Both the position numbers and the translations under genes were made by a program. Source: a virus (lineage: Duplodnaviria > Heunggongvirae > Uroviricota > Caudoviricetes). Taken from it: a stretch of DNA of 29,094 nt. The notes beneath the pieces were generated by a model. It did no database searches, was not told where the DNA came from, and saw only the letters and a list, made by a program, of their open reading frames with translations. The stretch lies in IMG/VR virus record IMGVR_UViG_2778261543_000004, positions 1-29,094 of that record; one strand, 5' to 3'. Below are positions 1-29,094 of the stretch, piece by piece; within the stretch, counting starts at the first letter, position 1, and every line of letters starts with the position of its first letter.

Positions 1-447
1 TCGGTGGCGGCGGCACAGTTGGTGTGGCGGCCTCAGTCCGGAACAATTTGAAAACCAGAACCTCGCTTAGGCCTGTGTCCATATTACGTGGGTAGGATCA
101 ATCCACACTCTCCGTCGAATCACCGGTACAACGTTAGCGGTTACCTTCTCCACTTTCACAGAACCTAACGGCACTTCGCTGTCGGATGCTTTTGCTCTTT
201 GGAATTATCAAAGCGGCAGATATTCTTTCATCTTAAATTTTACGTCTTTGTCCTGACTGATGTTTATCCTGTTTGGCTGCGAAATAAATATAAAATTAAT
301 ATATATATTGTAATGATATATTTTTATAAATTATTCCCTGCGTGAATTTTAATAAATTTAATCTATCCCTTTATACGCAATACATTTACTTTCCTCTTTT
401 GATGATCTTAAATGTCTTATTTTTCGTAATGTGTATAACAAGGAATA

Positions 448-966
448 GTGATGAAATTTAAAAAATGTCTTCTGCCTGTGGCAATGTTAGCGTCATTCAC
501 TCTGGCAGGATGCCAGTCAAATGCTGACGATCATGCCGCCGATGTTTATCAAACCGATCAACTGAATACCAAACAAGAAACTAAAACCGTTAATATTATT
601 TCCATTCTTCCCGCAAAAGTTGCCGTAGACAACTCCCAAAATAAACGGAACGCACAAGCCTTCGGCGCGCTTATTGGCGCAGTCGCTGGCGGTGTTATCG
701 GCCACAACGTCGGTTCTGGCAGCAATTCCGGAACGACGGCAGGGGCAGTTGGCGGCGGAGCTGTAGGCGCGGCAGTGGGTTCTATGGTGAATGATAAAAC
801 CTTAGTGGAAGGTGTTTCTTTAACATATAAGGAAGGCACCAAAGTGTATACCTCTACCCAGGTGGGTAAAGAGTGCCAGTTTACGACAGGTTTAGCCGTT
901 GTTATTACCACAACGTATAACGAAACGCGTATTCAGCCAAATACTAAATGTCCTGAAAAGAGCTAA
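448..966 (+). CDS. yfgH: Outer-membrane lipoprotein with glycine-zipper segment (YfgH-like)
   Basis: Signal peptide plus lipobox LAGC|Q at the N-terminus; Gly/Ala-rich glycine-zipper stretch (GALIGAVAGGVIGHNVG...GAVGGGAVGAAVG); AAGGA RBS upstream. Symbol assigned from recalled size (172 aa), architecture and the adjacent 179-aa gene, not from an alignment. Confidence 0.75.
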   Translation: MMKFKKCLLPVAMLASFTLAGCQSNADDHAADVYQTDQLNTKQETKTVNIISILPAKVAVDNSQNKRNAQAFGALIGAVAGGVIGHNVGSGSNSGTTAGAVGGGAVGAAVGSMVNDKTLVEGVSLTYKEGTKVYTSTQVGKECQFTTGLAVVITTTYNETRIQPNTKCPEKS

Positions 967-981
967 TAATCAGGAGGAGTC

Positions 982-1521
982 ATGAAGAAAGTTTTTCTTT
1001 GCGCCATCTTGGCCTCCTTAAGCTATCCGGCTATCGCCTCATCATTGCAGGATCAACTCTCTGCTGTAGCAGAAGCTGAACAGCAAGGTAAAAATGAAGA
1101 GCAAAGGCAGCATGACGAATGGGTCGCGGAGCGCAACAGGGAAATCCAGCAAGAGAAGCAACGTCGCGCAAATGCCCAGGCCGCCGCTAACAAAAGAGCG
1201 GCAACGGCAGCGGCAAATAAGAAAGCTCGTCAGGATAAACTGGACGCCGAAGCCTCTGCGGACAAAAAACGCGATCAAAGTTATGAAGATGAGCTACGCA
1301 GCTTAGAGATTCAGAAACAAAAACTGGCGCTGGCAAAAGAAGAAGCCCGCGTTAAGCGAGAAAACGAATTTATCGATCAGGAACTGAAGCACAAAGCTGC
1401 GCAAACCGATGTGGTGCAATCTGAAGCTGACGCCAACAGAAATATGACTGAAGGCGGTCGCGATCTGATGAAAAGCGTGGGCAAAGCAGAAGAGAACAAA
1501 TCGGACAGCTGGTTTAATTAA
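982..1521 (+). CDS. yfgI: Secreted highly charged coiled-coil protein (YfgI-like)
   Basis: Strong RBS AGGAGG 6 nt before the ATG; cleavable signal peptide (MKKVFLCAILASLSYPAIA|SS); K/E/Q/A-rich mature region; followed by an intrinsic terminator. Symbol tentative, based on size (179 aa) and pairing with the upstream lipoprotein. Confidence 0.7.
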   Translation: MKKVFLCAILASLSYPAIASSLQDQLSAVAEAEQQGKNEEQRQHDEWVAERNREIQQEKQRRANAQAAANKRAATAAANKKARQDKLDAEASADKKRDQSYEDELRSLEIQKQKLALAKEEARVKRENEFIDQELKHKAAQTDVVQSEADANRNMTEGGRDLMKSVGKAEENKSDSWFN

Positions 1522-1565
1522 TCGATGTTAGTAACTTCAAGCCTATGATTCTTGAAGATAAAAAA

Positions 1566-1590
1566 CCCTCTGTAGTAACAGAGGGTTTTG
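1566..1590. terminator. Bidirectional rho-independent terminator between host genes and prophage lysis cassette
   Basis: Hairpin CCCTCTG-tagtaa-CAGAGGG flanked by an A-run 5' and a T-run 3', so each strand sees stem plus U-tail. Confidence 0.8.
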
Positions 1591-1740
1591 TTCATTCATA
1601 GTGCAGGGATTAAAATCATTCCCACTCAATTATTTACGGCATATATAACCAATTGACTGGTAACAAATTTATAAGTCAAATTTTTCACCGTACCGTTTTA
1701 TATACCGTCACCGGAAATCAGTACCATGGAAAATGCCATG

Positions 1741-2223
1741 TCACCGGGTCAGTGAATCGTACTGCTTTTCACAGACTCGTCCGGCTTCGGCGGCCCGGTC
1801 AGCGTACTCTGCCAGTTGTCGGTTTCGCTCGAGAGATTTGCTGAGCACGTCGGCAAGCAAAACTCCGGTGTCTGCGGCTGACGTCCCAGCGCCGACAGTG
1901 GCGTTATACTGCCTGAGCTGCTCACGGATGGCAACGAGCTGTTGCTGCAACCTGCCAGCACGAGCGGCAGCATCAAGAGCATCATTACGCGCCTGGTCGA
2001 TCCTCTGCTGCGCTTCACGTTCATTGGTCGCTTTCTCCTGTTCGTCATGCTGACGAGCTTTCTCATCTTCGGCTTTGCGGTCTGCCTTTGCCTGCGCATA
2101 CCCGGCGTCGTACTGTCGATCGCCGTGAGCATTCCAGGCAATCCTGCAGCCGATCACCAGAGCAGCAAGCATCATCACGATAAACAACTGTTTCCAGTAC
2201 GCTTTAACGAATGCCCGGATCAT
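1741..2223 (-). CDS. Phage i-spanin (Rz-like lysis protein)
   Basis: N-terminal transmembrane helix then long Q/R/A/E-rich coiled coil; start overlaps the endolysin stop (ATGA); last gene of the lysis cassette. Confidence 0.75.
   Translation of the reverse strand: MIRAFVKAYWKQLFIVMMLAALVIGCRIAWNAHGDRQYDAGYAQAKADRKAEDEKARQHDEQEKATNEREAQQRIDQARNDALDAAARAGRLQQQLVAIREQLRQYNATVGAGTSAADTGVLLADVLSKSLERNRQLAEYADRAAEAGRVCEKQYDSLTR
1749..1985 (-). CDS. Putative o-spanin (Rz1-like lipoprotein) embedded in the Rz frame
   Basis: Alternative frame inside Rz beginning MMLLMLPLVLAGC (lipobox LAGC), with a Pro/Ser-rich mature part; embedded layout as in lambda Rz/Rz1. Confidence 0.45.
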   Translation of the reverse strand: MMLLMLPLVLAGCSNSSLPSVSSSGSITPLSALGRQPQTPEFCLPTCSANLSSETDNWQSTLTGPPKPDESVKSSTIH

Positions 2224-2849
2224 ACCGCCAGCACCTTACTGGCAGTGATGTACCGCGCGCACCGGTCGTCGATGCCGTTCTGCCCACCATTGATGATCTG
2301 CGTGACGCGCACCAGGTCGCCGGTGTATTTCATGCAGCCTTTTGTTGCGAAGAACCACGCCGCGCTGCGGGCCGCGTATTCGTCCTGCGCCAGCAGCTCC
2401 GGCTGGCTAACCAGCTCAATTTTGAGCCCGTTGCCGCAGTCCCGGTAGTTGTTCAGGCCGGTGATCTGGATAAGTCCGCGCCCGCGGTAGAACCAGCCGT
2501 CGGTCGGCCCGTTGTTCCCCATGCGCTTGCCGTACACCAGATTGGCGATCGCACGCTGGCGCTCCAGCGGTAACGATGGCTCACCAGCACGGCGGCCCAG
2601 CTCGTTGGCCTGACCCTGAGTGAGACGCCCGGCGCGGACGAATCCTACCAGCCCGTTCACGCTGTAGTTGAAGTTCTCCTGCAGCCGTGTGAATCCGCCT
2701 GACTCATGCCCCACCTGCGCGATAAACATCGCCTGATGCAGAGGATTCTCGATGCCAAACTCTTTCATGGCTGCGGTGATATGCAGATACCAGCGCGTGG
2801 CCAGTACCTCACTGATACCAGCTGCACGCTGGAATTGTTTAATGTCCAT
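2220..2849 (-). CDS. Endolysin, glycoside hydrolase family 19 (chitinase-like lysozyme)
   Basis: GH19-type motifs (FIAQVGHESGGF, GRGLIQITG, NYRDCG); lies between holin and spanin; overlaps the holin 3' end. Confidence 0.85.
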   Translation of the reverse strand: MDIKQFQRAAGISEVLATRWYLHITAAMKEFGIENPLHQAMFIAQVGHESGGFTRLQENFNYSVNGLVGFVRAGRLTQGQANELGRRAGEPSLPLERQRAIANLVYGKRMGNNGPTDGWFYRGRGLIQITGLNNYRDCGNGLKIELVSQPELLAQDEYAARSAAWFFATKGCMKYTGDLVRVTQIINGGQNGIDDRCARYITASKVLAV

Positions 2850-3132
2850 GCTGGGACCTCGTTATCTTGAAGATTTGAACCACGTTCCCTTTTGTCTTGA
2901 TGAGAGCAGCCAGGAACACAGCTTTGATGATGACTTCTGACCAGTCGGCGCTGACGTAGTACCCGTAGAACGTTCGGATAGGTACGCTGGCAGCCACGAC
3001 GATCAGCAGGTAGGCGAGCCATCCACCCCACCAGCGATGGCGTGACCCGTCACGGCGGAATAGCAGGACTCGGATTGCAATGCCGCCGCAGATAGCGGCG
3101 TTCAGGATGAGAAGCAGTTCAGGACTGGTCAT
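2839..3132 (-). CDS. Holin
   Basis: 97-aa protein with hydrophobic helices and a charged C-terminus, immediately upstream of and overlapping the endolysin. Confidence 0.7.
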   Translation of the reverse strand: MTSPELLLILNAAICGGIAIRVLLFRRDGSRHRWWGGWLAYLLIVVAASVPIRTFYGYYVSADWSEVIIKAVFLAALIKTKGNVVQIFKITRSQHGH

Positions 3133-3523
3133 CGTCTTTTCTCCCCGGGATCAGGTCGCGCGGATTTTCAGAACGGTGATACAGCCAGATGCCAATGCGG
3201 ACAGCGACGATAGACGATACGAATGCCCCGGCAGAAAACACAATGCCCTTCTCGAAAGAGTCAGGTGTGATTTTCGGGATCCAGCTCGCTATTCCGATAA
3301 GCAATGTCGCTGTGGCTTTATAGAAGAGAACTCCGCATAGGTAGCTGAGGAACGCCAGCAGTAACCGACGCTTAATCGGATACTCTACTGCCGAGGTAAC
3401 AAAAATTACCGCACCAGCAAGCGAACCTAACGCTACCTCGGGAGGGACACCGACGACAACTGAAGCCAGCGCACCCAGGCTAAGCCCCTGATTCAGCGAT
3501 TCCGTGGTTAACGTGTGCGACAT
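3119..3523 (-). CDS. Phage membrane protein, putative second holin or antiholin
   Basis: About 134 aa from the ATG at 3523 (MSHTLTTES...), 3-4 predicted transmembrane helices; first gene of the lysis operon, overlapping the holin start. Confidence 0.6.
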   Translation of the reverse strand: MSHTLTTESLNQGLSLGALASVVVGVPPEVALGSLAGAVIFVTSAVEYPIKRRLLLAFLSYLCGVLFYKATATLLIGIASWIPKITPDSFEKGIVFSAGAFVSSIVAVRIGIWLYHRSENPRDLIPGRKDDDQS

Positions 3524-3585
3524 AGTGACCACCGTTTAATGTGCATAAAGAACCCCCTTAGTTGGTGAGTTCATCATACACAATA

Positions 3586-3641
3586 AACCATATGTGGTTT
3601 AATTATGATCGGAATGCTCTTAACGAAATTACCTTACGGGT
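3586..3641 (-). promoter_or_regulatory. Late-operon upstream element, copy C (ATTACCTTACGGGT plus AACCATATGTGGTT)
   Basis: Third copy of the bipartite motif also found upstream of the tailspike and portal operons; lies between the acetyltransferase terminator and the lysis operon start. Confidence 0.45.
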
Positions 3642-3666
3642 ATTAAAAAGCCCACCTGAGTGGGCT
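3641..3666 (-). terminator. Rho-independent terminator after the acetyltransferase moron
   Basis: Hairpin AGCCCAC-ctga-GTGGGCT followed on the - strand by TTTTTAATA. Confidence 0.7.
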
Positions 3667-3670
3667 TCTA

Positions 3671-4659
3671 TTACTTGGTTAAGCTTGCTGGCAGGTGGCT
3701 TTTAATTATGTTTTTACCGATGAACACTGACCCTTCATCAGTAGGGTGACCGTAATCCATGGACATAAGCGTAAAGCCACTATCTACCCTTGACCTACAC
3801 TTCAGTTCTGTACCTTCACGTGCACACAAGCCATCAAGTATGTCGACAAAATCATATCCTTCATTGTCTTTTGATATCGTCTTCATTTTGTTATTTGTCG
3901 CGACAATCTGTTTATCCAAAAATCTGTTATCAATGTAAATATCATTGGGATTATAGTTTTTCGCAACAATAAGCGGCAGGCTCCCTTTCCACTGAGGAAC
4001 AGGACCAAGGACTATAACTTTTTTAACACCCAGTGCGTGTATTTTTTCAGCAATATCTTGCCAGTCTGTTTCTTCATGCTGGAATCTCTGAGCTAATACC
4101 ACAACATCAGGTTTAACAATATTTATATCTTCAATGGCTTTTTCATTGGATAGATTACATCCAATTGTGGCACTTATAACTCCAGGGAATTTATGGAGAC
4201 TCGGTTTACAACTTGAAGCAGCAAGTTGATAGAATGGAACGCCATCTTTTAGAAGTGATCTTATCCCTAAAGAAAGTGCTCCCGCGTGAGAGTCTCCCCA
4301 TAAGAAGACACCTCCCCTTTTATCAGTATCGACACATGATTTATCGATATGATCCAGTTTTTCACTGCTGTTACATTTATCCCACATCCCATTATTATCA
4401 AACCGATATCCATCGTAATGCACCACAGTTTCATTACCGGTAGTTTTTGTGATACTTCGCATATCAGTGTTAGCGCCATTAGAAATATATATACCAACAG
4501 CTAAAGCTAATGATGCAAAGTACAGAAACTCCTTTTTAACGCCGCCTCTACTTTTGAAAACACTTTCTATATATTTAAATGACAACATACCCATCGCCAC
4601 TGACGCAACAATTCCAATGAGCGTTGTTAATATAGAAACACCACCATATGTATTATATA
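3671..4659 (-). CDS. O-antigen acetyltransferase, C-terminal SGNH-hydrolase fragment (frameshifted)
   Basis: Last AT3 helix (GGVSILTTLIGIVASVAMGMLSF) followed by an SGNH/GDSL-like domain (GVFLWGDSHAGALS...); upstream of ~4660 this frame is not meaningful, so it is the downstream half of a split gene. Confidence 0.7.
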
Positions 4660-5528
4660 TATAGATAGATCGGCCAGTGCCACAAATAAATTGAATATGA
4701 ATACAACCCAATCTTTTGCGCAAAAGATGAATCTAAGATAATGTTATCAGAACACGACCACAATATGATCATCGTGCCGATGATAGGCAGCAGCGCATTG
4801 TAGCTAGGCCAGTACGATTCCTCGCTAAAAATAAAGCAGGATACTAATATGGTAGCAATCCCGATATATGGGAAAGGTTTTCGTTTAAATATTGATGTCG
4901 GGAAAAGATAAACCACGCCGCCAGCAATCATCTCCCATGCCCTTGTTGGAAGCAAGAAATATGATGAGCTAACTAAAATCCTAGATGCATAAATGCTAAG
5001 TGCTAAACTTAATAGGCCTGCAATCAGAATTAATATCCTAGATACCTTTAAACTGAAAGCCTTTCTGATAATATAAATGGCTAAAGGATATATAATATAG
5101 AATTGCCATTCTACAGATAGAGACCAAGTATGAAGTAACCACTTCTCTTCTGCACCAGGAGCAAAGTAGCTTGACTCCTTCCAATAGACGATATTTGAAA
5201 CAAATAGAAGGCTTGACGCAGCGTGCTTCGCCAATGTCTTAAATTCAGGAGTGTACATGTTGTACCATCCGTATACCATTACGCAAATTAGCATAACGGC
5301 AAGCGCAGGCACTATCCTTCTGGCTCGTGCTTTATAAAAGCCCCACAGAGAAAATTTATTTCCTTCTAATCCGCCAAATATTATTGACGTCATCAAAAAA
5401 CCAGAAATTACAAAGAATACATCTACGCCAACAAATCCACTCGGGACCCATCCTCTGTTGAAGTGGAACAGGACTACAGCAAGAACTGCTATAGCCCTGA
5501 CTCCATTGATATCCTTCCTGAAGTCCAT
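4653..5528 (-). CDS. O-antigen acetyltransferase, N-terminal acyltransferase-3 membrane fragment (frameshifted)
   Basis: Typical AT3 N-terminus (RAIAVLAVVLFHF...GFVGVDVFFVISGFLMT) and multiple transmembrane helices, ending ...YLWHWPIYLYI at a stop inside a (TA)5 tract. Confidence 0.75.
   Translation of the reverse strand: MDFRKDINGVRAIAVLAVVLFHFNRGWVPSGFVGVDVFFVISGFLMTSIIFGGLEGNKFSLWGFYKARARRIVPALAVMLICVMVYGWYNMYTPEFKTLAKHAASSLLFVSNIVYWKESSYFAPGAEEKWLLHTWSLSVEWQFYIIYPLAIYIIRKAFSLKVSRILILIAGLLSLALSIYASRILVSSSYFLLPTRAWEMIAGGVVYLFPTSIFKRKPFPYIGIATILVSCFIFSEESYWPSYNALLPIIGTMIILWSCSDNIILDSSFAQKIGLYSYSIYLWHWPIYLYI
4655..4663. repeat. (TA)n dinucleotide tract at the acetyltransferase frameshift
   Basis: ATATATATA at the junction of the two acetyltransferase reading frames; adding one TA unit fuses them into a single ~619-aa ORF. 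Confidence 0.8.
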
Positions 5529-5625
5529 GCCTCAATGCCTCACACAGTTACGATACGAGGCATGTTATACATTTAGACTGTGGATTTCATCATTTAAGCA
5601 AAAGTTAGTTTGAATCGTTCAAGTA

Positions 5626-7920
5626 TTACGCTATCACTTTAAGTGTGAGTTTGTACATCAGGCTTACACCGGTTGCTGATATCGGCGTCTGCAGTACCAC
5701 CGCTGTGTTGCTTGCTGATACCACTGCTAATGGAGCGCTTGATCCAGCTGAAGATTGCGAGCTTGCCACGACATGCGCAGTGTAGTCATCGATTCTAAAT
5801 CCTGTTGGGGCGTCGAGTTGCACCCTGCCATCGCCAGCATTGATAACTTTTGTTTGCCATGCGTTATGCCTGCTATATCCGTTGCGTATGTAGTCGTACG
5901 TCTCATTGGCCTTCATGTATCTTTCCATATACATGCAACCAATAGATTCAATGCACTGATAGTTTGCTGGAGCCAGCTTAAGGTTGGTTGATGCTCCGCC
6001 AAGTCTTGAAGCACCCCCAAGATGCATTCCGCATTGCTCGAACGTGATCTTCGAGGATGGGTCTACAGTAACTACGTATGGTGCAAAGGTGCTATCTGTA
6101 TACTTTGAAAGAACAGGCGCATAGTGTTTTACCGATATGTTACTAAACTGACCGACGTATATTAAGCTTCGATTTGAAGATGCAATAGCTGTCTCATCGG
6201 CAGCACCCATAAGAGTTCTCATCACCTTAGCAACGCCTTGAGTTCCAAGCCCCTTGATTAATACACCATCAGTGGAGTCTTGGAGATAATGAAGCTTAAA
6301 TTCTGCTTCAACGCTACCGATGCAATTAATATGGGCACCTTCCCACGCTTCTATCCCCATATCAAATGTTACGTTACTGCACGTATCAAGCGTAATGCCC
6401 ATTGCTGTTTCATTTACACTGTCGTAGTTGCCGTACTGCGCAAGCGCTCCTTCAAACCAACCGTGGAATTTTGCATAATTACAGTTCTTCAGATAGATGG
6501 GGAATGGGGTATGATCCGCCTGAAGTTCAATATGATGTGATGTAGTTGAGCCTCCAACCGTGTCCTTTTCCGGTGATAAGCTTACGGCGTCAAAGTAAAC
6601 GCCCTTGTGGCAAGAATCAAATCTAATAATCCCTTGCGTTCCCCACGCGCTGTATCCAAAACATGCATATTCAGCACCAAACATGCTCACATCCAAATTT
6701 GCTTTTATAGCCATATTTAGGTGTAAAGCAATGGTGCCAAGTCCTTTACTTGCAACATGCCTTGCGGTGTCCCACTTAAAGGTTAATCCCTTAATGGTCA
6801 AATCCCTAAATGCAGAGTCAGAGCTACCAGCTTCATCAGAATCCATAACTCTGCCAATGCATAGCTGCCCGAATTGATAGCTCGAAGAATTGCTAGGGAC
6901 AGATCTAATAAACCCAGTGGTAAAGTCAAAACCTCCTAGAGGCGGTGCGATCCAGGCTGATTTTTGTCCGAATTCTAAATAATCAGTACTCCCAAAGTGA
7001 TACATCTTATTTTTTTTAACATTGATTTGGCACTTCCCTCTGGCATAGTTCTCAGCCGCCTGGCAAGCTGCCCAATCGATGGTCTGAGTTAATGATGTTA
7101 CGAACGGGTATACGGCCTGGGCAGCGGACAGTGTAAGGTATCGCTCAGATAAAGGATGGGCGGTACCGTCCCCGATCGCCCCAAACTGCTCGGGAGTAAC
7201 GTAGATCAACAGTTGAGAAAGGTTTCCCTGAGGCTGCACACCAATAAGCGTCGGCCCGGTTGGCTTTGCCAGTTCAACAAAAACATCTGTTGCCGATCCA
7301 GATGGTGGCATCGTTACATATGGATTGCCTGCGCTGTCGAACGCAATAATTTTGTTCGCCCTGGTCGCAGCATTCGGTAACGAAGGAATTGGTTCTGGAG
7401 TTCTGAGAGTGCGGCTAAGGTTAGAGCTGGCAACGCCATCAACATAATTTTTGGTCGCCGCGTCCTGAGGGTCCCGAGGGTCGCGCACATTCCTGATGTA
7501 GTTGTTTAGGGCATCGTACCAGTTGGCGATACTCGACGGCTTACGCAGCGCCAGGCGGAACATGCTGCCAACCTGCTGTATCAGCATCGTCAGTTTATCG
7601 AATGCGTCTTCATGCACCTCAGCGAAGAACTTACCCTGGTTGCGCAGATCGGTATCCTGCGTAACCGGTAGCTCTCTTGATATAGAGATCTGATAACCGT
7701 TGGCCAATGCCTTCGACAGTATTATATTACCGCCGCTATAGCCTCCCGCACCAGTGACTATGTAATCAGTATCAAGAATCAGCTCTGTGATGTTCTCGTT
7801 CAGGTCAACAACCTGCACTACTAAATCAGATTTCTGGAAAATCCTGAAGGTATAAGGGAATGTCGTTGTAACACCGTTACCGGTGTATTCGTTGTGGTCA
7901 ACTTCGGTTGAGACCGTCAT
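5626..7920 (-). CDS. Tailspike / receptor-binding protein with beta-helix depolymerase-like domain
   Basis: 764 aa; conserved podovirus tail-fibre N-terminal anchor (MTVSTEVDHNEYTGNGVTTTFPYTF...); central pectate-lyase-like motif (FGAIGDGTAHPLS...); position after the internal virion proteins as T7 gp17 / epsilon15 tailspike. Confidence 0.8.
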   Translation of the reverse strand: MTVSTEVDHNEYTGNGVTTTFPYTFRIFQKSDLVVQVVDLNENITELILDTDYIVTGAGGYSGGNIILSKALANGYQISISRELPVTQDTDLRNQGKFFAEVHEDAFDKLTMLIQQVGSMFRLALRKPSSIANWYDALNNYIRNVRDPRDPQDAATKNYVDGVASSNLSRTLRTPEPIPSLPNAATRANKIIAFDSAGNPYVTMPPSGSATDVFVELAKPTGPTLIGVQPQGNLSQLLIYVTPEQFGAIGDGTAHPLSERYLTLSAAQAVYPFVTSLTQTIDWAACQAAENYARGKCQINVKKNKMYHFGSTDYLEFGQKSAWIAPPLGGFDFTTGFIRSVPSNSSSYQFGQLCIGRVMDSDEAGSSDSAFRDLTIKGLTFKWDTARHVASKGLGTIALHLNMAIKANLDVSMFGAEYACFGYSAWGTQGIIRFDSCHKGVYFDAVSLSPEKDTVGGSTTSHHIELQADHTPFPIYLKNCNYAKFHGWFEGALAQYGNYDSVNETAMGITLDTCSNVTFDMGIEAWEGAHINCIGSVEAEFKLHYLQDSTDGVLIKGLGTQGVAKVMRTLMGAADETAIASSNRSLIYVGQFSNISVKHYAPVLSKYTDSTFAPYVVTVDPSSKITFEQCGMHLGGASRLGGASTNLKLAPANYQCIESIGCMYMERYMKANETYDYIRNGYSRHNAWQTKVINAGDGRVQLDAPTGFRIDDYTAHVVASSQSSAGSSAPLAVVSASNTAVVLQTPISATGVSLMYKLTLKVIA

Positions 7921-7972
7921 GTTAAATCTCCAGATAGTCGCAGCACCCGTTGCGCCGCATATCCGGTTATTC

Positions 7973-8037
7973 TATTACCTGAAAAACCATATATGGATAG
8001 ACAACCCATAAATACGAACAGATATTACCTTTCAGGT
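7973..8037 (-). promoter_or_regulatory. Late-operon upstream element, copy A (TATTACCT, CCATATATGG, TATTACCTTTCAGGT)
   Basis: 15-bp exact repeat TATTACCTTTCAGGT (8023-8037) shared with 24633-24647, plus perfect palindrome CCATATATGG (7987-7996); upstream of the tailspike start. Confidence 0.5.
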
Positions 8038-8076
8038 GATTCGCAAAACGTGCTGGATAGCAAATAAATTATTTGA

Positions 8077-8096
8077 TACTGTATATTTATACAGTT
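8077..8096 (+). promoter_or_regulatory. LexA operator (SOS box)
   Basis: TACTGTATATTTATACAGTT matches the LexA consensus TACTGTATATATATACAGTA (CTGT-N8-ACAG core); TTGATA -35-like hexamer overlaps its 5' edge; 20 bp upstream of the 8116 ATG. Confidence 0.8.
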
Positions 8097-8115
8097 ATTG
8101 CATGGAGAAGATAAG

Positions 8116-8373
8116 ATGCAGCAGTATCACTATCCACTGGAAGACGGATTTACCGAAAGGATTCACACGCCGGGAGGCGTCAGATCACTGGTGGAGGGAT
8201 CGCACTTGATGAAATTACTCCGGGAGCTCGATAAGGATGGATTTAATGTCGATGGCCCACTTGCCGAACTGACTGCACTGATTAACTACGTCACCAGCTC
8301 ACAGATGTCTATGCGGGATCTGCAAACACATCTCGACTATTGTGCCGAACAATTACGAAAACAAACCACATAA
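8116..8373 (+). CDS. SOS-regulated small hypothetical protein (moron in late region)
   Basis: 85-aa ORF from ATG 8116 with GGAG RBS 8 nt upstream, directly behind the LexA box; opposite strand to the flanking structural genes. No recognisable family; not DinI-like by eye. Confidence 0.65.
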   Translation: MQQYHYPLEDGFTERIHTPGGVRSLVEGSHLMKLLRELDKDGFNVDGPLAELTALINYVTSSQMSMRDLQTHLDYCAEQLRKQTT

Positions 8374-8379
8374 AGAAAA

Positions 8380-8408
8380 GGCCGCTAGAGCGGCCTGTGA
8401 CATGTCAC
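8380..8408. terminator. Hairpin plus GTGACATGTCAC palindrome between convergent genes
   Basis: GGCCGC-taga-GCGGCC hairpin (8380-8395) adjacent to GTGACATGTCAC (8397-8408); T-tract lies on the - strand (TTTTCTTTAT), so it best terminates the - strand small ORF. Confidence 0.65.
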
Positions 8409-8415
8409 GCTCACG

Positions 8416-8556
8416 TTATGACAAGCCTATGTACCCTGCTACACCAGATAATATCAAAATAACTGCAACAGCAAATTCACCATCACCAATGATACATTTA
8501 CGGTTCATAACGCCAAGTGCAATAAGCGCAAACACAACAAGAATAAAAGCAATCAT
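8416..8556 (-). CDS. Small two-helix membrane peptide (46 aa)
   Basis: ATG at 8556 with AAGGA RBS; translation MIAFILVVFALIALGVMNRKCIIGDGEFAVAVILILSGVAGYIGLS verified by hand; followed by palindrome and terminator. Below the 60-aa ORF-track cutoff. Confidence 0.45.
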   Translation of the reverse strand: MIAFILVVFALIALGVMNRKCIIGDGEFAVAVILILSGVAGYIGLS

Positions 8557-8628
8557 TTCTCATCCTTATTGCGGAGTGACATCCTGCGGTCGCCACCAGT
8601 ATGTCTGGTTAAACTCTTTCTTCGAACG

Positions 8629-11040
8629 TTACTCCATTTTACGCAAATAACCTGGTGAAAAATACTCCTGCATCTGGTTAAATATCATATGATCGAGAGC
8701 CGCCTTCAAGTACCAGAGATTCGCACCTGGCATCAGCCCCTTCCCCAGCTTAACCATATCACCACCAGTCTGCTCATTCTTCCCTTCCACAGCATTTAAC
8801 GGTATGCCCTGAGCTATCTTAACGATATCATCAACAAGGCCTGCCACCGGACCAAGCATCGACGCCAGCGCGCCGCTTCCGTACCTAGTGTGATCTGACA
8901 ATAAAAAGTCACCGTAAAGGCCAAGACCACCACCTTTCAGTAGAGCACCAAGCCAAAATTTAGCAGCATCTTCTCCTGTCATCTCGCGAGGATTACGACC
9001 AGACGCAAGGTCGTTAAGTTGCTGCGACAAAGCGCCAAGAATGGTCGTACTGGCAATAAACGTCGCAATATATGCCGCACGCCCACCAGCAGACGGCATA
9101 CCCATAGCGCGTGACCAGTGACGCATAACCACCGAGATAGGGAACGATTTAAACAGGAAAACACTTCTCGTTAATTCACCCTTCCATGTTCCACGCTGAA
9201 TACCAGAACCGGTTATCAATTGCTCACGCGCGCCAGGTGTAATAACAGCCATATCAACTTCTTCAGTTACGGCACCGAGCAGTTTACGCATTGCCTCAAA
9301 TTTCACACGTTCAGGCTCACCAAGATGTTTAACTGCTGAATCAGGGATACGCATAATGCTTTCCGGTGTCAGCATCGTATTATTGCCGTTCCCCCAGTCC
9401 TCCTGTTGTGCCAGCTTCCATACGCTCCAGTCTGTTTCAGTAATCCCTTTGCTTTTCAGGATACGAAAATCAGAGTCATCGAGGCTACGAAGGTCTGGTG
9501 TCCGTGACACTACTTCTCCCAGGCTTCCCATCATTGTTACGCCATAGGCGCGCTTGTGCGCATCTGACCATGCTGTAAGTCCACTGGCACGCATTACCGC
9601 CGTTGCCGCCCAACGAGACACAGACGGCCCCATATTATCCATCGCCCAGCGGTTAACGCTGCCAAGTAGAGATTCCATCGCCAGACCAGCGCGGCGCGCC
9701 CGCGCAAGCTCAGTACGATTCGTTGGGTCCATAGCTTCAAGCTGGTTGCGAAATAACTGGTTCATTGGAAGGTTGGTAACCTTCGCAGACAGATACATGG
9801 TTCCAAGATCAGAGAACGATGACAGCAACGCGGATCCGAGTCTGCTGGCAACCAGCCAGTTGCGGATATTGTCAGACCATCGCGCGATGTGCGGATTCGC
9901 TACAGGCTGTGTCTTTCCGGAAATAAAGTTGTACAGATTCTCTGTGTTGTTCGCCAGCCGCTCGACTTTACCGGTTTTACTCGGGTTAGCTGTTGCCGTT
10001 TCTGCCTTAACCTGATCAAGAAGGGAGCGGAAAACATGATCGGGGTTTGGACCATATGTTTCCACCAGAGCAATATCTTTACTGATACCTTCCAGGTGAC
10101 CGACCATGATTTCCCATAGAGAGCGATCGCCATAAAGTTGTTGATATTGGAGATAGGAATCTGCATCTTTGAAATGTATCTGTCGTGATGCATTACCACG
10201 GTTAGCACGTGCGCCGGAAATTCGCATTCCTGTATCAGTAAGCTTATTCAGCCCACCAGTAGCGATCGTGTTATAAGCCTCTCCAAGAAATGCAGACAAC
10301 TCGGCATCGTTCATCAGTTGTCCATCGGCTCGGGTATAATATTTGCGATCCAGCTTACCTATAACATCGCTAACCCACTTATCCTTTGATACCGCCCCAA
10401 CCTTTTCCATAGAATGATGTTGAGGGATCCCCCAGTTTTCGAGATAGCCAATGTCCCCACCAGCATCATTAAACCGGCGGCGCAGCAGCTCTGTAACTTC
10501 TCTCCACGCCTTAGCACCTTTTCTTGCTTTAGCATTGCCAGTATTTTGCCCCCGCATTTCATATACCAGGTCACGTACGCCCGCTTCATCTTCAAACAGA
10601 CCAAAAAAGCGAGGATCAACTGCTTCGAATGCCTCCTGCAATTGACTCAATGCATAATCACGGGTAGCTTTTGTTCTGGATTCAACAGAGAGGAAATTAG
10701 ATTTACCGTCTGCATTAAAAGCTATAGTACGGTTAAGAGCGCCAAGTTTCCCATCAGCCCCTTGATAGCTATTGATAAATTTATCCAATCTCTGACGCGC
10801 GGCTATAGTGAGAGCCACACGACGTTTCTTTAATGTCGCTTCTCGCTGTAATTCTTCAGATGCCAATTGTGCTGCTCGATATAGCCGCTCTGATTCGGAA
10901 AGTTGTCGCCACGACATCGGGTCATCACGAGCAATGGAGCGCATATTTCGATAAATGCGGTCTTCAATGTTCTGTATTTCTCGCGCCGTTAACGTGCGCT
11001 GCGCCGCCTGCTGGACCGCTTGTATACATTCCTGTCTCAT
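8629..11040 (-). CDS. Internal virion / ejection protein (T7 gp16-like position)
   Basis: 803 aa; GAGAGG RBS; last large gene of the internal-protein block before the tailspike. Confidence 0.6.
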   Translation of the reverse strand: MRQECIQAVQQAAQRTLTAREIQNIEDRIYRNMRSIARDDPMSWRQLSESERLYRAAQLASEELQREATLKKRRVALTIAARQRLDKFINSYQGADGKLGALNRTIAFNADGKSNFLSVESRTKATRDYALSQLQEAFEAVDPRFFGLFEDEAGVRDLVYEMRGQNTGNAKARKGAKAWREVTELLRRRFNDAGGDIGYLENWGIPQHHSMEKVGAVSKDKWVSDVIGKLDRKYYTRADGQLMNDAELSAFLGEAYNTIATGGLNKLTDTGMRISGARANRGNASRQIHFKDADSYLQYQQLYGDRSLWEIMVGHLEGISKDIALVETYGPNPDHVFRSLLDQVKAETATANPSKTGKVERLANNTENLYNFISGKTQPVANPHIARWSDNIRNWLVASRLGSALLSSFSDLGTMYLSAKVTNLPMNQLFRNQLEAMDPTNRTELARARRAGLAMESLLGSVNRWAMDNMGPSVSRWAATAVMRASGLTAWSDAHKRAYGVTMMGSLGEVVSRTPDLRSLDDSDFRILKSKGITETDWSVWKLAQQEDWGNGNNTMLTPESIMRIPDSAVKHLGEPERVKFEAMRKLLGAVTEEVDMAVITPGAREQLITGSGIQRGTWKGELTRSVFLFKSFPISVVMRHWSRAMGMPSAGGRAAYIATFIASTTILGALSQQLNDLASGRNPREMTGEDAAKFWLGALLKGGGLGLYGDFLLSDHTRYGSGALASMLGPVAGLVDDIVKIAQGIPLNAVEGKNEQTGGDMVKLGKGLMPGANLWYLKAALDHMIFNQMQEYFSPGYLRKME

Positions 11041-11045
11041 TTAAT

Positions 11046-12848
11046 TTAACCTCTCAAGAAACACGCCACAGCGACATCAAACAGGCTGGAATCCTGTATT
11101 GCCTGCTCACTTTCCCTGTTCGCTTCGTCCAGTACTTCACGCGCACTGCGCGATTGTGGATTACCATCATCATCCAGCACGGTGATTATCATGTCAGGTG
11201 ATTCAAGCAGCGAGTCTTCAGCTATGCGCAGATCAATATCTCCTGCCTGATCTGACATCATTTTTTGTTCTGCCTGTTGCAATATTTTATCAGGCTCAAA
11301 AGGAGCTACTTCGTCTGGCGTCCTGACCTCTGCTGTTTTATAGAATGAAACAGCCTGAGCATTAAGTTCACTTTCTGCCTGCTGTCTCCGAGCCAGTTCT
11401 GCTCGAGCTTCAAAAAACTGACCGCCAGGCTCGTGCGGTGCCAACGCGTTACGGGAAAATTCCAGGCGTTCTTGTGCCTGCCGGATTCGTTGATCAATAT
11501 CGCGAAGTCTGGCCTGTTTATCTGATCGAGCACGAGACAAAGCTTTACCGCTACCGGTTGGCTCTTCTGCAAGAATTTGTGCGCGCTGTTCAGTGAGATT
11601 TTCAATAATTCGTTGGCTATTAGCGATTTCAGACTGGTAAACCTGTCTATCGCCACGCGACAAAAGCTGCGCGGCCTGTTCTTCAAGCAACCGATTTTCT
11701 ATAGCGCGCGCCGTTACTCCATTATCTACAGATGACAGAGCCTCATTAACTGCCTGAGACAGCAGACTCTTGCGCCCAGGAATTTCACTGAAAGATGCAG
11801 ACTCAACAATGCTGGCAACGTCTACAGGTCTCCCCTGGCTAACATCAGACATGGCTTTTCGCAGAGCCTGAATGTGCGAATTACGCGAAAGCACGTTGAT
11901 CGGAACGCCGGGAGCAATATCAATTTCAGCATGATGAGCGGCATTCGCCGCCAGTGCAGCATCAATATCAACTGGTGAAAAATTTGGTGCGCTTGTAGAC
12001 TCGCCGCGAGAGTTAATAAATCTGCCGACACCACCAAACGCCACCCCAAGAACAGCATCAATAGCAATTGCCTGTCGATCCAACACATCATACTGGTTAG
12101 CCATTTCGCTATAGCCACCATCACGAAGTGTTTTTGCAGTAAGCCCACGCTGTGCCATACCGAACGCAATATTTGTACCTGCGGCATAGGCAATATCTGG
12201 CGTTGCACGTACTGCTGTTGCTGCGGCGCGTCGCACTGAACTCTCACCCGTCCGCGCAAGCTGAGCCGCCACACCTTCCGCCAGCGCACCACCAGCACGT
12301 AACCCGAGGCTCATAGGGATCAGCGTTCCGGCACCAGCAGTAATGCCCTGCACTAATCCCGCTTCCTGCGCCGTCCTGAAATCAACACCCTGTGCTGTCA
12401 GCCGTTCAAACTCAGAAAAACCCTGTAGCGAAGTTACCGCCGCTGCACCTCCGACAGGACCACCGAGCGTTGTACCGACAACAGCCTGCCCGCCCATATC
12501 GAACAACCCATAAAGAACCTGCCCAGCGGTTCCAGTTGTCGCGGCATCAGGCGTCAGCCGCTTAACCTGCTGCTCTGCTAGTTTTCTCTGCTCGGCAATG
12601 TATGAAACTGAAGTATCATTGAGCGAGGTGTTTTCGTTAACAAACTGAGCAATCGGGGATACGATTTTATCCATCCCTGCCCATAGCAACTGATCTGGCT
12701 TTGCCACCAGCCCGGAGTACAAACCAGACAATGCCGCTCCTACAGCATTGTCGAAAAAACCAACATCGCTGTTAAAGCCCGCTGGATTTGATGCTGCTTC
12801 GTCAAGTTGCTGATTCTGGTTTACTGGATTAAGGCCGAAGTAACTCAT
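11046..12848 (-). CDS. Internal virion protein (Gly/Ala-rich)
   Basis: 600 aa, Gly/Ala-rich N-terminal half and coiled-coil C-terminal half; start overlaps the upstream stop (ATGA). Confidence 0.6.
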   Translation of the reverse strand: MSYFGLNPVNQNQQLDEAASNPAGFNSDVGFFDNAVGAALSGLYSGLVAKPDQLLWAGMDKIVSPIAQFVNENTSLNDTSVSYIAEQRKLAEQQVKRLTPDAATTGTAGQVLYGLFDMGGQAVVGTTLGGPVGGAAAVTSLQGFSEFERLTAQGVDFRTAQEAGLVQGITAGAGTLIPMSLGLRAGGALAEGVAAQLARTGESSVRRAAATAVRATPDIAYAAGTNIAFGMAQRGLTAKTLRDGGYSEMANQYDVLDRQAIAIDAVLGVAFGGVGRFINSRGESTSAPNFSPVDIDAALAANAAHHAEIDIAPGVPINVLSRNSHIQALRKAMSDVSQGRPVDVASIVESASFSEIPGRKSLLSQAVNEALSSVDNGVTARAIENRLLEEQAAQLLSRGDRQVYQSEIANSQRIIENLTEQRAQILAEEPTGSGKALSRARSDKQARLRDIDQRIRQAQERLEFSRNALAPHEPGGQFFEARAELARRQQAESELNAQAVSFYKTAEVRTPDEVAPFEPDKILQQAEQKMMSDQAGDIDLRIAEDSLLESPDMIITVLDDDGNPQSRSAREVLDEANRESEQAIQDSSLFDVAVACFLRG

Positions 12849-15358
12849 TGCGGAATATCTCCGGAGAATCTCTGACGCTTCTGTGTCAGATCAAGAACAA
12901 CAGGAGAACCATCATCTTTCAGCAGATAACCAGTACCAAGTTTCACCAGGTACTGACTATCGCCGTAACTTTGCAAACCATACTGACCAGGCGGTGTTTT
13001 TATCCCGGTGCCGACAACTTGTTCATTCCAAGCCTGATTAACCTGCTTATCGAATTGCTCTGCAGACATTCCCCACGGCAAAAGGACATTCCCCATTCCG
13101 TTATAGTCATGCACGCCACCTGTAGCTACGTTAACAGCCTGTTTCCAGATATCAGTGTCAATTTCGCCTGATATCACGCCTTTTTTCGCCATCACACCAG
13201 CGTAATAGTCCTTTGCGATCTCGTATGCCATTGATGCCCCCTGAGCATCACCAGCAAATGCATCCTTCACCATGTCAGAAAACTCAAGGCGAAGATCAGC
13301 ATCTTTAGGCATCGGAATACCTTTCGCATCATCAGTACCTTTACGAGCCGCCGCGCCAGCAAGAATTGTCTGCGCAGCGGTTTCAGGAGACACGGAAACA
13401 TCAGGATTAAACCAGTTTTTTTCTGCCAAAATACCACCAGGCTTGTCCATCAGTATCCCGGCAATGGCAGCAGATGGAGCGTTGGCACTGATCTGCTGTA
13501 GTGCTGACATATACACCTGCCCACCACCAGTGCTCTGCCTGATGGTATCGAGATATGCTGCCTGTTGGGAAACTGGAGCATCACGAAAGAAAACACCGAT
13601 CTGATTGGCCTCGTCTTTGGAAAAGAACGTCAGTGGAGTGCCATATGACTTAGCAAGGTCACTTACCTGAGCGGCACGCAAGGCAACGCTCTGTCCAAAG
13701 TTATCCTTATTGCTCATGTCGATAGGCTTTGTCTGTCCGGAGGCAAGAGAGAACTGCACAGGATCCGACTGCCGCTGCTTTATCACCTGATTTGCAGCCG
13801 AAACAACGTTGTCATAAAGAGCTGCGCGTGCCGCATACCCCTCCCCTGTTTCACCAGTATCCGGGCGTAATTGCTCAACATATGCTGTAATGCTGCTTGT
13901 CGGCATGTTGCGGAAAGAGCCTATATACTGTCCGGCGATTTGCGTATTTCTGAACTCGGTATATCGCAGGTTTCCTTCTCTTACTCCATAAGCTGCAATA
14001 AAATCAGCCTCACCAGGTGGGTTAGGAAATTCAACGCCACGCATATACGCAGCTGTCGCATCGCGAACCTGGCTGTCAATCATCGTTTTATATTCAGCCT
14101 GCTGCTGCCGACGCAGTTGATCCGCCTGTCGCATAAAACTTGCCTGCGCCTCAGGAGATGCCGCATCGAATGCTGCATTACCGGTATAGCGTTTGGTGTT
14201 GGTTGGAATTGTTGATAAACCAAGTGCTGCACTGACACCAGCAGTTAACTGCTGATCACTGTATGGCTGGCTACCGTTCTCATGATGGATAATGGCTGCA
14301 CAAAGCGCCTTCAGGGTATCAGGATTAGATGCATCGAGAGGCTCATCAGCAGAAACGCCAAGTTGTTCGCACACTGCTTTGATATACGACATAGTGTCAT
14401 TTTTATCAGTAGGCGGTGCCCAGCGATTAATTATCTCGCTGACGGTATCAATACCCTGCCTCTGATACGACATCAGGTTCCGCCCTAATGCACGAATCCC
14501 GTGTTCAGGTGTTTCGAATTTAGCAAATCGACCATCATCACCGGTCTGGCCTACCCACGGATTATTTTTGCTGTATTCGAGATTTCCTGGGTTATTGTTG
14601 CGTATGCCGCGGGCACGCTCGGAAGAGTCACTATCTGCTACAGCACGGCGAGCTCCAGCAGCAGTATCACTTAACTCGCCATTACTTTGGATGAATGCGG
14701 TCGCATTGTTTGCCGACCACTGGGACAATGCAGCATCAGCAACCTTCTCTTTAAACTCGATTTTCTTGGCCTGGATTTGCTCGTTGCTCCAGCCATGTGC
14801 AATGCCGTAATCCTCAATTTGCTGGAAAGTTTGCTTGTTAGCCAATACGTATGCGGCGTTGTCGCCATACAATGCTGCGGCATTTTTACCATTGTTCAGC
14901 AGTGTCGCCTGAAACTGGCCTTCTTCGTAGGCATTAATTTGCCCTATCTCGTGTCGCCCGGCCTGCGTAGTGAACTGAATGCGCTGCTGCTGCGCCTGCC
15001 GCATGAAAGCATTACGAGCCTGTTCATCCGGCAGCGACATAGCCAGTTGTTCGACCTGAGCATCAAACTGCTGCGTATACTCCTGACCTTTTCCAATAGC
15101 ATTTTTCCCTTTCAGGTTAAGCAAACCTGTTTCAGGGTTATTCAGCAGATCGCTGCTTATCTGACTGAGGTTAAGAGATGCCTCCTGAGCCAGAGCGATA
15201 TTGGCACGCTGTTTTGCCTGACCAAAAACATCAATTGCTTCTGTCCCTGCCCGAACAAAAGCATCACCAATACCTGGCTGAGAAAACGTCTGCAAGCCTG
15301 CTGACTGAACTCCACGGCTCTCAACCTGACGTCCGGATACTGTTGGTACGACTGGCAT
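12845..15358 (-). CDS. Internal virion protein with putative peptidoglycan-hydrolase-like domain
   Basis: Likely start at ATG 15358 (MPVVPTV...) with GGAGGA RBS and TAATG overlap with the upstream gene; internal conserved-looking block RGIRNNNPGNLEYS...FETPEHGIRA; T7 gp15/16-like position. Confidence 0.6.
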   Translation of the reverse strand: MPVVPTVSGRQVESRGVQSAGLQTFSQPGIGDAFVRAGTEAIDVFGQAKQRANIALAQEASLNLSQISSDLLNNPETGLLNLKGKNAIGKGQEYTQQFDAQVEQLAMSLPDEQARNAFMRQAQQQRIQFTTQAGRHEIGQINAYEEGQFQATLLNNGKNAAALYGDNAAYVLANKQTFQQIEDYGIAHGWSNEQIQAKKIEFKEKVADAALSQWSANNATAFIQSNGELSDTAAGARRAVADSDSSERARGIRNNNPGNLEYSKNNPWVGQTGDDGRFAKFETPEHGIRALGRNLMSYQRQGIDTVSEIINRWAPPTDKNDTMSYIKAVCEQLGVSADEPLDASNPDTLKALCAAIIHHENGSQPYSDQQLTAGVSAALGLSTIPTNTKRYTGNAAFDAASPEAQASFMRQADQLRRQQQAEYKTMIDSQVRDATAAYMRGVEFPNPPGEADFIAAYGVREGNLRYTEFRNTQIAGQYIGSFRNMPTSSITAYVEQLRPDTGETGEGYAARAALYDNVVSAANQVIKQRQSDPVQFSLASGQTKPIDMSNKDNFGQSVALRAAQVSDLAKSYGTPLTFFSKDEANQIGVFFRDAPVSQQAAYLDTIRQSTGGGQVYMSALQQISANAPSAAIAGILMDKPGGILAEKNWFNPDVSVSPETAAQTILAGAAARKGTDDAKGIPMPKDADLRLEFSDMVKDAFAGDAQGASMAYEIAKDYYAGVMAKKGVISGEIDTDIWKQAVNVATGGVHDYNGMGNVLLPWGMSAEQFDKQVNQAWNEQVVGTGIKTPPGQYGLQSYGDSQYLVKLGTGYLLKDDGSPVVLDLTQKRQRFSGDIPQ

Positions 15359-15903
15359 TATAATCCTCCGGGTAATCTGGTTCCTGCTGCTGCCCCGATT
15401 GGCGCAGGGGTGCTTTGAGTAAACGGACTCCACGTCCCACCAAACATCTGGTACGCACCGTATGCCTTCAGAGGCGCAGTGAGCAATGTTGTTGCTGCTC
15501 CCACATTCCCCTGTTTACGGGCTGAACTGGCTTCTGCTTTATAGTTGGCAGCCTGAACCTGATAACCGTAAGCCTCGCGTTGCGCGTTATTCACCGTCGT
15601 CAGCGAATCAAGAGCGCCAAACTGGGCAGTGTCGCCAAATATATCCAGCGCGTTACCTGTAGATAAATCAGCGCCGGTAGCCCCCATTGTCGCCGCCTGT
15701 GTACCAAGCCGCTGTCGGGTCTCTCTGCGCCGTTGCTCAGCTTCAGCGTTACCTCTGTTTATTGCATCATTTGCCTGAGCTGTGGCTATATCTGCGTTCG
15801 CTTCTGCAACCTTCGAGGCATACTTTCCCTGTTGGTACTGGGTGTATGCCTGAATGCCACTCATGGCGAGCATTGCGCCACCAGCAATAACCGGATCGCA
15901 CAT
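15358..15903 (-). CDS. Internal virion protein (T7 gp14-like position)
   Basis: 181 aa, Ala/Gln-rich; overlapping start and stop with neighbours. Confidence 0.55.
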   Translation of the reverse strand: MCDPVIAGGAMLAMSGIQAYTQYQQGKYASKVAEANADIATAQANDAINRGNAEAEQRRRETRQRLGTQAATMGATGADLSTGNALDIFGDTAQFGALDSLTTVNNAQREAYGYQVQAANYKAEASSARKQGNVGAATTLLTAPLKAYGAYQMFGGTWSPFTQSTPAPIGAAAGTRLPGGL

Positions 15904-16367
15904 TATTTTCTCTCCATGTGAAATCTGTGGAAATTAAGACCAAGAGCACCATAAGGCGCGGCTTCCTCAAGCCTGAATCCAAGCCAGTGCAGCCATGCTT
16001 TGGCAACATGGTTTCGCTCGTCGACGTAGTTTTCCAGGCGCGGATAAACTGCCAACATCTGCTGCAATACAGGTCGGCAGTGGCGAAGAAATGTCTTCTG
16101 ATATTTTTCAATACGGCTGGTTCCGACCAGCCAGGGCGTACCATTGCCACCGATCATTGACGCCGGAGATACGCCAAACATGGTTACCAGTTCTCCGTTC
16201 GCGAACCCTGACCAGGCCATAGTCGCAGTGCGAAGACCAACACGCAGCGCATCTTCGGTAGTCATCAGCGATACCGCATACAGTTCGTCAATATCAGCCT
16301 GACGAACATCCGGCAAAATCATCTGAAGATGCTCTTCGGTTGCGGGAATAATTCGAACATCGATCAT
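15903..16367 (-). CDS. Internal virion protein (T7 gp13-like position)
   Basis: 154 aa, immediately after the tail tubular B-like gene with overlapping stop/start. Confidence 0.5.
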   Translation of the reverse strand: MIDVRIIPATEEHLQMILPDVRQADIDELYAVSLMTTEDALRVGLRTATMAWSGFANGELVTMFGVSPASMIGGNGTPWLVGTSRIEKYQKTFLRHCRPVLQQMLAVYPRLENYVDERNHVAKAWLHWLGFRLEEAAPYGALGLNFHRFHMERK

Positions 16368-18838
16368 CAGAATCCCCCAACAGTAAGGCGAGGAATAACG
16401 GCAAGAACAGACAGCGGCAACGGGTCAAGCTGACGGATTCTTACACGTCCGTTTTTGCCCCAGTTACTGTCCAGTTTTACTTCTACTTTTCCGGTAGCGT
16501 CATCAACAGGATCATCGTAGAACTCGAATTCACGCTGTGGATATTCGTACCATTTACCGCCGGGCGTAGTCGCCCAGATGCCGCGGCTGGCATTCACAAC
16601 CAGAGTAACGGATGGGATCACCTGTTTTTTGTCCAGCAGCGTTTCCTGTCCGTTAATGTTGATATCCAGTGTTTCGAATTCAGCAGTTATTGGCAGGCCG
16701 ATGTGCACTACAGCCCCCGGAGATTCCAGCGTGACGGCACCTCCGGAAACCACTTTCTGTGGTTCCACGTTCGCATCAGAGAGAATGTTTACGGTCTGGC
16801 CTTCAAGATGAGACAGGCCTCCAAATGTCCGGCGCGCCATCTGCCAGTTCGTGGTGGCCACATTCCTGAGGGATGGCGGGACGTTCCTGTTAGCACGAAC
16901 CACTACAGCGGTATTGCTGGTTACAGAAATAATGTCGCAACGTAATTCTTTTGACACTTCATCGCCAGTATCAGGATCAGTTCCGGTATAAGGGAACTGT
17001 AGTTGAGCACCGACATCACTACTGGTGAAGTACGCACCACCAGAAATACTGATTGTATATTCCGCGCGGTAATCCCATTCGCCAGAACCACCAGTGATGG
17101 TCATCGTTCTGTCAGACGTATTTCTTCCATCATAGCTAAGGCCAGAATCAACAAAGAAAGCATCTTCATCGCTGGTAAATAAACGGCTGGACAGCCGCTC
17201 GATGTATCTCACTGTTTGCCCGTTAACGGTTCGGTTAACGACGAAATACACCGCATCTTCATTGCCTTCGCTGATACTGCATGTGCTTTCATATTTTCCG
17301 GTACTGGATTGTGGTGCCCATGCAAAAACCTGCTGATCACGCAAATAGGTCATCACCAGTAATTTACCGTCATCACGAATGCAGAAGGCACTGGAGTAAG
17401 GGACAATCGAGAAGCACCAGTCAACAATGCTGTGCTTCTGAAAAAGATGATTGGCAAGGATAGTAAGGTCGTTCCCCTGATATCCGTCAACATCGAATGA
17501 GTAGGCCAGATCACGTACAACACTGCCTTTCTCCTGGACGAACAGAGCAATATTCGCCACGGCAATTGGTGGGACATTGCTCGAGCCATTTGATCCCTGA
17601 GAGCTGAATGCAAATGATGATGGGGTTAACACTTTGTTCTGGTCGCCGGTGATGACGTACTCACCTCCGGAAGTCAGTGCCACCAGCGAACCGACATCAA
17701 TCAGGTGGCGGATCTCATTAACCTGACGCCCGGCATAGGTGTAGATAATTCTGTCGTCATCCTGCGTAGGATTGCTTTTGCCAAAATCCTTATAATCCCC
17801 AGTACGGCTGGCCCAGATAGTCTGAGGGAACGCTGTCGATGCGGCGAAGTAAAGACGTTGTTGATAATAAACAACCGTGCCAGGATAACCGTTAACACTG
17901 TTCCAGGCATATTTAGCCCATTTATAGCTGGCATTATCCTCGCCAACGACCTGCGAAGGGATATAGGAAATCACCTCAGCAGTTGCAGTAGTGCCATTTA
18001 CAGCAGTTATACGGGCAATGCCAAAACCACTGTGCAGATACTCCCACTCAATGCCAGTATCATCATCACCGGATCCGCCCCAGCCATCCCATGATGTGCC
18101 TTCTGTATGCGAAGGGCGCAAAGTGCCTGTTTTGCCTGCTGTAACGGCGCGATAGTAGTTACTGTCTGCACGGCGAATATCGCCAATCGACGTACTCTTA
18201 CTGGTTTCCCATACCGGCACAGAATCCACTGCAGGCTGTTCCAGATAGAACAATTTGCCTACCTGCTCCGCGCCAAAAATAGAGGCGCTTGCCGTTAACG
18301 TAATTGTCCCGGTGCTGGCGCTGGCATAAACCGTCACTGACTCATCAATATTGATATCTTCAAATGGCCCGTTCTTCGTTACCACATCAACCAGTTGCCA
18401 GTTGTCATGCGCATAGCGGCGCAGCTCTTTCGGCGGGTATGCCGGGTGAACCAGCGTAAGCACGTCGGCGCTTTGCGTGAATTTAATTCGGAACAGATCG
18501 GCTTCAGTATATGGCGTGGCAATTTCATAAATAACATTGCTGCTGTTCAGCACCAACGCACCATCTTTGATAACGCGCATGTACTGGTGTCCGAACTCCA
18601 GAGCATAGGTCTGAACCGTTGAGAACTGGAACGGGATCAGGCGGCATTTCCGATTTGGGTATTTGGCGGCACCGACAAAACGCGTACCAGGTCGATTCTC
18701 AACGCCGCCATACTGCCGCACGATAAAGTTATCGCACTTGCGCAATGCCACCTGGTACTTCGCCATGTCGATACGACCGTACAACGACGGTCCAATCTCA
18801 CCACCGGCAAAGCTGGGCTGTGTCCAACTGATAGCCAT
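16367..18838 (-). CDS. Tail tubular protein B-like (nozzle)
   Basis: 823 aa; N-terminal pattern (SFAGGEIGPSLYGRID...GVENRPGTRF) resembles T7 gp12-type proteins; follows the tail tubular A-like gene. Confidence 0.65.
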   Translation of the reverse strand: MAISWTQPSFAGGEIGPSLYGRIDMAKYQVALRKCDNFIVRQYGGVENRPGTRFVGAAKYPNRKCRLIPFQFSTVQTYALEFGHQYMRVIKDGALVLNSSNVIYEIATPYTEADLFRIKFTQSADVLTLVHPAYPPKELRRYAHDNWQLVDVVTKNGPFEDINIDESVTVYASASTGTITLTASASIFGAEQVGKLFYLEQPAVDSVPVWETSKSTSIGDIRRADSNYYRAVTAGKTGTLRPSHTEGTSWDGWGGSGDDDTGIEWEYLHSGFGIARITAVNGTTATAEVISYIPSQVVGEDNASYKWAKYAWNSVNGYPGTVVYYQQRLYFAASTAFPQTIWASRTGDYKDFGKSNPTQDDDRIIYTYAGRQVNEIRHLIDVGSLVALTSGGEYVITGDQNKVLTPSSFAFSSQGSNGSSNVPPIAVANIALFVQEKGSVVRDLAYSFDVDGYQGNDLTILANHLFQKHSIVDWCFSIVPYSSAFCIRDDGKLLVMTYLRDQQVFAWAPQSSTGKYESTCSISEGNEDAVYFVVNRTVNGQTVRYIERLSSRLFTSDEDAFFVDSGLSYDGRNTSDRTMTITGGSGEWDYRAEYTISISGGAYFTSSDVGAQLQFPYTGTDPDTGDEVSKELRCDIISVTSNTAVVVRANRNVPPSLRNVATTNWQMARRTFGGLSHLEGQTVNILSDANVEPQKVVSGGAVTLESPGAVVHIGLPITAEFETLDININGQETLLDKKQVIPSVTLVVNASRGIWATTPGGKWYEYPQREFEFYDDPVDDATGKVEVKLDSNWGKNGRVRIRQLDPLPLSVLAVIPRLTVGGF

Positions 18839-19446
18839 CAGGACAACCTCGCAATGGTAAACTCGTCAACCGGTGGCTGTGGTTCCTGTGATTCATTCTG
18901 GCTATGCGAGCCAGCACTAAGAATCACGCGATTGTACATATTGAGGGCAAACGTACCGAGGTCTGCATTCCCAGTCAGCGCCATGTTAATAGCTGCCGCA
19001 AGACGCCAGGCCAACGCCTCCATAAAAATGGCATCAAACATGTTCACATCTGTAACGCGAGAGACATACTTGAGCCATGCCTGCGGCTGGTCTGTGTAGA
19101 TCAACTTTCCTGTTCCGTTGGTGTCTGCACCAACTTCGTACTGAACGCGCATTGCTGCTGTTGGATTGCGTACACCAGGAAGCATAATTTCAGTAATGCG
19201 CAGACAATCGGACGGGTACTGGTACGCATATTCCCAGTCAGGCGGTGGATTGCTCGTATCTGCAAGCGCCACGCGTTTGGTAGCAAAGTTCCAGTCAAAA
19301 TCAGAAAGAACAGCATCACGGCAGGCCTCAAAGTGCAGCGAACATTCCCCCGCTTCCTTGCTGGCTTCCTTCAGGCTGTTAATGCTGCGGCTGTTGCCAA
19401 TATTGGACAGCGCACGATTACAGATCTCTACTACAGAGGCCATCAC
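18838..19446 (-). CDS. Tail tubular protein A-like (adaptor/gatekeeper)
   Basis: 202 aa, size and position equivalent to T7 gp11, immediately upstream of the gp12-like gene. Confidence 0.55.
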   Translation of the reverse strand: MMASVVEICNRALSNIGNSRSINSLKEASKEAGECSLHFEACRDAVLSDFDWNFATKRVALADTSNPPPDWEYAYQYPSDCLRITEIMLPGVRNPTAAMRVQYEVGADTNGTGKLIYTDQPQAWLKYVSRVTDVNMFDAIFMEALAWRLAAAINMALTGNADLGTFALNMYNRVILSAGSHSQNESQEPQPPVDEFTIARLS

Positions 19447-19772
19447 TCACCTCCGTTACCGTACAGAGTTTCAGCCGCTGATTTTTCTACATCCCTGGAA
19501 ACAGGAGCGATCGCCATATCAGTGATCTGCAGATCGGCGCTGCGATTAACACCATCGTCAGTTTCTCTGGCAGACAGGCCTCGAATAACAGCCTTTGCAG
19601 TTATCATCACTTCTGTTCCGACGCCCTGAGGTTGCGCCTTCAGCTTATTCAATGTGTCGTTATTAAGAGTGATGCACAGCCCCCACGGGTATTCATCGCG
19701 AGTTCTGGTTTCTCCGCTCTCATCCTGGTAGCTGTCAGTGCCGGTTTTGAGGTTTACGAGTTCCATATACAC
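19443..19772 (-). CDS. Hypothetical virion protein
   Basis: 109-aa ORF in the structural operon between capsid and tail tubular genes. Confidence 0.5.
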   Translation of the reverse strand: MYMELVNLKTGTDSYQDESGETRTRDEYPWGLCITLNNDTLNKLKAQPQGVGTEVMITAKAVIRGLSARETDDGVNRSADLQITDMAIAPVSRDVEKSAAETLYGNGGE

Positions 19773-19816
19773 TCCTGCAATAAAGGGGCCGAAGCCCCTT
19801 GTCTGATTCGCGAGGC

Positions 19817-20152
19817 TTACACGCCCAGTTCTTTACGCTTATCTGCGATCTTCTCGCGGAGCGTTTCGGCTTTGGCGTTATGGTGTGGCTTCTCGTTAAA
19901 GAGCAATTCGTACTCTTCACGGAGCTTATCCAGTTCACCATCATCTGACACATCGTTGATGATTTTGGTGCTGGTTGCTGCCATAGTCACCTTTCCTGCT
20001 ACCTTTGCTTTTGCCTGTCTGGCTGCATCGTTAACAGGTTCCAGTGCGCTACCAGGCTCACCTTCGTATTCGATTTCTGCCCCCTCCGGCCACAGTGTGT
20101 TATGGATATGAGAGAGGCGCAGAACGCGGTATCTTGGTTTCTCACCTGACAT
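19817..20152 (-). CDS. Hypothetical virion protein
   Basis: Likely start at ATG 20152 (MSGEKPRYRV...) with GGTGA RBS; the upstream codons of the listed ORF begin with GTG. Confidence 0.5.
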   Translation of the reverse strand: MSGEKPRYRVLRLSHIHNTLWPEGAEIEYEGEPGSALEPVNDAARQAKAKVAGKVTMAATSTKIINDVSDDGELDKLREEYELLFNEKPHHNAKAETLREKIADKRKELGV

Positions 20153-20162
20153 CGAAATCACC

Positions 20163-20600
20163 TTAACCAGTTACTTTTGAGCGGATCGGGTACGGTGTAT
20201 TGGCATCAACATCCAGACTAATACCCGCAGTGAATTTGCCGGCCGTTAGTGGGCCAGTTGCGACGGAGTAGTTAACACGCAGATATCGCTGAACACCGGC
20301 AGGCACCTTTGCAGAAACAACTCGTTTACCTGCTGTCAGGGCGGTCTTTGCCAGTGCACCACTATCATAAATAGTGGTCCATGAGCTGTTATTCTCACTC
20401 GTCTGCAACTGGATGTTTACAGTTGCCTCACCACTTGCCGTGGCGGCTTCGTTAACCAGCACCCAAAACTCAAGCGGGTAACCCACGCCGATATCACGAC
20501 GTTTTCCGTCAATTGGACCGAGATCGATTACGTCAGTAGAAGCCGCGGTATTCGTAACCGCCTGAGCTTCGGAGAACATCAACAGTTTGTCGGTGATCAT
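20163..20600 (-). CDS. Putative capsid decoration / minor capsid protein
   Basis: 145 aa, immediately downstream of the major capsid gene; beta-rich composition. Confidence 0.5.
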   Translation of the reverse strand: MITDKLLMFSEAQAVTNTAASTDVIDLGPIDGKRRDIGVGYPLEFWVLVNEAATASGEATVNIQLQTSENNSSWTTIYDSGALAKTALTAGKRVVSAKVPAGVQRYLRVNYSVATGPLTAGKFTAGISLDVDANTPYPIRSKVTG

Positions 20601-20651
20601 CTTCTTTCTCCATTAGTGGGTCTGTTACGACCCACAGGTTAATAACAGGCG

Positions 20652-21638
20652 TTACACCACGCGGGCTTCTGTTTCCAGAAGCGCATCAGTTTCACGGATT
20701 GGTACACCACGGAATGAAGTCCACCACTCGCCTTCAGTCTCTTTTACGCTGATAGCCAGAGATGTTTTCTCCAGAGACTGCAGATCAAGAGCCTGGCCTA
20801 CAGTGCGGTTCATGTAGAACACCGGGCGGCCCATGCCACGGTTTGGAATGCGATGTAGTGCTTTAACCATCAACTTCGCAATATTTGCGGCAGAGGAAGG
20901 TTCTGAAAGATTGCTGACATCGATGTTTGCAATGCGAACAACATAACGCCAGTCACGCAGAGCAAGTCCGTTGTCCCATTTGTAATGGGTGCGATAGCCT
21001 TCGTACTTGCCGCCATTAGCATCTTCCAGTGTCACCTGGCCTTTATCTTCCATCTGGATGCCAGCCTTCTGCCCTTTCGGGAAGATGCCATGCACGGTGT
21101 TTTCGCCCCACACCACTAACCAGATTGAGGTGTTATCTGTACCCGTGCCACCAGCATCAATGATGTTCTGAGCATTACCCGCAGACAGGCTGGAATAGCG
21201 GGAGGACAGTCCCATAAACTGCTGAGGGTTAACGCTGGAATCACCATAAAACAGCGTCTGCGCCATCTGCTGATTCATCGCTTCAATAAATGCGCGGTCT
21301 TCAGACAGGCGGAATTCAGCGGTATTGCCGTTCAGATCAGCCAGTGATTTATCGACTTCAGCATAGGTTTCCAGCATGCCAACGGAATCGGTTACCTGCA
21401 CTGTGGTTGATTTGCTTGGCTGTACGCCATAGTTCAGCAAACGCCAGGTAGCTGAAGGTAAACCAGAACGAATGGTGGTTCGGTGTCCGGTAGGAAGGTT
21501 CCCTTCGACAAAAGGCATATCCTGAAGGATCGGGTTAGTTTGACCGAGAAGCTCGATAATCTTATCGACTTTCCCGTTTGGATCGACGCGCTTACCCCAG
21601 TCAGCCAGCGTTAGCGCAGTTAAGCCTTTAACAGCCAT
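20652..21638 (-). CDS. Major capsid protein
   Basis: About 328 aa from ATG 21638 (GAGG RBS 8 nt upstream; alternative ATG at 21644); downstream of scaffold and portal; size as T7/epsilon15-type major capsid. Confidence 0.75.
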   Translation of the reverse strand: MAVKGLTALTLADWGKRVDPNGKVDKIIELLGQTNPILQDMPFVEGNLPTGHRTTIRSGLPSATWRLLNYGVQPSKSTTVQVTDSVGMLETYAEVDKSLADLNGNTAEFRLSEDRAFIEAMNQQMAQTLFYGDSSVNPQQFMGLSSRYSSLSAGNAQNIIDAGGTGTDNTSIWLVVWGENTVHGIFPKGQKAGIQMEDKGQVTLEDANGGKYEGYRTHYKWDNGLALRDWRYVVRIANIDVSNLSEPSSAANIAKLMVKALHRIPNRGMGRPVFYMNRTVGQALDLQSLEKTSLAISVKETEGEWWTSFRGVPIRETDALLETEARVV

Positions 21639-21652
21639 TGTCATTTCCTCTC

Positions 21653-22354
21653 TTATTTGCCATAGAGCACTTCGGCCGCACTACGCTGGCCTTCATTACC
21701 ACCGGTGACCATGCCATCTTCAGACATCGCCTTTCCGATTTTCACGAACGTTTTGACCAGATCAGGGTGATTACCCAGCCCGGTGGTGTTCAGATATTCT
21801 TTGAGTTCAGGTGTCCCGAACTGGTCAAGCGCACGCTGTGCGGCGCTAAGGTTAGAAATCAACTTGTCGCCACCGATTTCTTTGTCAGCTTTTACATCCG
21901 CAGCCCACTGCTCGGTTGTTTTCTGCCAGGCTTCTGCCTGGCGCTGCTGAACACCTGCCAGAATCTTCGGATAAGCATCAACCAGCTTTTGCGCTTGCTC
22001 GTTGGTCAGGTTAAGTTCTCGCGCCACCGGCTCGAATTCCTTCAACGCTTCTGTATCCAGCTCTACGCCTTCGGCAGCCTGAAACTCGTACTTCTCAGGC
22101 GCACCCTCTGGTTTATCGCCGTCCTTTTTTTCATCCTGCTTATCGTTTTCAGGCTTTTTGTCATCAGCAGGTTTATCGCCATCAGCAACAGGTTGTGGCT
22201 TATCACCTTCCTGTTGTGATGGATCACCAACTGGAGCAGGGTTATCACCTGCAGGCGCTGACGGTTCTGACGCAGCCGGAGCTGCTCCACCATCGACTGG
22301 TTGCTCATTGCAAAGACGGCTATACAGCAAACGCTCAAACAAATTCATGATCAC
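21653..22354 (-). CDS. Scaffolding protein
   Basis: 233 aa, acidic, Pro/Ala/Asp/Lys-rich low-complexity N-terminal half and helical C-terminus; between portal and capsid. Confidence 0.6.
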   Translation of the reverse strand: MIMNLFERLLYSRLCNEQPVDGGAAPAASEPSAPAGDNPAPVGDPSQQEGDKPQPVADGDKPADDKKPENDKQDEKKDGDKPEGAPEKYEFQAAEGVELDTEALKEFEPVARELNLTNEQAQKLVDAYPKILAGVQQRQAEAWQKTTEQWAADVKADKEIGGDKLISNLSAAQRALDQFGTPELKEYLNTTGLGNHPDLVKTFVKIGKAMSEDGMVTGGNEGQRSAAEVLYGK

Positions 22355-22647
22355 TCCTGTTCACTGGCCTCTTTGGCCATCTTCAAATACTGTTCAGGGC
22401 AATGCGCCATAACGCGCTGAAACAGTTCCAGCGCCAGATTGCGTTGCCCCTCATTAAATGCCATTGCCATAGCGTCCATCGGTGAGATAGCGGAAAACAC
22501 ACGGCCTTTCTCCAGCACCGACCAGACAACGCGACGCCCCTGTTCACTGCTCATGACAAAGCGAATGTCATCAATTTCACGCTGTGCCATGTCACGTTGC
22601 TTACGGGCGTTTTCTTCTTTCAGTTGATCGTCTTCGTAATCTGTCAT
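22351..22647 (-). CDS. Hypothetical small protein
   Basis: 98 aa, start overlaps the portal stop and stop overlaps the scaffold start (ATGA at both ends). Confidence 0.55.
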   Translation of the reverse strand: MTDYEDDQLKEENARKQRDMAQREIDDIRFVMSSEQGRRVVWSVLEKGRVFSAISPMDAMAMAFNEGQRNLALELFQRVMAHCPEQYLKMAKEASEQE

Positions 22648-24323
22648 TGTGATTGCCCACCCTGACCACTAACTGCATTCGCCATAGCTGACAAAACACT
22701 CGGATCCGAAGTTTTAGCTTCGCTTAGCGTCTTGGCACCCTGTGCCGCCGCCATCCCCATCGCCATCATTTGTTGCTGCTGTTGCTGCTGTGCCCGTTGC
22801 TGGCGAGCATGCTCAACCTGTTCCTGAGGAACAATGACGGTTGGAGACACTCCGGACATATCAGCGAATGCATCGATCGCCTGATCAACGTTGAGTTTGT
22901 CGAGAGCTTCTGGTTTCGCTTGCGCAAGTTGACCAATGAAGTTAACCGTGGACGCCAGACTGGACAGGCCGATAGACTTCTGCGCCTGAGCCATGACGGA
23001 AATGTATTCGACCTTCAGGGGCATGCCTTCCATCGCGTCAGGCGGTGGCGGCAGCATGTTTTTACGCACCATCATCGAGAAAGCGCGGTCAATGAGAGGA
23101 TTAAGACATTCGTCGTTCAGACGTTCCAGAACCGGCCCCAACATCAGAAGTTTTTCTTCTTTCATTTCGATCACCGCTTCAACAGGCATCGAGCGGGTAT
23201 TGATGTTCTGCAACATCATGAACAGATCGACAAAGTAGGCGCTGTTAATGATTTGACGAGTGTCCTGAATGTCTGCCACCAAATCTGCTGTACTGGGGTT
23301 AACCAGATAAGCAGGCCTGAAACCATCCTGACCAGTAATCTGATCGATATACGTGATGTCGCCAGGAAGAAGGGAGGCACGCTGATTCTTGAGGGAAGTC
23401 GGAGCAACCATCGGCGGATTGGTGGCTTTATCAATCAACTGCGACTTGCGCTTCTGGAGAAGCTGCAATGCCTTAACAGGTCCAAGCGCCAGCATACCCG
23501 GGCATGATGATCCATAAACATCTTCGCCGTTAACTTCCCAGCGCGGAGCCATAATTGGAAACTCATCGAATCCGGACTCACGCAACAACTTGTCGTTATC
23601 GCCACCAACCTCGTAATAAACCGATTTGAATGGCTTGTTCTTGCTATCCAGCTTCGATGTATCGCGGTCAATGTTCGGGTAAACCGAATGCATCACGTCA
23701 ATCCACTTCTCGTAGGTGCCGCTTTCCCACATGCTTTTTACGGATTCGCTGACGTTATTTAGCCCGAACTCCTGAACAAGCTGACGAACAGTCATAGAGA
23801 ACTTGCGAAAACAGGTGTCCACACTGCCACGAGGTGAGTTAGCCAGGTAGTAACTGCCTATCGGGAATGGCATTGTGCGAATGATGTCCTCGTCATCCTC
23901 CAGCACCGCCATTGCACCAGTGCTGTATGTGCCGAGGCTTCCGTATAACTGCGGAAGAGACTGGTAGAGATTCGACTTATTGAACATATCGTTCATGCGG
24001 TTCTGCACCGCCTCGAGCCACAACTTAACAGGACCATAATCCATCATTTCAGGATCTGGCGTAGCCAGGCGAAACCACGGACGCGCAGGGCTTGTGATGC
24101 CTGACATCATGCCGCTGGCGAGAGTGCGCGCCGCCATAGTCCCGGTCGAATCAATAATGCGTGTATTGCGTCGATCGTTACGGTTGACCTCAGAAGTCAG
24201 AAAGCGGGAACCACGCGGGTTGATGTAATCACTCAACTCGCGCCAGTGCGGCTCGAACGACTGACGCTCGCTTTCAAGTTGTGCGAACTGTTTGTTCAAT
24301 CGCTCTTTAGTTGTTTCCGCCAT
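22644..24323 (-). CDS. Portal (head-to-tail connector) protein
   Basis: 559 aa with poly-Gln/Ala-rich C-terminal tail; GGAG RBS; between terminase and scaffold/capsid, as T7 gp8 / epsilon15 portal. Confidence 0.75.
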   Translation of the reverse strand: MAETTKERLNKQFAQLESERQSFEPHWRELSDYINPRGSRFLTSEVNRNDRRNTRIIDSTGTMAARTLASGMMSGITSPARPWFRLATPDPEMMDYGPVKLWLEAVQNRMNDMFNKSNLYQSLPQLYGSLGTYSTGAMAVLEDDEDIIRTMPFPIGSYYLANSPRGSVDTCFRKFSMTVRQLVQEFGLNNVSESVKSMWESGTYEKWIDVMHSVYPNIDRDTSKLDSKNKPFKSVYYEVGGDNDKLLRESGFDEFPIMAPRWEVNGEDVYGSSCPGMLALGPVKALQLLQKRKSQLIDKATNPPMVAPTSLKNQRASLLPGDITYIDQITGQDGFRPAYLVNPSTADLVADIQDTRQIINSAYFVDLFMMLQNINTRSMPVEAVIEMKEEKLLMLGPVLERLNDECLNPLIDRAFSMMVRKNMLPPPPDAMEGMPLKVEYISVMAQAQKSIGLSSLASTVNFIGQLAQAKPEALDKLNVDQAIDAFADMSGVSPTVIVPQEQVEHARQQRAQQQQQQQMMAMGMAAAQGAKTLSEAKTSDPSVLSAMANAVSGQGGQSQ

Positions 24324-24337
24324 TTCAATGACTCCGG

Positions 24338-24544
24338 TTACTGACCAAGCAGCGTTTTACCGCTGGTATTAGCGGTTGATGTGTCGCCCTGAGAACCGGT
24401 AAGCAGCGTAGAACTACGACCAGCAGCAGCGCGACGGCGACGTGTTTCTTCGTCGCGGGCATCAACAACGGCGGCATCCTGCTCCTGTGGTGCTGCCTGA
24501 ACTTCTGGTGTTGCAGGCACTGATGGTGAGCTACCCATGCACAT
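24338..24544 (-). CDS. Small hypothetical protein upstream of portal
   Basis: 68-aa ORF with good RBS (GGAGTcattgatATG), Ala/Gln/Thr-rich; preferred over the overlapping 79-aa frame. Confidence 0.5.
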   Translation of the reverse strand: MCMGSSPSVPATPEVQAAPQEQDAAVVDARDEETRRRRAAAGRSSTLLTGSQGDTSTANTSGKTLLGQ

Positions 24545-24568
24545 ATCAATGACTCCGTACGCAATTAA

Positions 24569-24647
24569 ATTATTACCAATTTAACCACATATGATTTATT
24601 TATCGTAGAAGGTTGACATTTAACGCGTGAATTATTACCTTTCAGGT
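24569..24647 (-). promoter_or_regulatory. Late-operon upstream element, copy B (TTATTACCA, AACCACATATGA, TATTACCTTTCAGGT)
   Basis: Same bipartite arrangement as copy A, including the exact 15-mer at 24633-24647; on the - strand the proximal copy reads GGTAATAAT (-10-like) about 25 bp before the small ORF and portal. Confidence 0.5.
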
Positions 24648-24970
24648 AACTAAAGAGCTCATTCTGGTTACTAACCTGACTGGCTTGTCGTTAAATTAAA
24701 CAGGTGGAGTGAGCTTTTATTTTGAGCAGTACGGCGTATGGCACATGCGCCGATAGCGGTCTGGATACGTTTAAGGGGCACCATCCCTTGCTCGGGCAAA
24801 CGAACCAGGTAGCCGGAATGTGCAAGTCGAGCGGTTTTATTCCGCGCACGGGGATTCACCATCCCGGCGATTCGGTGTGACGCCTCGGAAGAGACGAGGG
24901 TACAACGATGAGAGCATTTATGGAGCCGCGACAAAGTGTGGCGCCTTAACAGGCTAAGTGCTCTCAGCGT

Positions 24971-25047
24971 TGTGGCATTAGCTCAGTCGGACAGAGCAAC
25001 CGCCTTCTAAGCGGTTGGTCGCAGGTTCGAATCCTGCATGCCACGCC
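24971..25047 (+). tRNA. tRNA-Arg (anticodon UCU, reads AGA)
   Basis: Folded by hand into a cloverleaf: acceptor GTGGCAT/ATGCCAC, D-arm GCTC-AGTCGGACA-GAGC, anticodon arm ACCGC-CTTCTAA-GCGGT, T-arm GCAGG-TTCGAAT-CCTGC, discriminator G and encoded CCA. Confidence 0.9.
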
Positions 25048-25091
25048 AGAATCACGCCTAAGGACCGTGATGCCAGAAGTTCCAGGGGCTT

Positions 25092-25133
25092 GGCGGTGAT
25101 GGTTTCCCTTGAAGGACTATCACCGCCCTTTTT
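25092..25133 (+). terminator. Hairpin plus T-run after the tRNA
   Basis: GGCGGTGAT...ATCACCGCC stem followed by CTTTTT. Confidence 0.55.
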
Positions 25134-25211
25134 ACAGCAGGACGCCATTGCGATGACTTCATGCTGTAAACCCGTACAGCCACGGAAGGCATAACTCATT
25201 GCTTCCAGTTC

Positions 25212-25235
25212 GCCCGGTTCGCCGGGCATTTTTTT
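25212..25235 (+). terminator. GC-rich hairpin plus T7 run immediately upstream of the 25247 RBS
   Basis: GCCCGG-ttcg-CCGGGC followed by ATTTTTTT, ending 1 nt before the AAGGTGAG RBS. Confidence 0.55.
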
Positions 25236-25246
25236 AAGGTGAGATT

Positions 25247-25618
25247 ATGAACGACAAGCAAATCGAAAAAGAAATCGTTGAGAAAGGCAAAACGGCACCG
25301 CGCGTTACGCCAGACCATATCGAAGGCATTATTGCTCAGGAGGCATATTTCACAGCAGAAGATGGTGCCTTTGGCAAAGCCATAAAAGCGAAACATACTG
25401 GCGGAGAGGTAAACTACCAGCCGCACGAATCACTTTCTCTGCTGACGTTCTGCGTCCTGGTGCTGCGCAACGGCTTCACCGTCACCGGAGAGAGCGCCTG
25501 TGCAAGCCCGGAAAACTTTGATGCAGAAATTGGTCGGAAGATTGCCCGGCAGAATGCTGTAAACAAAATCTGGATGCTCGAAGGTTACTTGCTGAAGCAG
25601 AAGCTAAGCGAGCAATAA
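25247..25618 (+). CDS. Small phage protein, possibly of the N4 gp49 / Sf6 gp66 family (moron)
   Basis: 123 aa, RBS AAGGTGAG; opposite strand to the packaging operon; stop followed by GTGACATGTCAC and an intrinsic terminator. Family assignment from memory of a motif (TGESACASPENFDAEIGR), unverified. Confidence 0.65.
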   Translation: MNDKQIEKEIVEKGKTAPRVTPDHIEGIIAQEAYFTAEDGAFGKAIKAKHTGGEVNYQPHESLSLLTFCVLVLRNGFTVTGESACASPENFDAEIGRKIARQNAVNKIWMLEGYLLKQKLSEQ

Positions 25619-25638
25619 CACCGTGACATGTCACAAAC

Positions 25639-25665
25639 AGCCAGCCGATGAGCTGGCTTTGTTTT
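25639..25665 (+). terminator. Rho-independent terminator after the 25247 gene
   Basis: AGCCAGC-cgatga-GCTGGCT followed by TTGTTTT; 4 nt downstream of the 12-bp palindrome at 25623-25634. Confidence 0.75.
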
Positions 25666-25708
25666 ATCCTCATCAGAGGATATCAACGACATTATCCCCA
25701 CCAGCGGA

Positions 25709-27184
25709 TTAAGCATAGGGATCGTAATCTGTGATGGCCTTGCCTTGCTGGTTCTGCTGCCCGGGAATTCGCAGACGCTTCGACACAGGGAACGCAAACG
25801 TCAGCAGTAGCGCATCGCCTTTACCAGGCGAACGCCCAAGCCGCTCCTTGATATCTTCCTTCGGTTCGATAACGATTTTACCGTCCACTCGAACTTTGTA
25901 CTCTGCCGCCGACAGATCGTCCGCTGTTTCCTGGTCATCCAGCATCCCGCCCAGCCTCAGCCATGTCTTGCATGAGTTGAACATCTCCCCACGCTTGTTG
26001 AGCATCTGCTGGTCAGTAGACGCGCCACCGAACGGAACAAGTTGCCATGTGCGCCCCCAACCGTCACCGATTGACTTCAGACCGGTACCGTAACCAAAGT
26101 CGATGAACACTGCGTCAGCCTGATACAGGTCTTCAAAGTCAGCGATACGCTTCGCCATAATCAGATCGTCGGTAGTCTTGTTGCCAGTCCACAGCACCTT
26201 ACTGTGTAGCCCCTGCCGCAGGTATATCACCGCGTCATCAACGCCTGAATATGCCGGGTCAACACCGATTATCACCGGAGCATGCGCCACCTGCGCAGCG
26301 GTTACCACCCGTTTCATTGCCTCATCAGTAAGACCGGTAGGGATAAACTGCAATTCAGATGCATCAGGGAATATGCCGCGCACACGGATTTTAACGAAGT
26401 CGCTGTCTTCCCCGTAGTCATCAACCCATTTCTGCAACTGCTGTTTGTTAGTGCCTTCCACCGTCCGGCTGTCAATCTGTGCAGTTTTCCAGCGGTGTTT
26501 ATATTTGCGGAAACATTCGCGGAAACGCCCGGTGTTACGTGTCGGATTTCCGAACGCCACCCAGATAATCTCAGTGTCTTCGTCCGTAAGCGCACCCTCA
26601 GCAACTTCCCACACCAGATCCGCAATGTTCGACGCTTCATCGAATACCACGATGATGCGTTTGCGCTCGTTGTGTAGTCCGGCGAATGCCTCAGTGTTGT
26701 GCTCAGACCAGGGGATTGCGTCAGCTCGCCACCGCTTGTCGTGTCCAGGATCATTGCTGTACATCGCGGTAGCGGTACAGGTAAACCAGTCTTTCGTGAT
26801 AGCAAGGTTCGACCACTTGATAATTTCCGGCCAGGTCTTCGTTCGTAGCTGGTTGTCGGTGTTGGCGGTCACCACGACCTTACAATCCTCGCAAGTGGAC
26901 ATGCCCCAGTTGATCAACATTGAGATGAATGCTGATTTACCAATACCGTGACCAGAAGCGCGTGCCAGCATAAGCGGCTGATAGCGCGTCTCCGGATTCT
27001 GCAGGTGATCACGTATCTCTCGGAACGCATCAGCCTGCCACTGACGTGGGCCGGTGGCATGTGCCAGTTCAGTCCCCTCTTCCCCCCACGGGAACGCATA
27101 GAGGGCATAGCCAAGCGGATCGTGAGTGAACCCTGCAATATCCTCGATCAACTGCTCTTCAGGAGATAACGCTGTATCTGTCAC
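25709..27184 (-). CDS. Terminase large subunit
   Basis: 491 aa with N-terminal ATPase features (Walker A-like SGHGIGKS, Walker B-like IIVVFDEAS) and C-terminal nuclease-like region (IIGVDPAYSG...); start overlaps the terS stop. Confidence 0.85.
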   Translation of the reverse strand: MTDTALSPEEQLIEDIAGFTHDPLGYALYAFPWGEEGTELAHATGPRQWQADAFREIRDHLQNPETRYQPLMLARASGHGIGKSAFISMLINWGMSTCEDCKVVVTANTDNQLRTKTWPEIIKWSNLAITKDWFTCTATAMYSNDPGHDKRWRADAIPWSEHNTEAFAGLHNERKRIIVVFDEASNIADLVWEVAEGALTDEDTEIIWVAFGNPTRNTGRFRECFRKYKHRWKTAQIDSRTVEGTNKQQLQKWVDDYGEDSDFVKIRVRGIFPDASELQFIPTGLTDEAMKRVVTAAQVAHAPVIIGVDPAYSGVDDAVIYLRQGLHSKVLWTGNKTTDDLIMAKRIADFEDLYQADAVFIDFGYGTGLKSIGDGWGRTWQLVPFGGASTDQQMLNKRGEMFNSCKTWLRLGGMLDDQETADDLSAAEYKVRVDGKIVIEPKEDIKERLGRSPGKGDALLLTFAFPVSKRLRIPGQQNQQGKAITDYDPYA

Positions 27185-27777
27185 TGATTACCATCCTGAC
27201 GTTCTTTGAGTCGCTTCCTGGCTGCCGCTATGCGATCAGCAATTGTCACATTCACATTAACATCCAGGCGTTCTTTGAATGCGTTGACGTCGACGTGCTT
27301 ACCAATCAGTTCGAGGTTCTTCACCTTGTCAGGCCATTTAATTTTTTTGAGGATTGTCTCTATCGAATCCTCGTTCATGTTCATGATGGTCGATGACAGA
27401 TCAAAGCCACTAAGCGTAGTGCGCCAGATTTTCGGCCACTCACTGATTGGTTTAAGGCTCCCATCGTCGTTGAGGATATCGATCACGTCCATCTGGTCGA
27501 TCTCCACCAGGCGCATGAGAACGTAATCAGCACTGACGCGCATTCGTTTGTTGCGCTCCTCCATCAACTCGGCAATCCGTTTTTGAATGCGTTCATCGCG
27601 CATCATGACACTGGCTTTAACTGCCGCTGTATTTGGGGAGAATCCTGCGTTAATCGCTGCCTGAGTCTGGTTTTCAGGCGTTTTGATGTATGACTGGCAA
27701 TAAGCCTCCTGCATTGCTGTGAGCGGCTTAAATTGCGTTGATTTGCGTTTATAGGTTTTAGGTTCAGCAGGCATCAT
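27181..27777 (-). CDS. Terminase small subunit
   Basis: About 198 aa from ATG 27777/27774 (GGTGG RBS); the first 26 codons of the listed ORF are probably not translated; directly upstream of and overlapping terL. Confidence 0.65.
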   Translation of the reverse strand: MMPAEPKTYKRKSTQFKPLTAMQEAYCQSYIKTPENQTQAAINAGFSPNTAAVKASVMMRDERIQKRIAELMEERNKRMRVSADYVLMRLVEIDQMDVIDILNDDGSLKPISEWPKIWRTTLSGFDLSSTIMNMNEDSIETILKKIKWPDKVKNLELIGKHVDVNAFKERLDVNVNVTIADRIAAARKRLKERQDGNQ

Positions 27778-27786
27778 AACCACCAT

Positions 27787-27813
27787 GGTAATAGTTACCG
27801 TTGTGGTAATAGT
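27787..27813. repeat. Tandem direct repeats GGTAATAGT (x2) just upstream of terS
   Basis: GGTAATAGTTACC at 27787 and GGTAATAGTACCA at 27805, flanked by CCATGG and CCATGC; lie between the terminator and the terS start. Confidence 0.5.
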
Positions 27814-27820
27814 ACCATGC

Positions 27821-27846
27821 AAAATAAAGCCGCCATAGTTGGCGGC
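27821..27846 (-). terminator. Rho-independent terminator upstream of the packaging operon
   Basis: GCCGCCA-acta-TGGCGGC followed on the - strand by TTTATTTTG; about 45 bp before the terS start. Confidence 0.7.
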
Positions 27847-27887
27847 AGTATTCAAAACCCGTCAAATTCATCATGCATAATCTACTC

Positions 27888-27899
27888 GTGACATGTCAC
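27888..27899. repeat. 12-bp perfect palindrome GTGACATGTCAC (third copy)
   Basis: Identical to copies at 8397-8408 and 25623-25634; overlaps the stop codon of the zinc-ribbon gene and sits ~40 bp before the terminator. Confidence 0.8.
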
Positions 27900-28243
27900 A
27901 CTATTAATTTCGTTTCATGCCAGCCTTTAGTCACCCAGCATTGCGAGTCACCATTACACGGGCATGAATTAACAGGAACTCTCTCGCCGCACTTACCGCA
28001 ACGTTTTCTACTGATCGATTTTATACGCCCGCGCACACGTGCATCATCCTGGCGGATCAGCAGCGCGATGTACTCGGCCATTTCATAGGGATCGCGACCA
28101 GGGCGCCGGGCGGCGCAGTTCCGCGCCAGCATTTCCTGCTCCTGCTTATCCAGCACCAGTTCAATTTTGCGCTCACCGGCGGCGGACTGCCGAGCGCGCT
28201 GCGCGGATTTGCGTTCTGCGGGGGATTTAGCCACGAATCGCAC
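27896..28243 (-). CDS. Cys4 zinc-ribbon small protein (possible regulator)
   Basis: C-terminal CGKCGERVPVNSCPCNGDSQCW motif (C-x2-C-x8-C-x-C); basic N-terminus. Start uncertain: GTG at 28243 (115 aa) or ATG at 28132 with strong AGGAG RBS (78 aa). Confidence 0.55.
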   Translation of the reverse strand: MRFVAKSPAERKSAQRARQSAAGERKIELVLDKQEQEMLARNCAARRPGRDPYEMAEYIALLIRQDDARVRGRIKSISRKRCGKCGERVPVNSCPCNGDSQCWVTKGWHETKLIV

Positions 28244-28349
28244 TCCACGCCAGATTGATTAATGACTCCCAGGCAATATAAACCCGGATACCAGCAGCCA
28301 GGCCGAAACCAATCACCATGGCATAAAGCAGAGCGTTGAGCTTGTTCAT
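28227..28349 (-). CDS. Possible small membrane peptide (40 aa)
   Basis: ATG overlaps the DUF551 gene stop (TAATG); hydrophobic (MNKLNALLYAMVIGFGLAAGIRVYIAW...); overlaps the GTG-start version of the zinc-ribbon ORF, so the two calls partly exclude each other. Confidence 0.3.
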   Translation of the reverse strand: MNKLNALLYAMVIGFGLAAGIRVYIAWESLINLAWSAIRG

Positions 28350-29094
28350 TACTTCACCTCCTGCGGCGGTTCTGGTAGAGGCATCCAGTGAGTTACGTCA
28401 TCCAAGATATTTCCTGATAAATACGTGAAAGCTCTATATTTTTTGTAATCAATTGGATTTACAACCCAGTTCCAATATGCGGCCACGATTTCACCTTGAC
28501 TAAATGCCAGTAACATTTTGGTGTCTTCCGGCATTCGCTCACTACAGCTTATCCAACCATCCGGAGTTACCGGATAGTTGCCAGCCAGTCTACGCAAAAC
28601 AGCCTTAACCGCCTCAATACGGTCATCATCGCAATTTTCCAGCGTATCTATGCGGTCGAGCATGATGATGGCGTTATCAATATCAGGATTGCCGGTCCAC
28701 TCATTACCGCGATTGGATTCGGCAGCCTGGTTGCCGTGTACTGTTTGATTCTCGGCTTTACCCAGTCTGTCATCGCTGCATGAATACCCTTCCAGCCAGG
28801 CCAATGCTTGTCGCATGAAATATGCAATATGTTTGCCGTGGTAATCGTCTTCATCTATGTGAAAAGCGATACTGCGAATGTATTCAATTGCATTTTCAAT
28901 AGCCTCCAACGCTATCGGCGCTGGCGGCGCAGCGAATAGATATCCGCCAAAATCAGGAAGCTCTCCAATGGCCTGTACGAACTTTTGTTTGCCTACGTCA
29001 ATTCCTAATGGGTAGTGAGCTATAATCTTTGCCACTGGCTCTGCTTCCAGCGATGCCAGTGCAATTCGTGCCAGTTCTTCCGCTTCTTCTGCTG
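28349..29094 (-). CDS. Phage protein with C-terminal DUF551-like domain (5' end outside window)
   Basis: C-terminal segment DGWISCSERMPEDTK...THWMPLPEPP matches the DUF551 pattern as I recall it; the frame stays open upstream of the GTG at 29035 to the window edge. Confidence 0.6.
   Translation of the reverse strand, partial: AEEAEELARIALASLEAEPVAKIIAHYPLGIDVGKQKFVQAIGELPDFGGYLFAAPPAPIALEAIENAIEYIRSIAFHIDEDDYHGKHIAYFMRQALAWLEGYSCSDDRLGKAENQTVHGNQAAESNRGNEWTGNPDIDNAIIMLDRIDTLENCDDDRIEAVKAVLRRLAGNYPVTPDGWISCSERMPEDTKMLLAFSQGEIVAAYWNWVVNPIDYKKYRAFTYLSGNILDDVTHWMPLPEPPQEVK

What the first reader, a model, noticed from the sequence alone, without database searches (positions are those of the whole stretch)
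3540..5625. AT-rich serotype-conversion moron inserted between tailspike and lysis cassette
The acetyltransferase segment is visibly more AT-rich than the flanking phage genes. It has its own terminator (3641-3666) and sits directly downstream of a tailspike with a polysaccharide-depolymerase-like beta-helix. Pairing an O-antigen-modifying enzyme with an O-antigen-targeting tailspike is the known lysogenic-conversion logic of phiV10-type phages, where the prophage alters its own receptor to exclude superinfection. The module looks horizontally acquired.
Basis: partly seen in the sequence, partly recalled or inferred. Interest (0 to 1): 0.5.

Follow-up and report, generated by a model that had tools for sequence, protein, structure and literature searches.

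The report
Frameshifted prophage O-antigen acetyltransferase beside tailspike
This is a known kind of prophage gene that acetylates the host's surface sugar coat so that phages using that coat as receptor are blocked; in this genome it is broken by loss of one TA unit, and it was acquired as one block with the sugar-recognising half of the neighbouring tailspike.

Summary
Window 3540-5625 is AT-rich (gene 39.0% GC vs 50.6+/-1.4% for the prophage, z -8), lies between tailspike and lysis genes of a phiV10/epsilon15-like prophage beside yfgI, and ends in a good intrinsic terminator (3665-3645, minus strand).

- The gene is an AT3-SGNH (OafA/OafB-type) O-acetyltransferase with all defining motifs.
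- It is only 21% identical to phiV10 Oac, which is AT3-only and on the opposite strand.
- Here it is split into two ORFs (4653-5528, 3671-4723) by loss of one TA from a (TA)6 tract (4654-4663). Adding TA restores the exact 619-aa protein indexed in 67 blocks of the contig collection.
- So this lysogen is predicted not to be converted, unless the deletion is an assembly error or reverts.
- It is not a separate insertion. The exchanged unit is a 3.56-kb cassette (7200-3645): tailspike receptor-binding domain, acetylase and terminator. The cassette recurs in different E. cloacae and Hafnia prophage backbones.
- Four chromosomes with the cassette carry O29-family wzx or wzy, pointing to O29-type O-antigen as target.
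- No own promoter was found.
- The gene was also knocked out independently by IS3- and IS5-family insertions and a G-run frameshift.

A known kind, moderately interesting.

The parts
4653..5528 (-). 5' fragment of the acetyltransferase gene: AT3 domain, 291 aa, TMH1-9. It ends at a premature TAA (4655-4653) created by the frameshift.
   Evidence: PF01757 E 3e-32, profile positions 2-293 of 326. Carries R11-X10-H22, FFVISG at 38 and R68xxR71. Exact protein WP_089674638.1 is seen on one contig only, 29,094 bp long like this window.
4654..4663 (-). (TA)5 tract, the site of the 2-bp deletion. All intact copies have (TA)6.
   Evidence: The only differences from GPEC1405 in 3300-5800 are this TA indel and one intergenic SNP at 3591. 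(TA)6 is present in L001, L006-L011, L013-L015, L020 and L021. Adding TA gives the exact 619-aa P0001.
3671..4652 (-). 3' part of the acetyltransferase gene, now in the +1 frame: TMH10, TMH11, linker and the SGNH domain with GDS (residue 412 of the intact protein) and DxxH (592).
   Evidence: PF19040 E 2.5e-25. Its only solved relative is 6SE1, the OafB SGNH domain, E 8e-7. Hydropathy. It is annotated elsewhere as a 305-aa SGNH protein, WP_089674636.1.
5529..5625 (-). 97-bp AT-rich spacer between the tailspike stop and the acetyltransferase start, with GAGG about 9 nt upstream of the ATG. No consensus promoter.
   Evidence: Promoter scan found nothing on the minus strand. The spacer is identical in the E. 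cloacae cassette copy and partly conserved in Hafnia.
3645..3669 (-). Intrinsic terminator hairpin plus U5, lying at the joint between cassette and backbone.
   Evidence: dG -17.4 kcal/mol, z -3.0. Retained in the E. cloacae cassette copy and also in the EC2 backbone that carries a different acyltransferase.
5626..7200 (-). Tailspike receptor-binding, depolymerase-like part (about residues 240-764). It is the other half of the exchanged cassette; 44.6% GC over 5626-7028.
   Evidence: Similarity to EC2 and phiV10 resumes only at 7029 and 7385. Contiguous with the acetylase in E. cloacae (91.9%) and Hafnia (73%). AF2 and Foldseek give beta-helix tailspikes.
7201..7920 (-). Tailspike N-terminal particle-binding domain, Uetakevirus backbone type, about 51% GC.
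   Evidence: 68-82% aa identity to the N-terminal ~230-254 residues of TL-2011b, phiV10, epsilon15 and SPN1S tailspikes. phrog_1640 E 9e-147.
1741..3532 (-). Backbone lysis cassette downstream: holin-like, holin, GH19 endolysin, DUF2514 spanin. The prophage end abuts yfgI.
   Evidence: Pfam hits. Same layout in phiV10, EC2 and GPEC1405.

Best explanation
The segment is the distal half of a horizontally exchanged 'recognise-and-mask' cassette in a Uetakevirus-like (phiV10/epsilon15-type) prophage integrated beside yfgI. The cassette (window 7200-3645) holds the receptor-binding beta-helix part of the tailspike, a 97-bp spacer, an AT3-SGNH O-acetyltransferase of the OafA/OafB(GtrC family 2) type, and a terminator.

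In its intact form the mechanism is inferred from OafA/OafB work. The ten-helix AT3 domain carries an acetyl group from cytoplasmic acetyl-CoA across the inner membrane. The periplasmic SGNH domain, tethered by TMH11, transfers it to the O-antigen. That blocks binding or cleavage by the cognate tailspike, which protects the lysogen from superinfection and from its own released virions. The target is most likely an O29-type O-antigen.

In this window the gene is switched off by loss of one TA from a (TA)6 tract. The AT3 part terminates after residue 291, before TMH10, and the SGNH module is no longer fused to it. As sequenced, this lysogen is predicted to carry unmodified O-antigen. The mutation is recent: there is no other change in the gene.

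Shown: composition, domain content, motifs, the frameshift, cassette boundaries and co-transfer, and association with O29 hosts. Inferred: acetylation of O29 O-antigen, exclusion function, and loss of activity.
For: Domains and motifs:
- PF01757 plus PF19040.
- phrog_6705 'O-antigen acetylase', E 3e-145.
- R-X10-H, FFVISG, RXXR, GDS and DxxH are all present, as defined in PMC7448272.
- The SGNH domain's only solved relative is the OafB SGNH domain, 6SE1.

Frameshift:
- A single TA indel and one intergenic SNP separate the window from GPEC1405 over 3300-5800.
- The window has (TA)5; 12 other loci have (TA)6.
- Repair with one TA gives the exact 619-aa protein, which is indexed in 67 blocks of the collection.
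- L010, L012 and L015 are 99.7-99.8% identical to the window over 7.8-10.4 kb; L010 and L015 show (TA)6 directly, and L012 encodes the exact intact protein.
- The SGNH triad is essential in OafA: S412A and H590A leave less than 1% activity (PMC7448272). SGNH is also reported as essential for OafB and OatA (PMC9833829).

Slot and cassette:
- phiV10 oac, the EC2 acyltransferase and the PAS61 acetylase occupy the same slot.
- Similarity breakpoints lie at 3666/3633 and 7029/7385.
- A contiguous 3559-bp block at 91.9% occurs in an E. cloacae prophage whose tailspike has a PF18668 N-terminal domain and whose tail genes include NlpC/P60. A 73% copy occurs in a Hafnia prophage with baseplate-J and sheath-initiator genes.

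Composition: 39.0% GC, z -8.

Host link:
- GPEC1405 carries O29-family wzx and wzy.
- An O29-family Wzx or Wzy (one of the two was seen for each) lies on the same S. dysenteriae (4,292,356 bp), E. cloacae (4,868,468 bp) and E. coli (4,765,383 bp) chromosomes that carry the cassette.
- Accession neighbourhoods suggest the same for two more assemblies.

Functional precedent: BTP1 GtrC, an AT3-SGNH acetylase next to a tailspike, protects the O-antigen from the prophage's own tailspike and blocks infection (PMC4413052). phiV10 Oac is another precedent (PMC9558356, PMC11854483).
Against: - No biochemical or LPS data exist for this enzyme or for any close relative; the best characterised homologues are only about 31-33% identical.
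- Whether O29 or S. dysenteriae O-antigen is O-acetylated could not be verified in the held literature.
- The window's own serogroup is unknown, because the contig holds no O-antigen cluster.
- No promoter was found, so expression in the lysogen is unproven.
- The 2-bp deletion rests on one assembly and could be an assembly error.
- The SGNH fragment keeps TMH11 and could in principle still reach the periplasm, so complete loss of function is inferred, not shown.
Confidence: 0.72

Rival explanations
1. The (TA)n tract is a slipped-strand contingency site. The gene switches reversibly ON at (TA)6 and OFF at (TA)5 or (TA)7, giving mixed populations of acetylated and non-acetylated cells. The window would have caught an OFF-phase clone, not a dead gene.
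For: - The change is exactly one repeat unit, with no other mutation in the gene.
- (TA)6 is unexpected from the gene's codon content (P about 0.003 under codon shuffling). It is retained in alleles 92% and 73% identical at nucleotide level.
- Two further assemblies, from different prophage lineages (95.5% and 99.7% to the window), have contig breaks close to the tract. In GCA_022903635.1 the gap flanks the tract by 20 and 22 nt (both sides seen). For GCA_012494125.1 only the downstream contig was seen, starting 26 nt after the tract. This is what a de Bruijn assembler would do with mixed repeat lengths.
- AT3 acetylase genes are repeat-phase-variable in Haemophilus influenzae (oafA), and oafB is epigenetically phase-variable in Salmonella (PMC9558356).
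Against: - Only one variant length (5) was seen, against the intact (TA)6 protein indexed in 67 blocks; no (TA)4 or (TA)7.
- Scans of three more collections found no further copies.
- Six dinucleotide units is short for efficient slippage in a mismatch-repair-proficient enteric (established knowledge).
- The 94%-identical allele has the tract interrupted: LYIFN, TATATATATTT.
- Other lineages lost the gene by irreversible IS3- and IS5-family insertions and a G-run frameshift, which fits ordinary decay.
- Given the peptide LYIYN and this gene's codon usage, (TA)6 arises about 7% of the time, so its retention is weak evidence.
- The contig breaks could equally reflect low coverage of AT-rich DNA.
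Confidence: 0.12
2. The 2-bp deletion is a sequencing or assembly artefact. The isolate really has the intact 619-aa gene and is a converted lysogen.
For: - The truncated 291-aa protein is recorded on a single contig only.
- Two other assemblies fail to assemble across this very tract, so the site is technically troublesome.
- Everything else in the gene is identical to the intact allele.
Against: - Loss of a whole dinucleotide unit in a 12-nt tract is not a typical short-read error (established knowledge; the platform of this assembly is unknown to me).
- Many assemblies pass through the tract cleanly with (TA)6.
- Independent disruptions elsewhere show the gene is often lost for real.
Confidence: 0.12
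3. The enzyme's substrate is not the O-antigen but another envelope glycan (capsule, colanic acid, ECA or peptidoglycan), and the link to the tailspike is incidental.
For: - AT3-SGNH proteins acetylate diverse polymers, for example peptidoglycan (OatA) (PMC7448272, PMC9558356).
- Identity to characterised O-antigen acetylases is only about 31-33%.
- Some structural matches of the tailspike are capsule or colanic-acid depolymerases.
Against: - The gene is physically coupled to one particular receptor-binding domain in three different prophage backbones.
- Both track O29-family O-antigen genes across three species, including Shigella.
- The best family match is the phage 'O-antigen acetylase' phrog_6705, over the full length.
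- All characterised occupants of this slot act on O-antigen (PMC4413052, PMC9558356).
Confidence: 0.08
4. The split gene still works. The AT3 fragment and a separately translated TMH11-SGNH fragment reassemble in the membrane as a two-piece acetyltransferase.
For: - The 305-aa fragment starting MLSFKYIE... keeps a basic N-terminus followed by TMH11, which could act as a signal anchor placing SGNH in the periplasm.
- All catalytic residues are intact in both pieces.
- Separate membrane-acyltransferase and SGNH partners exist in other systems (MBOAT PatA with SGNH PatB, PMC12148441).
Against: - The AT3 fragment lacks TMH10, which is part of the ten-helix AT3 fold (PMC9833829).
- No Shine-Dalgarno sequence is evident before the internal starts (sequence reading).
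- Most copies of the gene are fused, and so are the hits listed.
Confidence: 0.04

Closest known systems
GtrC(BTP1) / OafB (family 2 GtrC) of Salmonella prophage BTP1, and OafA of S. Typhimurium
   Same: - Same two-domain AT3-SGNH architecture, with R/K-X10-H, FFXISG, RXXR and the Ser/Asp/His SGNH triad.
- Prophage-borne and adjacent to the tailspike gene.
- Function shown for BTP1: it acetylates O-antigen rhamnose, protects against the prophage's own tailspike and blocks infection (PMC4413052, PMC7448272).
   Different: - Only about 31-33% identical.
- BTP1 is a P22-like Lederbergvirus, and its gtrC is convergent with the tailspike and sits with a gtrA remnant next to int. Here the gene is co-directional with the tailspike, lies upstream of the lysis genes in a Uetakevirus-like backbone, and is frameshifted.
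- The host O-antigen is O29-type, not Salmonella O4/O9.
Oac of Escherichia phage phiV10 (O157 O-acetyltransferase / superinfection immunity)
   Same: Same phage genus-level backbone and the same slot between tailspike and the holin-like gene. Also AT-rich (31% GC). O-antigen acetylation blocks phiV10 infection (PMC9558356, PMC11854483).
   Different: phiV10 Oac is AT3-only (338 aa, no SGNH), 21% identical, and on the opposite strand. It is paired with a different tailspike receptor-binding domain.
O-antigen acetylase of Escherichia phage vB_EcoP_PAS61 (Uetakevirus, O146 host)
   Same: Identical layout and orientation: tailspike, then a 618-aa AT3-SGNH gene, then holin-like gene, holin and endolysin.
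   Different: 34% identical overall (47% in the AT3 part). It has a different tailspike receptor-binding domain and host serogroup, no terminator hairpin at the joint, and the gene is intact.
Repeat-mediated phase-variable oafA of Haemophilus influenzae
   Same: An AT3 surface-glycan acetylase whose reading frame is set by a simple-sequence repeat inside the ORF (PMC9558356).
   Different: There the repeat is a tetranucleotide tract in an organism that relies on such loci. Here it is a short (TA)6 tract, one variant has been observed, and there is no evidence of switching.

Membership tests
AT3-SGNH fused carbohydrate O-acetyltransferases (OafA/OafB type) | N-terminal acyltransferase-3 domain (PF01757) | tested here: met
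   E 3.2e-32, 112 bits against a cut-off of 31. In the window it is truncated at profile position 293 of 326.
AT3-SGNH fused carbohydrate O-acetyltransferases (OafA/OafB type) | C-terminal SGNH domain (PF19040) fused in one polypeptide through TMH11 and a linker | tested here: not met
   Both domains are present, but in the window they lie in different frames. They are fused in the (TA)6 allele. TMH10 at 298-318 and TMH11 at 335-352 by hydropathy. So the locus belongs to the family, but as a frameshifted copy.
AT3-SGNH fused carbohydrate O-acetyltransferases (OafA/OafB type) | R/K-X10-H in TMH1, FFXISG motif, RXXR in loop 2-3 (PMC7448272) | tested here: met
   R11...H22, VFFVISGF (38-43) and R68-A-R-R71. 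R11, H22, R68 and R71 are invariant in the alignment with BTP1 GtrC, PAS61, EC2 and phiV10 Oac.
AT3-SGNH fused carbohydrate O-acetyltransferases (OafA/OafB type) | SGNH catalytic triad: block I GDS and block V DxxH | tested here: met
   GDSH at 412 and DYGH at 592 of the intact protein.
AT3-SGNH fused carbohydrate O-acetyltransferases (OafA/OafB type) | O-acetylation of O-antigen demonstrated | not testable with these tools
   Needs LPS chemistry or serology. The only support here is indirect: co-transfer with a tailspike receptor-binding domain and association with O29-family wzx/wzy.
Phage moron / lysogenic-conversion cargo | Composition distinct from the phage backbone | tested here: met
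   39.0% against 50.6+/-1.4% GC, z -8.2.
Phage moron / lysogenic-conversion cargo | Variable presence or identity at a fixed slot among related phages | tested here: met
   phiV10 (AT3-only, opposite strand), EC2 (386-aa AT3-only), PAS61 (a different AT3-SGNH) and SPN1S (gtrA plus acetylase) all use the tailspike-holin slot.
Phage moron / lysogenic-conversion cargo | Own terminator | tested here: met
   Hairpin plus U5, dG -17.4, z -3.0. It is, however, also present in the EC2 backbone with a different cargo.
Phage moron / lysogenic-conversion cargo | Own promoter active in the lysogen | tested here: inconclusive
   No sigma-70 consensus match on the minus strand in 5529-5625. Weak or non-canonical promoters and read-through from the tailspike cannot be excluded, and there are no expression data.
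Uetakevirus-like (phiV10/epsilon15) prophage | Tailspike N-terminal anchor domain, virion genes and lysis cassette of that type and order | tested here: met
   The tailspike N-terminal ~230-254 residues are 68-82% identical to phiV10, epsilon15 and TL-2011b. Window 8371-9199 is 95.8% identical to phiV10 at nucleotide level. The lysis cassette is collinear.
Simple-sequence-repeat phase-variable (contingency) gene | Repeat tract inside the ORF whose unit changes shift the frame | tested here: met
   (TA)5 against (TA)6 at 4654-4663.
Simple-sequence-repeat phase-variable (contingency) gene | Several repeat-length alleles among close relatives, or within one culture | tested here: not met
   One (TA)5 against 12 fetched loci with (TA)6, and the intact protein indexed in 67 blocks. 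No other lengths were seen. Two assembly gaps at the tract are suggestive only. Read-level data were not available.
Simple-sequence-repeat phase-variable (contingency) gene | Tract conserved across alleles beyond what the coding sequence requires | tested here: inconclusive
   Kept in alleles 92% and 73% identical but interrupted in the 94%-identical protein allele. About 7% is expected from codon usage given the peptide.

The most novel reading that the evidence does not exclude
The 3.56-kb block (tailspike receptor-binding domain, AT3-SGNH acetylase, terminator) is a self-contained 'recognise-and-mask' unit for O29-type O-antigen. It hops between prophage backbones with different tail gene sets (podovirus-like, lambdoid-like, contractile-tail-like) in Escherichia/Shigella, Enterobacter and Hafnia. 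Its internal (TA)6 tract acts as a slippage switch, so lysogen populations would alternate between masked cells (acetylated, phage-resistant) and unmasked cells. By analogy with BTP1, the O-antigen of unmasked cells would be trimmed by the prophage's own tailspike. That would be repeat-based phase variation of a prophage receptor-masking gene in Enterobacteriaceae, where such switching is classically epigenetic (Dam/OxyR at gtr operons).
Probability: 0.1. Interest if true: 0.6.

Novelty: new member of a known kind. Interest (0 to 1): 0.35.

Why it matters
For annotation, this locus should be called a frameshifted O-antigen acetyltransferase, not two proteins (an 'acyltransferase' and an 'SGNH hydrolase') as databases currently record it.

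For biology, it gives a concrete and cheaply testable pair of near-isogenic natural alleles, (TA)6 and (TA)5, of an uncharacterised acetylase tied to serogroup O29. O29 is among the E. coli O types listed for EIEC identification (PMC6156305), and an O29-family Wzy is also found in S. dysenteriae.

It also documents that the receptor-binding half of a tailspike and the enzyme that masks that receptor can move as one contiguous block between different prophage backbones. This matters for predicting phage host range and serotype from genomes: a prophage tailspike predicts the host O-type, but an adjacent intact acetylase may make that host resistant.

None of this changes the known logic of lysogenic conversion.

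Tried and rejected
- Near-identity DNA search of phages: only the holin flank matched; no phage record holds this acetylase.
- Scans of JGI metagenome contigs, IMG/VR viral contigs and GTDB species-representative genomes, using the sequences flanking the TA tract with a variable gap: 0 hits each, so no further repeat-length variants.
- Rfam on 1400-8500 at E up to 0.1: nothing, so there is no known riboswitch or sRNA in the spacers.
- Promoter scan: no minus-strand consensus promoter upstream of the gene. Manual reading of the spacer found only a TG-TATAAC-like element with no usable -35 and incorrect extended -10 spacing, so I do not claim a promoter.
- Programmed +1 frameshifting or transcriptional slippage at the tract: considered and rejected. 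The intact allele is the common state, the P-site AUA codon before UAA has no favourable +1 re-pairing, and TA dinucleotides are not known transcriptional slippage sites (inference from established knowledge).
- Attempt to learn whether E. coli O29 or S. dysenteriae O-antigen is O-acetylated: the structure paper (PubMed 16784735) is not held, and the reviews and searches gave nothing. My recollection that S. dysenteriae type 11 is the O29 counterpart is unverified and is not used as evidence.
I used the cluster look-up instead.
- Pfam gave no hit for the tailspike, so the fold claim needed structure prediction.
Full report
**What is at the coordinates**

On the minus strand the window reads as follows:
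- tailspike, 5626-7920 (764 aa);
- a 97-bp spacer;
- an acyltransferase region, 5528-3671;
- a hairpin;
- the lysis genes: holin-like 3119-3532, holin 2839-3132, GH19 endolysin 2220-2849, DUF2514 spanin 1741-2223;
- the host genes yfgI and yfgH.

The backbone is phiV10/epsilon15-like. The N-terminal ~230-254 residues of the tailspike are 68-82% identical to those of TL-2011b, phiV10 and epsilon15. Window 8371-9199 is 95.8% identical to phiV10 DNA. In phiV10 the order tailspike, oac, membrane protein, holin, endolysin, spanin, (att), integrase is the same.

**Checking the observation**

The AT-richness is real and large.
- The gene is 39.0% GC and its spacers 37-38%.
- The lysis genes are 57.5%, and 1858-bp windows elsewhere in the prophage average 50.6+/-1.4% (minimum 46.3%; z = -8.2).
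- GC3 falls to 0.32-0.41, against 0.58-0.76 in the lysis genes.

The terminator is real. A GC-rich hairpin (core 3665-3650) followed by five U starts 5 nt after the stop codon, with dG -17.4 kcal/mol and z -3.0 against shuffles.

The tailspike's depolymerase-like fold was tested. Pfam is silent. An AlphaFold2 model of residues 191-764, built on 30 homologues, has mean pLDDT 86 and pTM 0.83. Its best PDB matches are all beta-helix phage tailspikes or depolymerases: LKA1 gp49, phi297 gp61, AS12 gp42, Phi92 colanidase, HK620 and Sf6. Each has probability 1.0, though TM-scores are only 0.3-0.44.

The 'acetyltransferase' is two ORFs in different frames.
- ORF 4653-5528 (291 aa) is an AT3 domain (PF01757, E 3e-32) that stops at profile position 293 of 326.
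- ORF 3671-4723 carries the SGNH domain fused to AT3 proteins (PF19040, E 2.5e-25).
- The stop of the first ORF lies inside a TATATATATA run at 4654-4663.

Only one complete E. coli genome, GPEC1405, carries the whole module, at 99.9% identity and as a single annotated 619-aa CDS. Over window 3300-5800 the two sequences differ only by one intergenic SNP (3591) and by one TA unit: (TA)5 in the window and (TA)6 in GPEC1405. Adding one TA to the window's sequence gives exactly that 619-aa protein.

That protein is indexed in 67 blocks of the contig collection. In all 10 places shown it sits in the same slot beside yfgI. The 291-aa truncated protein is recorded on a single contig of 29,094 bp, which is this window.

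Three loci (L010, L012, L015) are 99.7-99.8% identical to the window over 7.8-10.4 kb, including the divergent lysis genes. L010 and L015 show (TA)6 directly, and L012 encodes the exact intact protein. The deletion is therefore recent, and the gene shows no other decay.

**Family assignment**

The intact protein has every feature that Pearson et al. (PMC7448272) use to define AT3-SGNH O-antigen acetyltransferases:
- R11-X10-H22;
- FFVISG;
- R68xxR71;
- GDS (412);
- DxxH (592).

It matches the phage family phrog_6705 'O-antigen acetylase' over its full length, E 3e-145. Its only solved relative by sequence is the OafB SGNH domain, 6SE1. Identity to characterised members is low: about 31-33% to BTP1 GtrC and the Salmonella Uetakevirus acetylases, and 21% to phiV10 Oac, which is AT3-only.

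Hydropathy places the frameshift (after residue 291) before TMH10 (298-318) and the linker helix TMH11 (335-352). TMH1-10 form the AT3 fold, and the SGNH domain is essential for transferase activity (PMC9833829). SGNH triad mutants of OafA retain less than 1% activity (PMC7448272). I therefore infer loss of function in this window. This is inference, not measurement.

**It is part of a larger exchanged cassette**

- Similarity to the E. coli EC2 prophage runs 99-3666 and resumes at 7029. Similarity to phiV10 runs to 3633 and resumes at 7385.
- The tailspike receptor-binding part (5626-7028) is itself compositionally intermediate, at 44.6% GC.
- Searching with that part found tailspikes 85-93% identical in Hafnia alvei and Enterobacter cloacae that carry other N-terminal anchor domains.
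- In E. cloacae CP183059.1 the tailspike has a PF18668 N-terminal domain and the upstream tail genes include an NlpC/P60 protein. There, window 7200-3645 is matched as one contiguous 3559-bp block at 91.9% identity: receptor-binding domain, identical spacer, acetylase and terminator hairpin.
- In a Hafnia prophage with baseplate-J, wedge and sheath-initiator genes the same block is present at 73%, with an intact 619-aa gene.
- A further contig has the same receptor-binding domain followed instead by gtrA, gtrB, a glucosyltransferase and an AT3-only gene.

So the mobile unit is receptor-binding domain plus masking enzyme, not the acetylase alone. The hairpin lies at the joint. It is kept both in the E. 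cloacae cassette copy and in the EC2 backbone, which has a different acyltransferase.

The slot itself is a known cargo site. phiV10 oac (opposite strand, 31% GC), a 386-aa AT3-only gene in EC2, a 618-aa AT3-SGNH gene in PAS61 and gtrA plus an acetylase in SPN1S all sit there. [quoted passage not shown]

**Which receptor**

GPEC1405's O-antigen cluster is annotated with O29-family Wzx and Wzy, plus L-FucNAc and CDP-glycerol genes. An O29-family Wzx or Wzy at 90% identity or more (one of the two was seen for each) lies on the very chromosomes that carry the cassette:
- S. dysenteriae (4,292,356 bp);
- E. cloacae (4,868,468 bp);
- a second E. coli (4,765,383 bp, carrying the 94% allele).

Accession neighbourhoods suggest the same for two draft assemblies, including the one most like this window. 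This supports an O29-type O-antigen as the tailspike's receptor and the acetylase's substrate. The window's own serogroup cannot be read from a 29-kb contig. I could not verify whether O29-type O-antigen is known to be O-acetylated.

**How it most likely works**

By analogy with OafA/OafB and BTP1 GtrC, the intact enzyme acetylates the O-antigen in the periplasm. The cognate tailspike can then no longer bind or cleave it, which protects the lysogen from superinfection and from its own virions (PMC4413052, PMC7448272).

In this genome the gene is off. By the BTP1 precedent, a lysogen lacking the acetylase but keeping an intact tailspike may even show shortened O-antigen.

I found no sigma-70-type promoter in the spacer, so expression in the lysogen, or read-through from the tailspike, remains open.

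**Pseudogene, phase variant or artefact?**

In favour of reversible slippage:
- The change is exactly one repeat unit.
- (TA)6 is unexpected from the gene's codon content (P about 0.003) and is kept in diverged alleles.
- Two assemblies from different prophage lineages break close to the tract. In GCA_022903635.1 the gap flanks it by 20 and 22 nt. For GCA_012494125.1 only the downstream contig was seen.

Against it:
- Only one variant length has been seen, against the intact (TA)6 protein indexed in 67 blocks.
- No further variants turned up in three more collections.
- The tract is interrupted in the 94%-identical allele.
- The peptide LYIYN would give (TA)6 about 7% of the time from codon usage alone.
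- The gene has been lost independently by irreversible routes: an IS3-family insertion after about codon 374, an IS5-family insertion after about codon 523, and a G4-to-G3 frameshift at codon 405 in E. cloacae, which may itself be a homopolymer sequencing error.

I therefore favour an ordinary recent loss-of-function at a slippage-prone site. Phase variation and assembly error are each given about 0.1.

**Verdict**

The finding is real and the general reading is right: a horizontally acquired acetylase of surface polysaccharide, sitting next to an O-antigen-type tailspike in the phiV10 slot. The kind is already known. The specific additions are these:
- The copy is frameshifted.
- It is AT3-SGNH, not phiV10-Oac-like.
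- It travels fused to the tailspike's receptor-binding domain across different prophage backbones.
- It tracks O29-type hosts.

I class it as a new member of a known kind, of moderate interest.

Noticed in passing
window 1741-3532: The lysis cassette is unusually GC-rich for this prophage: 57.5% overall, endolysin 60.6% with GC3 0.76, and a peak of 63% at 2251-2750, against 50.6% elsewhere. It differs by 10-15% between prophages that are otherwise nearly identical (window vs GPEC1405). At least two allelic forms circulate: holin of 97 or 102 aa, and spanin of 160 or 165 aa. This is a second mosaic module, next to the cassette.
   Followed up: partly
window 1522-1740 (and L001, L004, L006-L015): The prophage end lies directly beside yfgI. 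The same integration site is used in every E. coli copy fetched, including EC2, which carries a different cargo. The att core was not delimited.
   Followed up: no
L022:8092-13946 (Logan SRR20799038): The same tailspike receptor-binding domain (about 80% nt identity to window 7203-5636) is followed by a different modification module on the opposite strand: gtrA, gtrB, a PF14264 glucosyltransferase and an AT3-only acyltransferase. So there are alternative ways of masking what is presumably the same receptor.
   Followed up: no
L020:8132-9990 (E. cloacae CP183059.1): The cassette's acetylase is split again here, but by a 1-nt deletion in a G-run (GGGG to GGG, codon 405), just upstream of the catalytic GDS motif. 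It may be a true mutation or a long-read homopolymer error.
   Followed up: partly
L023:1-40, L024:1-40 and L025:5575-5678: Two more independent knock-outs of the same gene in E. coli: an IS3-family element after about codon 374 of the 94% allele, and an IS5-family element after about codon 523. Both were recognised from multi-copy junction sequences at contig ends.
   Followed up: yes
L018:3137-5413 (Salmonella phage SPN1S): The homologous-slot acetylase of SPN1S is annotated as two CDSs, whereas SPN9TCW and SPC32H have one. This may be another frameshifted copy in a sequenced phage; the break point was not examined.
   Followed up: no
window 8098-8373 (+) and 8332-8396: A small opposite-strand ORF (91 aa) lies between the tailspike and the virion genes, in the position of phiV10 gp24 / epsilon15 gp19. 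Two terminator-like hairpins lie at its 3' end, overlapping the last ~40 nt. Function unknown.
   Followed up: no
window 299-308: The only other dinucleotide run of 5 or more units in the window is an (AT)5 in the host intergenic region upstream of yfgH.
   Followed up: no

What the first reader, a model, noticed from the sequence alone, without database searches (positions are those of the whole stretch)
4640..4680. O-antigen acetyltransferase split exactly at a (TA)5 tract; one extra TA restores a ~619-aa ORF
The AT3 domain frame (4653-5528) ends ...LWHWPIYLYI-stop inside ATATATATA, and the SGNH domain frame resumes in the next frame over the same bases. Inserting one TA unit, or deleting one base, gives ...WPIYLYIYNTYGGVSILT... 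and a full-length OafA/Oac-type protein. This may be a genuine pseudogene, a sequencing or assembly slip in a low-complexity tract, or slipped-strand ON/OFF switching of serotype conversion.
Basis: seen in the sequence. Interest (0 to 1): 0.7.

Follow-up and report, generated by a model that had tools for sequence, protein, structure and literature searches.

The report
Prophage O-antigen acetyltransferase broken by TA slippage
A phage-borne gene that probably acetylates the E. coli surface sugar coat has lost one TA unit from a short TA repeat and is now out of frame; this is an ordinary recent knockout, with no sign of a regular on/off switch.

Summary
On the minus strand a 291-codon ORF (4653-5528) ends at a TAA that overlaps a (TA)5 tract (4654-4663). 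The rest of the gene continues in the +1 frame to 3671. Adding one TA gives a 619-aa AT3-SGNH acyltransferase whose 1860 nt are identical to the intact gene of E. coli GPEC1405, which has (TA)6.

- **Setting:** the window is contig NLNW01000060.1 of E. coli GCA_002229875.1. The gene lies between the tailspike and the lysis genes of a phiV10/epsilon15-like prophage.
- **Rarity of the broken allele:** intact alleles carrying the tract occur on about 49 contigs. The (TA)5 product occurs only in this assembly. Predicted (TA)4, 7 and 8 products are absent from 15 billion proteins.
- **Age:** the closest prophages differ by 1-2 SNPs plus the TA unit, so the change is recent.
- **The tract itself:** it is no longer than codon usage predicts (6% of synonymous shuffles) and is absent from sister lineages.
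- **Position of the break:** it lies inside the AT3 domain, before the last AT3 helix and a conserved Glu.

Best reading: a recent slippage null allele, like the 7-nt-repeat loss in Salmonella oafA. An evolved phase switch is not supported, and a sequencing error cannot be excluded without reads. Interest is low.

The parts
4654..4663 (-). (TA)5 dinucleotide tract. Intact relatives have (TA)6 here, encoding L-Y-I-Y (CTA TAT ATA TAT A..).
   Evidence: The alignment to GPEC1405 shows a single 2-nt gap inside the tract.
4653..4655 (-). Premature TAA stop created by the loss of one TA unit. It overlaps the end of the tract.
   Evidence: by direct reading.
4656..5528 (-). 5' gene fragment: residues 1-291 of the acyltransferase. 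This is the AT3 domain without its last transmembrane helix. RefSeq annotates it as WP_089674638.1.
3671..4652 (-). 3' gene fragment in the +1 frame: residues 292-619 of the intact protein. It holds the last AT3 helix (298-316), the conserved Glu322, an anchor helix (335-353), the linker and the SGNH domain (395-608). The first internal ATGs at 4594 and 4588 have no Shine-Dalgarno sequence.
3648..3667 (.). G+C-rich hairpin (AAGCCCAC-CTGA-GTGGGCTT) a few bases after the gene's stop codon, followed by TTTTT on the minus strand. It is the likely terminator of the acetyltransferase transcription unit.
   Evidence: One search flagged the hairpin on the + strand. The T-run on the minus strand comes from direct reading.
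5529..5625 (-). Intergenic region between the tailspike and the acetyltransferase. A promoter is expected here but none was identified.
   Evidence: One search found no minus-strand sigma-70 match.
5626..7920 (-). Tailspike (764 aa). Its receptor-binding C-terminal part co-varies with the acetyltransferase as one cassette.
   Evidence: L004, L056 and L057 match window 3645-7194 as one block at 86.7%; the N-terminal ~250 aa are shared with epsilon15-like phages, and the C-terminal part is at most 37-39% identical to known tailspikes.

Best explanation
The window carries a recently inactivated allele of a prophage lysogenic-conversion gene.

**What the intact gene is.** It encodes a 619-aa membrane AT3 acyltransferase fused to a periplasmic SGNH domain, the OafA/OafB type. 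It sits next to the tailspike of a phiV10/epsilon15-like podovirus prophage. By inference it O-acetylates the host O-antigen that this tailspike recognises.

**What happened.** Strand slippage at the gene's longest simple repeat, (TA)6, removed one unit. The reading frame now ends at a TAA inside the tract after residue 291.

**Consequence.** The truncated product lacks the last AT3 transmembrane helix and the conserved Glu that follows it. It also lacks the anchor helix and the whole SGNH catalytic domain. The downstream part has no ribosome-binding site. The enzyme is therefore most likely off.

**Reversibility.** Regaining one TA would restore the gene, so the change is reversible in principle. 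It nonetheless behaves as a sporadic hotspot mutation, not as a tuned switch.

**Shown versus inferred.** Shown: the sequence facts, the domain content, the natural intact (TA)6 allele, the rarity of the OFF allele and its recency. Inferred: the O-antigen as substrate, the loss of activity, and that the deletion is biological rather than technical.
For: - **Repair and natural counterpart.** The restored gene equals the GPEC1405 gene at 1860/1860 nt. GPEC1405 has (TA)6 and an annotated 619-aa protein.
- **Domains.** Pfam finds Acyl_transf_3 at 5-315 and SGNH at 395-608. The C-terminal part matches the OafB SGNH crystal structure 6SE1, with the GDS and D-x-G-H blocks aligned.
- **Essential residues.** The residues essential in OafA are H25, D39, R69, R72, S112, E325, S412, D587 and H590 (PMC7448272). 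I matched them by motif and near-equal numbering, not by aligning OafA directly. Their counterparts here, H22, D36, R68, R71, S111, E322, S414, D592 and H595, are invariant in alignment A2.
- **What the break removes.** E322 and the strongest hydrophobic helix of the C-terminal part (298-316) lie after the break.
- **The intact allele is the norm.** The exact intact protein is indexed in 67 blocks of the collection. All 10 loci read carry an in-frame tract.
- **The broken allele is unique.** The 291-aa product occurs only in the window's own assembly.
- **Recency.** The prophage portion of the window (about 1700-8528) differs from L047 and L052 by only 1-2 SNPs plus the TA unit.
- **Prophage type and gene position.** The structural genes are 97.8% identical to phiV10. 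The gene sits between the tailspike and the holin/endolysin genes, as in Salmonella Uetakevirus SPN1S and SPN9TCW.
- **Precedents.** S. Typhimurium oafA is split by loss of one 7-nt repeat unit, with loss of O:5 (PMC9426603). The SPN1S acetylase is split by A7 versus A8.
Against: - No reads are available, so a consensus or assembly error at the tract cannot be excluded.
- Acetyltransferase activity and its substrate were not tested for any member of this 619-aa family. The nearest characterised relatives, BTP1 GtrC/OafB and SPC32H Oac, are only about 31% identical.
- Stand-alone AT3 enzymes such as Shigella Oac do exist (PMC9558356), so residual activity of a truncated AT3 is not formally excluded.
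- Two other draft assemblies have contig ends on the downstream side of the tract. One of them may also break upstream: the 281-aa partial P0132 probably comes from the same assembly as L002, judging by accession series, but I could not look it up. These breaks could mean mixed TA counts in cultures, i.e. more instability than the allele counts suggest.
Confidence: 0.72

Rival explanations
1. Sequencing or assembly artefact: the isolate really has (TA)6, and the 2-nt deletion arose in consensus calling.
For: Only one assembly carries the allele. The rest of the gene is identical to intact alleles. Two other draft assemblies fail to assemble across this tract, which shows the spot is awkward for assemblers.
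Against: A 2-bp deletion in a 12-bp dinucleotide tract is not a typical short-read consensus error (own knowledge). A 29-kb contig from a fragmented draft suggests short-read data (inference). The sources listed for the 291-aa product include Logan, an independent re-assembly of public reads, although the identity of that sample is not shown. The only other indel against the closest relatives (window 1609-1610) sits beside a SNP outside any repeat, so the contig shows no general indel noise.
Confidence: 0.13
2. Evolved contingency locus: the (TA)n tract is kept as a reversible ON/OFF switch of O-antigen acetylation. This would give mixed populations that differ in phage adsorption and antigenicity.
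For: - The repeat lies inside the ORF of a surface-modifying gene, and one unit change toggles the frame.
- (TA)6 is present in three lineages: the P0001 type, the 94% L004/L057 type and the 65% L005 type.
- Contig breaks lie next to the tract in two assemblies.
- There are precedents for phase-variable acetyltransferases. H. influenzae oafA switches through tetranucleotide repeats and OafB through epigenetic control (PMC9558356).
Against: - There is one OFF allele against about 49 intact tract-bearing contigs.
- No (TA)4, 7 or 8 products, and no (TA)5 products on three other backgrounds, exist among 15 billion proteins.
- The tract is expected in 6% of synonymous shuffles.
- It is absent from the P0002 lineage in the same prophage position (CTG TAC ATC TTT) and from the 72% relatives (ATT), and it is shortened by a synonymous CTC in L050.
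- Six dinucleotide units is short compared with known contingency repeats (own knowledge).
Confidence: 0.08
3. The gene is still partly expressed. Either a -2 ribosomal slip produces full-length wild-type protein, or the two fragments work as separate polypeptides. In the slip, P-site tRNA-Ile moves from AUA to the identical AUA two bases upstream while the UAA waits in the A site.
For: Direct reading of C UAU AUA UAU AA shows that a -2 shift re-pairs perfectly and yields exactly ...YLYIYNTYGG.... AT3-only and separate SGNH arrangements exist in nature (PMC9558356).
Against: Every relative encodes a single ORF, so the frameshifted layout is not conserved. No stimulatory element was looked for or seen. 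The break lies inside the AT3 domain, before an invariant Glu whose counterpart in OafA is needed for more than 95% of activity. There is no Shine-Dalgarno sequence before the internal ATGs.
Confidence: 0.05

Closest known systems
Salmonella Typhimurium oafA O:5-negative alleles (loss of one unit of the 7-nt tandem repeat ATTTTAT; PMC9426603)
   Same: It is an AT3-SGNH O-antigen acetyltransferase. Loss of one unit of a short A+T-rich tandem repeat inside the ORF shifts the frame and splits the gene into two ORFs. Other alleles of the same gene are inactivated by different routes: nonsense mutations and IS4 there, and a probable IS insertion in the PBO strains here.
   Different: The repeat unit is 7 nt rather than 2 nt. 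That gene is chromosomal, not prophage-borne. There the deletion is frequent (53 isolates) and linked to a measured serological change. Here there is one isolate and no phenotype.
Haemophilus influenzae oafA, phase-variable through tetranucleotide repeats (Fox et al. 2005, as cited in PMC9558356)
   Same: An AT3-family O-acetyltransferase of a surface glycolipid is switched by changes in repeat number within the ORF.
   Different: That case has long, conserved tetranucleotide arrays, documented high-frequency switching and ON/OFF mixtures among isolates. None of these was found here.
Salmonella Uetakevirus SPN1S versus SPN9TCW O-antigen acetylase
   Same: It is the same phage genus and the same genome position, between the tailspike and the lysis genes. 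It has the same AT3-SGNH architecture. One genome has the gene split by a simple-repeat indel, A7 versus A8.
   Different: The protein is only about 31% identical. The indel is in a homopolymer in the SGNH part. The gene is convergent with the tailspike and is accompanied by gtrA.
Phage phiV10 O-acetyltransferase (modifies the O157 antigen and blocks phiV10 adsorption; PMC9558356, PMC11854483)
   Same: The prophage backbone is nearly the same, with 97.8% identity over the structural genes. It is a lysogenic-conversion acetyltransferase paired with an O-antigen-specific tailspike.
   Different: The cassette differs. No phage in the collection shares this gene at the DNA level, and the closest protein matches are below 60% identity. 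The review describes the phiV10 enzyme as an oac homologue. The tailspike receptor-binding part here is also different, so the target O-antigen is presumably not O157.
OafB / GtrC of Salmonella phage BTP1 and relatives (SGNH domain structure 6SE1)
   Same: It shares the AT3-SGNH architecture, the conserved catalytic residues and carriage on a phage.
   Different: Identity is about 31%. OafB expression is phase-varied epigenetically from its promoter, not by a repeat in the coding sequence (PMC9558356).

Membership tests
AT3-SGNH fused carbohydrate O-acyltransferases (OafA/OafB type) | N-terminal Acyl_transf_3 (PF01757) membrane domain | tested here: met
   PF01757, E = 7e-34, residues 5-315 of the restored protein.
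AT3-SGNH fused carbohydrate O-acyltransferases (OafA/OafB type) | C-terminal fused SGNH domain (PF19040) with a Ser-Asp-His triad | tested here: met
   PF19040, E = 9e-25, residues 395-608; alignment to the OafB SGNH structure 6SE1 with GDS and D-x-G-H aligned. S414, D592 and H595 are invariant.
AT3-SGNH fused carbohydrate O-acyltransferases (OafA/OafB type) | AT3 residues shown essential in OafA (TMH1 His, periplasmic-loop Asp, RXXR, loop Ser, Glu after TMH10) | tested here: met
   H22, D36, R68/R71, S111 and E322 are invariant in alignment A2. They were matched to OafA H25, D39, R69/R72, S112 and E325 (PMC7448272) by motif and near-equal numbering. OafA itself was not aligned.
AT3-SGNH fused carbohydrate O-acyltransferases (OafA/OafB type) | One continuous reading frame encoding both domains | tested here: not met
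   In this window the frame breaks after residue 291. It is continuous in relatives.
AT3-SGNH fused carbohydrate O-acyltransferases (OafA/OafB type) | Demonstrated O-acetylation of the O-antigen | not testable with these tools
   This needs LPS chemistry or serology. The substrate is inferred from homology and from linkage to the tailspike.
Simple-sequence-repeat contingency (phase-variable) loci | A repeat tract in the ORF whose unit number sets the reading frame | tested here: met
   (TA)5 is out of frame and (TA)6 is in frame.
Simple-sequence-repeat contingency (phase-variable) loci | Frequent repeat-number polymorphism among close relatives, with several alleles in both directions | tested here: not met
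   There is one (TA)5 allele against about 49 intact contigs with the tract. All 10 loci read are in frame. Predicted (TA)4, 7 and 8 products, and (TA)5 products on other backgrounds, are absent.
Simple-sequence-repeat contingency (phase-variable) loci | A tract longer than composition predicts and conserved across orthologues | tested here: not met
   6.2% of synonymous shuffles give (TA)6 at this site. The tract is lost in the P0002, P0003 and P0004 lineages and shortened in L050.
Simple-sequence-repeat contingency (phase-variable) loci | Within-culture heterogeneity and a measurable switching rate | not testable with these tools
   No reads are available. The only hint is the contig breaks next to the tract in two assemblies.
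Programmed ribosomal frameshifting | A two-frame layout conserved among homologues | tested here: not met
   All homologues examined are single ORFs of 612-652 aa.
phiV10/epsilon15-like (Uetakevirus) prophage seroconversion module | Uetakevirus structural genes, with the acyltransferase between the tailspike and the lysis cassette | tested here: met
   97.8% identity to phiV10 over window 8000-28000; the same gene order as in SPN1S and SPN9TCW.

The most novel reading that the evidence does not exclude
The (TA)n tract is a real, reversible slipped-strand switch that turns phage-encoded O-antigen acetylation on and off in E. coli lysogens. The contig breaks next to the tract in two other assemblies would then reflect mixed TA counts in cultures. 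This would be a rare case of repeat-mediated phase variation in E. coli, carried by a temperate phage and affecting that phage's own receptor.
Probability: 0.08. Interest if true: 0.55.

Novelty: new member of a known kind. Interest (0 to 1): 0.22.

Why it matters
The practical value is mainly for annotation and typing.
- The two RefSeq proteins WP_089674638.1 (291 aa) and WP_089674636.1 (305 aa) are halves of one frameshifted gene.
- A strain carrying this allele probably lacks an O-acetyl modification that sister lysogens have. That could change serological reactions and sensitivity to O-antigen-specific phages.

It also adds one more example to a recurring pattern. A+T-rich, horizontally acquired O-antigen acetyltransferase genes are often knocked out at their own short repeats or by IS elements. 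Examples are oafA in Salmonella, the SPN1S acetylase, and the PBO strains here.

It would matter more only if the tract proved to switch at high frequency, and nothing found here suggests that.

Tried and rejected
- **Megablast against 50,697 phage genomes.** The gene gave no hit, so tract comparison had to rely on bacterial assemblies.
- **Pattern scans for the tract with variable TA number.** Metagenome contigs gave 0 hits. Viral contigs gave 1 hit, with (TA)6. One-genome-per-species contigs gave 1 hit, Enterobacter genomosp. O with (TA)6. This was too few to show polymorphism.
- **Distant blastn against 5,426 complete E. coli genomes.** Only GPEC1405 carries the gene.
- **Look-up of the contig holding the 281-aa partial protein P0132.** The upstream side of the contig break is therefore inferred from the protein end only.
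- **Exact look-ups of eight hypothetical slippage products.** None is on record. Caveat: these are exact-sequence look-ups, so alleles with any extra substitution, or with a different called start, would be missed.
- **Rejected: 'split at the domain boundary into two working domains'.** The break is inside the AT3 domain.
- **Rejected: selection for the tract.**
- **Promoter upstream of the gene.** The sigma-70 scan found no minus-strand match, so the promoter remains unidentified.
- **Tailspike search to identify the target O-antigen.** The receptor-binding part has no close known relative, so the serogroup is unknown.
Full report
**1. The observation**

The gene is on the minus strand. The + strand at 4654-4663 reads TATATATATA. 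On the minus strand the sequence is ...CAC TGG CCG ATC TAT CTA TAT ATA TAA, which translates as HWPIYLYI-stop. A 291-codon ORF (4653..5528) therefore ends in a TAA that overlaps the end of a (TA)5 tract.

A second ORF (3671..4723) runs over the same bases in the +1 frame and reads ...SIYIYNTYGGVSILT.... Inserting one TA produces a 619-aa ORF with ...WPIYLYIYNTYGGVSILT.... Deleting the T of the TAA gives a 618-aa ORF (direct reading).

**2. What the gene is**

- The restored protein has Pfam Acyl_transf_3 at residues 5-315 and the AT3-fused SGNH domain at 395-608.
- Its C-terminal part aligns with the crystal structure of the OafB SGNH domain (6SE1), with the GDS and D-x-G-H blocks in register.
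- In an alignment of 13 homologues (A2), H22, D36, R68, R71, S111, E322, S414, D592 and H595 are invariant.
- By motif and near-identical numbering these correspond to OafA H25, D39, R69, R72, S112, E325, S412, D587 and H590. Alanine substitution of each greatly reduces or abolishes O:5 acetylation (PMC7448272). I did not align OafA directly.
- The closest phage-encoded relatives are about 31% identical. They are BTP1 GtrC/OafB, SPC32H Oac and g341c, all annotated as O-antigen acetylases.

**3. Where it sits**

The window is contig NLNW01000060.1 of E. coli assembly GCA_002229875.1. Bases 99-20620 align at 97.95% with a prophage of E. coli GPEC1405 that lies beside yfgG, yfgH and yfgI. The structural genes are 97.8% identical to phage phiV10, so this is an epsilon15-like Uetakevirus.

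The acyltransferase lies between the tailspike (5626..7920) and the holin/endolysin genes. The O-antigen acetylase of Salmonella Uetakevirus SPN1S and SPN9TCW occupies the same slot. A G+C-rich hairpin with a T-run follows the stop codon (3648-3667; and direct reading).

The gene has 38.9% G+C, against 49.4% for the whole window. In relatives the acyltransferase and the receptor-binding part of the tailspike diverge together as one block (86.7% over window 3645-7194). The tailspike N-terminus, in contrast, is shared with other epsilon15-like phages. This linkage suggests that the enzyme modifies the glycan the tailspike binds, as described for phiV10 (PMC9558356). That is an inference, not a result.

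**4. The intact allele exists and is the norm**

- GPEC1405 has (TA)6 and an annotated 619-aa 'acyltransferase family protein'. The window gene with one TA added is identical to it at all 1860 nt.
- This exact protein is indexed in 67 blocks of the assembly collection. All 10 loci read are in frame.
- Nine of those loci have (TA)6. One, L050, has a synonymous CTA-to-CTC change that shortens the tract to an in-frame (TA)5.
- Among cluster members, intact 619-aa proteins carrying the YLYIYN peptide sit on 35 + 7 + 4 + 3 = 49 contigs. The 291-aa truncated product occurs only in the window's own assembly.
- I predicted the products of (TA)4, (TA)7 and (TA)8 on this background. I also predicted (TA)5 and (TA)7 products on the L004 and L005 backgrounds and a (TA)5 product on the P0125 background. 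None of the eight exists among about 15 billion proteins.

**5. The change is recent**

Against its closest relatives, L047 and L052, the prophage part of the window (about 1700-8528, roughly 6.8 kb) differs by one or two SNPs plus the TA unit. The remaining differences lie in the adjacent host DNA. The gene has no second disabling mutation.

**6. The tract is not special**

- (TA)6 is the longest simple repeat in the gene.
- Given the peptide and the gene's own codon usage (ATA 21 of 60 Ile codons, TAT 22 of 32 Tyr codons), it appears at this site in 6.2% of 5000 synonymous shuffles.
- It is present in three related lineages: the P0001 type, the 94% L004/L057 type and the 65% L005 type.
- It is absent from the 94%-identical P0002 lineage in the same prophage slot, which reads CTG TAC ATC TTT.
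- It is also absent from the 72% relatives found in Mu-like and P2-like prophages, which read CTA TAT ATT TAT/TAC.

There is thus no sign of selection to keep a repeat.

**7. Consequence of the break**

Residue 291 lies inside the AT3 domain (Pfam envelope 5-315), just after the invariant WHWP motif. The following lie downstream of the break:
- the strongly hydrophobic helix 298-316;
- the invariant Glu322 (the OafA E325A mutant keeps 4.8% activity);
- the anchor helix 335-353;
- the whole SGNH domain.

The first ATGs of the downstream frame (4594 and 4588) fall within helix 298-316 and have no Shine-Dalgarno sequence. RefSeq annotates the halves as separate proteins, WP_089674638.1 and WP_089674636.1. 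The most likely outcome is loss of activity. This is inferred, not shown.

**8. Rival readings**

- **(a) Technical artefact.** This cannot be excluded without reads. In its favour, the allele is unique to one assembly. Against it, a 2-bp consensus deletion in a 12-bp tract is unusual for short-read data (own knowledge). The contig shows no general indel noise. The product is also listed from Logan, an independent re-assembly of public reads, though the sample identity is not shown.
- **(b) Evolved phase variation.** Points 4 and 6 argue against it. The one hint in its favour concerns two draft assemblies, GCA_022903635.1 and GCA_012494125.1. Their contigs start 27-31 nt downstream of the tract. 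A 281-aa partial protein ends about 30 nt upstream of it. It probably comes from the first of these assemblies, judging by accession series, but I could not look it up. Mixed TA counts would explain such breaks, but so would poor coverage of an A+T-rich stretch.
- **(c) Leaky expression.** A -2 slip of tRNA-Ile from AUA to the identical AUA two bases upstream, with UAA in the A site, would give exactly the wild-type protein (direct reading). No homologue has the two-frame layout, so this could only be incidental.

**9. Comparison with what is known**

- The nearest precedent is S. Typhimurium oafA. Loss of one unit of the 7-nt repeat ATTTTAT shifts the frame, splits the gene into two fragments and abolishes O:5. 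Nonsense and IS4 alleles arise independently in the same gene (PMC9426603).
- The same pattern shows in this family. Proteins from the PBO strains are N-terminal parts of 385-389 aa and C-terminal parts of 238-254 aa. They end and begin in foreign peptides at contig ends, which is consistent with an IS insertion near codon 375.
- In the same phage genus, the SPN1S acetylase is split by A7 versus A8 relative to SPN9TCW.
- True repeat-driven phase variation of an AT3 enzyme is known for H. influenzae oafA (PMC9558356). It involves long, conserved tetranucleotide arrays, unlike the tract here.

**10. Verdict**

This is a real-looking, recent, single-step slippage frameshift that most likely inactivates a prophage O-antigen acetyltransferase. 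It is reversible in principle, but there is no evidence that it works as a switch. It is an ordinary example of a known kind of event. Its main value is for annotation and for predicting serotype and phage sensitivity.

Noticed in passing
L002 1-40 and L003 1-40 (equivalent to window ~4627-4631 downward): Two independent draft assemblies (GCA_022903635.1 and GCA_012494125.1) have contigs that start 27-31 nt downstream of the TA tract. A 281-aa partial protein (P0132) ends about 30 nt upstream of it. Assembly therefore fails next to the tract in both. The cause could be mixed TA counts or poor coverage.
   Followed up: partly
L054 ~4551 (Salmonella phage SPN1S) versus L055 (SPN9TCW): The O-antigen acetylase of SPN1S is annotated as two proteins. 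The only difference from the intact SPN9TCW gene is A7 versus A8 in a homopolymer, a second repeat-indel split of an acetylase in the same phage genus.
   Followed up: yes
Proteins P0124, P0126, P0129 and P0135-P0137 (E. coli PBO... accessions): In another set of strains the gene appears as N-terminal parts of 385-389 aa ending in ...HYDGYR+WICPYISRHLLSL and C-terminal parts beginning SGDSWGQSN+RFDNNG. All lie at contig ends. This looks like an IS insertion near codon 375, i.e. an independent inactivation.
   Followed up: partly
Protein P0122 (7 contigs): This is a mosaic allele. Its N-terminal two-thirds are identical to the P0001 type, and its C-terminal part carries the substitutions of the P0002 type. 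That indicates recombination inside the gene.
   Followed up: no
L058 4001-5857; L060 4001-5857: Homologues at 72% identity sit directly after the baseplate and tail-fibre genes of Mu-like and P2-like prophages, one of them in Pectobacterium. The acetylase family therefore travels next to receptor-binding genes in unrelated phage types.
   Followed up: no
L050 1-650 and 3862-3868: This locus has different DNA upstream of the tailspike region (it matches the window only from its position 648). It also carries a synonymous CTA-to-CTC change that shortens the tract to an in-frame (TA)5.
   Followed up: partly
window 24972-25048 (+): There is a tRNA-Arg (anticodon TCT, reading AGA) inside the prophage, also annotated in the O157 typing phages. 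It may help translate A+T-rich cargo such as the acetylase.
   Followed up: no
window 3600-3666: This 67-nt stretch, which includes the hairpin after the acetylase stop, matches at 98.5% in four E. coli genomes that lack the acetylase gene (H2-H5, no annotated feature). It may mark the cassette boundary in related prophages.
   Followed up: no
window 4486-4493 and 299-308: There are other short TA/AT runs: (TA)4 inside the same gene and (AT)5 in the host DNA near yfgG/yfgH. Neither differs from relatives where they were compared.
   Followed up: partly
window 1609-1612: A 2-nt indel plus an adjacent SNP separates the window from L003, L047 and L052. It lies between yfgI and the prophage Rz-like gene, near the prophage/host junction, and is not in a repeat.
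   Followed up: no

What the first reader, a model, noticed from the sequence alone, without database searches (positions are those of the whole stretch)
7973..8037. Conserved bipartite motif upstream of three late operons (tailspike, portal, lysis)
Read on the - strand, the regions upstream of the tailspike (8037 to 7973), the portal operon (24647 to 24569) and the lysis operon (3641 to 3586) share ACC(T/C)G(A/T)AAGGTAAT(A/T), followed 35-47 bp later by a CATATG-centred near-palindrome (CCATATATGG, AACCACATATGG, CATATGTGGTT), and in two of them a second GGTAATA(A/G)(A/T) copy. The distal 15-mer is identical in two copies. This looks like a phage-specific late promoter or activator-binding architecture rather than a plain sigma70 promoter.
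Basis: seen in the sequence. Interest (0 to 1): 0.65.

Follow-up and report, generated by a model that had tools for sequence, protein, structure and literature searches.

The report
Prophage repressor operators heading late operons
The repeated motif is real, but its main part is the binding site of the prophage's own immunity repressor, already predicted in the related phage epsilon15, placed next to weak late promoters; it is not a new late-gene activator site.

Summary
The window is a phiV10/epsilon15-like (Uetakevirus) prophage with its late genes on the - strand. The three motif copies exist where stated and exceed chance.

Two more copies lie directly upstream of terS, giving 5 sites against 0.06 expected.

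In complete relatives the same dyad flanks the repressor gene rep, three sites on each side, and overlaps the -10 of PL, PR and the terS promoter. The epsilon15 RefSeq record annotates the orthologous late-operon sites as repressor-binding. In relatives with a diverged Rep (Proteus, Morganella, Providencia) the rep-flanking dyads change (ATAACC, ATAAAC). The dyads before terS and gp3/portal, and the proximal "second GGTAATA", change with them.

So both GGTAAT-containing parts are Rep sites, not late-activator sites.

The CATATnnGGTT palindrome is a separate conserved element at fixed spacing. It most likely belongs to a -35-poor late promoter core (tailspike T(T/C)CATA-17-TAGAAT; lysis xxAACC-17-TATGAT). 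It may also bind a second, unidentified regulator.

At gp3 the dyad also overlaps the -10 of a conserved divergent promoter that points at a tRNA-Arg gene.

Verdict: a new member of a known kind, of modest interest.

The parts
8024..8040 (.). Rep operator dyad (ATCACC-TGAAA-GGTAAT read on the - strand) upstream of the tailspike gene. It contains the finding's distal 15-mer (8023-8037).
   Evidence: The orthologous epsilon15 site (record 19895-19911) is annotated protein_bind 'repressor'.
24634..24650 (.). Rep operator dyad (GTTACC-TGAAA-GGTAAT on the - strand) upstream of gp3/portal. It also carries the -10 of the divergent + strand promoter.
   Evidence: Epsilon15 orthologue 2931-2947 is annotated 'repressor'. 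Conserved in 16 prophages of other genera.
3628..3644 (.). Rep operator dyad (AATACC-CGTAA-GGTAAT on the - strand) directly after a terminator, upstream of the lysis cassette.
   Evidence: Dyads sit at the same position (dyad start 121 nt before the ATG) in phiV10, epsilon15, SPC32H and Tyrion.
27776..27810 (.). Two adjacent Rep dyads (27794-27810 and 27776-27792) between the terS promoter -10 and the terS ATG (about 27771).
   Evidence: Epsilon15 orthologue 12-27 is annotated 'repressor'.
27809..27817 (-). Extended -10 (TGgTACTAT) of the terS promoter. Its last two bases are the first two of the operator, the same geometry as GATTAT|TACC at PL.
   Evidence: score 7.4 including the TG. TGnTA(C/G)TAT|TACC is conserved across lineages. 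Proteus and Morganella have TTGAAT-17-CATAAT overlapping their own operator type (read from the sequences).
7985..7996 (-). CCATATATGGTT palindromic element ('class B') of the tailspike module.
   Evidence: Conserved in 6 genomes, 27 nt after the dyad.
24583..24594 (-). TCATATGTGGTT class B element of the gp3/portal module.
   Evidence: Conserved in the Escherichia-type relatives and in Pantoea, 39 nt after the dyad in the Escherichia-type ones.
3586..3599 (-). AACCACATATGGTT class B element of the lysis module. It is a perfect 14-bp palindrome, AACCATATATGGTT, in phiV10 and Tyrion.
7969..7979 (-). GGTAATAGAAT: proximal Rep half-site (GGTAAT) abutting the probable -10 (TAGAAT) of the tailspike promoter. 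Predicted start near 7962.
   Evidence: T(T/C)CATA-17-TAGAAT scores 6.4 here and 9.8 in epsilon15, SPC32H and the Klebsiella prophage. The conserved block ends at this hexamer.
24567..24577 (-). GGTAATAATTT: proximal Rep half-site plus -10-like hexamers (AATAAT, TAATTT) of the gp3 promoter. It lies 62 bp from the distal half-site.
   Evidence: The half-site becomes GTTTAT in Morganella and Providencia and GGTTAA in Proteus.
3573..3578 (-). TATGAT, the probable -10 of the lysis promoter (TATAAT in phiV10).
   Evidence: phiV10 TTAACC-17-TATAAT scores 11.6.
24613..24641 (+). Divergent promoter TTGACA-17-TACCTT, with its -10 inside the Rep dyad. It points at tRNA-Arg and the gp49/gene-66 family gene.
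   Evidence: score 12.4, above the maximum of 12.0 in the null. The -35, read as GTCAA(T) on the - strand, is conserved 16 nt from the dyad in most lineages, including Proteus and Morganella.
24972..25048 (+). tRNA-Arg(tct), the first gene of the unit driven by the divergent promoter.
3530..3592 (-). Long hairpin in the lysis leader (26 pairs). It includes the GGTT of class B, the TATGAT hexamer and bases next to the ribosome-binding site.
   Evidence: -30.75 kcal/mol; one compensatory pair; eight pairs with a change on one side that keeps pairing. The epsilon15 record annotates the orthologue as an RNase III site.
27829..27846 (-). Rho-independent terminator that ends the early-right operon, 13 nt before the terS operators.
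   Evidence: conserved.
3648..3667 (-). Terminator hairpin directly upstream of the lysis-module dyad.
8379..8396 (-). Terminator that ends the structural operon upstream of the tailspike module.
8079..8094 (.). LexA box CTGTATATTTATACAG in front of the divergent antirepressor gene.
8098..8373 (+). Antirepressor Ant, which in SPC32H inactivates Rep (function taken from the literature, recalled from memory).
   Evidence: 88% identical to the gene annotated ant in SPC32H.
27896..28234 (-). 112-aa protein in the family of epsilon15 gp49. My reading of the sequence is a ribbon-helix-helix-like N-terminus and a C-terminal cysteine cluster. It is the only candidate late regulator in the window, and its function is unknown.
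   Evidence: (phrog_536 'transcriptional regulator'). No Pfam or PDB hit.

Best explanation
The 'bipartite motif' is a composite of two kinds of element.

(1) Repressor sites. The distal 15-mer is part of the 17-bp dyad operator ATTACC-N5-GGTAAT of the prophage immunity repressor Rep. Rep is an XRE-type helix-turn-helix protein homologous to SPC32H Rep and epsilon15 gp38. The 'second GGTAATA' is a promoter-proximal Rep half-site.

Each transcription unit of these phages starts with such sites, and most follow a terminator. This holds for PL, PR, gp40, gp43, terS, gp3/portal, tailspike, lysis and int. In the lysogen, Rep would therefore silence every unit directly. At terS it does so by covering the -10 and the start site. 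At gp3 and the tailspike I infer that Rep binds a high-affinity distal dyad together with a weak half-site that abuts the -10. The spacing is fixed at 62 bp (gp3) and 50 bp (tailspike), and Rep is a tetramer, which suggests DNA looping.

Induction would run as follows. DNA damage removes LexA from the box at 8079-8094, Ant is made, Ant disassembles Rep, and all units open.

(2) The palindrome. CATATnnGGTT lies at about -31 to -21 of a late promoter core that has a good -10 and a poor -35 (TAGAAT, AATAAT/TAATTT, TATGAT). It is either an unusual -35/spacer region or the site of a second, dimeric phage regulator.

What is shown: presence, excess over chance, conservation, co-variation with Rep, and overlap with promoter elements. 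What is inferred: Rep binding itself, looping, the exact transcription starts, and the role of the palindrome.
For: - Abundance. There are 5 dyads in the window against 0.06 expected, all at operon heads.
- Immunity region. In epsilon15, SPC32H and phiV10 the same dyad flanks rep on both sides: six sites in epsilon15 and SPC32H, fewer clear ones in phiV10. It overlaps PL (TTGACA-17-GATTAT|TACC) and PR (TTGATT, GGT|AATAAT), and it brackets the gp43 promoter with 62-bp spacing.
- Annotation. The epsilon15 RefSeq record marks the orthologous terS, gp3 and tailspike sites as protein_bind 'repressor'.
- Co-variation. Morganella and Providencia use ATAAAC-N5-GTTTAT and Proteus uses ATAACC-N5-GGTTAT around a Rep homologue (34% identical, E 4e-40). 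The dyads before terS and gp3, and the proximal half-site, switch to the same type.
- terS promoter. Its -10 (TGnTAcTAT) overlaps the first operator in every lineage examined.
- Spacing. The distance from the distal to the proximal GGTAAT is invariant: 62 bp at gp3 in 14 of the 15 Escherichia-type lineages (64 bp in Pantoea) and 50 bp at the tailspike in 4 genomes counted. The intervening sequence varies.
- Circuit. Ant is 88% identical to SPC32H Ant and has a LexA box. Rep carries a tetramerisation domain of the type linked to DNA looping (PMC9986798; PMC9638917).
- Late promoter core. The -10 elements sit at conserved positions, and the conserved block ends at the -10 in the tailspike and gp3 modules.
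Against: - No binding or transcript data could be obtained. The primary papers on epsilon15 and SPC32H are not in the library.
- The rep gene and immunity region of this particular prophage lie outside the window. No exact source genome was found.
- At the tailspike and lysis modules the distal dyad is centred about 67-70 bp upstream of the predicted start, which is far for simple occlusion. The lysis module has no proximal GGTAAT.
- The sense promoters score only 6.4 in the window, against a null median of 5.4 and a 95th percentile of 8.8.
- The lysis leader hairpin includes the proposed -10 (TATGAT). This implies that at least some transcripts start upstream of it.
- CATATnnGGTT also occurs at the gp40 and gp43 promoters, and in the PL spacer of Tyrion, at other positions relative to -35/-10. 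It is therefore not simply a -35 substitute.
Confidence: 0.62

Rival explanations
1. The internal modules are not late promoters. Late transcription starts only upstream of terS and reads through the internal terminators, perhaps helped by the gp49-like protein acting as an antiterminator.

Under this reading the dyads at gp3, tailspike and lysis control divergent promoters (the tRNA unit, ant, conversion genes) or act as roadblocks against read-through in the lysogen. The conserved proximal blocks would then be RNA-level elements, such as processing or translation-control hairpins.
For: - Each late unit follows a terminator (phiV10 annotation).
- A promoter-like site, GTGACA-18-CATGAT, sits directly before the terminator upstream of terS, next to a conserved palindrome, GTGACATGTCAC, at the stop codon of the gp49-like gene.
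- The strongest sigma70-like site at gp3 is the divergent one, with its -10 inside the dyad (score 12.4). It faces a tRNA.
- The lysis leader forms a conserved 26-pair hairpin that includes the supposed -10.
Against: - Opposite-strand genes (tRNA and gene-66 family gene, ant) interrupt the late region.
- The terS promoter itself is an ordinary Rep-overlapped extended -10 promoter downstream of the terminator.
- Conservation of the tailspike and gp3 blocks stops at a -10-like hexamer and the leaders then diverge. That is the pattern of a promoter, not of an RNA element.
- No consensus structure exists in the tailspike leader.
- The gp49-like protein has no similarity to known antiterminators.
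Confidence: 0.2
2. One reading: the distal 15-mer and the CATATG palindrome together form a late-specific promoter recognised by a phage late activator, as with P2 Ogr, Mu C or P1 Lpa.
For: - The motif lies upstream of three late operons that lack a good -35.
- An uncharacterised putative DNA-binding protein is encoded just before terS, the usual place for a late regulator.
Against: - The distal dyad is not late-specific. It flanks rep, overlaps the -10 of early promoters and co-varies with Rep.
- It is annotated as a repressor site in epsilon15.
- terS, the first late operon, has dyads but no CATATG element.
- CATATnnGGTT also occurs at non-late promoters.
Confidence: 0.06
3. CATATnnGGTT is the operator of a second dimeric phage regulator, such as the Cro-like gp39 homologue or the gp49-like protein, and not part of the RNA polymerase recognition sequence. 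It would modulate several promoters, late and middle. This can coexist with the Rep explanation for the GGTAAT parts.
For: - The element has 14-bp two-fold symmetry. It is perfect (AACCATATATGGTT) in phiV10 and Tyrion at the lysis module, and I count 5-6 of 7 symmetric positions elsewhere.
- It appears in either orientation and at different promoter positions: in the spacer of the gp43-type promoter and of Tyrion PL, just upstream of the -35 at gp40, and at about -28 at the late promoters.
- A related ATGGTT element persists at the gp40 module in Morganella although the Rep type has changed.
Against: - No candidate protein could be linked to it.
- It is absent from the terS promoter and from the gp3 modules of Morganella, Providencia and Proteus.
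- The right arm (GGTT) is much better conserved than the left.
- Its left arm coincides with a usable -35-like hexamer (TTCATA) at the tailspike promoter.
Confidence: 0.3
4. The repeats are chance similarities in AT-rich intergenic DNA.
For: A single identical 15-mer pair in 29 kb is not very unlikely by itself (my estimate).
Against: - 5 dyads against 0.06 expected.
- Positional conservation in six phage or prophage genomes (five annotated records plus phiV10) and 16 prophages of other genera.
- Co-variation with Rep type.
Confidence: 0.01

Closest known systems
Epsilon15 / SPC32H (Uetakevirus) Rep-operator-Ant lysis-lysogeny switch
   Same: - Same phage group: 95.7% DNA identity to phiV10 and about 76% to epsilon15.
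- Same 17-bp dyad at orthologous positions, annotated as repressor sites in NC_004775.
- Same Ant (88% identical) with a LexA box.
- Rep of the close relative phiV10 is 42% identical to SPC32H Rep.
   Different: - This is a different prophage. It has a different tailspike, its O-acetyltransferase gene is co-directional and split, and each of its five dyads has one mismatch.
- The lysis-module dyad, the proximal half-sites, the CATATnnGGTT element and the divergent gp3 promoter are not annotated in the records I could read.
- What the primary papers say about them could not be checked.
Phage P1 C1 repressor with operators dispersed over the genome (own knowledge)
   Same: One immunity repressor directly controls many separate operons through operators scattered around the genome, rather than only an immunity region.
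   Different: P1 C1 operators are asymmetric 17-mers. P1 late genes still need the Lpa activator, whose gene C1 represses. The proteins are unrelated.
Mycobacteriophage L5 gp71 'stoperators' (own knowledge)
   Same: There are many repressor sites in short intergenic gaps, including the late region. They keep the prophage silent and can block read-through.
   Different: Stoperators are asymmetric 13-mers that act in one orientation on elongating polymerase. Here the sites are symmetric, and several overlap -10 elements.
Lambda CI at OL/OR: cooperative binding and looping (own knowledge)
   Same: Multiple dyad operators flank the repressor gene and overlap -10/-35 elements. The repressor oligomerises, and the paired sites suggest looping.
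   Different: Lambda CI does not bind at late operons, which are controlled by Q antitermination. Rep is inactivated by an antirepressor, not by RecA-stimulated cleavage.
Activator-dependent phage late promoters (P2 Ogr TGT-N12-ACA, Mu C, P1 Lpa inverted repeat near -22; own knowledge)
   Same: The late promoters have a usable -10, a poor -35 and a conserved palindrome near the -35/spacer region.
   Different: No homologous activator is present, the sequence motif differs, and the palindrome is not restricted to late promoters.

Membership tests
Operator of the epsilon15/SPC32H-type Rep repressor | 17-bp dyad ATTACC-N5-GGTAAT | tested here: met
   Five sites with one mismatch each, against 0.06 expected.
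Operator of the epsilon15/SPC32H-type Rep repressor | The same motif clusters on both sides of the cognate rep gene and overlaps the early promoters. | tested here: inconclusive
   Met in phiV10 (95.7% identical relative), epsilon15, SPC32H and the Morganella prophage. The rep region of this prophage is outside the window, and no exact source genome was found.
Operator of the epsilon15/SPC32H-type Rep repressor | Orthology to sites assigned to the repressor in a curated record | tested here: met
   Epsilon15 protein_bind 'repressor' features at 12-27, 2931-2947 and 19895-19911 correspond to the terS, gp3 and tailspike sites. The lysis site has an unannotated orthologue.
Operator of the epsilon15/SPC32H-type Rep repressor | The site sequence changes together with the repressor in heteroimmune relatives. 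| tested here: met
   ATAAAC-N5-GTTTAT (Morganella, Providencia) and ATAACC-N5-GGTTAT (Proteus) occur near rep and before terS and gp3, and the proximal half-site follows. Not tested for the tailspike and lysis modules, because those loci were not fetched.
Operator of the epsilon15/SPC32H-type Rep repressor | Physical binding by Rep and repression in vivo | not testable with these tools
   Needs EMSA, footprinting, ChIP or reporter fusions.
Consensus sigma70 promoter (sense strand, late operons) | -35 and -10 hexamers with at least 9 of 12 matches at 16-18 bp spacing | tested here: not met
   No sense-strand hit in the three modules. The weight-matrix scan gives good -10 scores (5.5-6.4) but -35 scores between -1.2 and 0.9.
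Late-specific activator-dependent promoter (Ogr, C or Lpa type) | The motif is restricted to late promoters. | tested here: not met
   The dyad occurs at PL, PR, gp40, gp43 and int. CATATnnGGTT occurs at gp40, gp43 and Tyrion PL, and is absent at terS.
Late-specific activator-dependent promoter (Ogr, C or Lpa type) | A cognate late activator gene of a known family | tested here: not met
   The only candidate (27896-28234) has no Pfam, NCBIfam or PDB match, and all listed homologues are named hypothetical or phage protein.
Q-type antitermination late control | A constitutive promoter followed closely by a terminator downstream of the regulator gene, and a Q-family protein | tested here: inconclusive
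   A promoter-like site plus a terminator is present before terS, but there is no Q homologue. A separate Rep-overlapped promoter lies downstream of the terminator.

The most novel reading that the evidence does not exclude
Uetakeviruses may have no classical late activator. Instead, every late operon would be gated directly by the immunity repressor. Gating would use a fixed-geometry pair: a full distal operator plus a promoter-proximal half-site (62 or 50 bp apart), bridged by the tetrameric, loop-forming Rep.

The 14-bp CATATnnGGTT palindrome would be the operator of a second, so far unidentified phage regulator, for example the gp49-like protein. That regulator would set the timing of middle and late promoters.

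The lysis leader hairpin would add a fail-safe that silences read-through transcripts from the co-directional conversion gene.
Probability: 0.25. Interest if true: 0.5.

Novelty: new member of a known kind. Interest (0 to 1): 0.3.

Why it matters
- For annotation, these sites should be labelled repressor operators, not late promoters. The same holds for the many related prophages of Escherichia, Salmonella, Klebsiella, Enterobacter and Citrobacter, where the architecture is conserved.
- For biology, the immunity repressor of this phage group appears to control the packaging, head, tailspike and lysis operons directly. That is a simpler circuit than the lambda cascade.
- For engineering, phiV10-type phages are used as reporter phages. 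Anyone engineering them should know which short sequences keep late genes silent.
- The unexplained CATATnnGGTT palindrome and the fixed operator spacing are small, testable leads on Rep looping and on late-gene timing.

Tried and rejected
- **Literature.** Kropinski 2007 (epsilon15 genome), Kim & Ryu 2013 and Kim et al. 2016 (SPC32H Rep/Ant) are not held. Text searches gave no promoter or operator mapping for this phage group. The ZX5 paper only predicts PL and PR.
- **Consensus promoter scan.** No sense-strand promoter in the three modules.
- **Promoter between the dyad and the palindrome.** This fits the spacing at the lysis module (30 nt) and at gp3 (TTCACG-18-TACGAT scores 8.7), but the hexamers are not conserved and the tailspike gap (27 nt) is too short. 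Kept only as part of a rival explanation.
- **PL-type geometry** (distal operator, 18 nt, -35). It does not fit the late modules (read by eye).
- **Alternative sigma factor consensus sequences** (sigma32, sigma54, sigmaE, sigma28) and IHF or CRP boxes. Compared by eye from memory; none fits.
- **CATATnnGGTT as a degenerate Rep operator.** The left-half match is only 1-2 of 6.
- **Structure of the gp49-like protein.** The model was poor (mean pLDDT 65), so no fold search was run.
- **IMG/VR portal search.** It returned only loci with portals 99-100% identical to the window's. These were useful for micro-variation but not for divergence.
- **Tailspike leader.** No conserved RNA structure.
- **Source genome.** Not found among complete E. 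coli genomes; the best match was 96-97% identical.

Full report
**Context.** The window is a prophage of the phiV10/epsilon15 group (genus Uetakevirus). It is 95.7% identical to phiV10 over 78% of the first 25 kb and about 76% identical to epsilon15. All late genes are on the - strand:
- terS (about 27771-27181) and terL;
- a small gene, gp3 (24544-24338), and the portal gene (24323-22644), followed by the head and internal-virion genes down to about 8629;
- the tailspike gene (7920-5626);
- a lysis cassette (3523 down to about 1741).

Opposite-strand units interrupt this block. They are a tRNA-Arg (24972-25048) with a gene-66 family gene, and the antirepressor gene ant (8098-8373). Ant is 88% identical to SPC32H Ant.

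**The observation.** Two things were missed.

First, each 15-mer is most of a 17-bp inverted repeat, ATTACC-N5-GGTAAT, at 8024-8040, 24634-24650 and 3628-3644. Second, two more such dyads sit side by side at 27794-27810 and 27776-27792, just before the terS start codon. With up to one mismatch the window has five dyads against 0.06 expected, and none of 100 shuffles reaches five. All five are at operon heads.

**What the dyad is.** Five lines of evidence point to the operator of the immunity repressor Rep.
- In epsilon15 and SPC32H the same dyad occurs three times on each side of the repressor gene rep; phiV10 has fewer clear copies there.
- It overlaps the -10 of PL (TTGACA-17-GATTAT|TACC) and of PR (TTGATT, then GGT|AATAAT). 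It brackets the gp43 promoter with two copies 62 bp apart, and it precedes gp40 and int.
- The epsilon15 RefSeq record annotates the sites before terS, gp3 and the tailspike as protein_bind 'repressor, lysogeny', together with those near rep. The lysis-module dyad is present in epsilon15 but not annotated.
- Sixteen prophages from other enterobacterial genera, fetched through the portal protein, allow a co-variation test. Escherichia-type lineages and Pantoea keep ATTACC-N5-GGTAAT upstream of gp3. Morganella and Providencia carry ATAAAC-N5-GTTTAT, and Proteus carries ATAACC-N5-GGTTAT. In Morganella these dyads lie next to a Rep homologue that is 34% identical to phiV10 Rep. In Morganella and Proteus the dyads before terS and gp3 have switched to the lineage's own type. 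The promoter-proximal half-site has switched too: GTTTAT in Morganella and Providencia, GGTTAA in Proteus.
- The terS promoter is an extended -10 promoter, TGnTA(C/G)TAT. Its last two bases are the first two of the operator, exactly as at PL. This holds in every lineage examined, and Proteus and Morganella have TTGAAT-17-CATAAT overlapping their own operator type.

This is repressor geometry, and the element is not late-specific. The activator reading of the distal element is therefore rejected. From memory, and unverified here, Rep of SPC32H is a tetramer inactivated by the LexA-controlled Ant. Two papers that could be read confirm that Rep binds palindromic sites as a tetramer and carries a tetramerisation domain of the type associated with DNA looping. 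The LexA box is at 8079-8094.

**The second GGTAATA.** It abuts the best -10 candidates: GGTAA|TAGAAT at the tailspike and GGT|AATAAT at gp3, which is the same arrangement as at PR. Its distance from the distal half-site is invariant although the DNA between varies. It is 62 bp at gp3 in 14 of the 15 Escherichia-type lineages (64 bp in Pantoea), which equals the operator spacing at PL and gp43. It is 50 bp at the tailspike in the four genomes counted. Together with its co-variation, this makes it a weak Rep site. I infer, but have not shown, that a Rep tetramer bridges the distal dyad and this half-site and so covers the -10.

**The CATATG element.** The consensus is (C/T)CATATnnGGTT. It is often a 14-bp palindrome and is perfect (AACCATATATGGTT) at the lysis module of phiV10 and Tyrion. 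It lies 27, 39 and 30 nt after the dyad in the tailspike, gp3 and lysis modules, without variation among relatives.

A weight-matrix scan finds sense-strand promoters with good -10 and weak -35 elements at conserved positions:
- tailspike: T(T/C)CATA-17-TAGAAT, scoring 9.8 in epsilon15, SPC32H and the Klebsiella prophage and 6.4 here;
- lysis: xxAACC-17-TATGAT, scoring 11.6 for TTAACC-17-TATAAT in phiV10.

gp3 aligns in the same register as the tailspike (ATCATA-17-TAATTT). In the tailspike and gp3 modules, conservation stops at the -10 and the leaders then diverge. This is what a promoter looks like. I therefore place the palindrome in the -35/spacer region of weak late promoters.

Three observations keep a second-regulator reading open. 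The element has two-fold symmetry. It also occurs in the spacer of the gp43-type promoter and of Tyrion PL, and just upstream of the -35 at gp40. And it is absent at terS. No binding protein could be assigned. The only candidate in the window is the 112-aa gp49-like protein, which has no characterised relative, and its predicted structure was poor.

**Complications.**
- At gp3 the strongest sigma70-like site is on the opposite strand. It is TTGACA-17-TACCTT at 24613-24641, scoring 12.4, above the null maximum. Its -10 lies inside the dyad. Its -35, read as GTCAAT on the - strand, is conserved 16 nt from the dyad in most lineages, including Proteus and Morganella. It faces the tRNA-Arg gene. 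This dyad therefore certainly serves a divergent promoter, whatever it does for gp3.
- The lysis leader folds into a conserved 26-pair hairpin (3592-3530) that contains the proposed -10, TATGAT. Some transcripts must therefore begin upstream of it. Epsilon15's annotators called this region an RNase III site. Here the O-acetyltransferase gene lies upstream on the same strand. The terminator, the Rep site and the hairpin may together protect the lysogen from read-through into the lysis genes. That is speculation.
- A promoter-like site followed by a terminator lies upstream of terS. This leaves some room for a read-through or antitermination model of late transcription, which I rate at about 0.2.

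**Verdict.** The motif is chiefly the operator network of a known repressor family, already predicted for epsilon15, found here in a new relative. The proximal palindrome and the fixed operator spacing are modest leads that are unannotated in the records I could read.

Noticed in passing
window 8079-8094 and 8098-8373 (+): A near-consensus LexA box, CTGTATATTTATACAG, lies directly before a small gene whose product is 88% identical to the SPC32H antirepressor Ant. The prophage is therefore probably induced through a LexA-controlled antirepressor rather than through repressor cleavage.
   Followed up: partly
window 25164-25179 (+): A second CTGT-N8-ACAG sequence (CTGTAAACCCGTACAG) lies about 70-80 nt upstream of the gene-66 family gene (25247-25618). 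It may be a weak LexA site or chance. The pattern has 3 matches in the window against 0.30 expected.
   Followed up: no
window 24972-25048 (+): A tRNA-Arg(tct) gene lies on the strand opposite to the late genes, downstream of the conserved divergent promoter at 24613-24641. An 83-aa ORF (24978-25229, -) overlaps it on the other strand and may be spurious.
   Followed up: partly
window 3671-5528 (-): The O-antigen acetyltransferase appears split into two overlapping ORFs: an AT3 domain (4653-5528) and an SGNH domain (3671-4723). It lies on the same strand as the late genes, unlike oac in phiV10, SPC32H and Tyrion. This could be a frameshift or pseudogene.
   Followed up: no
window 3530-3592 (-): The lysis leader forms a conserved 26-pair hairpin (-30.75 kcal/mol for the alignment, one compensatory pair). 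It covers bases next to the ribosome-binding site. The orthologous region is annotated as an RNase III site in epsilon15.
   Followed up: partly
window 27888-27901 (-): A 12-bp perfect palindrome, GTGACATGTCAC, overlaps the stop codon of the gp49-like gene. It is conserved in nearly all Escherichia-type relatives examined, although the last codons of the gene vary. It may be a regulator site or a -35 element.
   Followed up: partly
L103, L091, L087, L090 (between the gp49-like gene and terS): In four related prophages an extra gene is inserted here, preceded by a promoter with a strong LexA box (for example TACTGTGTATTTATACAGTA). This would be another SOS-controlled cargo gene at this position.
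   Followed up: no
window 1-1613: Homology to phiV10 stops at 1614, beyond the Rz gene. The remaining stretch encodes a glycine-zipper/TraT-like protein (448-966) and a DUF5384 protein (982-1521). Phage TL-2011b matches from position 99. The integrase and immunity region are not in the window.
   Followed up: no
window 7958-7968 (+): A second, inverted copy of the CATATnnGGTT pattern (CATATCCGGTT) lies in the tailspike leader 17 nt from the first. The pair could form a hairpin in this prophage and in phiV10, but it is not conserved in epsilon15, Tyrion or the Klebsiella prophage.
   Followed up: partly

Follow-up and report, generated by a model that had tools for sequence, protein, structure and literature searches.

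The ant gene and the LexA box immediately upstream of it very probably constitute the SOS input of the lysis-lysogeny switch in an epsilon15/phiV10-like (Uetakevirus) prophage at the guaA-yfgI position of the E. coli chromosome. The locus is the E. coli orthologue of the Ant/Rep switch of Salmonella phage SPC32H, a system already known in genetics and crystal structure, and it introduces no new mechanism. That antirepression switch was reportedly described by Kim & Ryu in 2013 (J Virol) and by Kim et al. in 2016 (PNAS), with structures deposited as PDB 5D50 and 5D4Z. The DNA analysed here is a stretch of 29,094 nucleotides (the window), and our own evidence consists of the box and the gene, the gene's orthology to SPC32H ant and its shared map position, the retention of the box among relatives, and a Rep homologue encoded by a prophage nearly identical to this one. 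Feature coordinates are collected in Table 1.

Megablast of the region returned epsilon15/phiV10-like podophages of the genus Uetakevirus, and window positions 99-28233 were 97.8% identical to a prophage lying between guaA and yfgI in E. coli GPEC1405. The att core ATTGAGTGGGAATGATT was located at 1614-1630; this sequence is the published attachment site at the 3' end of guaA for phiV10, epsilon15 and ZX5 (PMC9782041). Positions 1-1613 are therefore host DNA, and the window beyond the att core represents the half of the prophage that encodes lysis, structural and packaging functions. An E. coli relative using the same att site, vB_EcoP_ZX5, is inducible by mitomycin C (PMC9782041). Two other features of the window were recorded. 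A tRNA-Arg gene (anticodon TCT; 24972-25048, + strand), the only Rfam match in the whole window, separates the terminase gene from the portal gene and is read against the direction of the structural genes; a tRNA-Arg is found in the corresponding region of SPC32H and the GPEC1405 prophage too. The O-antigen acyltransferase gene (AT3 and SGNH domains; 3671-5528, - strand) is broken into two overlapping ORFs because 2 bp are missing from a run of TA dinucleotides at about 4659-4660. Apart from this deletion, the 1993-bp alignment shows no mismatch to the GPEC1405 copy, an intact 619-aa CDS; the split could mean that the gene is a pseudogene, that the sequence contains an error, or that serotype conversion undergoes slipped-strand phase variation.

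The ant ORF extends from an ATG at 8116 to a stop codon at 8371-8373 (85 codons). A search of the PDB with the 85-aa protein identified a single entry, 5D50 chain E, 'Anti-repressor protein' (E 1.8e-47, residues 2-85), which tblastn showed to be the Ant of SPC32H. Identity of the window protein to SPC32H Ant was 88-89%, and the corresponding gene is labelled 'ant: anti-repressor protein' in KC911856. A match to phrog_450 (E 9e-48) was also obtained. Scans of the protein against Pfam, NCBIfam and PADLOC gave sub-threshold noise only, namely DUF724 (18 bits, cut-off 38) and UpsF (14 bits, cut-off 400), and inspection of the residues revealed no hydrophobic stretch. Gene order agrees as well: in SPC32H the tailspike gene is followed by ant on the opposite strand, a 46-aa membrane ORF and a large virion protein, as in the window, and blastn was colinear between SPC32H 16628-20678 and window 11414-7376. 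The ten genomes aligned, from phages of E. coli, Salmonella, Enterobacter and Klebsiella (nine Uetakevirus, one without genus assignment), all carry ant in the same slot, with products 63-98% identical to the window protein. Since the slot is occupied in all ten, ant is a core regulatory gene, and its reading in the initial annotation as a moron, or cargo gene, was rejected. The same annotation had guessed at an SOS-triggered, LexA-controlled antirepressor, which proved right in kind, the protein being an orthologue of SPC32H Ant with a LexA box at the homologous position; it had also correctly described an ORF with a good RBS (GGAG at 8104-8107, + strand) that runs against the tail and structural genes. 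The homology search that it proposed led to a known protein, and that protein is an antirepressor; with crystal structure 5D50 and published genetics for the family, the idea of an undescribed protein did not survive.

The sequence at 8077-8096 is TACTGTATATTTATACAGTT, which differs at two positions from the 20-nt LexA consensus TACTGTATATATATACAGTA. Allowing up to three mismatches, this was the sole match in the window, and none arose in 100 shuffles. The arms CTGT-N8-ACAG occur three times in the window, with an AT-rich centre in the 8077-8096 copy only. The initial annotation had suggested scoring the site with a position weight matrix; on a rough matrix built from 20 E. coli SOS boxes, the site scored 27.8 bits, higher than all training sites. 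The second-best site in the window scored 11.3 bits, while the per-shuffle maximum averaged 11.2 bits (200 shuffles). The claim of a near-consensus LexA box is therefore borne out. Its position just upstream of the ORF also stood, with a correction: the gap, given as 20 bp, measured 19 nt, and the ORF start, given as 8117, was one base off.

Conservation of the box was analysed at two scales. Across the ten-genome alignment of the tailspike-ant intergenic region, the box occupied the same columns in seven genomes, from E. coli, Salmonella and Enterobacter phages; in the three Klebsiella genomes the left arm is degenerate (ATGT for CTGT) and a one-base insertion is present. SPC32H and SPC32N differ at a single position across the aligned 219-bp region, where the CAG arm of the box has C in the former and A in the latter (TATACAG versus TATAAAG). 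Kim & Ryu (2013) reportedly found that one change in the LexA site made Ant constitutive and SPC32N lytic; the public sequences of the two phages agree with this account. At the closer scale, 80 loci that were 96-100% identical were recovered from IMG/VR, and the 79 with a recognisable start were counted. A LexA box scoring 24-28 bits was present 19-20 nt upstream of the ATG in 78 of the 79, with the CTGT and ACAG arms invariant and the centre variable; in the lone exception, the locus was apparently cut about 30 bases upstream of ant. Both the ant ORF and the box were under clear purifying selection in 78 of these 79 loci, which, being from close relatives only, demonstrate retention of the box but do not count as independent lineages or events.

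When the complete SPC32H, epsilon15 and TL-2011b genomes and a 48-kb stretch of GPEC1405 that contains the prophage were scanned, each had a single strong LexA site, the box upstream of ant. The exception was Klebsiella phage BUCT711, in which the whole-genome scan showed that the ant box is not the only strong site. Because its box is the only strong LexA site in the other genomes scanned, ant looks like the single SOS entry point of these phages. The BUCT711 sites lie at 382-401 and 17016-17035; the box upstream of its ant scored 18.8 bits, and the second box, TACTGTATATTTAAACAGTA, is strong (27.1 bits) and sits beside a 109-aa hypothetical ORF at the opposite end of the genome.

A consensus sigma-70 scan called no promoter at ant. 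Two putative core promoters were nonetheless assigned by inspection, the first helped by a CTGGA.A block that is invariant in the ten-genome alignment (Table 1). LexA would occlude either candidate, because the box overlaps the core promoter in both. The ant transcription start site was reportedly mapped by Kim & Ryu in 2013. Beyond the 3' end of ant, a GC-rich hairpin followed by a T-run on the - strand is predicted to end the virion-protein operon; at the matching position, a rho-independent terminator is entered in the epsilon15 record. Adjoining this hairpin is a perfect 12-bp palindrome, GTGACATGTCAC (8397-8408), between ant and the 46-aa ORF, and a search for inverted repeats near ant found weak pairs only. 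The 46-aa ORF itself is a conserved neighbour that follows immediately after the last of the big virion-protein genes, convergent with ant, and its SPC32H counterpart is labelled 'putative integral membrane protein'.

Table 1. Features of the ant locus and of the adjoining host DNA, in window coordinates.
Feature	Position	Strand	Evidence or remark
yfgH, outer-membrane lipoprotein, host	448-966		
yfgI, host	982-1521		
Tailspike	5626-7920	-	Flanks ant
17-bp palindrome ATTACCTTTCAGGTGAT, probable Rep operator	8024-8040	no strand	Intergenic, between ant and tailspike
Candidate ant promoter (-35 TGGATA 8054-8059, 17-nt spacer, -10 TACTGT 8077-8082)	8054-8082	+	Sequence and invariant CTGGA.A block
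Alternative candidate ant promoter	-35 TTGATA 8073-8078; -10 TATTGC 8096-8101	+	Read from sequence
Predicted LexA (SOS) box, putative operator of the ant promoter	8077-8096	no strand	Consensus match, PWM, alignment
RBS GGAGAAG	8104-8110	+	GGAG (8104-8107) invariant in 10/10 aligned genomes
ant, 85-aa antirepressor, SPC32H Ant orthologue	8116-8373	+	Matches to 5d50_E, phrog_450, KC911856
Hairpin GGCCGC-TAGA-GCGGCC, GC-rich, then T-run	8379-8396	-	Also marks the 3' end of ant
46-aa hydrophobic ORF	8416-8556	-	phrog_7892, E 2e-31
803-aa virion protein	8629-11040	-	
Large virion proteins	8629-15433	-	

The partner of Ant was sought in the window and in the near-identical prophage. Tblastn gave no significant match to Rep in the window, which does not reach as far as the immunity region. 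The expected cognate Rep, a two-HTH protein of about 198 aa with no RecA-dependent self-cleavage domain, could be assessed by proxy only, through the GPEC1405 prophage. This prophage encodes a 194-aa HTH homologue of Rep (11596-12180 in coordinates of the excerpt) that matched 5d50_A, 'Repressor', over its full length (E 1.9e-41) and contains HTH domains only, without a Peptidase_S24 domain, consistent with a repressor unable to cleave itself. The E. coli-type Rep (WP_000836290.1) likewise aligns with SPC32H Rep from end to end, the C-terminal domain of crystal structure 5D4Z being covered as well. Between the E. coli lineage and SPC32H, however, Ant is 89% and Rep only 43% identical, whereas between BUCT711 and SPC32H both values are 64%. 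This decoupled divergence suggests that the immunity module has been exchanged independently of ant, which would travel with the structural genes. In view of this gap, the pairing of Ant with Rep in the E. coli lineage is a putative one.

The 17-bp palindrome between ant and the tailspike gene is probably a Rep operator. The motif ATTACC-N5-GGTRAT was found at intergenic operon starts at 8024-8040, 3628-3644, 24634-24650, 27776-27792 and 27794-27810, and gave 13 strand-matches in the window versus 3.3 expected. SPC32H contains 40 strand-matches versus 4.2 expected (about 10-fold), flanking rep on both sides and at the syntenic operon starts, and the epsilon15 record labels such sites 'repressor; lysogeny'. 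The motif is common to lineages whose Reps are only 43% identical. If the palindrome is indeed the Rep operator, the ant/tailspike intergenic region may be under the control of Rep as well as LexA.

From the SPC32H literature, we infer that LexA control, the Ant-Rep interaction and tetramer disassembly also operate in the E. coli prophage. In the lysogen, host LexA bound at 8077-8096, overlapping the ant promoter, would keep ant silent. Upon DNA damage, active RecA would lead to self-cleavage of LexA and ant would be transcribed; the 85-aa Ant would then bind Rep, a two-HTH protein without a self-cleavage domain, and split its DNA-binding tetramer into dimers. Rep would leave its 17-bp ATTACC-N5-GGTAAT operators and the lytic genes would be switched on. 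For SPC32H, a passage in PMC7380047 states that self-cleavage of LexA leads to Ant synthesis and that Ant inhibits the repressor by protein-protein contact, and LexA is named as the DNA-damage sensor of SPC32H-type phages in a passage of PMC9437464. The portion of PMC9638917 that deals with the complex describes an Ant tetramer that binds two Rep dimers, breaking the Rep tetramer. The SPC32H genetics of Kim & Ryu 2013 are cited in passages of both PMC7380047 and PMC9437464.

It is also conceivable, though improbable, that Ant is LexA-controlled in the E. coli lineage but does not act, or does not act exclusively, on the resident Rep: it could target the repressors of other prophages in trans, a form of cross-talk like that of the Gifsy antirepressors, or be a partly redundant leftover beside Bro-N-Ant fusion proteins. 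The decoupled identities of Ant and Rep (89% and 43%, against 64% and 64% for BUCT711) point in this direction, and phiV10, TL-2011b and ZX5 carry a second, Bro-N gene, the Ant-like C-terminus of which is 40-43% identical where compared. Overexpression of the Bro-N protein of ZX5 promotes lysis (PMC9782041), and trans-acting antirepressors are documented in Salmonella (PMC3121763, PMC7380047). The prophage in the window, on the other hand, is without a Bro-N gene, so that ant is its only candidate SOS input. Moreover, box and ORF are retained under purifying selection, in 78 of the 79 close relatives, and the E. coli-type Rep aligns with SPC32H Rep throughout, 5D4Z domain included.

A different function for the protein was also weighed. 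Being small, LexA-controlled, prophage-borne and outside any curated Pfam or NCBIfam family, it might be taken for an SOS-induced toxin or an abortive-infection or defence factor, an alternative raised in the initial annotation. Support for it was lacking in PADLOC, Pfam and NCBIfam, none of which gave a hit; the protein is 88% identical to one solved in complex with its repressor, shows no visible hydrophobic segment, and is encoded at a core syntenic position in 10/10 aligned genomes rather than in a variable cargo slot. We regard a toxin or defence role as very improbable. Finally, the box is part of the 195 bp from which ant and the tailspike gene diverge, and could in principle mainly regulate the tailspike promoter, with the ORF incidental. 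The box is, however, 19 nt from the start codon of ant versus 157 nt from that of the tailspike gene, its spacing to the ant ATG is fixed at 19-20 nt in 78 relatives, and the ORF is strongly conserved; the chance that the tailspike gene is the main target appears close to negligible.

Within the preferred reading, in which Ant feeds the SOS signal to Rep, the decoupled divergence bears on the specificity of Ant, and is what this locus offers beyond annotation. A broader interpretation, which we advance tentatively and consider rather unlikely, is that the Ant fold is a broad-specificity module for repressor disassembly that reads the conserved architecture of the Rep tetramer and not an immunity-specific surface, with the Bro-N-Ant fusions as a second delivery form. 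It is suggested by the near constancy of Ant (89%) beside a Rep of 43% identity and by the occurrence of a module of about 75 Ant residues fused to Bro-N. If it were correct, one SOS-induced Ant could co-induce heteroimmune Uetakevirus prophages.

The main value of recognising ant is annotation, as it shows where the SOS signal enters to induce phiV10-like prophages, which include O157-converting phages and prophages of avian pathogenic (APEC) and Shiga-toxin-producing (STEC) strains. A query with window positions 7900-8650 matched 533 of 5426 complete E. coli genomes, some of which may omit ant, because the query also spans the conserved start of the tailspike gene. Among the 15 RefSeq matches listed, no feature was named antirepressor and nearly all were 'hypothetical protein'. 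Although its structure has been solved and its genetics published for a sister phage, the Ant family is not represented by any model in Pfam, NCBIfam or PADLOC. A literature search found no experimental work on the E. coli orthologue.

Antirepressors are known from several temperate phages. In the temperate podophage P22, the gene for Ant (immI region) is flanked by the ejection-protein genes on one side and the tailspike gene on the other; the protein, some 300 aa long, is regulated by Mnt, Arc and sar RNA, not by LexA. Its map position is analogous to that of the window ant, nothing more is shared, and no homology between the two proteins was detected; a P22 ant mutant is still SOS-inducible (PMC7380047). 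Tum of phage 186 and GfoA/GfhA of Gifsy-1/3 share only a regulatory logic with Ant: a small antirepressor, held back by LexA, inactivates a repressor that cannot be cleaved (PMC7380047). Their phages differ in type (Myoviridae and Siphoviridae), and no sequence similarity of Ant to Tum, GfoA or GfhA was detected with Pfam, NCBIfam or the PDB, where SPC32H Ant was the sole hit. SPC32H Ant is also reported by Kim & Ryu (2013) to be structurally distinct from the Tum and Gifsy antirepressors.

Closer relatives are found within the epsilon15/phiV10 group. In the type phages of the genus, gp19 of epsilon15 and p24 of phiV10 are the same gene as ant (86% and 96-98% identical, respectively), with the LexA box conserved, and both are labelled hypothetical in their records. 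Unlike the window, phiV10 has an extra Bro-N 'anti-immunity' gene downstream. In the Bro-N proteins (phrog_1760; TL-2011b AEW24558 and Tyrion gp20, the two covered by the comparison), Ant in its entirety corresponds to a homologous C-terminal part of some 75 residues (40-43% identity, E 1e-16 to 1e-20), and the N-terminus is a Bro-N domain (PF02498), to which Ant has no match. The Bro-N genes are, unlike ant, without a LexA box of their own. They sit downstream of ant in the same orientation, at 33420-34115 in TL-2011b, 618-1322 for Tyrion gp20 and from 1171 for phiV10 p23 (the last two in coordinates of the excerpts). ORF4 of vB_EcoP_ZX5 was described as a Bro-N 'anti-repressor' in a study that makes no reference to SPC32H (PMC9782041); among the E. 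coli Uetakevirus phages, it is the only 'anti-repressor' for which the literature search found a test.

The SPC32H switch remains the nearest known system, and those of its features that can be tested by sequence were all present here: Ant homology, a LexA box at the position mutated in SPC32N, and a syntenic slot on the opposite strand. Ant is orthologous (85 aa here versus 86 aa in SPC32H), the genus, gene order and orientation are equal, and the box falls at the equal aligned position, base for base. The near-identical GPEC1405 prophage has a Rep homologue, and the ATTACC-N5-GGTAAT palindrome occurs in the same intergenic regions. The two systems differ in that the host here is E. coli, with the prophage at guaA, in that Rep is only 43% identical between the E. 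coli lineage and SPC32H, and in that the window box is nearer to consensus than that of SPC32H (27.8 versus 25.4 bits).

Follow-up and report, generated by a model that had tools for sequence, protein, structure and literature searches.

Proteins very close to the one analyzed here have already been annotated in phiV10 (phiV10p21), SPN1S (SPN1S_0020) and SPC32H. These proteins share 83–94% identity with the peptide of our locus, have the same length of 46 aa, are encoded at the same position after gp17 and are followed by the same terminator, and we found no substantive difference between them and the peptide. The annotation of phiV10p21 reads "putative integral membrane protein", with two predicted transmembrane helices. 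A literature search returned no experiment or expression data on this peptide family, PHROG 7892.

Among the characterized proteins, SieA of phage P22 resembles the peptide in being an inner-membrane protein, which is the location predicted for the peptide, and in having a gene that adjoins those of the ejection proteins. In this temperate podovirus, sieA lies between the last ejection gene, 16, and the antirepressor/tailspike region (PMC10883804). SieA comprises several barely related sequence types and targets the conduit made by the ejection proteins (PMC10883804). SieA is a protein of 162–164 aa with three TM segments and its own promoter, PsieA (PMC10883804), whereas the peptide has 46 aa and two helices, and no promoter was found for it. 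The motif FxRYPxEAxxFNK of the SieA types A to C (PMC10883804) is absent from the 46-aa peptide.

A second group, the small exclusion proteins that phages place in the envelope as membrane proteins or lipoproteins, comprises Cor (N15, phi80 and HK022), Llp of T5 and Imm of T4, none of which is homologous to the peptide. Cor and Llp block the outer-membrane receptor FhuA. These two act at the outer membrane, whereas the peptide is predicted to reside in the inner membrane. In N15, the exclusion gene cor and two membrane-protein genes are embedded inside the late tail operon, before the terminator.

We analyzed a stretch of 29,094 nucleotides, hereafter the window, which corresponds to positions 1 to 29,094 of an IMG/VR virus record. 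Judged from its sequence matches, the window belongs to a Uetakevirus prophage of E. coli, a temperate podovirus of the epsilon15/phiV10 type. Over 7900–8700, the DNA shares 99.8% identity with a prophage in E. coli GPEC1405 and 95% with phage vB_EcoP_PAS61, and parts of it also match phiV10, TL-2011b and Salmonella phages. Genes for the portal, capsid, tail and internal virion proteins are closely packed into one operon on the − strand, which extends from about 24.3 kb to 8.6 kb. On the same strand, this late operon is followed by the 46-aa ORF and then by the tailspike gene (5626–7920), an acyltransferase gene and the lysis genes. The only + strand gene in this part of the window is at 8116–8373.

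The 46-aa gene and its product

The features at and around the gene are as follows.

8024–8040, no strand assigned: inverted repeat ATTACC-TTTC-AGGTGAT, similar to a Rep operator and located between the ant and tailspike genes
8079–8094, no strand assigned: LexA box CTGTATATTTATACAG, upstream of ant, read from the sequence
8116–8373, + strand: ant, gene of a LexA-controlled antirepressor (PDB 5d50 chain E, phmmer E=1.8e-47; phrog_450)
8369–8396, − strand: intrinsic terminator of the late operon (7-bp stem, 4-nt loop, TTTCTTT; terminator scan and RNA fold)
8397–8408, no strand assigned: perfect 12-bp palindrome GTGACATGTCAC, 7 nt past the TAA of the peptide gene and abutting the hairpin
8416–8556, − strand: gene of a two-helix membrane protein (phiV10p21 / SPN1S_0020 / PHROG 7892 family), an ORF with an ATG start
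8557–8568, − strand: intercistronic junction, where the usual gp17-like TAA (8566–8568) overlaps the SD sequence AAGGA, with a 9-nt spacer to the ATG
8629–11040, − strand: gp17-like internal virion (ejection) protein gene, a T7 IVP-D homologue (phrog_684, E=0)

The initial annotation of this DNA had described a small − strand ORF with an RBS at 8416–8556, and we found it there. Its translation is MIAFILVVFALIALGVMNRKCIIGDGEFAVAVILILSGVAGYIGLS, its stop codon is the TAA at 8416–8418, and the RBS TAAGGATGAGAA is located immediately 5′ of its ATG. The same annotation had called the ORF unlisted, which holds for the list of ORFs that it used. However, the ORF is already annotated in phiV10, PAS61 (WMX19000.1), SPN1S (SPN1S_0020), SPC32H and 65FD, and the PGAP CDS WP_172822476.1 has the same coordinates in the near-identical GPEC1405 prophage. 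With hmmscan, the peptide matched PHROG 7892 over its full length (E=2e-31; residues 1–46 against positions 1–46 of the 46-position profile). The ORF evidently belongs to a known, annotated membrane protein family and is not new. The peptide alone is of little import, being an annotated hypothetical membrane protein from a well-sequenced phage genus.

Two hydrophobic helices separated by a charged loop, NRKCIIGDGE, had been proposed from the translation, and both hydropathy and structure prediction agree with this description. The Kyte–Doolittle means were 3.05 for residues 1–17, −0.82 for residues 18–27 (the loop) and 2.19 for residues 28–46. AlphaFold2, run with the family alignment, placed helices at residues 2–19 and 25–45 with a mean pLDDT of 93. 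The C-terminus (...GYIGLS) has no charged residue. From these predictions we infer that the 46-aa peptide would form a helical hairpin that inserts in the inner membrane, its predicted location.

Searches with the peptide outside of its own family returned little. The only Pfam match was to DUF5367, at an E-value of 0.081 that does not reach the threshold; PADLOC and NCBIfam gave no match, and a permissive Rfam search returned nothing beyond a chance match to a snoRNA. When 1.84 billion cluster representatives were searched exhaustively with an HMM, we obtained only five clusters (50% identity), all of the same small family and originating from E. coli, Salmonella and Citrobacter. A scan of one representative genome per bacterial or archaeal species yielded a single locus with the peptide, in Citrobacter braakii.

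Coding evidence and the genes on either side

We compared the ORF across 52 loci, the window and 51 related ones, which contain 26 distinct intact alleles. Among these alleles, the variable sites were distributed as 25, 9 and 40 over codon positions 1, 2 and 3, and the dN/dS was ~0.25 (Nei–Gojobori). This codon-position bias and this ratio indicate that the ORF is under purifying selection, and the frame is conserved across related prophages, a check that the initial annotation had named. The start, the SD and the stop are conserved as well, and in diverged loci the SD is kept via differing sequences (AAGGATGAG, AGGATTCG, GTGAGG, GGGAG and AGGAGTAT). Conservation is strongest in and around the loop, [ML][NE]RKG[IVM]I..(E)F, and in GVAGYxG at the C-terminus, both of which are retained in members with only ~45% identity.

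Two features would fit the idea that this is a chance ORF in the 3′ UTR of the operon, or the shadow of a + strand ORF at 8342–8650. ORFs of such length are common here, where 49 that encode 25 aa or more overlap a 4-kb stretch, and the length of the 46-aa ORF by itself is therefore unremarkable; it is the conservation and not the length that raises it above chance. A low dN/dS (0.17) was likewise obtained for the antisense frame, in which the third codon positions coincide, but low values are a recognized artefact of such frames. This frame is that of the + strand ORF, which has its start within ant and reads through the terminator, and it is interrupted by stop codons in six of the seven distant family members, whereas the sense frame is open. 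Taken with the codon-position bias and the conserved start, SD and stop, these comparative data appear to have largely refuted the chance or shadow origin, which we regard as extremely improbable. The 46-aa ORF is almost certainly a genuine protein-coding gene. The gene was disrupted in nine of the 52 loci through four independent events (frameshifts in two cases, a deletion at the N-terminus in one and loss of the stop in one), from which it follows that it is dispensable, at least in resident prophages.

The upstream neighbour is the gp17-like gene; gp17 of epsilon15 has been assigned as the counterpart of the T7 internal virion protein D (PMC4819975). In all of the 52 loci, and also in more distant members, the peptide gene starts 7–12 nt past the conserved C-terminus ...FNQTYWWRPQDVTPQ* of the gp17-like protein, and the stop/SD junction is common to those relatives whose DNA aligns in register. 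The gp17-like gene of the window is shortened by a CAA>TAA change, 21 codons ahead of the usual stop at 8566, a nonsense codon that we found in the window alone among the aligned relatives; the ATG of the peptide gene lies 9 nt past the normal stop codon. Within 500 nt upstream, a consensus scan detected no sigma-70-like promoter, and a relaxed scan gave only non-conserved 8/12 matches, this being the outcome of sequence scans, which weak or non-canonical promoters could escape. On the downstream side, the initial annotation had the ORF ending 7 nt before a palindrome, followed by a hairpin with a T-tract on its own strand, and we confirmed this arrangement. The hairpin AGGCCGCTCTAGCGGCCT (8379–8396) has six GC pairs in its 7-bp stem and, with the TTTCTTT that follows it, makes a Rho-independent terminator on the − strand. 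It is found in nearly all of the related loci, with variation in both loop and stem bases. Given the constant adjacency to gp17, the lack of a detectable promoter of its own and the terminator immediately 3′, the peptide gene is very probably the last cistron of the late structural/ejection-protein operon.

The constant position directly after gp17, and a layout that looks translationally coupled, would also suit a virion or ejectosome helper, in which the peptide would assist the gp17-like protein as a small hydrophobic partner or chaperone, required when the DNA conduit is assembled or inserted into the membrane. Moreover, epsilon15-type phages eject internal proteins that form a tube across the envelope (PMC4819975). 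Against such a partnership, unrelated proteins occupy the same place in other phages, while the C-terminus of gp17 stays essentially identical across these differing cassettes (described below). In BcepC6B, a distant epsilon15-like phage, nothing is encoded between the IVP-D and tail fibre genes, and frameshifted or truncated alleles of the peptide gene occur in relatives. We therefore consider a helper function quite unlikely.

The ORF had also been described as facing the 3′ end of a LexA-controlled gene, and this gene is indeed present as ant. The Ant protein aligns over 84 of 85 residues with 5d50_E ("Anti-repressor protein"), an Ant of the SPC32H type. The LexA box CTGTATATTTATACAG fits the LexA consensus CTGT-N8-ACAG. 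The inverted repeat at 8024–8040 resembles the ATTACC-N4/5-GGTAAT sites annotated in epsilon15 as repressor binding sites. The scheme of a LexA-controlled antirepressor in such prophages, including SPC32H, has been reviewed (PMC7380047, citing Kim and Ryu 2013).

The initial annotation had drawn a special tie between the ORF and this SOS gene, with possible antisense interference from the convergent layout. In 34 of the 52 loci, ant and the peptide gene converge directly, with 46–54 nt between them. In the remaining 18, cargo genes of 0.24–2.8 kb lie between the two; the cargo of phiV10 is a Bro-N gene, and a separate terminator is annotated there after ant. As the link to gp17 is present in 52/52 loci and ant is split off in 18/52, both the convergence and any antisense effect appear incidental to the variant in the window, and the proposed tie to the SOS gene did not hold. 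On the + strand, the shared hairpin has no T-tract, and some read-through from ant may run antisense to the peptide gene in the window variant, although this is not a conserved feature.

The same comparison bears on a toxin-like role, one of the three that had been offered for the peptide. As a type I toxin, its mRNA would be opposed by antisense RNA from the convergent, SOS-induced ant. Its small size and hydrophobicity would suit such a toxin, and in the window variant transcripts of ant could enter its gene through the hairpin that has no T-tract on that strand. The toxin promoter and dedicated overlapping antisense RNA of type I toxin-antitoxin loci have no counterpart here: no promoter of its own was detected, no Rfam family matched, and the convergent partner is not conserved, with the intervening genes in 18 loci and the separate phiV10 terminator pointing the same way. 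Alternative cassettes also fill the same slot in other phages. A toxin-antitoxin function is thus very unlikely. In the best explanation of the locus, ant, the terminator and the palindrome are neighbours or operon punctuation, and not regulatory partners of the peptide.

The slot after gp17 and the function of the peptide

The stretch between the conserved 3′ end of gp17 on one side and the palindrome with the terminator on the other is a bounded slot, and its content differs among relatives. Of 5,426 complete E. coli genomes, 285 matched a query spanning the slot and the 3′ end of gp17, and 54 had the 46-aa gene. Cassette B was present in ~205 of the 5,426 genomes; it comprises an unannotated 57-aa ORF with two TM segments and a GTG or TTG start, and the gene of a 98-aa multi-TM protein (PHROG 3075). 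Klebsiella phage BUCT711 has cassette B in its slot as well. Cassette C (34 of the 5,426 genomes) consists of a short TM peptide and a 126-aa lipoprotein with an LLVGC lipobox (PHROG 3716), which parallels the lipoprotein members of the Cor/Llp/Imm group. In epsilon15, the slot holds gp18, a 64-aa two-TM protein (PHROG 29212) unrelated to the 46-aa peptide.

The epsilon15 gp18 and the cassette-B proteins are therefore alike the peptide in slot, in being small proteins with two or more TM segments and in the palindrome and terminator that follow, but they have no detectable homology to it. Comparisons of the slot-cassette proteins by hhalign gave no mutual homology (probability <1%), and searches for known functions assigned none to any of them. 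Each of the cassettes inspected in E. coli and epsilon15 ends at the same palindrome and then the terminator hairpin. Since the cassettes are swapped against each other and the slot of BcepC6B is empty, we conclude that the slot is accessory and lies outside the conserved virion module. Its theme is small envelope proteins, and its polymorphism is the most informative result on the function of the peptide.

A holin-like role had also been proposed. As a late lytic membrane effector (a holin, a pinholin, an antiholin-like protein or a depolarizer), the peptide would be produced in the late phase alone and would modulate lysis. Its two TM helices in a small phage protein recall class II holins and pinholins such as S21 68, its small-xxx-small motifs (SGVAGYIG) could drive oligomerization, and its gene is apparently co-transcribed with the late genes. 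The 98-aa protein of cassette B also has a weak, sub-threshold match to the holin family PF16079 (E=0.027). However, lysis functions are encoded elsewhere in the window:

2220–3532: lysis cassette, more than 4.8 kb from the 46-aa ORF, beyond the tailspike and acyltransferase genes

This cassette is complete, with holins of PF16931 and PF05449 and an endolysin, and spanins are annotated in the relatives. Unlike a class II holin, the peptide is encoded outside of the lysis cassette, has neither a charged C-terminal tail or domain nor a dual-start motif, and matches no Pfam holin. A lipoprotein, as in one of the alternative cassettes, would also be ill-suited to a holin slot. We therefore judge a lytic role unlikely.

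Superinfection exclusion, the third of the proposed roles, fits the genomic context best among the three. The presence of interchangeable, unrelated envelope proteins beside the DNA-delivery genes of a temperate phage favours such a role, and the locations of P22 sieA and N15 cor may serve as precedents. The peptide would insert in the inner membrane as an accessory envelope factor and could interfere there with the trans-envelope DNA conduit that the ejection proteins of incoming phages build, as P22 SieA does.

Several observations stand against exclusion. No promoter was found that would express the gene in the lysogen, and exclusively late expression would be unusual for an exclusion factor. 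The peptide is very small and has no similarity to characterized exclusion proteins (Pfam, PADLOC and NCBIfam). phiV10 already excludes itself by acetylation of the O-antigen, and the gene is disrupted in nine of the 52 loci. Weighing both sides, we favour an exclusion or entry-block function over the other roles, by analogy and tentatively, as a possibility that falls short of an even chance. The wider explanation, in which the 46-aa hairpin is the terminal accessory gene of the ejection operon and an envelope factor, likely acting in superinfection exclusion or entry block, comes close to an even chance as a whole.

If exclusion is its function, the peptide would be among the smallest known proteins that block entry. 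The three-allele slot, found in ~5% of the complete E. coli genomes, would then offer naturally occurring variants with which to examine how peptides of the inner membrane tell podovirus ejection systems apart. It would also be relevant to phage therapy and to phiV10-based diagnostics of O157, where resident prophages can mask detection.

The palindrome at three operon ends

The initial annotation had treated the palindrome as an element that the ORF and the SOS gene share. The distribution of the palindrome contradicts this, as the window contains two more exact copies, next to other genes:

25623–25634, no strand assigned: second exact copy of the palindrome, 4 nt past the gp50-like gene and directly before a hairpin with a T-tract
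27888–27899, no strand assigned: third exact copy, which overlaps the gp49-like gene at its TGA stop
27896–28243, − strand: gp49-like gene of a putative zinc-ribbon regulator

One copy thus closes the late operon, another follows the gp50-like gene, which is convergent with terL, and the third lies at the stop of the gp49-like gene, which precedes terS. Each copy lies 0–40 nt upstream of a hairpin with a T-tract in the direction of transcription. When up to two mismatches were allowed, the window had six matches to the palindrome against 1.08 expected, and none of 100 shuffles reached six. The palindrome at the peptide locus is exact in 45 of the 52 loci and is the best-conserved intergenic block.

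A similar pattern is seen in relatives. epsilon15 and SPN1S each have three exact copies, all at syntenic places, and the copy at 25623 is syntenic with position 2142 of epsilon15. In BUCT711, two of the three exact copies are at syntenic places. phiV10 has two copies and a third with one mismatch, which spans the ends of the record. We found no copy in the BcepC6B genome.

PHROG 536 ("transcriptional regulator") is the family of the gp49-like protein. The protein carries the motif CxxC...CxC...C at its C-terminus, and its AlphaFold2 model was poor (pLDDT 62). Its homologues occur in unrelated phages, and the palindrome travels with the gene. In N15, gene gp46 ends in GTGACTGGTCAC, and the genome has three occurrences of GTGAC-N2-GTCAC against 0.045 expected. 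In phiKO2, CGTGACTGGTCACG runs across the stop codon of the gp49-like homologue, as does GTGACATGTCAC in Klebsiella phage ST512-KPC3phi13.3. Pectobacterium phage ZF40 has TGTGACATGTCACA 3′ of gp22, with three exact copies in its genome. At the stop codons of one Yersinia and one Vibrio homologue there was no palindrome. A literature search for the string GTGACATGTCAC returned no occurrence.

This joint travel makes the palindrome and the gp49-like protein candidates for a cognate pair, and the sequence comparisons point to such a protein–site relationship. The co-occurrence of the palindrome and the gene of this putative zinc-ribbon regulator in Uetakeviruses, N15-like phages, ZF40 and a Klebsiella phage may outrank the peptide in interest, and it offers a protein–site pair that is directly testable.

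We considered three other identities for the palindrome and rejected them. As an RNA structure it folds at most to a 4-bp hairpin, and its variants are single uncompensated changes; the weak fold and these variants favour a sequence-specific site at the DNA level. It does not correspond to a Rep operator, as Rep sites have the form ATTACC-N4/5-GGTAAT. Nor is it a genome end or cos site, since there are three copies per genome, and the end of the phiV10 record simply falls on a stop codon within the palindrome.

A more far-reaching proposal combines both parts of the locus. The stretch from the gp17 stop to the palindrome would be a dedicated swap slot for peptides of entry exclusion or defence, with at least four unrelated envelope-protein cassettes, the 46-aa hairpin among them, each blocking DNA delivery through the conduit of different rival podoviruses, and GTGACATGTCAC would be the site at which gp49 or N15 gp46 (PHROG 536) controls termination or read-through at the three operon ends, including the one shared with ant. 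We put this forward as a speculation that is improbable in its full form.

The 14-mer is widespread in IMG/VR, a collection that may be large enough for chance matches, and many of the matches are coding coincidences (for example, an N-terminus MRDMSQ), so that its occurrence there is uninformative. The 14-mer was near terminators in 36% of cases versus 4.8%, a difference driven largely by the homologous Uetakevirus sites.

A conserved palindrome and the alternative cassettes upstream of it

Operon ends in this genus are marked by a conserved 12-bp palindrome, GTGACATGTCAC, which we observed in 2–3 copies per genome across the genus, at syntenic operon ends:

window 8397–8408, 25623–25634 and 27888–27899: the palindrome
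L005 (epsilon15) 2142, 19517 and 39612: the palindrome

It also occurs in two further sequences, L081 and L082, and in L057 (Klebsiella phage BUCT711). Intrinsic terminators are situated 0–40 nt downstream of the GTGACATGTCAC copies, and the TGA within the palindrome forms the stop codon of several genes.

The slot between the gp17-like gene stop and the palindrome and terminator, which holds the two-helix peptide gene in the window, is occupied by other cassettes in related loci:

L084 1321–1494 and L057 18843–19016, minus strand: unannotated 57-aa ORF with two transmembrane segments, GTG or TTG start and a good Shine–Dalgarno sequence
L085 914–1530, minus strand: third cassette, a short transmembrane peptide and a 126-aa lipoprotein (lipobox LLVGC, PHROG 3716)

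BUCT711 carries the cassette with the 57-aa ORF, which lies directly 3′ of the gp17-like gene, as do about 205 complete E. coli genomes; the E. coli and Klebsiella copies of this ORF are ∼80% identical (estimated by eye). The third cassette was present in 34 E. coli genomes, among them APEC O1, IAI39 and CE10.

Cargo and control sequences flanking ant

A hotspot for cargo insertion separates the terminator (window 8379) from the 3′ end of ant (8373). Extra genes of 0.24–2.8 kb are present downstream of ant in 18 of the 52 loci (the window and 51 relatives); L006, L010–L018, L023, L027–L029, L053, L055 and L004 are the loci listed for it. In phiV10 this cargo consists of a Bro-N domain protein and a 29-aa ORF. 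The divergent ant/tailspike control region has the following elements in the window:

8024–8040: Rep-operator-like repeat, ATTACC-TTTC-AGGTGAT
8079–8094: LexA box

Both are likewise found in this region of epsilon15, where seven sites carry an annotated operator of the same type as the repeat, those upstream of terS and gp3 among them.

Irregular reading frames in the window

The following ORFs were also inspected:

8342–8650, plus strand: 102-aa ORF antisense to the peptide gene
4653–5528, minus strand: AT3-domain ORF (291 aa), apparently part of the O-antigen acyltransferase
3671–4723, minus strand: SGNH-domain ORF (350 aa) of the same acyltransferase, in another frame and overlapping the AT3-domain ORF

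We rejected the 102-aa ORF as a gene and regard it as a shadow ORF, since it shares third codon positions with the peptide gene, begins within ant, runs across the terminator and does not stay open in distant relatives, where stop codons break it.

The gp17-like internal virion protein gene of the window has a TAA at 8629–8631 (minus strand), where all aligned relatives have CAA (Gln). Its product is 21 residues shorter, ending in ...LRKME instead of ...LRKMEQRSKKEFNQTYWWRPQDVTPQ, and ∼60 nt are left without translation between this early stop and the Shine–Dalgarno sequence of the peptide gene. The TAA could reflect prophage decay or a sequencing error.

The O-antigen acyltransferase, annotated as one protein of ∼619 aa in relatives, seems to be split between two ORFs in the window (3671–5528, minus strand), with a likely frameshift near codon 291.

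The gp49-like gene and the GTGAC-N2-GTCAC site

27896–28243, minus strand: gp49-like protein gene (PHROG 536), encoding a putative zinc ribbon homologous to N15 gp46

In at least five phage lineages, GTGAC-N2-GTCAC lies at or overlaps the stop codon of this gene. Examples outside the window are N15 (L206/L207), phiKO2 (L291), ZF40 (L293) and Klebsiella ST512-KPC3phi13.3 (L292); N15 and ZF40 each carry their own version of the site in three copies. This recurrence at the stop codon, together with the repeated copies, suggests that the gp49-like protein may be an uncharacterised regulator with GTGAC-N2-GTCAC as its cognate site.

Follow-up and report, generated by a model that had tools for sequence, protein, structure and literature searches.

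A conserved structured RNA directly upstream of a phage tRNA-Arg(UCU) and two terminators in a predicted early cassette of a phiV10-like phage

The window analysed here, a stretch of 29,094 nucleotides from a tailed phage (Caudoviricetes), belongs to a phiV10/epsilon15-like temperate podophage. On the strand opposite to the neighbouring late genes it carries a tRNA-Arg(UCU), two hairpins with the features of terminators and then a 123-aa gene, an arrangement that raises the question of what a tRNA and two consecutive terminators do in front of a coding sequence. We found that the tRNA-Arg and both terminators belong to a larger early non-coding unit that is common to many temperate enterobacterial phages. 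The most unusual part of the locus is the non-coding sequence of about 400 nt that lies 5′ of the tRNA and that was absent from the initial annotation. Neither the terminators nor the tRNA, which some relatives already have annotated, is out of the ordinary by itself; it is their context that is new. We propose, with moderate confidence, that positions 24613-25668 of the + strand form a single early accessory cassette lying antisense between the terminase and portal genes (Table 1). The region 24330-25710 is 96% identical to phiV10, and the leader from 24648 to 25240 folds as a whole with a z-score of -4.5.

Table 1. Features of the predicted cassette; positions are those of the window.
Feature	Position	Strand	Basis or remark
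Candidate early promoter with overlapping palindrome TTACCTTTCAGGTAA (24635-24649)	24613-24649	+	Best promoter match, predicted
P0, long 5′ leader hairpin (AGAGCUCA.../...UGAGCUUU)	24653-24718	+	Fold
Element E, conserved pseudoknotted RNA, about 240 nt	24732-24971	+	Covariance model, covariation; directly 5′ of the tRNA
E, P1 hairpin	24732-24752	+	
E, P2	24761-24764 with 24805-24808	+	Closes variable insert
E, near-invariant junction GGUAGCCGGAAUGUGCAAG	24808-24826	+	
E, P3		+	Variable hairpin
E, P4	24851-24854 with 24862-24865	+	
E, pseudoknot P5	24857-24860 (CACC) with 24874-24877 (GGUG)	+	
E, P6 (CCUCG-GAAGAGA-CGAGG)	24883-24899	+	
E, P7, long hairpin	24901-24973	+	Fold, z -5.4
tRNA-Arg(UCU), CCA encoded	24972-25048	+	ARAGORN and Rfam tRNA model; no spacer after E
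Small trailer hairpin AUCACG-CCUAAGGAC-CGUGAU	25051-25071	+	Fold
Terminator 1 (UGGCGG...CCGCC CUUUUU), ends the E/tRNA unit	25092-25133	+	Fold, conservation
Hairpin hp2, terminator-1 U-tract (UUUACAGCA) paired with UGCUGUAAA	25131-25170	+	Fold, z -2.8
Terminator 2 (GCCCGG-UUCG-CCGGGC, then A-U7)	25212-25235	+	Fold, conservation
Shine-Dalgarno AAGGTGAG (25236-25243) and 123-aa cargo gene (25247-25618)	25236-25618	+	Pfam PF13876 Phage_gp49_66
Terminator 3	25639-25668	+	Closes the + strand island; same hairpin annotated in the phiV10 record as terminator for the terminase strand

The tRNA was initially described as canonical and unlike the host argU, and both points hold. Indeed, ARAGORN calls a tRNA-Arg with anticodon tct at position 35, the Rfam tRNA model (RF00005) gives 73.3 bits for a gathering score of 29, and 14 of the 77 positions are not those of K-12 argU, ten of them being compensated stem pairs. 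The alignment shows no difference in the anticodon loop CUUCUAA, in the T arm or at A20, G73 and the CCA end are also conserved, and every stem difference is compensated. A20, C35 and U36, with an intact acceptor stem and a 3′ CCA, which we take to be the arginine identity elements, are all present, and the molecule is predicted to be a genuine, decoding-competent tRNA-Arg(UCU). In the phage ORFs, 19% of the arginine codons are AGA or AGG (6.6 and 4.1 per 1000), about three times the level of E. coli K-12, where these codons occur at about 2 and 1 per 1000, and they are concentrated in the genes at 3671-12848. This abundance and clustering make it plausible that the tRNA offsets rare AGA/AGG codons, as had been suggested. 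The same tRNA gene lies at the same place in phiV10-like and SPN1S-like Uetakevirus (O157 typing phages 9 and 10, phiv142-3, SPN9TCW, SPC32H), whose records annotate the tRNA-Arg; the phiV10 record has an opposite-strand CDS where the window has the tRNA. None of the Uetakevirus records annotates an element upstream of the tRNA or groups the terminators into a unit.

Terminator 1 consists of a 14-bp stem (25092-25127) followed by C-T5 (25128-25133), with a folding energy of -22.8 kcal/mol (z -3.05). Terminator 2 is made of six G-C pairs (25212-25227) closed by a UUCG loop and followed by A-T7 (25229-25235; -12.7 kcal/mol). The T-runs of both are found on the + strand only, and the number of terminator-like sites in this region (4 for 1.8 +/- 1.7 expected) is not significant by itself. 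Terminator 3 likewise combines a G+C-rich hairpin with a U-tract directly behind it. Among 24 distinct related sequences, pairing is kept at 90% in terminator 1, where both sides have changed in 4 of 14 pairs, and at 98.6% in terminator 2, where this is the case for 2 of 6 pairs (GCCCGG/CCGGGC versus GCCCAC/GUGGGC). The related phages thus preserve the pairing through compensatory changes, which argues for the earlier prediction that the two hairpins act as terminators. Weak RyhB-like and other Rfam matches on terminator 2 were dismissed as terminator noise. The neighbouring hairpins show distinct patterns. The trailer hairpin is kept in epsilon15-like relatives, whether or not these carry the tRNA. 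Hairpin hp2, in which the partner of the terminator-1 U-tract includes CUGUAAA, is 95% paired without covariation, and an analogous, longer hairpin takes its place in lambdoid relatives; both hp2 and the structured region 5′ of the tRNA had been missed in the initial annotation.

The structured region, which we call element E and which makes up most of the non-coding unit, ends immediately before the tRNA, and the base of its helix P7 overlaps tRNA nucleotides 1-2. The covariance model built for E (R1) matches the window at 24732-24903 with 136.5 bits. In alignment A1, 95% of the positions pair and 13 of 25 pairs are changed on both sides, a score reached by none of 500 shuffles; the held-out set A3 gives 97% pairing, with 12 of 21 pairs changed on both sides. 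Over the alignments, 95-97% of the cells pair, compared to 27-49% in slid controls. G-U pairs are frequent and many of them would be A-C on the other strand, so that the structure is specific to the + strand. Altogether, E is a real structured RNA. Rfam 15 yielded no match overlapping 24565-24971 at E-values up to 10, nor any for six related loci, and the tRNA is the sole match in a scan of the whole window at gathering scores. PGAP annotates nothing beneath E, which is unannotated in hundreds of E. coli genomes, and we found no description of it in the literature on put/HK639, the mEp phages, the phiV10/epsilon15 tRNA-Arg, the P1 ban operon or prophage structured RNAs. The Pas sRNAs described there are located elsewhere, in the late region.

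Upstream of E, the best promoter match between 24560 and 24760 (9/12) combines a -35 element TTGACA (24613-24618), a 17-nt spacer and a weak -10 element TACCTT (24636-24641). The palindrome that covers this -10 element is predicted to be operator-like. The homologous epsilon15 site, ATTACCTTTTAGGTAAT, carries a GenBank prediction as a repressor-binding site, and the motif TTACC-N5-GGTAA occurs five times in the window for 0.42 expected, one copy lying at 27795 ahead of the small terminase gene. The hairpin P0, which follows, has a folding energy of -20.8 kcal/mol and a z-score of just -1.5; it corresponds to an epsilon15 hairpin annotated as an ‘RNaseIII’ site and is missing in some relatives in which the operator abuts P1 (L147 and L178).

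E is widespread. A query with window positions 24600-25250 found matches in 1074 of 5426 complete E. coli genomes, a count to be read as an upper bound since some of the matches are tRNA-only, and E extends to about 18 other species of Enterobacterales. Without exception, it is located on the sense strand of early transcripts under repressor control, namely the pL leaders of SfV/mEp460/Stx2c-type lambdoids, the P1 ban operon and the cassette described here. A CI-like repressor gene is found just 5′ of E in 58 of 113 loci. In mEp460, TTGC-N7-GCAA operators are located both in the cI-cro intergenic region and ahead of E, and in P7 and P1 the element belongs to the ban operon, where the annotated C1 operator Op(ban) precedes it. 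In P1-like phages E is directly before ban and has neither P7, nor the slot described below, nor terminator 1; the module formed by E and a terminator is thus not universal. In epsilon15, the segment equivalent to 24767-25097 is lost, and with it the tRNA, the greater part of E and the 5′ half of terminator 1, but an intact cargo gene is retained behind terminator 2, so E is not essential for the phage. The CPS-53 prophage of E. coli K-12 has the same early-left genes (yfdP, yfdQ, yfdR) but lacks E; K-12 transcriptome data are therefore uninformative on E. Model R1 had no match in ST64B. By eye, the ST64B leader looks like a divergent relative of the E leader.

The sequence between E and terminator 1 can be viewed as a slot. 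It is occupied by the tRNA-Arg(UCU) in 28 of 128 E loci, in the same arrangement as in the window, or by tRNA-shaped RNAs with the same acceptor-stem ends. A GUUGUGG/CCACAAC stem closes these other domains, which include a T-arm-like hairpin; two types, in which something else takes the place of the anticodon arm, are recognised by the Rfam tRNA model at 43.9 and 40 bits, ARAGORN makes no call on the tRNA-like occupants, and a 16S-like fragment is also found in the slot. A homologue of terminator 1 follows E in 79 of 128 loci, as counted by a fold-based scan together with a motif search (a strict perfect-stem scan under-called them). These loci include lambdoids that have no tRNA, and the view of the two terminators as an ad hoc pair attached to a tRNA moron is not supported.

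At the other end of the unit, the 123-aa protein matches PF13876 with 119.5 bits (gathering score 27, E-value 8.9e-35) and is named ‘Gp49 family protein’ by PGAP. The end of the terminator-2 T-run and the ATG are separated by 11 nt (AAGGTGAGATT), not by the 12 nt given initially, and this interval holds the Shine-Dalgarno sequence. In relatives, terminator 2 is followed by the same AAGGTGAGATTATG and then by differing genes; terminator 2 and the ribosome-binding site thus form a constant border, behind which the gene varies (Gp49-like, Tad2-like, unknowns). We found no sigma-70-like promoter scoring at least 8/12 between the tRNA and the ATG, and transcription of the 123-aa gene by read-through, as had been proposed, is a reasonable inference on this ground. 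The attenuator-like control that had been read into the two hairpins gained no specific evidence: no conserved antiterminator alternative was found for either of them.

These observations can be assembled into a model that we consider somewhat probable. A promoter lying under a predicted repressor operator would start a long, untranslated and structured RNA composed of P0, E, the tRNA-Arg(UCU), the trailer hairpin and terminator 1. E and terminator 1 would represent a module in common with the lambdoid pL leaders, with a slot between them whose occupant always has tRNA-type acceptor ends. RNase P would cut at tRNA position 1 and free the tRNA, and this cut would therefore also give E a defined 3′ end at 24971. 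The tRNA would most likely supplement the decoding of AGA, and to some extent AGG, in the AGA/AGG-rich tail and LPS-related genes. Terminator 1 would halt most transcripts; the polymerases that pass it would have to pass terminator 2 too, and only those would reach the Gp49-family gene, which would occupy a promoterless and exchangeable cargo position behind the fixed junction of terminator 2 and Shine-Dalgarno sequence. Read-through is assumed here to be constitutive and partial. Against this model, it can be noted that hardly any polymerase would get past two strong terminators in series unless it is helped.

Such help could come from E itself, if it were a cis-acting processive antiterminator like put of HK022, which makes the polymerase terminator-resistant by way of the β′ zinc-binding domain. 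Polymerases that have transcribed E would then resist terminators 1 and 2, the repressor-controlled promoter alone would reach the cargo, and the terminators would shield the gene against any other transcription. This is consistent with the position of the lambdoid E, which lies where putL/nutL is expected, just downstream of a pL-like promoter and ahead of the early-left genes, in phages (mEp460 and relatives) that have no annotated N gene. It also agrees with the strong terminator found 3′ of E in those 79 loci, with the difficulty of passing two serial terminators unaided before a promoterless gene, and with the start of E in L147 and L178, about 10 nt or less from the predicted transcription start, as for putL. 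Moreover, the P1 hairpin and put stem I both contain ACGGCG...CAUGCGUCG. However, model R1 has no match in HK022 or HK639 at E-values up to 10, and the local alignment score of putL with E is reached by 36 of 200 and 171 of 200 shuffles, so that this short match in the first hairpin is a lead and not evidence, and homology of E to put was rejected. In addition, E is three times the size of put, there is a single E per mEp460 half-genome with no copy in the right operon, the P1 copy has no terminators behind it, and epsilon15 retains the cargo gene without E. We regard antitermination by E as rather unlikely. The reading of the initial annotation, a tRNA moron with a regulated attenuator, in which translation, a ligand or the charging or processing of the tRNA would switch read-through at the hairpins, appears improbable. 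A long structured leader does end in terminators, and two sets of alternative pairings can be drawn: GUUGU may pair with ACAAC at the base of P7 or, in tRNA-less loci, with the slot-closing CCACAAC, a possible conformational switch, and, as read from the sequence, GGC-G-GUGAU in the 5′ strand of terminator 1 is a potential partner of AUCAC-GCC (25052-25059). These candidate pairings are invariant, however, and thus beyond the reach of covariation; the region lacks a leader peptide and matches no riboswitch, leader or T-box family of Rfam, the tRNA sets E and terminator 1 about 120 nt apart, and no competing upstream complement was found for terminator 2.

Alternatively, E and its tRNA or tRNA-shaped partner could be the functional product, as early, stable, trans-acting RNAs that serve for example as decoys or counter-measures against tRNA-targeting or other host defences; the terminators would then end an RNA gene and the downstream gene would be an independent passenger. 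We hold this to be unlikely. tRNAs flank E in two independent arrangements (3′ in the window, 5′ in P1), as expected if it is released by tRNA-processing enzymes, diverse tRNA-like RNAs and even a 16S-like fragment occupy the slot, Tad2-like anti-defence domains are found among the neighbouring cargo, and the near-invariant junctions and pseudoknot suggest a binding partner. This support is nonetheless contextual throughout, the abutment of terminator 2 on the ribosome-binding site is left unexplained, and epsilon15 is viable without E. It is very improbable that the conserved region is not an RNA at all and corresponds to a small protein gene or a DNA-level site (pac, origin or operator array). 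The region adjoins the terminase genes, and hypothetical CDSs do appear in GenBank records, PhiV10p04 across the tRNA and terminators and mEp460_036/037 across E, with ORFs annotated in UTI89 as well. But the lengths of the variable inserts are not divisible by three, the inserts sit precisely at the helix tips, and 12-13 pairs show compensatory double changes, which led us to reject the coding reading; the many G-U pairs that would be A-C on the other strand and the unrelated genomic positions of E in lambdoids and P1 also speak against a non-RNA origin of the conservation.

Going beyond the cassette model, we tentatively propose, as a possibility and not as our expectation, that E represents a new class of phage leader RNA of the early, repressor-controlled transcripts of temperate Enterobacterales phages (lambdoid, P1-like and epsilon15-like), with an obligatory 3′ slot for a tRNA or tRNA mimic and a dedicated terminator. 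It would act either in RNA-only antitermination or gating of early accessory, often anti-defence, genes, or as a stable RNA released by RNase P whose tRNA-like partners counter host defences; under both versions, the tRNA-Arg(UCU) would be one interchangeable cargo and not a free-standing moron. E stands at the very beginning of the early lytic programme in three unrelated phage types, including Shiga-toxin-converting prophages and P1-like plasmid prophages, and a strongly covarying RNA structure is present in a large share of complete E. coli genomes with neither Rfam family nor annotation. The slot for a tRNA or tRNA mimic offers a concrete evolutionary route by which phages gain and exchange tRNA genes. 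If E controls read-through, N-less lambdoids would have, beside put, a second way of achieving early antitermination by RNA alone; should E instead be a stable RNA, it would parallel the tRNA-associated GOLLD and ROOL RNAs in enterobacterial, genetically tractable hosts.

The cassette resembles the moron and accessory cassettes of temperate phages in being an opposite-strand island between late genes (terminase/portal), with its own promoter and terminators and an exchangeable cargo. Unlike them, it places two terminators and about 600 nt of conserved, structured non-coding RNA ahead of the cargo, and its promoter has a predicted repressor operator, which points to early-lytic and not lysogenic expression. 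Like E, put of HK022/HK639 is a structured sense-strand RNA just 3′ of a repressor-controlled early promoter in N-less lambdoids, with terminators after it. The two have no detectable homology: put is about 70 nt long with two stems, whereas E, which includes a pseudoknot and variable inserts, spans about 170-240 nt, is present in a single copy per genome, is linked to a slot for a tRNA or tRNA-like RNA and is found in podophages and P1 as well. RNase P-dependent end formation through tRNA-like structures is known for the P1/P7 C4 RNA precursor and for MALAT1-mascRNA. As in the window, a tRNA or tRNA-shaped domain lies there directly 3′ of a structured RNA, and a cut at position 1 would set the upstream 3′ end; the upstream RNA is of another family, and at E such processing is proposed from the arrangement. 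Finally, GOLLD and ROOL are large structured RNAs of unknown function in prophages, often beside tRNA genes and possibly co-transcribed with them (PMC5737381). They share with E a prophage location near tRNAs. They differ from it by their hosts (Firmicutes and others), by their much larger size (about 500-800 nt) and by giving no sequence or model match, and E, for its part, holds a fixed position relative to early promoters and terminators.

The 400 nt between gp3 and the tRNA contain no annotated gene in any relative but are conserved across phages of Escherichia, Salmonella, Klebsiella and Enterobacter. This region holds a structured RNA, element E (helices P1 to P7). The window at 24731-24975 is 83% identical to the lambdoids cdtI, mEp460 and the Stx2c- and some Stx2a-converting phages, and over its first two thirds it shows about 80% identity to phages P1, P7, D6 and SJ46. 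An exact 19-mer of E, GGTAGCCGGAATGTGCAAG, occurs in at least 120 IMG/VR contigs (107 distinct cores), and an independent second anchor pattern led to further subfamilies in which this 19-mer is variable. With one genome taken per species, about 18 species carry E, almost all of them Enterobacteriaceae or Erwiniaceae. Rfam 15 returned no family for E at E-values up to 10, and no PGAP annotation lies under it in E. coli genomes. Full-scoring copies were also seen outside Enterobacterales, in a Stellaceae MAG (L193) and a Bacillota MAG (L207, the best score, 161 bits, on a 1.7-kb contig); these are likely binning contamination.

In the alignment, the 5′ part of E starts with hairpin P1; helix P2, which encloses a variable insert, is followed by a junction that is nearly invariant and by hairpin P3, itself variable. 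The P4 loop CACC pairs with a downstream GGUG as pseudoknot P5 (AACC/GGUU in three lineages), and the 3′ part consists of hairpin P6, with loop GAAGAGA, followed by P7, a long variable hairpin. Among 41 representatives, 95% of cells are paired, against 27-49% when the partners are slid, both sides have changed in 13 of the 25 pairs, and none of 500 shuffles reaches the score. When the covariance model built from these representatives (R1) was run on 70 loci outside the building set, the 62 distinct hits showed 97% pairing and double changes in 12 of 21 pairs, figures somewhat favoured by the fitting of this alignment to the model. Since many pairs are G-U, the structure belongs to the + strand transcript. 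In the light of this RNA evidence, the minus-strand hypothetical CDSs in published records, of the mEp460_037/036 type over E and of the PhiV10p04 type over the tRNA and terminators are likely false gene calls. The phiV10 record has such a CDS across the tRNA in place of the tRNA annotation, which is present in some relatives.

The tRNA/terminator region occupies a + strand island of about 1.1 kb with minus-strand genes on either side (see the table). Over 24330-25710, the identity to Escherichia phage phiV10 and to O157 typing phages 9 and 10 is 95.9%; all three are epsilon15-like temperate podophages of the genus Uetakevirus.

Coordinates of the features discussed; those without a locus label refer to the window
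Feature	Locus	Position	Strand	Detail
Portal		22644-24323	-	PF12236
gp3 homologue		24338-24544	-	68 aa
Candidate promoter		24613-24641		TTGACA-17-TACCTT
P0, 5′ hairpin of leader		24653-24718		
Element E		24732-24971	+	
P7		24901-24973		
tRNA-Arg(UCU)		24972-25048		
Hypothetical CDS over tRNA and terminators		24978-25229	-	PhiV10p04 equivalent
Terminator 1		25092-25127	+	14 bp, then C-T5
hp2, hairpin after terminator 1		25131-25170		
Terminator 2		25212-25227	+	six G-C pairs, UUCG loop, then A-T7
Third terminator		25639-25658		closes island
Large terminase		25709-27184	-	
Small terminase		27181-27855	-	PF03592
Further operator-like palindromes		3629-3643; 8025-8039; 27777-27791; 27795-27809		TTACC-N5-GGTAA
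tRNA-derived slot RNA	L098	1077-1203	-	
tRNA-derived slot RNA	L152	1800-1925	+	
tRNA-derived slot RNA	L174	about 1741-1851		
tRNA-derived slot RNA	L005	3229-3363		
16S-like slot segment	L073	4600-4646	+	
16S-like slot segment	L100	1953-1999	-	
Hypothetical CDSs over E	L005	2943-3311; 3353-3496	-	mEp460_037/036 equivalents
C4 and isrK matches	L005	706-894	-	
C4 and isrK matches	L004	776-964	-	
ST64B pL leader	L138	5240-5950	-	
E 3′ half	L142	8821-8900		P3 to P6
E 3′ half	L158	5510-5589		P3 to P6

tRNA-Arg(UCU) follows P7 without a spacer in 28 of the 128 E loci; a tRNA(CAU) lies 5′ of E in 18 (P1 type), and no tRNA is called in the remaining ones. Where it holds no tRNA, the slot between E and terminator 1 is filled by an 80-200 nt domain closed by GUUGUGG(U)/(A)CCACAAC, with a hairpin in the T-arm position; the acceptor stem of the tRNA loci, GUGGCAU/AUGCCAC, has the same GUGG/CCAC ends. 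The Rfam tRNA model recognises two kinds of occupant, at 43.9 and 40 bits, on which ARAGORN made no call; their acceptor, D and T arms are normal, and a stretch of 64-68 nt stands in for the anticodon arm. As tRNA-like domains stand at the same position elsewhere, the tRNA of the window is seen as one among several occupants of tRNA type that can replace each other. The 3′ end of P7 falls on tRNA nucleotides 1-2, so that RNase P cleavage would set a precise 3′ end of E at 24971. At other loci the tRNA-shaped domains are more degenerate, and GUUGUGG/CCACAAC closes every one of them. Another slot type carries a 47-nt segment resembling positions 237-283 of bacterial 16S rRNA (E-value 1.6e-5); it would be a captured piece of rRNA or a mimic of such a fragment.

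The E family is broader than its model, since the pL leader of Salmonella phage ST64B, a divergent relative (GUAGCCAGUGCAAGCG) sharing the P7 end, the slot bracket, a terminator-1-like hairpin and the post-terminator hairpin, is missed by R1. Two loci carry the 3′ half only, directly behind a strong promoter-like site, TTGACA...TAATAT; this half may be what is left of a truncated element, or it may point to a minimal functional core. P0 resembles P7 (GAGCUCA/UGAGCU versus GAGAGCA/UGCUCUC) and, in relatives, the segment 5′ of P1 resembles the P7 3′ strand (GGAGUGCGCUUCCAGGUGUG); this may be the trace of a tandem duplication.

ARAGORN finds a single tRNA in the window, a tRNA-Arg with anticodon tct, which scores 73.3 bits with the Rfam model (threshold 29). 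It is identical to K-12 argU at 63 of 77 positions, ten of the 14 differences forming five compensated stem pairs, and shares with it A20 of the D-loop, the CUUCUAA anticodon loop, the whole T arm, G73 and the CCA end. This confirms the initial annotation, which had described a canonical tRNA distinct from the host copy. Its proposal that the tRNA offsets rare codons is plausible: in 28 likely genes (8634 codons) AGA and AGG reach 6.6 and 4.1 per 1000, together 19% of Arg codons. E. coli K-12 uses them at about 2 and 1 per 1000. Both codons cluster strongly in the minus-strand genes at 3671-12848, where they account, for instance, for 17 of the 26 Arg codons of 5626-7920; there are almost none in 20163-27774, and the head, portal and terminase genes are nearly free of them. 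The AGA/AGG-rich block may have a different origin.

The two tandem terminators reported behind the tRNA fold as described, and their pairing is kept in relatives: across 24 distinct sequences from relatives, pairing reaches 90% in terminator 1, where both sides have changed in 4 of 14 pairs, and 98.6% in terminator 2, where this holds for 2 of 6. On these comparative data the predicted hairpins are significant, unlike the local count of terminator-like sites (4 versus 1.8 ± 1.7 expected), whose excess by itself is not. Terminator 2 does abut the ribosome-binding site; its T-run ends at 25235 and the ATG starts at 25247, leaving 11 nt, not 12, which contain the Shine-Dalgarno AAGGTGAG. A terminator with conserved base UGGCGG...CCGCC and tail CUUUUUACA stands 3′ of E in 79 of 128 loci, among them lambdoids that have no tRNA, and terminator 1 therefore belongs to the E module. 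Its U-tract pairs with downstream sequence in the next hairpin, here and in lambdoids. Terminator 2 is a hallmark of the epsilon15-like cassette; a sequence resembling it, GCCCGGG...CCCGGGC-AU7, is found 3′ of E in a Stenotrophomonas-phage-type lambdoid.

Behind terminator 2, the 123-aa product belongs to the Phage_gp49_66 family (PF13876, E-value 8.9e-35). Between the tRNA and its ATG there is no sigma-70-like match of at least 8/12, and the best candidate lies upstream of E; read-through, which the initial annotation took as obligatory, is thus supported as the probable route, with transcription coming from this site. Palindrome TTACCTTTCAGGTAA overlaps the -10 of this candidate, and its epsilon15 homologue carries a repressor-binding-site annotation. 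TTACC-N5-GGTAA occurs five times in the window, where 0.42 copies are expected, and is met once more 5′ of the small terminase gene. The two copies at 27777-27809 are situated upstream of that ORF or within its beginning, since its true start is ambiguous: it may be the TTG at 27855 or, as typing phage 9 has it, a codon at about 27774. In epsilon15-like phages ATTTTTTTAAGGTGAGATTATG is constant and the gene behind it varies (Gp49-like, Tad2-like or a 201-aa protein; Tad2, Thoeris anti-defence 2, PF11195, 4e-26), which makes the terminator-2/SD junction the fixed border of an exchangeable cargo position; a 282-aa protein is another alternative, but with a different junction. Tad2-like domains (4e-26 and 1e-9) at the position of the Gp49-family gene occur after terminator 2 in L083, L094 and L105, and after E in P1-like loci of the L043 type. 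The cassette may accordingly serve as an early anti-defence slot.

In lambdoids, a co-oriented CI-like repressor is the nearest upstream gene in 58 of 113 loci. In mEp460, cI and a terminator are followed by a pair of TTGC-N7-GCAA palindromes accompanied by a promoter-like site, then by E, another terminator and the early-left genes, and the arrangement is the same in Stx2a_WGPS2 and 1720a-02; the palindrome recurs in the mEp460 cI-cro intergenic region (4 copies, 0.26 expected). The E copies of phage P7 and of P1-like phages belong to the ban operon, which C1 controls, and lie 17 nt 3′ of tRNA-Ile/Met(CAU) and about 100 nt upstream of ban; for the E of the window, the position is about 85 nt downstream of the predicted start site. 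All three settings are repressor-controlled early units, with E always on the sense strand. The genes 3′ of E fall into 31 unrelated clusters, which indicates that E goes with the transcription unit and not with a particular protein. The right operons of mEp460 and of an Stx2c phage have, within their Rha/antirepressor region, matches to C4 antisense RNA (83.6 bits) and isrK (67 bits) that look like a P1 immI-like module.

Epsilon15 is a natural deletion that lacks window 24767-25097, so that the larger part of E is missing together with the tRNA and half of terminator 1 (the 5′ side), and retains the promoter/operator, P0, P1, hp2, terminator 2 and an intact cargo gene. The deletion boundary falls on a short repeat, TTCCCTTGATGCT, which close relatives have both in the P2 insert and in the terminator-1 loop. 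E and the tRNA are thus dispensable for viability. The deletion also argues against an essential role of E in cargo expression, but half of terminator 1 is gone as well. An architectural explanation with constitutive partial read-through appears to us somewhat probable. It is unlikely that E works like put, by antitermination: its position mirrors that of putL in HK022 and HK639, whose sequences were retrieved, but R1 has no match in either and E-putL alignment scores are no better than those of shuffled controls, for which reasons membership of the put family was rejected.

Altogether, the observations of the initial annotation hold and its interpretation does so in part. Taken by themselves, the tRNA and the terminators are of a familiar, ordinary kind, but the surrounding unit holds an undescribed, widespread and well-supported RNA structure with a tRNA/tRNA-mimic slot, and this is the part that deserves follow-up. 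The recurrent flanking tRNAs, the tRNA-mimic slot and the terminator of its own fit a stable RNA made from an RNA gene, whose products would be released by tRNA-processing enzymes. In that case, E would have a context comparable to that of GOLLD and ROOL (PMC5737381).

What the first reader, a model, noticed from the sequence alone, without database searches (positions are those of the whole stretch)
25619..25665. 12-bp perfect palindrome GTGACATGTCAC occurs three times, always just after a stop codon and next to a terminator
Identical copies lie at 8397-8408, 25623-25634 and 27888-27899. A given 12-mer is expected about 0.003 times in 29 kb, so three copies cannot be chance. Each sits 0-25 nt downstream of a stop codon (46-aa peptide, 123-aa gene, zinc-ribbon gene) and within 0-40 nt of a strong hairpin. 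The element therefore marks the 3' boundary of three small accessory cassettes. It could be a dimeric-protein operator, an RNA 3'-end processing or stability element, or a recombination signature by which morons are exchanged.
Basis: seen in the sequence. Interest (0 to 1): 0.72.

Follow-up and report, generated by a model that had tools for sequence, protein, structure and literature searches.

The report
Binding site of phage RHH regulator
The thrice-repeated 12-base palindrome is real and is most likely the DNA docking site of a small, so far uncharacterised phage regulator whose gene ends inside one of the copies; the same protein-plus-site pair recurs in several unrelated phage groups, always at gene boundaries.

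Summary
In detail: GTGACATGTCAC occurs exactly at 8397, 25623 and 27888, each 0-7 nt after a stop codon and 0-41 nt before an intrinsic terminator. The window is an epsilon15/phiV10-like podovirus (Uetakevirus). The 12-mer is invariant at the same three places in E. coli, Salmonella, Klebsiella, Citrobacter, Rahnella and Erwinia relatives while the flanks diverge.

The decisive result is that the motif GTGAC-NN-GTCAC travels with one gene, the 115-aa ORF at 27896-28243 (-), whose TGA stop lies inside copy 3. Sequences with this gene held 51 sites in 642 kb (0.64 expected); sequences without it held 0 in 602 kb. Homologues at 32-39% identity in N15-like, P2-like, ZF40, Vibrio and Aeromonas phages carry the same half-sites. 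In 171 of 177 loci from three lineages a site overlaps the gene's own stop codon in the same register.

The protein models confidently (pLDDT 94) as a ribbon-helix-helix DNA binder with a C-terminal Cys cluster. The palindrome is therefore best read as this regulator's operator. Terminator adjacency is specific to this phage group. The direction of regulation is unknown; a roadblock or boundary role is inferred. The half-sites equal those of host matS, but spacing and protein differ. The RNA-element and recombination readings are not supported.

The parts
27888..27899 (.). Palindrome copy 3 (site A). Overlaps the TGA stop of the regulator gene and lies 41 nt upstream of the terminator that separates the early-right operon from terS.
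   Evidence: The same register is found in 78 of 80 related viral contigs.
25623..25634 (.). Palindrome copy 2 (site B). Lies between the stop of the reverse-oriented cargo gene and the terminator behind terL.
   Evidence: Conserved as a hairpin-plus-12-mer unit in relatives, while the cargo gene varies.
8397..8408 (.). Palindrome copy 1 (site C). Lies between the last gene of the head-tail operon and its terminator.
   Evidence: Conserved in epsilon15, phiV10, SPN9TCW and ST11-OXA245phi3.2.
27896..28243 (-). Candidate binding protein: 112-115 aa, with a basic N-terminal helix, a ribbon-helix-helix core and a C-terminal CxxC...C...C cluster. It belongs to the epsilon15 gp49 / N15 gp46 family (phrog_536).
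   Evidence: Co-occurrence with the motif.
27829..27846 (-). Intrinsic terminator hairpin (GCCGCCAACTATGGCGGC followed by TTTATTTT) downstream of site A.
25639..25658 (+). Intrinsic terminator hairpin (AGCCAGCCGATGAGCTGGCT followed by TTGTTTTATC). It terminates the cargo gene and is weaker in the terL direction.
   Evidence: Annotated as a terminator in phiV10.
8379..8396 (-). Intrinsic terminator hairpin (AGGCCGCTCTAGCGGCCT followed by TTTCTTTATG) abutting site C.
3042..3053 (.). Additional site with intact half-sites (GTGACCCGTCAC) inside the holin-region coding sequence. Its status is uncertain.
   Evidence: The same variant occurs in Kp4865-1, but not in epsilon15 or phiV10.
1733..1744 (.). 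Degenerate copy (GTGACATGGCAT on the phage-forward strand) overlapping the stop codon of the Rz-like spanin at the end of the lysis operon.
   Evidence: The equivalent is seen in epsilon15 at 26618 and in SPN9TCW at 26725.
25247..25618 (+). Reverse-oriented cargo gene (Pfam Phage_gp49_66, Sf6 gp66-like) whose stop lies 4 nt before site B.
   Evidence: At least six different genes occupy this slot in relatives.

Best explanation
The palindrome is the core of a symmetric 14-bp operator, Y-GTGAC-NN-GTCAC-R. It is recognised on duplex DNA by the phage's own small ribbon-helix-helix / Cys-cluster protein, encoded at 27896-28243 (-).

The protein would bind as a dimer, or as two dimers on two inverted 7-bp units. 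In this phage the operators are placed at the 3' ends of three transcription units:
- Site A: on the regulator's own stop codon, ahead of the terminator in front of terS.
- Site B: behind the cargo gene next to terL.
- Site C: behind the last head-tail gene.

Sites B and C have no promoter next to them, and in other lineages the site lies between a stop codon and the next gene's ribosome-binding site. The most likely action is therefore on transcription crossing gene or operon junctions. The bound protein would act as a roadblock or boundary that limits or gates read-through. At site A this would be self-limiting, and at B and C it would reinforce the terminators against convergent transcription.

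Shown here: the motif, its conservation, its symmetric flank preference, its strict co-occurrence with the gene, and the RHH fold. Inferred: that this protein binds the site, and the sign and mechanism of the effect.

My split: protein-site pair about 0.7. Given that, roadblock/boundary about 0.4, antitermination or activation of the downstream late operon about 0.3, other about 0.3.
For: 1. Conservation. The 12-mer is exact at the three equivalent sites in epsilon15 (about 80% DNA identity), SPN9TCW, Klebsiella phages and 12 Enterobacterales prophages. Flanks fall to background within a few bases.

2. Variants at true sites change only the central dinucleotide (GTGACACGTCAC, GTGACAGGTCAC, GTGACCTGTCAC).

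3. Co-occurrence. 24 gene-bearing sequences (642 kb) hold 51 GTGAC-NN-GTCAC sites (0.64 expected), and each has at least one. 29 gene-less loci (602 kb) hold 0 (0.57 expected).

4. Independent lineages carrying homologues at 32-67% identity also carry the motif:
- ZF40 myovirus: 3 exact copies, one starting 2 nt after the homologue's stop.
- N15: 3 copies.
- Yersinia P2-like phage: 1 copy.
- Vibrio K303: 3 copies.
- N15-like contigs: 105 sites in 49 loci (0.8 expected).
- P2-like contigs: 50 sites in 48 loci (0.7 expected).
- Two of three further distant members have a site within 21 kb in total.

5. A site overlaps the gene's own stop codon in the same register (G|TGA|C) in 78 of 80, 49 of 49 and 44 of 48 loci of three lineages.

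6. The Aeromonas phage homologue goes with three identical copies of the asymmetric GTGACCGGACAC, each 1-2 nt before an SD and ATG, one of them before the homologue's own start.

7. Position -1, which was not in the search pattern, is a pyrimidine in 97-100% of half-sites on both sides in all lineages.

Against: - No binding experiment exists, and none could be run here.
- Co-occurrence is partly inflated by shared ancestry within each lineage. The number of truly independent lineages is about six.
- One site is physically part of the gene's 3' end, so that site alone would co-occur trivially. The argument rests on the additional dispersed sites.
- No curated RHH family is matched at threshold.
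- Foldseek on the first, poorer model found nothing.
- One distant member showed no site, though only 1.6 kb was available.
- Sites B and C lie away from any promoter, which is unusual for RHH operators.
- Three prophages lack site B altogether, so at least that site is dispensable.
- The sign of regulation cannot be derived from sequence.
Confidence: 0.7

Rival explanations
1. The palindrome is a site for a host protein. The prime candidate is MatP, whose matS site (GTGAC-RNY-GTCAC, consensus GTGACATTGTCAC) differs from the phage element by one central base. The phage would be using or subverting chromosome-organisation machinery.
Against: The spacer is 2 bp in all 300-plus sites seen and never 3 bp. 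True matS sites are absent from these phages, and a published survey found prophages avoid them (PMC3603311). A host factor cannot explain why the motif is present only in phages that carry the gp49-like gene and absent from gene-less relatives infecting the same hosts, nor why it sits on that gene's stop codon.
Confidence: 0.05
2. The palindrome acts in RNA. It would be a small hairpin just after the stop codon that stabilises or processes the 3' end, or that cooperates with the terminator.
For: Every copy in the window is transcribed between a stop codon and a terminator hairpin on the terminator's strand. The stop codon lies in or next to the motif at many sites.
Against: As RNA the 12-mer folds at -1.2 kcal/mol with z = -0.03 against shuffles, and it pairs differently at each of the three copies. 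Strict sequence conservation without covariation and a symmetric flank preference point to duplex recognition. The Aeromonas variant GTGACCGGACAC cannot form the hairpin, yet it is repeated three times. In other lineages there is no adjacent terminator. Rfam finds nothing.
Confidence: 0.06
3. The palindrome is a recombination signature: a short shared sequence, or a site-specific recombination site, through which accessory cassettes (morons) are swapped.
For: The junction between conserved and variable DNA lies within about 5 nt of the motif at sites A and B. At least six different cargo genes end 4 nt from site B. Four different arrangements follow site A: a 70-aa gene, its remnant, nothing, or a LexA-controlled umuD-like gene.
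Against: No recombinase co-occurs. A 12-bp perfect palindrome has no polarity, and three copies per genome would invite deletions and inversions. Sites also lie inside genes (N15 repA, ZF40 gp08 and gp12) and in front of start codons in other lineages. The motif tracks a DNA-binding protein rather than cassettes. Boundaries next to functional cis-elements are expected in mosaic phages anyway. The motif may still serve as microhomology, as a by-product.
Confidence: 0.07
4. The palindrome is a DNA-packaging recognition (pac) element bound by the small terminase.
For: Sites A and B bracket the terS-terL operon. In Vibrio phage K303 a site lies 31 nt before terS.
Against: Three dispersed copies would give three initiation points. 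N15 has cohesive ends at its record termini, and P2-like phages are also cos phages (my own knowledge), yet their sites lie far from the genome ends and the terminase genes, at the regulator gene, in repA and near the antirepressor operon. Structural relatives with related terminases lack the motif.
Confidence: 0.03

Closest known systems
matS / MatP (E. coli Ter macrodomain organiser)
   Same: Inverted GTGAC / GTCAC half-sites. The phage 12-mer equals the matS consensus GTGACATTGTCAC minus one central base. The binding protein contains a ribbon-helix-helix module and binds as a dimer.
   Different: The spacer is 2 bp, not 3 bp, in every site. The element sits on phage genomes at gene boundaries, not in the chromosomal terminus region. 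The associated protein is not a MatP relative by sequence (hhalign probability 0.14-0.3%), and in the fold search MatP is merely one RHH hit among many (rank 22). It also has no four-helix bundle or coiled coil, but a Cys cluster instead.
Omega repressor / RHH ParB of plasmid pSM19035 and its WATCACW heptads
   Same: RHH dimers each read a 7-bp unit containing TCAC, and bind tightly to two adjacent units in direct or inverted orientation (PMC9499535). TGTGACA.TGTCACA can be read as two inverted heptads with the same 7-bp spacing.
   Different: Omega sites are arrays of 7-10 heptads overlapping promoters of a Firmicute plasmid. Here there are single inverted pairs at gene 3' ends in phages of Gammaproteobacteria. 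The unit sequence differs (YGTGAC versus WATCACW). There is no partition ATPase partner in Uetakevirus.
Classical RHH repressor-operator pairs (Arc, Mnt, CopG, MetJ, PutA, AmrZ, TA antitoxins)
   Same: A small dimeric RHH protein with a short palindromic operator. The autoregulatory placement next to its own gene is seen at the 5' end in the Aeromonas phage. The fold match is strong.
   Different: There is an extra conserved basic N-terminal helix and a C-terminal CxxC...C...C cluster. In three lineages the operator overlaps the gene's own stop codon rather than its promoter. Additional operators lie next to terminators, between convergent genes or inside genes.
SlmA-binding site (GTGAGTACTCAC)
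   Same: A 12-bp perfect palindrome with the same outer GTGA...TCAC (PMC3020112).
   Different: The inner four bases differ (GTAC versus CATG or NN-flanked C/G). SlmA is a TetR-family host protein. Binding was not tested, and a host factor does not explain the link to the phage gene.
Lambda Q and other late regulators encoded at the end of the early-right operon
   Same: The gene is the last one of the early-right operon, directly before the late (terS) operon. Its cis-site lies just upstream of a terminator that separates early from late genes. In the Pseudomonas structural relative UFJF_PfDIW6 a Q-like gene lies near the end of the early-right operon, ahead of the lysis and terminase genes.
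   Different: No sequence or fold similarity to Q. The site is not embedded in a convincing promoter; the only match, GTGACA-18-CATGAT, is at chance level. N15 has both Q and this protein.

Membership tests
matS site (MatP target) | 13-bp motif GTGAC-RNY-GTCAC, i.e. a 3-bp spacer | tested here: not met
   All sites have a 2-bp spacer. No N3 version occurs in the window or in Uetakevirus relatives. The consensus was verified in PMC3603311 and PMC8669397.
matS site (MatP target) | Bound by MatP | not testable with these tools
   Needs EMSA or ChIP. The associated phage protein is not a MatP homologue (hhalign probability 0.14% and 0.3%).
matS site (MatP target) | Clustered in the chromosomal Ter macrodomain | tested here: not met
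   The sites lie on phage and prophage genomes. The Klebsiella prophage sits next to guaA/guaB.
Ribbon-helix-helix DNA-binding proteins (Arc/MetJ/CopG superfamily) | Beta-strand, helix, helix fold | tested here: met
Ribbon-helix-helix DNA-binding proteins (Arc/MetJ/CopG superfamily) | Match to a curated RHH sequence family | tested here: not met
   No Pfam or NCBIfam hit at threshold. Only sub-threshold RHH-clan hits in 6 of 58 distant members.
Ribbon-helix-helix DNA-binding proteins (Arc/MetJ/CopG superfamily) | Dimer binds a short symmetric or repeated operator | not testable with these tools
   The site is a symmetric 14-mer with a symmetric flank preference and co-occurs with the gene. Binding itself was not measured.
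Intrinsic (rho-independent) terminator | G+C-rich hairpin followed by a T-tract | tested here: not met
   The palindrome alone folds at -1.2 kcal/mol, z = -0.03. The real terminators are separate neighbouring hairpins, and their sequences differ between the three sites.
Known structured RNA families (Rfam) | Match to a covariance model at the gathering score | tested here: not met
   The only hit in the window is a tRNA at 24972-25045.
Cassette recombination sites (integron attC-like) | Associated site-specific recombinase, and an imperfect, longer palindrome at the cassette 3' end | tested here: not met
   No recombinase is linked to the sites. The only integrase belongs to the attP module. 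The element is a 12-14 bp perfect palindrome that also occurs inside genes and before start codons.

The most novel reading that the evidence does not exclude
The regulator is not a conventional promoter-level repressor. It would be a DNA-bound boundary factor that acts on elongating RNA polymerase at the ends of transcription units. By sitting on its own stop codon and beside terminators, it would gate read-through between operons (early to late, late to cargo). That would make it a phage counterpart of roadblock-type terminator or antiterminator proteins, with a built-in self-limiting site conserved in register across podo-, sipho- and myoviruses.
Probability: 0.25. Interest if true: 0.75.

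Novelty: new variant of a known kind. Interest (0 to 1): 0.58.

Why it matters
- **Function for an unannotated family.** The work gives a concrete, testable function to a small, widespread but unannotated phage protein family (epsilon15 gp49, N15 gp46, ZF40 gp22; phrog_536). It also names that family's cis-element.
- **Regulation of model phages.** epsilon15, phiV10 and SPN1S-type phages are used as structural and diagnostic models, but their regulation beyond the repressor/antirepressor switch is unknown.
- **Unusual operator placement.** The operator overlaps the regulator's own stop codon in a fixed register in three unrelated phage lineages, and further operators sit beside terminators between convergent genes. 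This suggests control of transcription across gene boundaries rather than at promoters, which is rarely documented in bacteria.
- **Variable cargo slots.** The sites coincide with the slots where these phages carry variable cargo genes, so the factor may insulate essential operons from such cargo.
- **Possible host cross-talk.** The half-site identity with host matS raises a cheap-to-test question of cross-talk with chromosome organisation.
- **Possible tool.** A compact 14-bp operator with a 115-aa binder could also be a useful synthetic part.

Tried and rejected
- **epsilon15 'repressor' sites.** The epsilon15 record's annotated protein-binding features are a different motif (TTACC...GGTAA, also at window 27778-27815), not the palindrome.
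- **Genome-end idea.** phiV10's record starts inside the third copy. This is only because the record was opened at the last gene's stop codon.
- **CopG and Arc.** This test was insensitive.
- **Sequence searches for the protein.** PDB, Pfam and NCBIfam gave no family.
- **Leader-peptide/attenuator idea.** The 8-codon ORF after copy 3 is a deletion remnant of a 70-aa gene present in relatives, and it is frameshifted in 8 loci.
- **Promoter inside the palindrome.** GTGACA-18-CATGAT is at chance level and is not conserved in other lineages.
- **Hairpin plus roadblock as a substitute for the missing U-tract.** Considered and dropped, because a polymerase stalled by a protein at the motif would stop before the hairpin is fully transcribed.
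- **Literature.** Full-text searches for the 12-mer, its variants, and the gene in epsilon15, phiV10 and N15 papers found nothing relevant.
- **Host genome.** I could not scan the E. coli chromosome for a 12-mer with the tools available.

Full report
**Observation.** GTGACATGTCAC occurs exactly at 8397-8408, 25623-25634 and 27888-27899. Allowing two mismatches there are six matches against a shuffle mean of 1.08, and none of 100 shuffles reaches six. It is the only 12-bp perfect palindrome that repeats in the window. Reading the sequence together with the ORF list gives the following:
- Copy 1 lies 7 nt after the stop of a 46-aa ORF on the - strand.
- Copy 2 lies 4 nt after the stop of a 123-aa ORF on the + strand.
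- Copy 3 contains the TGA stop of a 115-aa ORF on the - strand.

Consensus scans find an intrinsic terminator next to each copy: 8396..8379 (-), 25639-25658 (+) and 27846..27829 (-). On the terminator's own strand the order is always stop codon, palindrome, hairpin, with gaps of 0, 4 and 41 nt.

**What the window is.** The window matches phiV10, epsilon15 and other Uetakevirus podoviruses, in reverse orientation relative to the GenBank records. In phage orientation the three sites are:
- Site A: after the last gene of the early-right operon (epsilon15 gp49 family), ahead of a terminator and the terS promoter region.
- Site B: between terL and a reverse-oriented cargo gene (Pfam Phage_gp49_66).
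- Site C: between the last small gene of the head-tail operon and reverse-oriented genes in front of the tailspike.

The 'repressor' sites annotated in epsilon15 are a different motif. phiV10's record happens to be opened at the stop codon inside the third copy, which there carries one mismatch. This says nothing about physical genome ends.

**Conservation.**
- The 12-mer is exact at all three equivalent places in epsilon15, which is only about 80% identical in DNA. It is also exact in SPN9TCW and in Klebsiella phages.
- A scan of one genome per bacterial species with terL returned 36 loci. All 12 Enterobacterales prophages carry the exact 12-mer. None of the 24 more distant terL relatives carries it or any substitute repeated palindrome.
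- Vibrio and Pseudomonas phages that share the structural module also lack it.
- Flanks diverge immediately outside the motif.
- Where true sites vary, only the central dinucleotide changes (AC, AG, CT), so the constraint is GTGAC-NN-GTCAC.
- At site B the conserved unit is terL stop, hairpin, 12-mer. The gene beyond it differs between prophages (at least six different genes) but always stops about 4 nt from the motif. Three prophages lack the whole hairpin-plus-motif unit.
- At site A the motif persists even where another small gene is interposed between the regulator gene and the site. What follows it is variable: a 70-aa gene, its remnant, nothing, or a LexA-box plus umuD-like gene.

**The key result: the motif travels with one gene.** The ORF ending in copy 3 belongs to phrog_536, 'transcriptional regulator', and has no Pfam or NCBIfam family.
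- By tblastn it is present in all 17 palindrome-bearing loci fetched at that point and in none of the palindrome-less ones.
- Homologues also occur in unrelated phages, and these carry the same half-sites:
  - Pectobacterium myovirus ZF40 has three exact TGTGACATGTCACA, one starting 2 nt after the homologue's stop.
  - N15 has three GTGACTGGTCAC, one overlapping the gene 46 TGA.
  - A Yersinia P2-like phage has GTGACGCGTCAC overlapping the homologue's TGA.
  - Vibrio phage K303 has three GTGACRCGTCAC.
- Over everything fetched by then, gene-bearing sequences hold 51 sites in 642 kb (0.64 expected from composition) and every one has at least one. Gene-less loci hold none in 602 kb (0.57 expected).
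- Viral-contig scans extend this:

| Lineage | Loci | Sites found | Expected | Site on the gene's own stop codon |
|---|---|---|---|---|
| Uetakevirus-like | 80 | 134 | not computed | 78 of 80 |
| N15-like | 49 | 105 | 0.8 | 49 of 49 |
| P2-like | 48 | 50 | 0.7 | 44 of 48 |

- In these three lineages, at 32-39% protein identity, the site overlaps the gene's own stop codon in one and the same register: the first G is the last sense base and the TGA lies inside the motif.
- An Aeromonas phage homologue lacks the perfect motif. Its genome has three identical copies of the asymmetric GTGACCGGACAC, each 1-2 nt before a Shine-Dalgarno sequence and a start codon, one of them before the homologue's own gene.
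- Two of three still more distant family members have a perfect site within 21 kb in total.
- Position -1, which was not part of the search pattern, is a pyrimidine in 97-100% of half-sites on both sides in all lineages. The element is therefore a symmetric 14-mer, Y-GTGAC-NN-GTCAC-R.

**The protein.**
- The family is small: 205 clusters at 50% identity among 1.84 billion representatives.
- The architecture is conserved: a basic N-terminal helix (AERK-AQR-R), a short strand, two helices, a long linker helix and a CxxC...C...C cluster. R11, R16, E57, L62, C82, C85, P90 and C102 are nearly invariant.
- Distant members give sub-threshold Pfam hits to RHH-clan families and to zinc ribbons.
- I therefore take the RHH fold as established by structure comparison, although no curated sequence family is matched. 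Zinc binding is inferred from the Cys pattern only.

**Interpretation.** The simplest account of a strictly conserved, two-fold symmetric 14-mer that appears only in genomes encoding one dimeric-fold DNA-binding protein, and that is anchored to that protein's own gene, is that it is this protein's operator.

The RNA alternative is weak:
- The 12-mer alone folds at -1.2 kcal/mol, no better than shuffles.
- It pairs differently at each copy.
- There is no covariation.
- The Aeromonas variant cannot form the hairpin.
- Rfam finds only a tRNA in the window.

The host-factor alternative is attractive at first sight. The half-sites are those of matS (GTGAC-RNY-GTCAC), and the phage 12-mer is the E. 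coli matS consensus minus one base. However, the spacer is never 3 bp, a published survey found prophages avoid matS, and a host factor cannot explain the dependence on the phage gene. By profile comparison the protein is not a MatP relative, and in the fold search MatP is merely one RHH hit at rank 22.

The recombination reading is not supported as a primary function. No recombinase is associated, the core has no polarity, and sites occur inside genes. Still, the motif does lie exactly at junctions between conserved and variable DNA, and it could act as microhomology as a by-product.

**How it might work.** This part is inference.
- Sites are strongly enriched at gene boundaries. An ORF stop lies within 12 nt at 68 of 75 Uetakevirus, 34 of 48 N15-like and 32 of 34 P2-like unique sites, against 18-23% of random positions. 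A start codon with an SD follows within 30 nt at 20 of 48 N15-like, 4 of 7 K303-like and 4 of 4 Aeromonas sites, against 9-15%.
- A site lying between a stop codon and the next gene's ribosome-binding site leaves no room for a promoter. Sites B and C in the window have no promoter-like sequence nearby.
- This argues for action on polymerase that is already transcribing: a roadblock or boundary. At site A it would limit read-through from the early operon once the regulator has accumulated. At B and C it would back up terminators that are strong in one direction only. The T-tract is on the cargo side at B and on the late-operon side at C, and the motif occupies the other side of the hairpin.
- An alternative is that the protein gates the terminators positively. 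The gene sits where lambda-type phages keep Q, and no late regulator is annotated in the epsilon15 or phiV10 records.
- In N15 one site lies about 25 bp upstream of the -35 hexamer of a strong promoter-like element reading into the antirepressor operon. Promoter-level effects are therefore also possible in some contexts.
- Sequence alone cannot decide the sign of regulation.

**Comparison with known systems.**
- By kind, this is an RHH regulator with a short palindromic operator.
- A good structural precedent is the omega repressor of pSM19035, where RHH dimers each read a 7-bp unit containing TCAC and bind tightly to adjacent pairs. TGTGACA.TGTCACA has the same 7-bp geometry.
- It differs from described RHH systems in three ways: the added N-terminal basic helix and C-terminal Cys cluster, an operator that overlaps the gene's own stop codon in a fixed register across three phage lineages, and further operators beside terminators and inside genes.
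- Full-text searches found no description of the motif, its variants or the protein. That library is incomplete, so earlier mention in subscription journals cannot be excluded.

**Verdict.** The 'terminator-linked' and 'cassette boundary' descriptions are true for this phage group but are not the essence of the element. The RNA and recombination options are not supported. I rate the protein-site pairing at about 0.7 and the boundary/roadblock mechanism at about 0.25-0.3 overall. Interest is moderate to fairly high: this is a new, easily testable regulator-operator pair with an unusual 3'-end placement and a curious identity of half-sites with host matS.

Noticed in passing
window 24972-25048 (+): A tRNA-Arg (anticodon UCU) lies just upstream of the reverse-oriented cargo gene, on the same strand. 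It overlaps the mechanical ORF 24978-25229 (-), which phiV10 annotates as hypothetical protein p04, so that CDS annotation is doubtful.
   Followed up: partly
window 27852-27878 (-): An 8-codon ORF (MHDEFDGF*) with an SD-like sequence lies directly after copy 3 and ends 5 nt before the terminator. It looked like a leader peptide. It is in fact the remnant of the 3' end of a 70-aa gene (ending ...FYDEFDGL*) that sits after site A in about 25 related loci. Eight loci carry a 1-nt deletion that destroys it.
   Followed up: yes
window 1733-1744: A degenerate copy (GTGACATGGCAT in phage orientation) overlaps the TGA stop of the Rz-like spanin at the end of the lysis operon. The equivalent is seen in epsilon15 (26618) and SPN9TCW (26725, GTGACATGTCAT). 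It may be a decayed or weak fourth operator.
   Followed up: partly
window 3042-3053: GTGACCCGTCAC, with both half-sites intact, lies inside the holin-region coding sequence. The same variant occurs in Klebsiella phage Kp4865-1, but not in epsilon15 or phiV10. It is unclear whether it is functional.
   Followed up: partly
window 22584-22595: A one-mismatch copy (GTGCCATGTCAC) lies inside the gp5-like gene and is conserved at the same place in phiV10 (5306) and in a Citrobacter prophage. It is probably kept by coding constraint.
   Followed up: no
window 27778-27815 and 27181-27855 (-): Repeats of the TTACC...GGTAA type, which epsilon15 annotates as repressor sites, lie between the terminator and terS, and no sigma-70-like promoter is detected there. 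The longest terS ORF, like phiV10's annotated start, begins at a TTG just upstream of the terminator hairpin. The ATG near 27771, which matches epsilon15's start, is more plausible.
   Followed up: partly
L005 12709-12760; L012 and L013 8954-9010; L018 8953-9010; L019 9009-9060: In Klebsiella, Pseudocitrobacter, Erwinia and Citrobacter werkmanii relatives, a promoter with a LexA box (CTGT-N8-ACAG) is inserted immediately after site A. In Klebsiella phage ST11-OXA245phi3.2 the gene in this slot is annotated as UmuD-like.
   Followed up: partly
L050 (N15) 28489-28561: The N15 copy GTGACTGGTCAC (- strand) lies about 25 bp upstream of the -35 hexamer of a strong promoter-like element (TTGACG, 18 nt, TAGAGT) reading into the antirepressor operon. 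Uetakevirus site C also neighbours an antirepressor gene in some relatives (phiV10 p23; ST11-OXA245phi3.2 8540-9229).
   Followed up: partly
protein P0308: A 1245-aa protein in the representative library matches the N-terminal (RHH) part of the family profile in 12 separate stretches. This suggests a tandem array of the module in one polypeptide.
   Followed up: no
L235 504-1258: In a short metagenomic contig, a distant family member lies directly upstream of a Phage_antitermQ gene, so the two regulators can be neighbours rather than alternatives.
   Followed up: no
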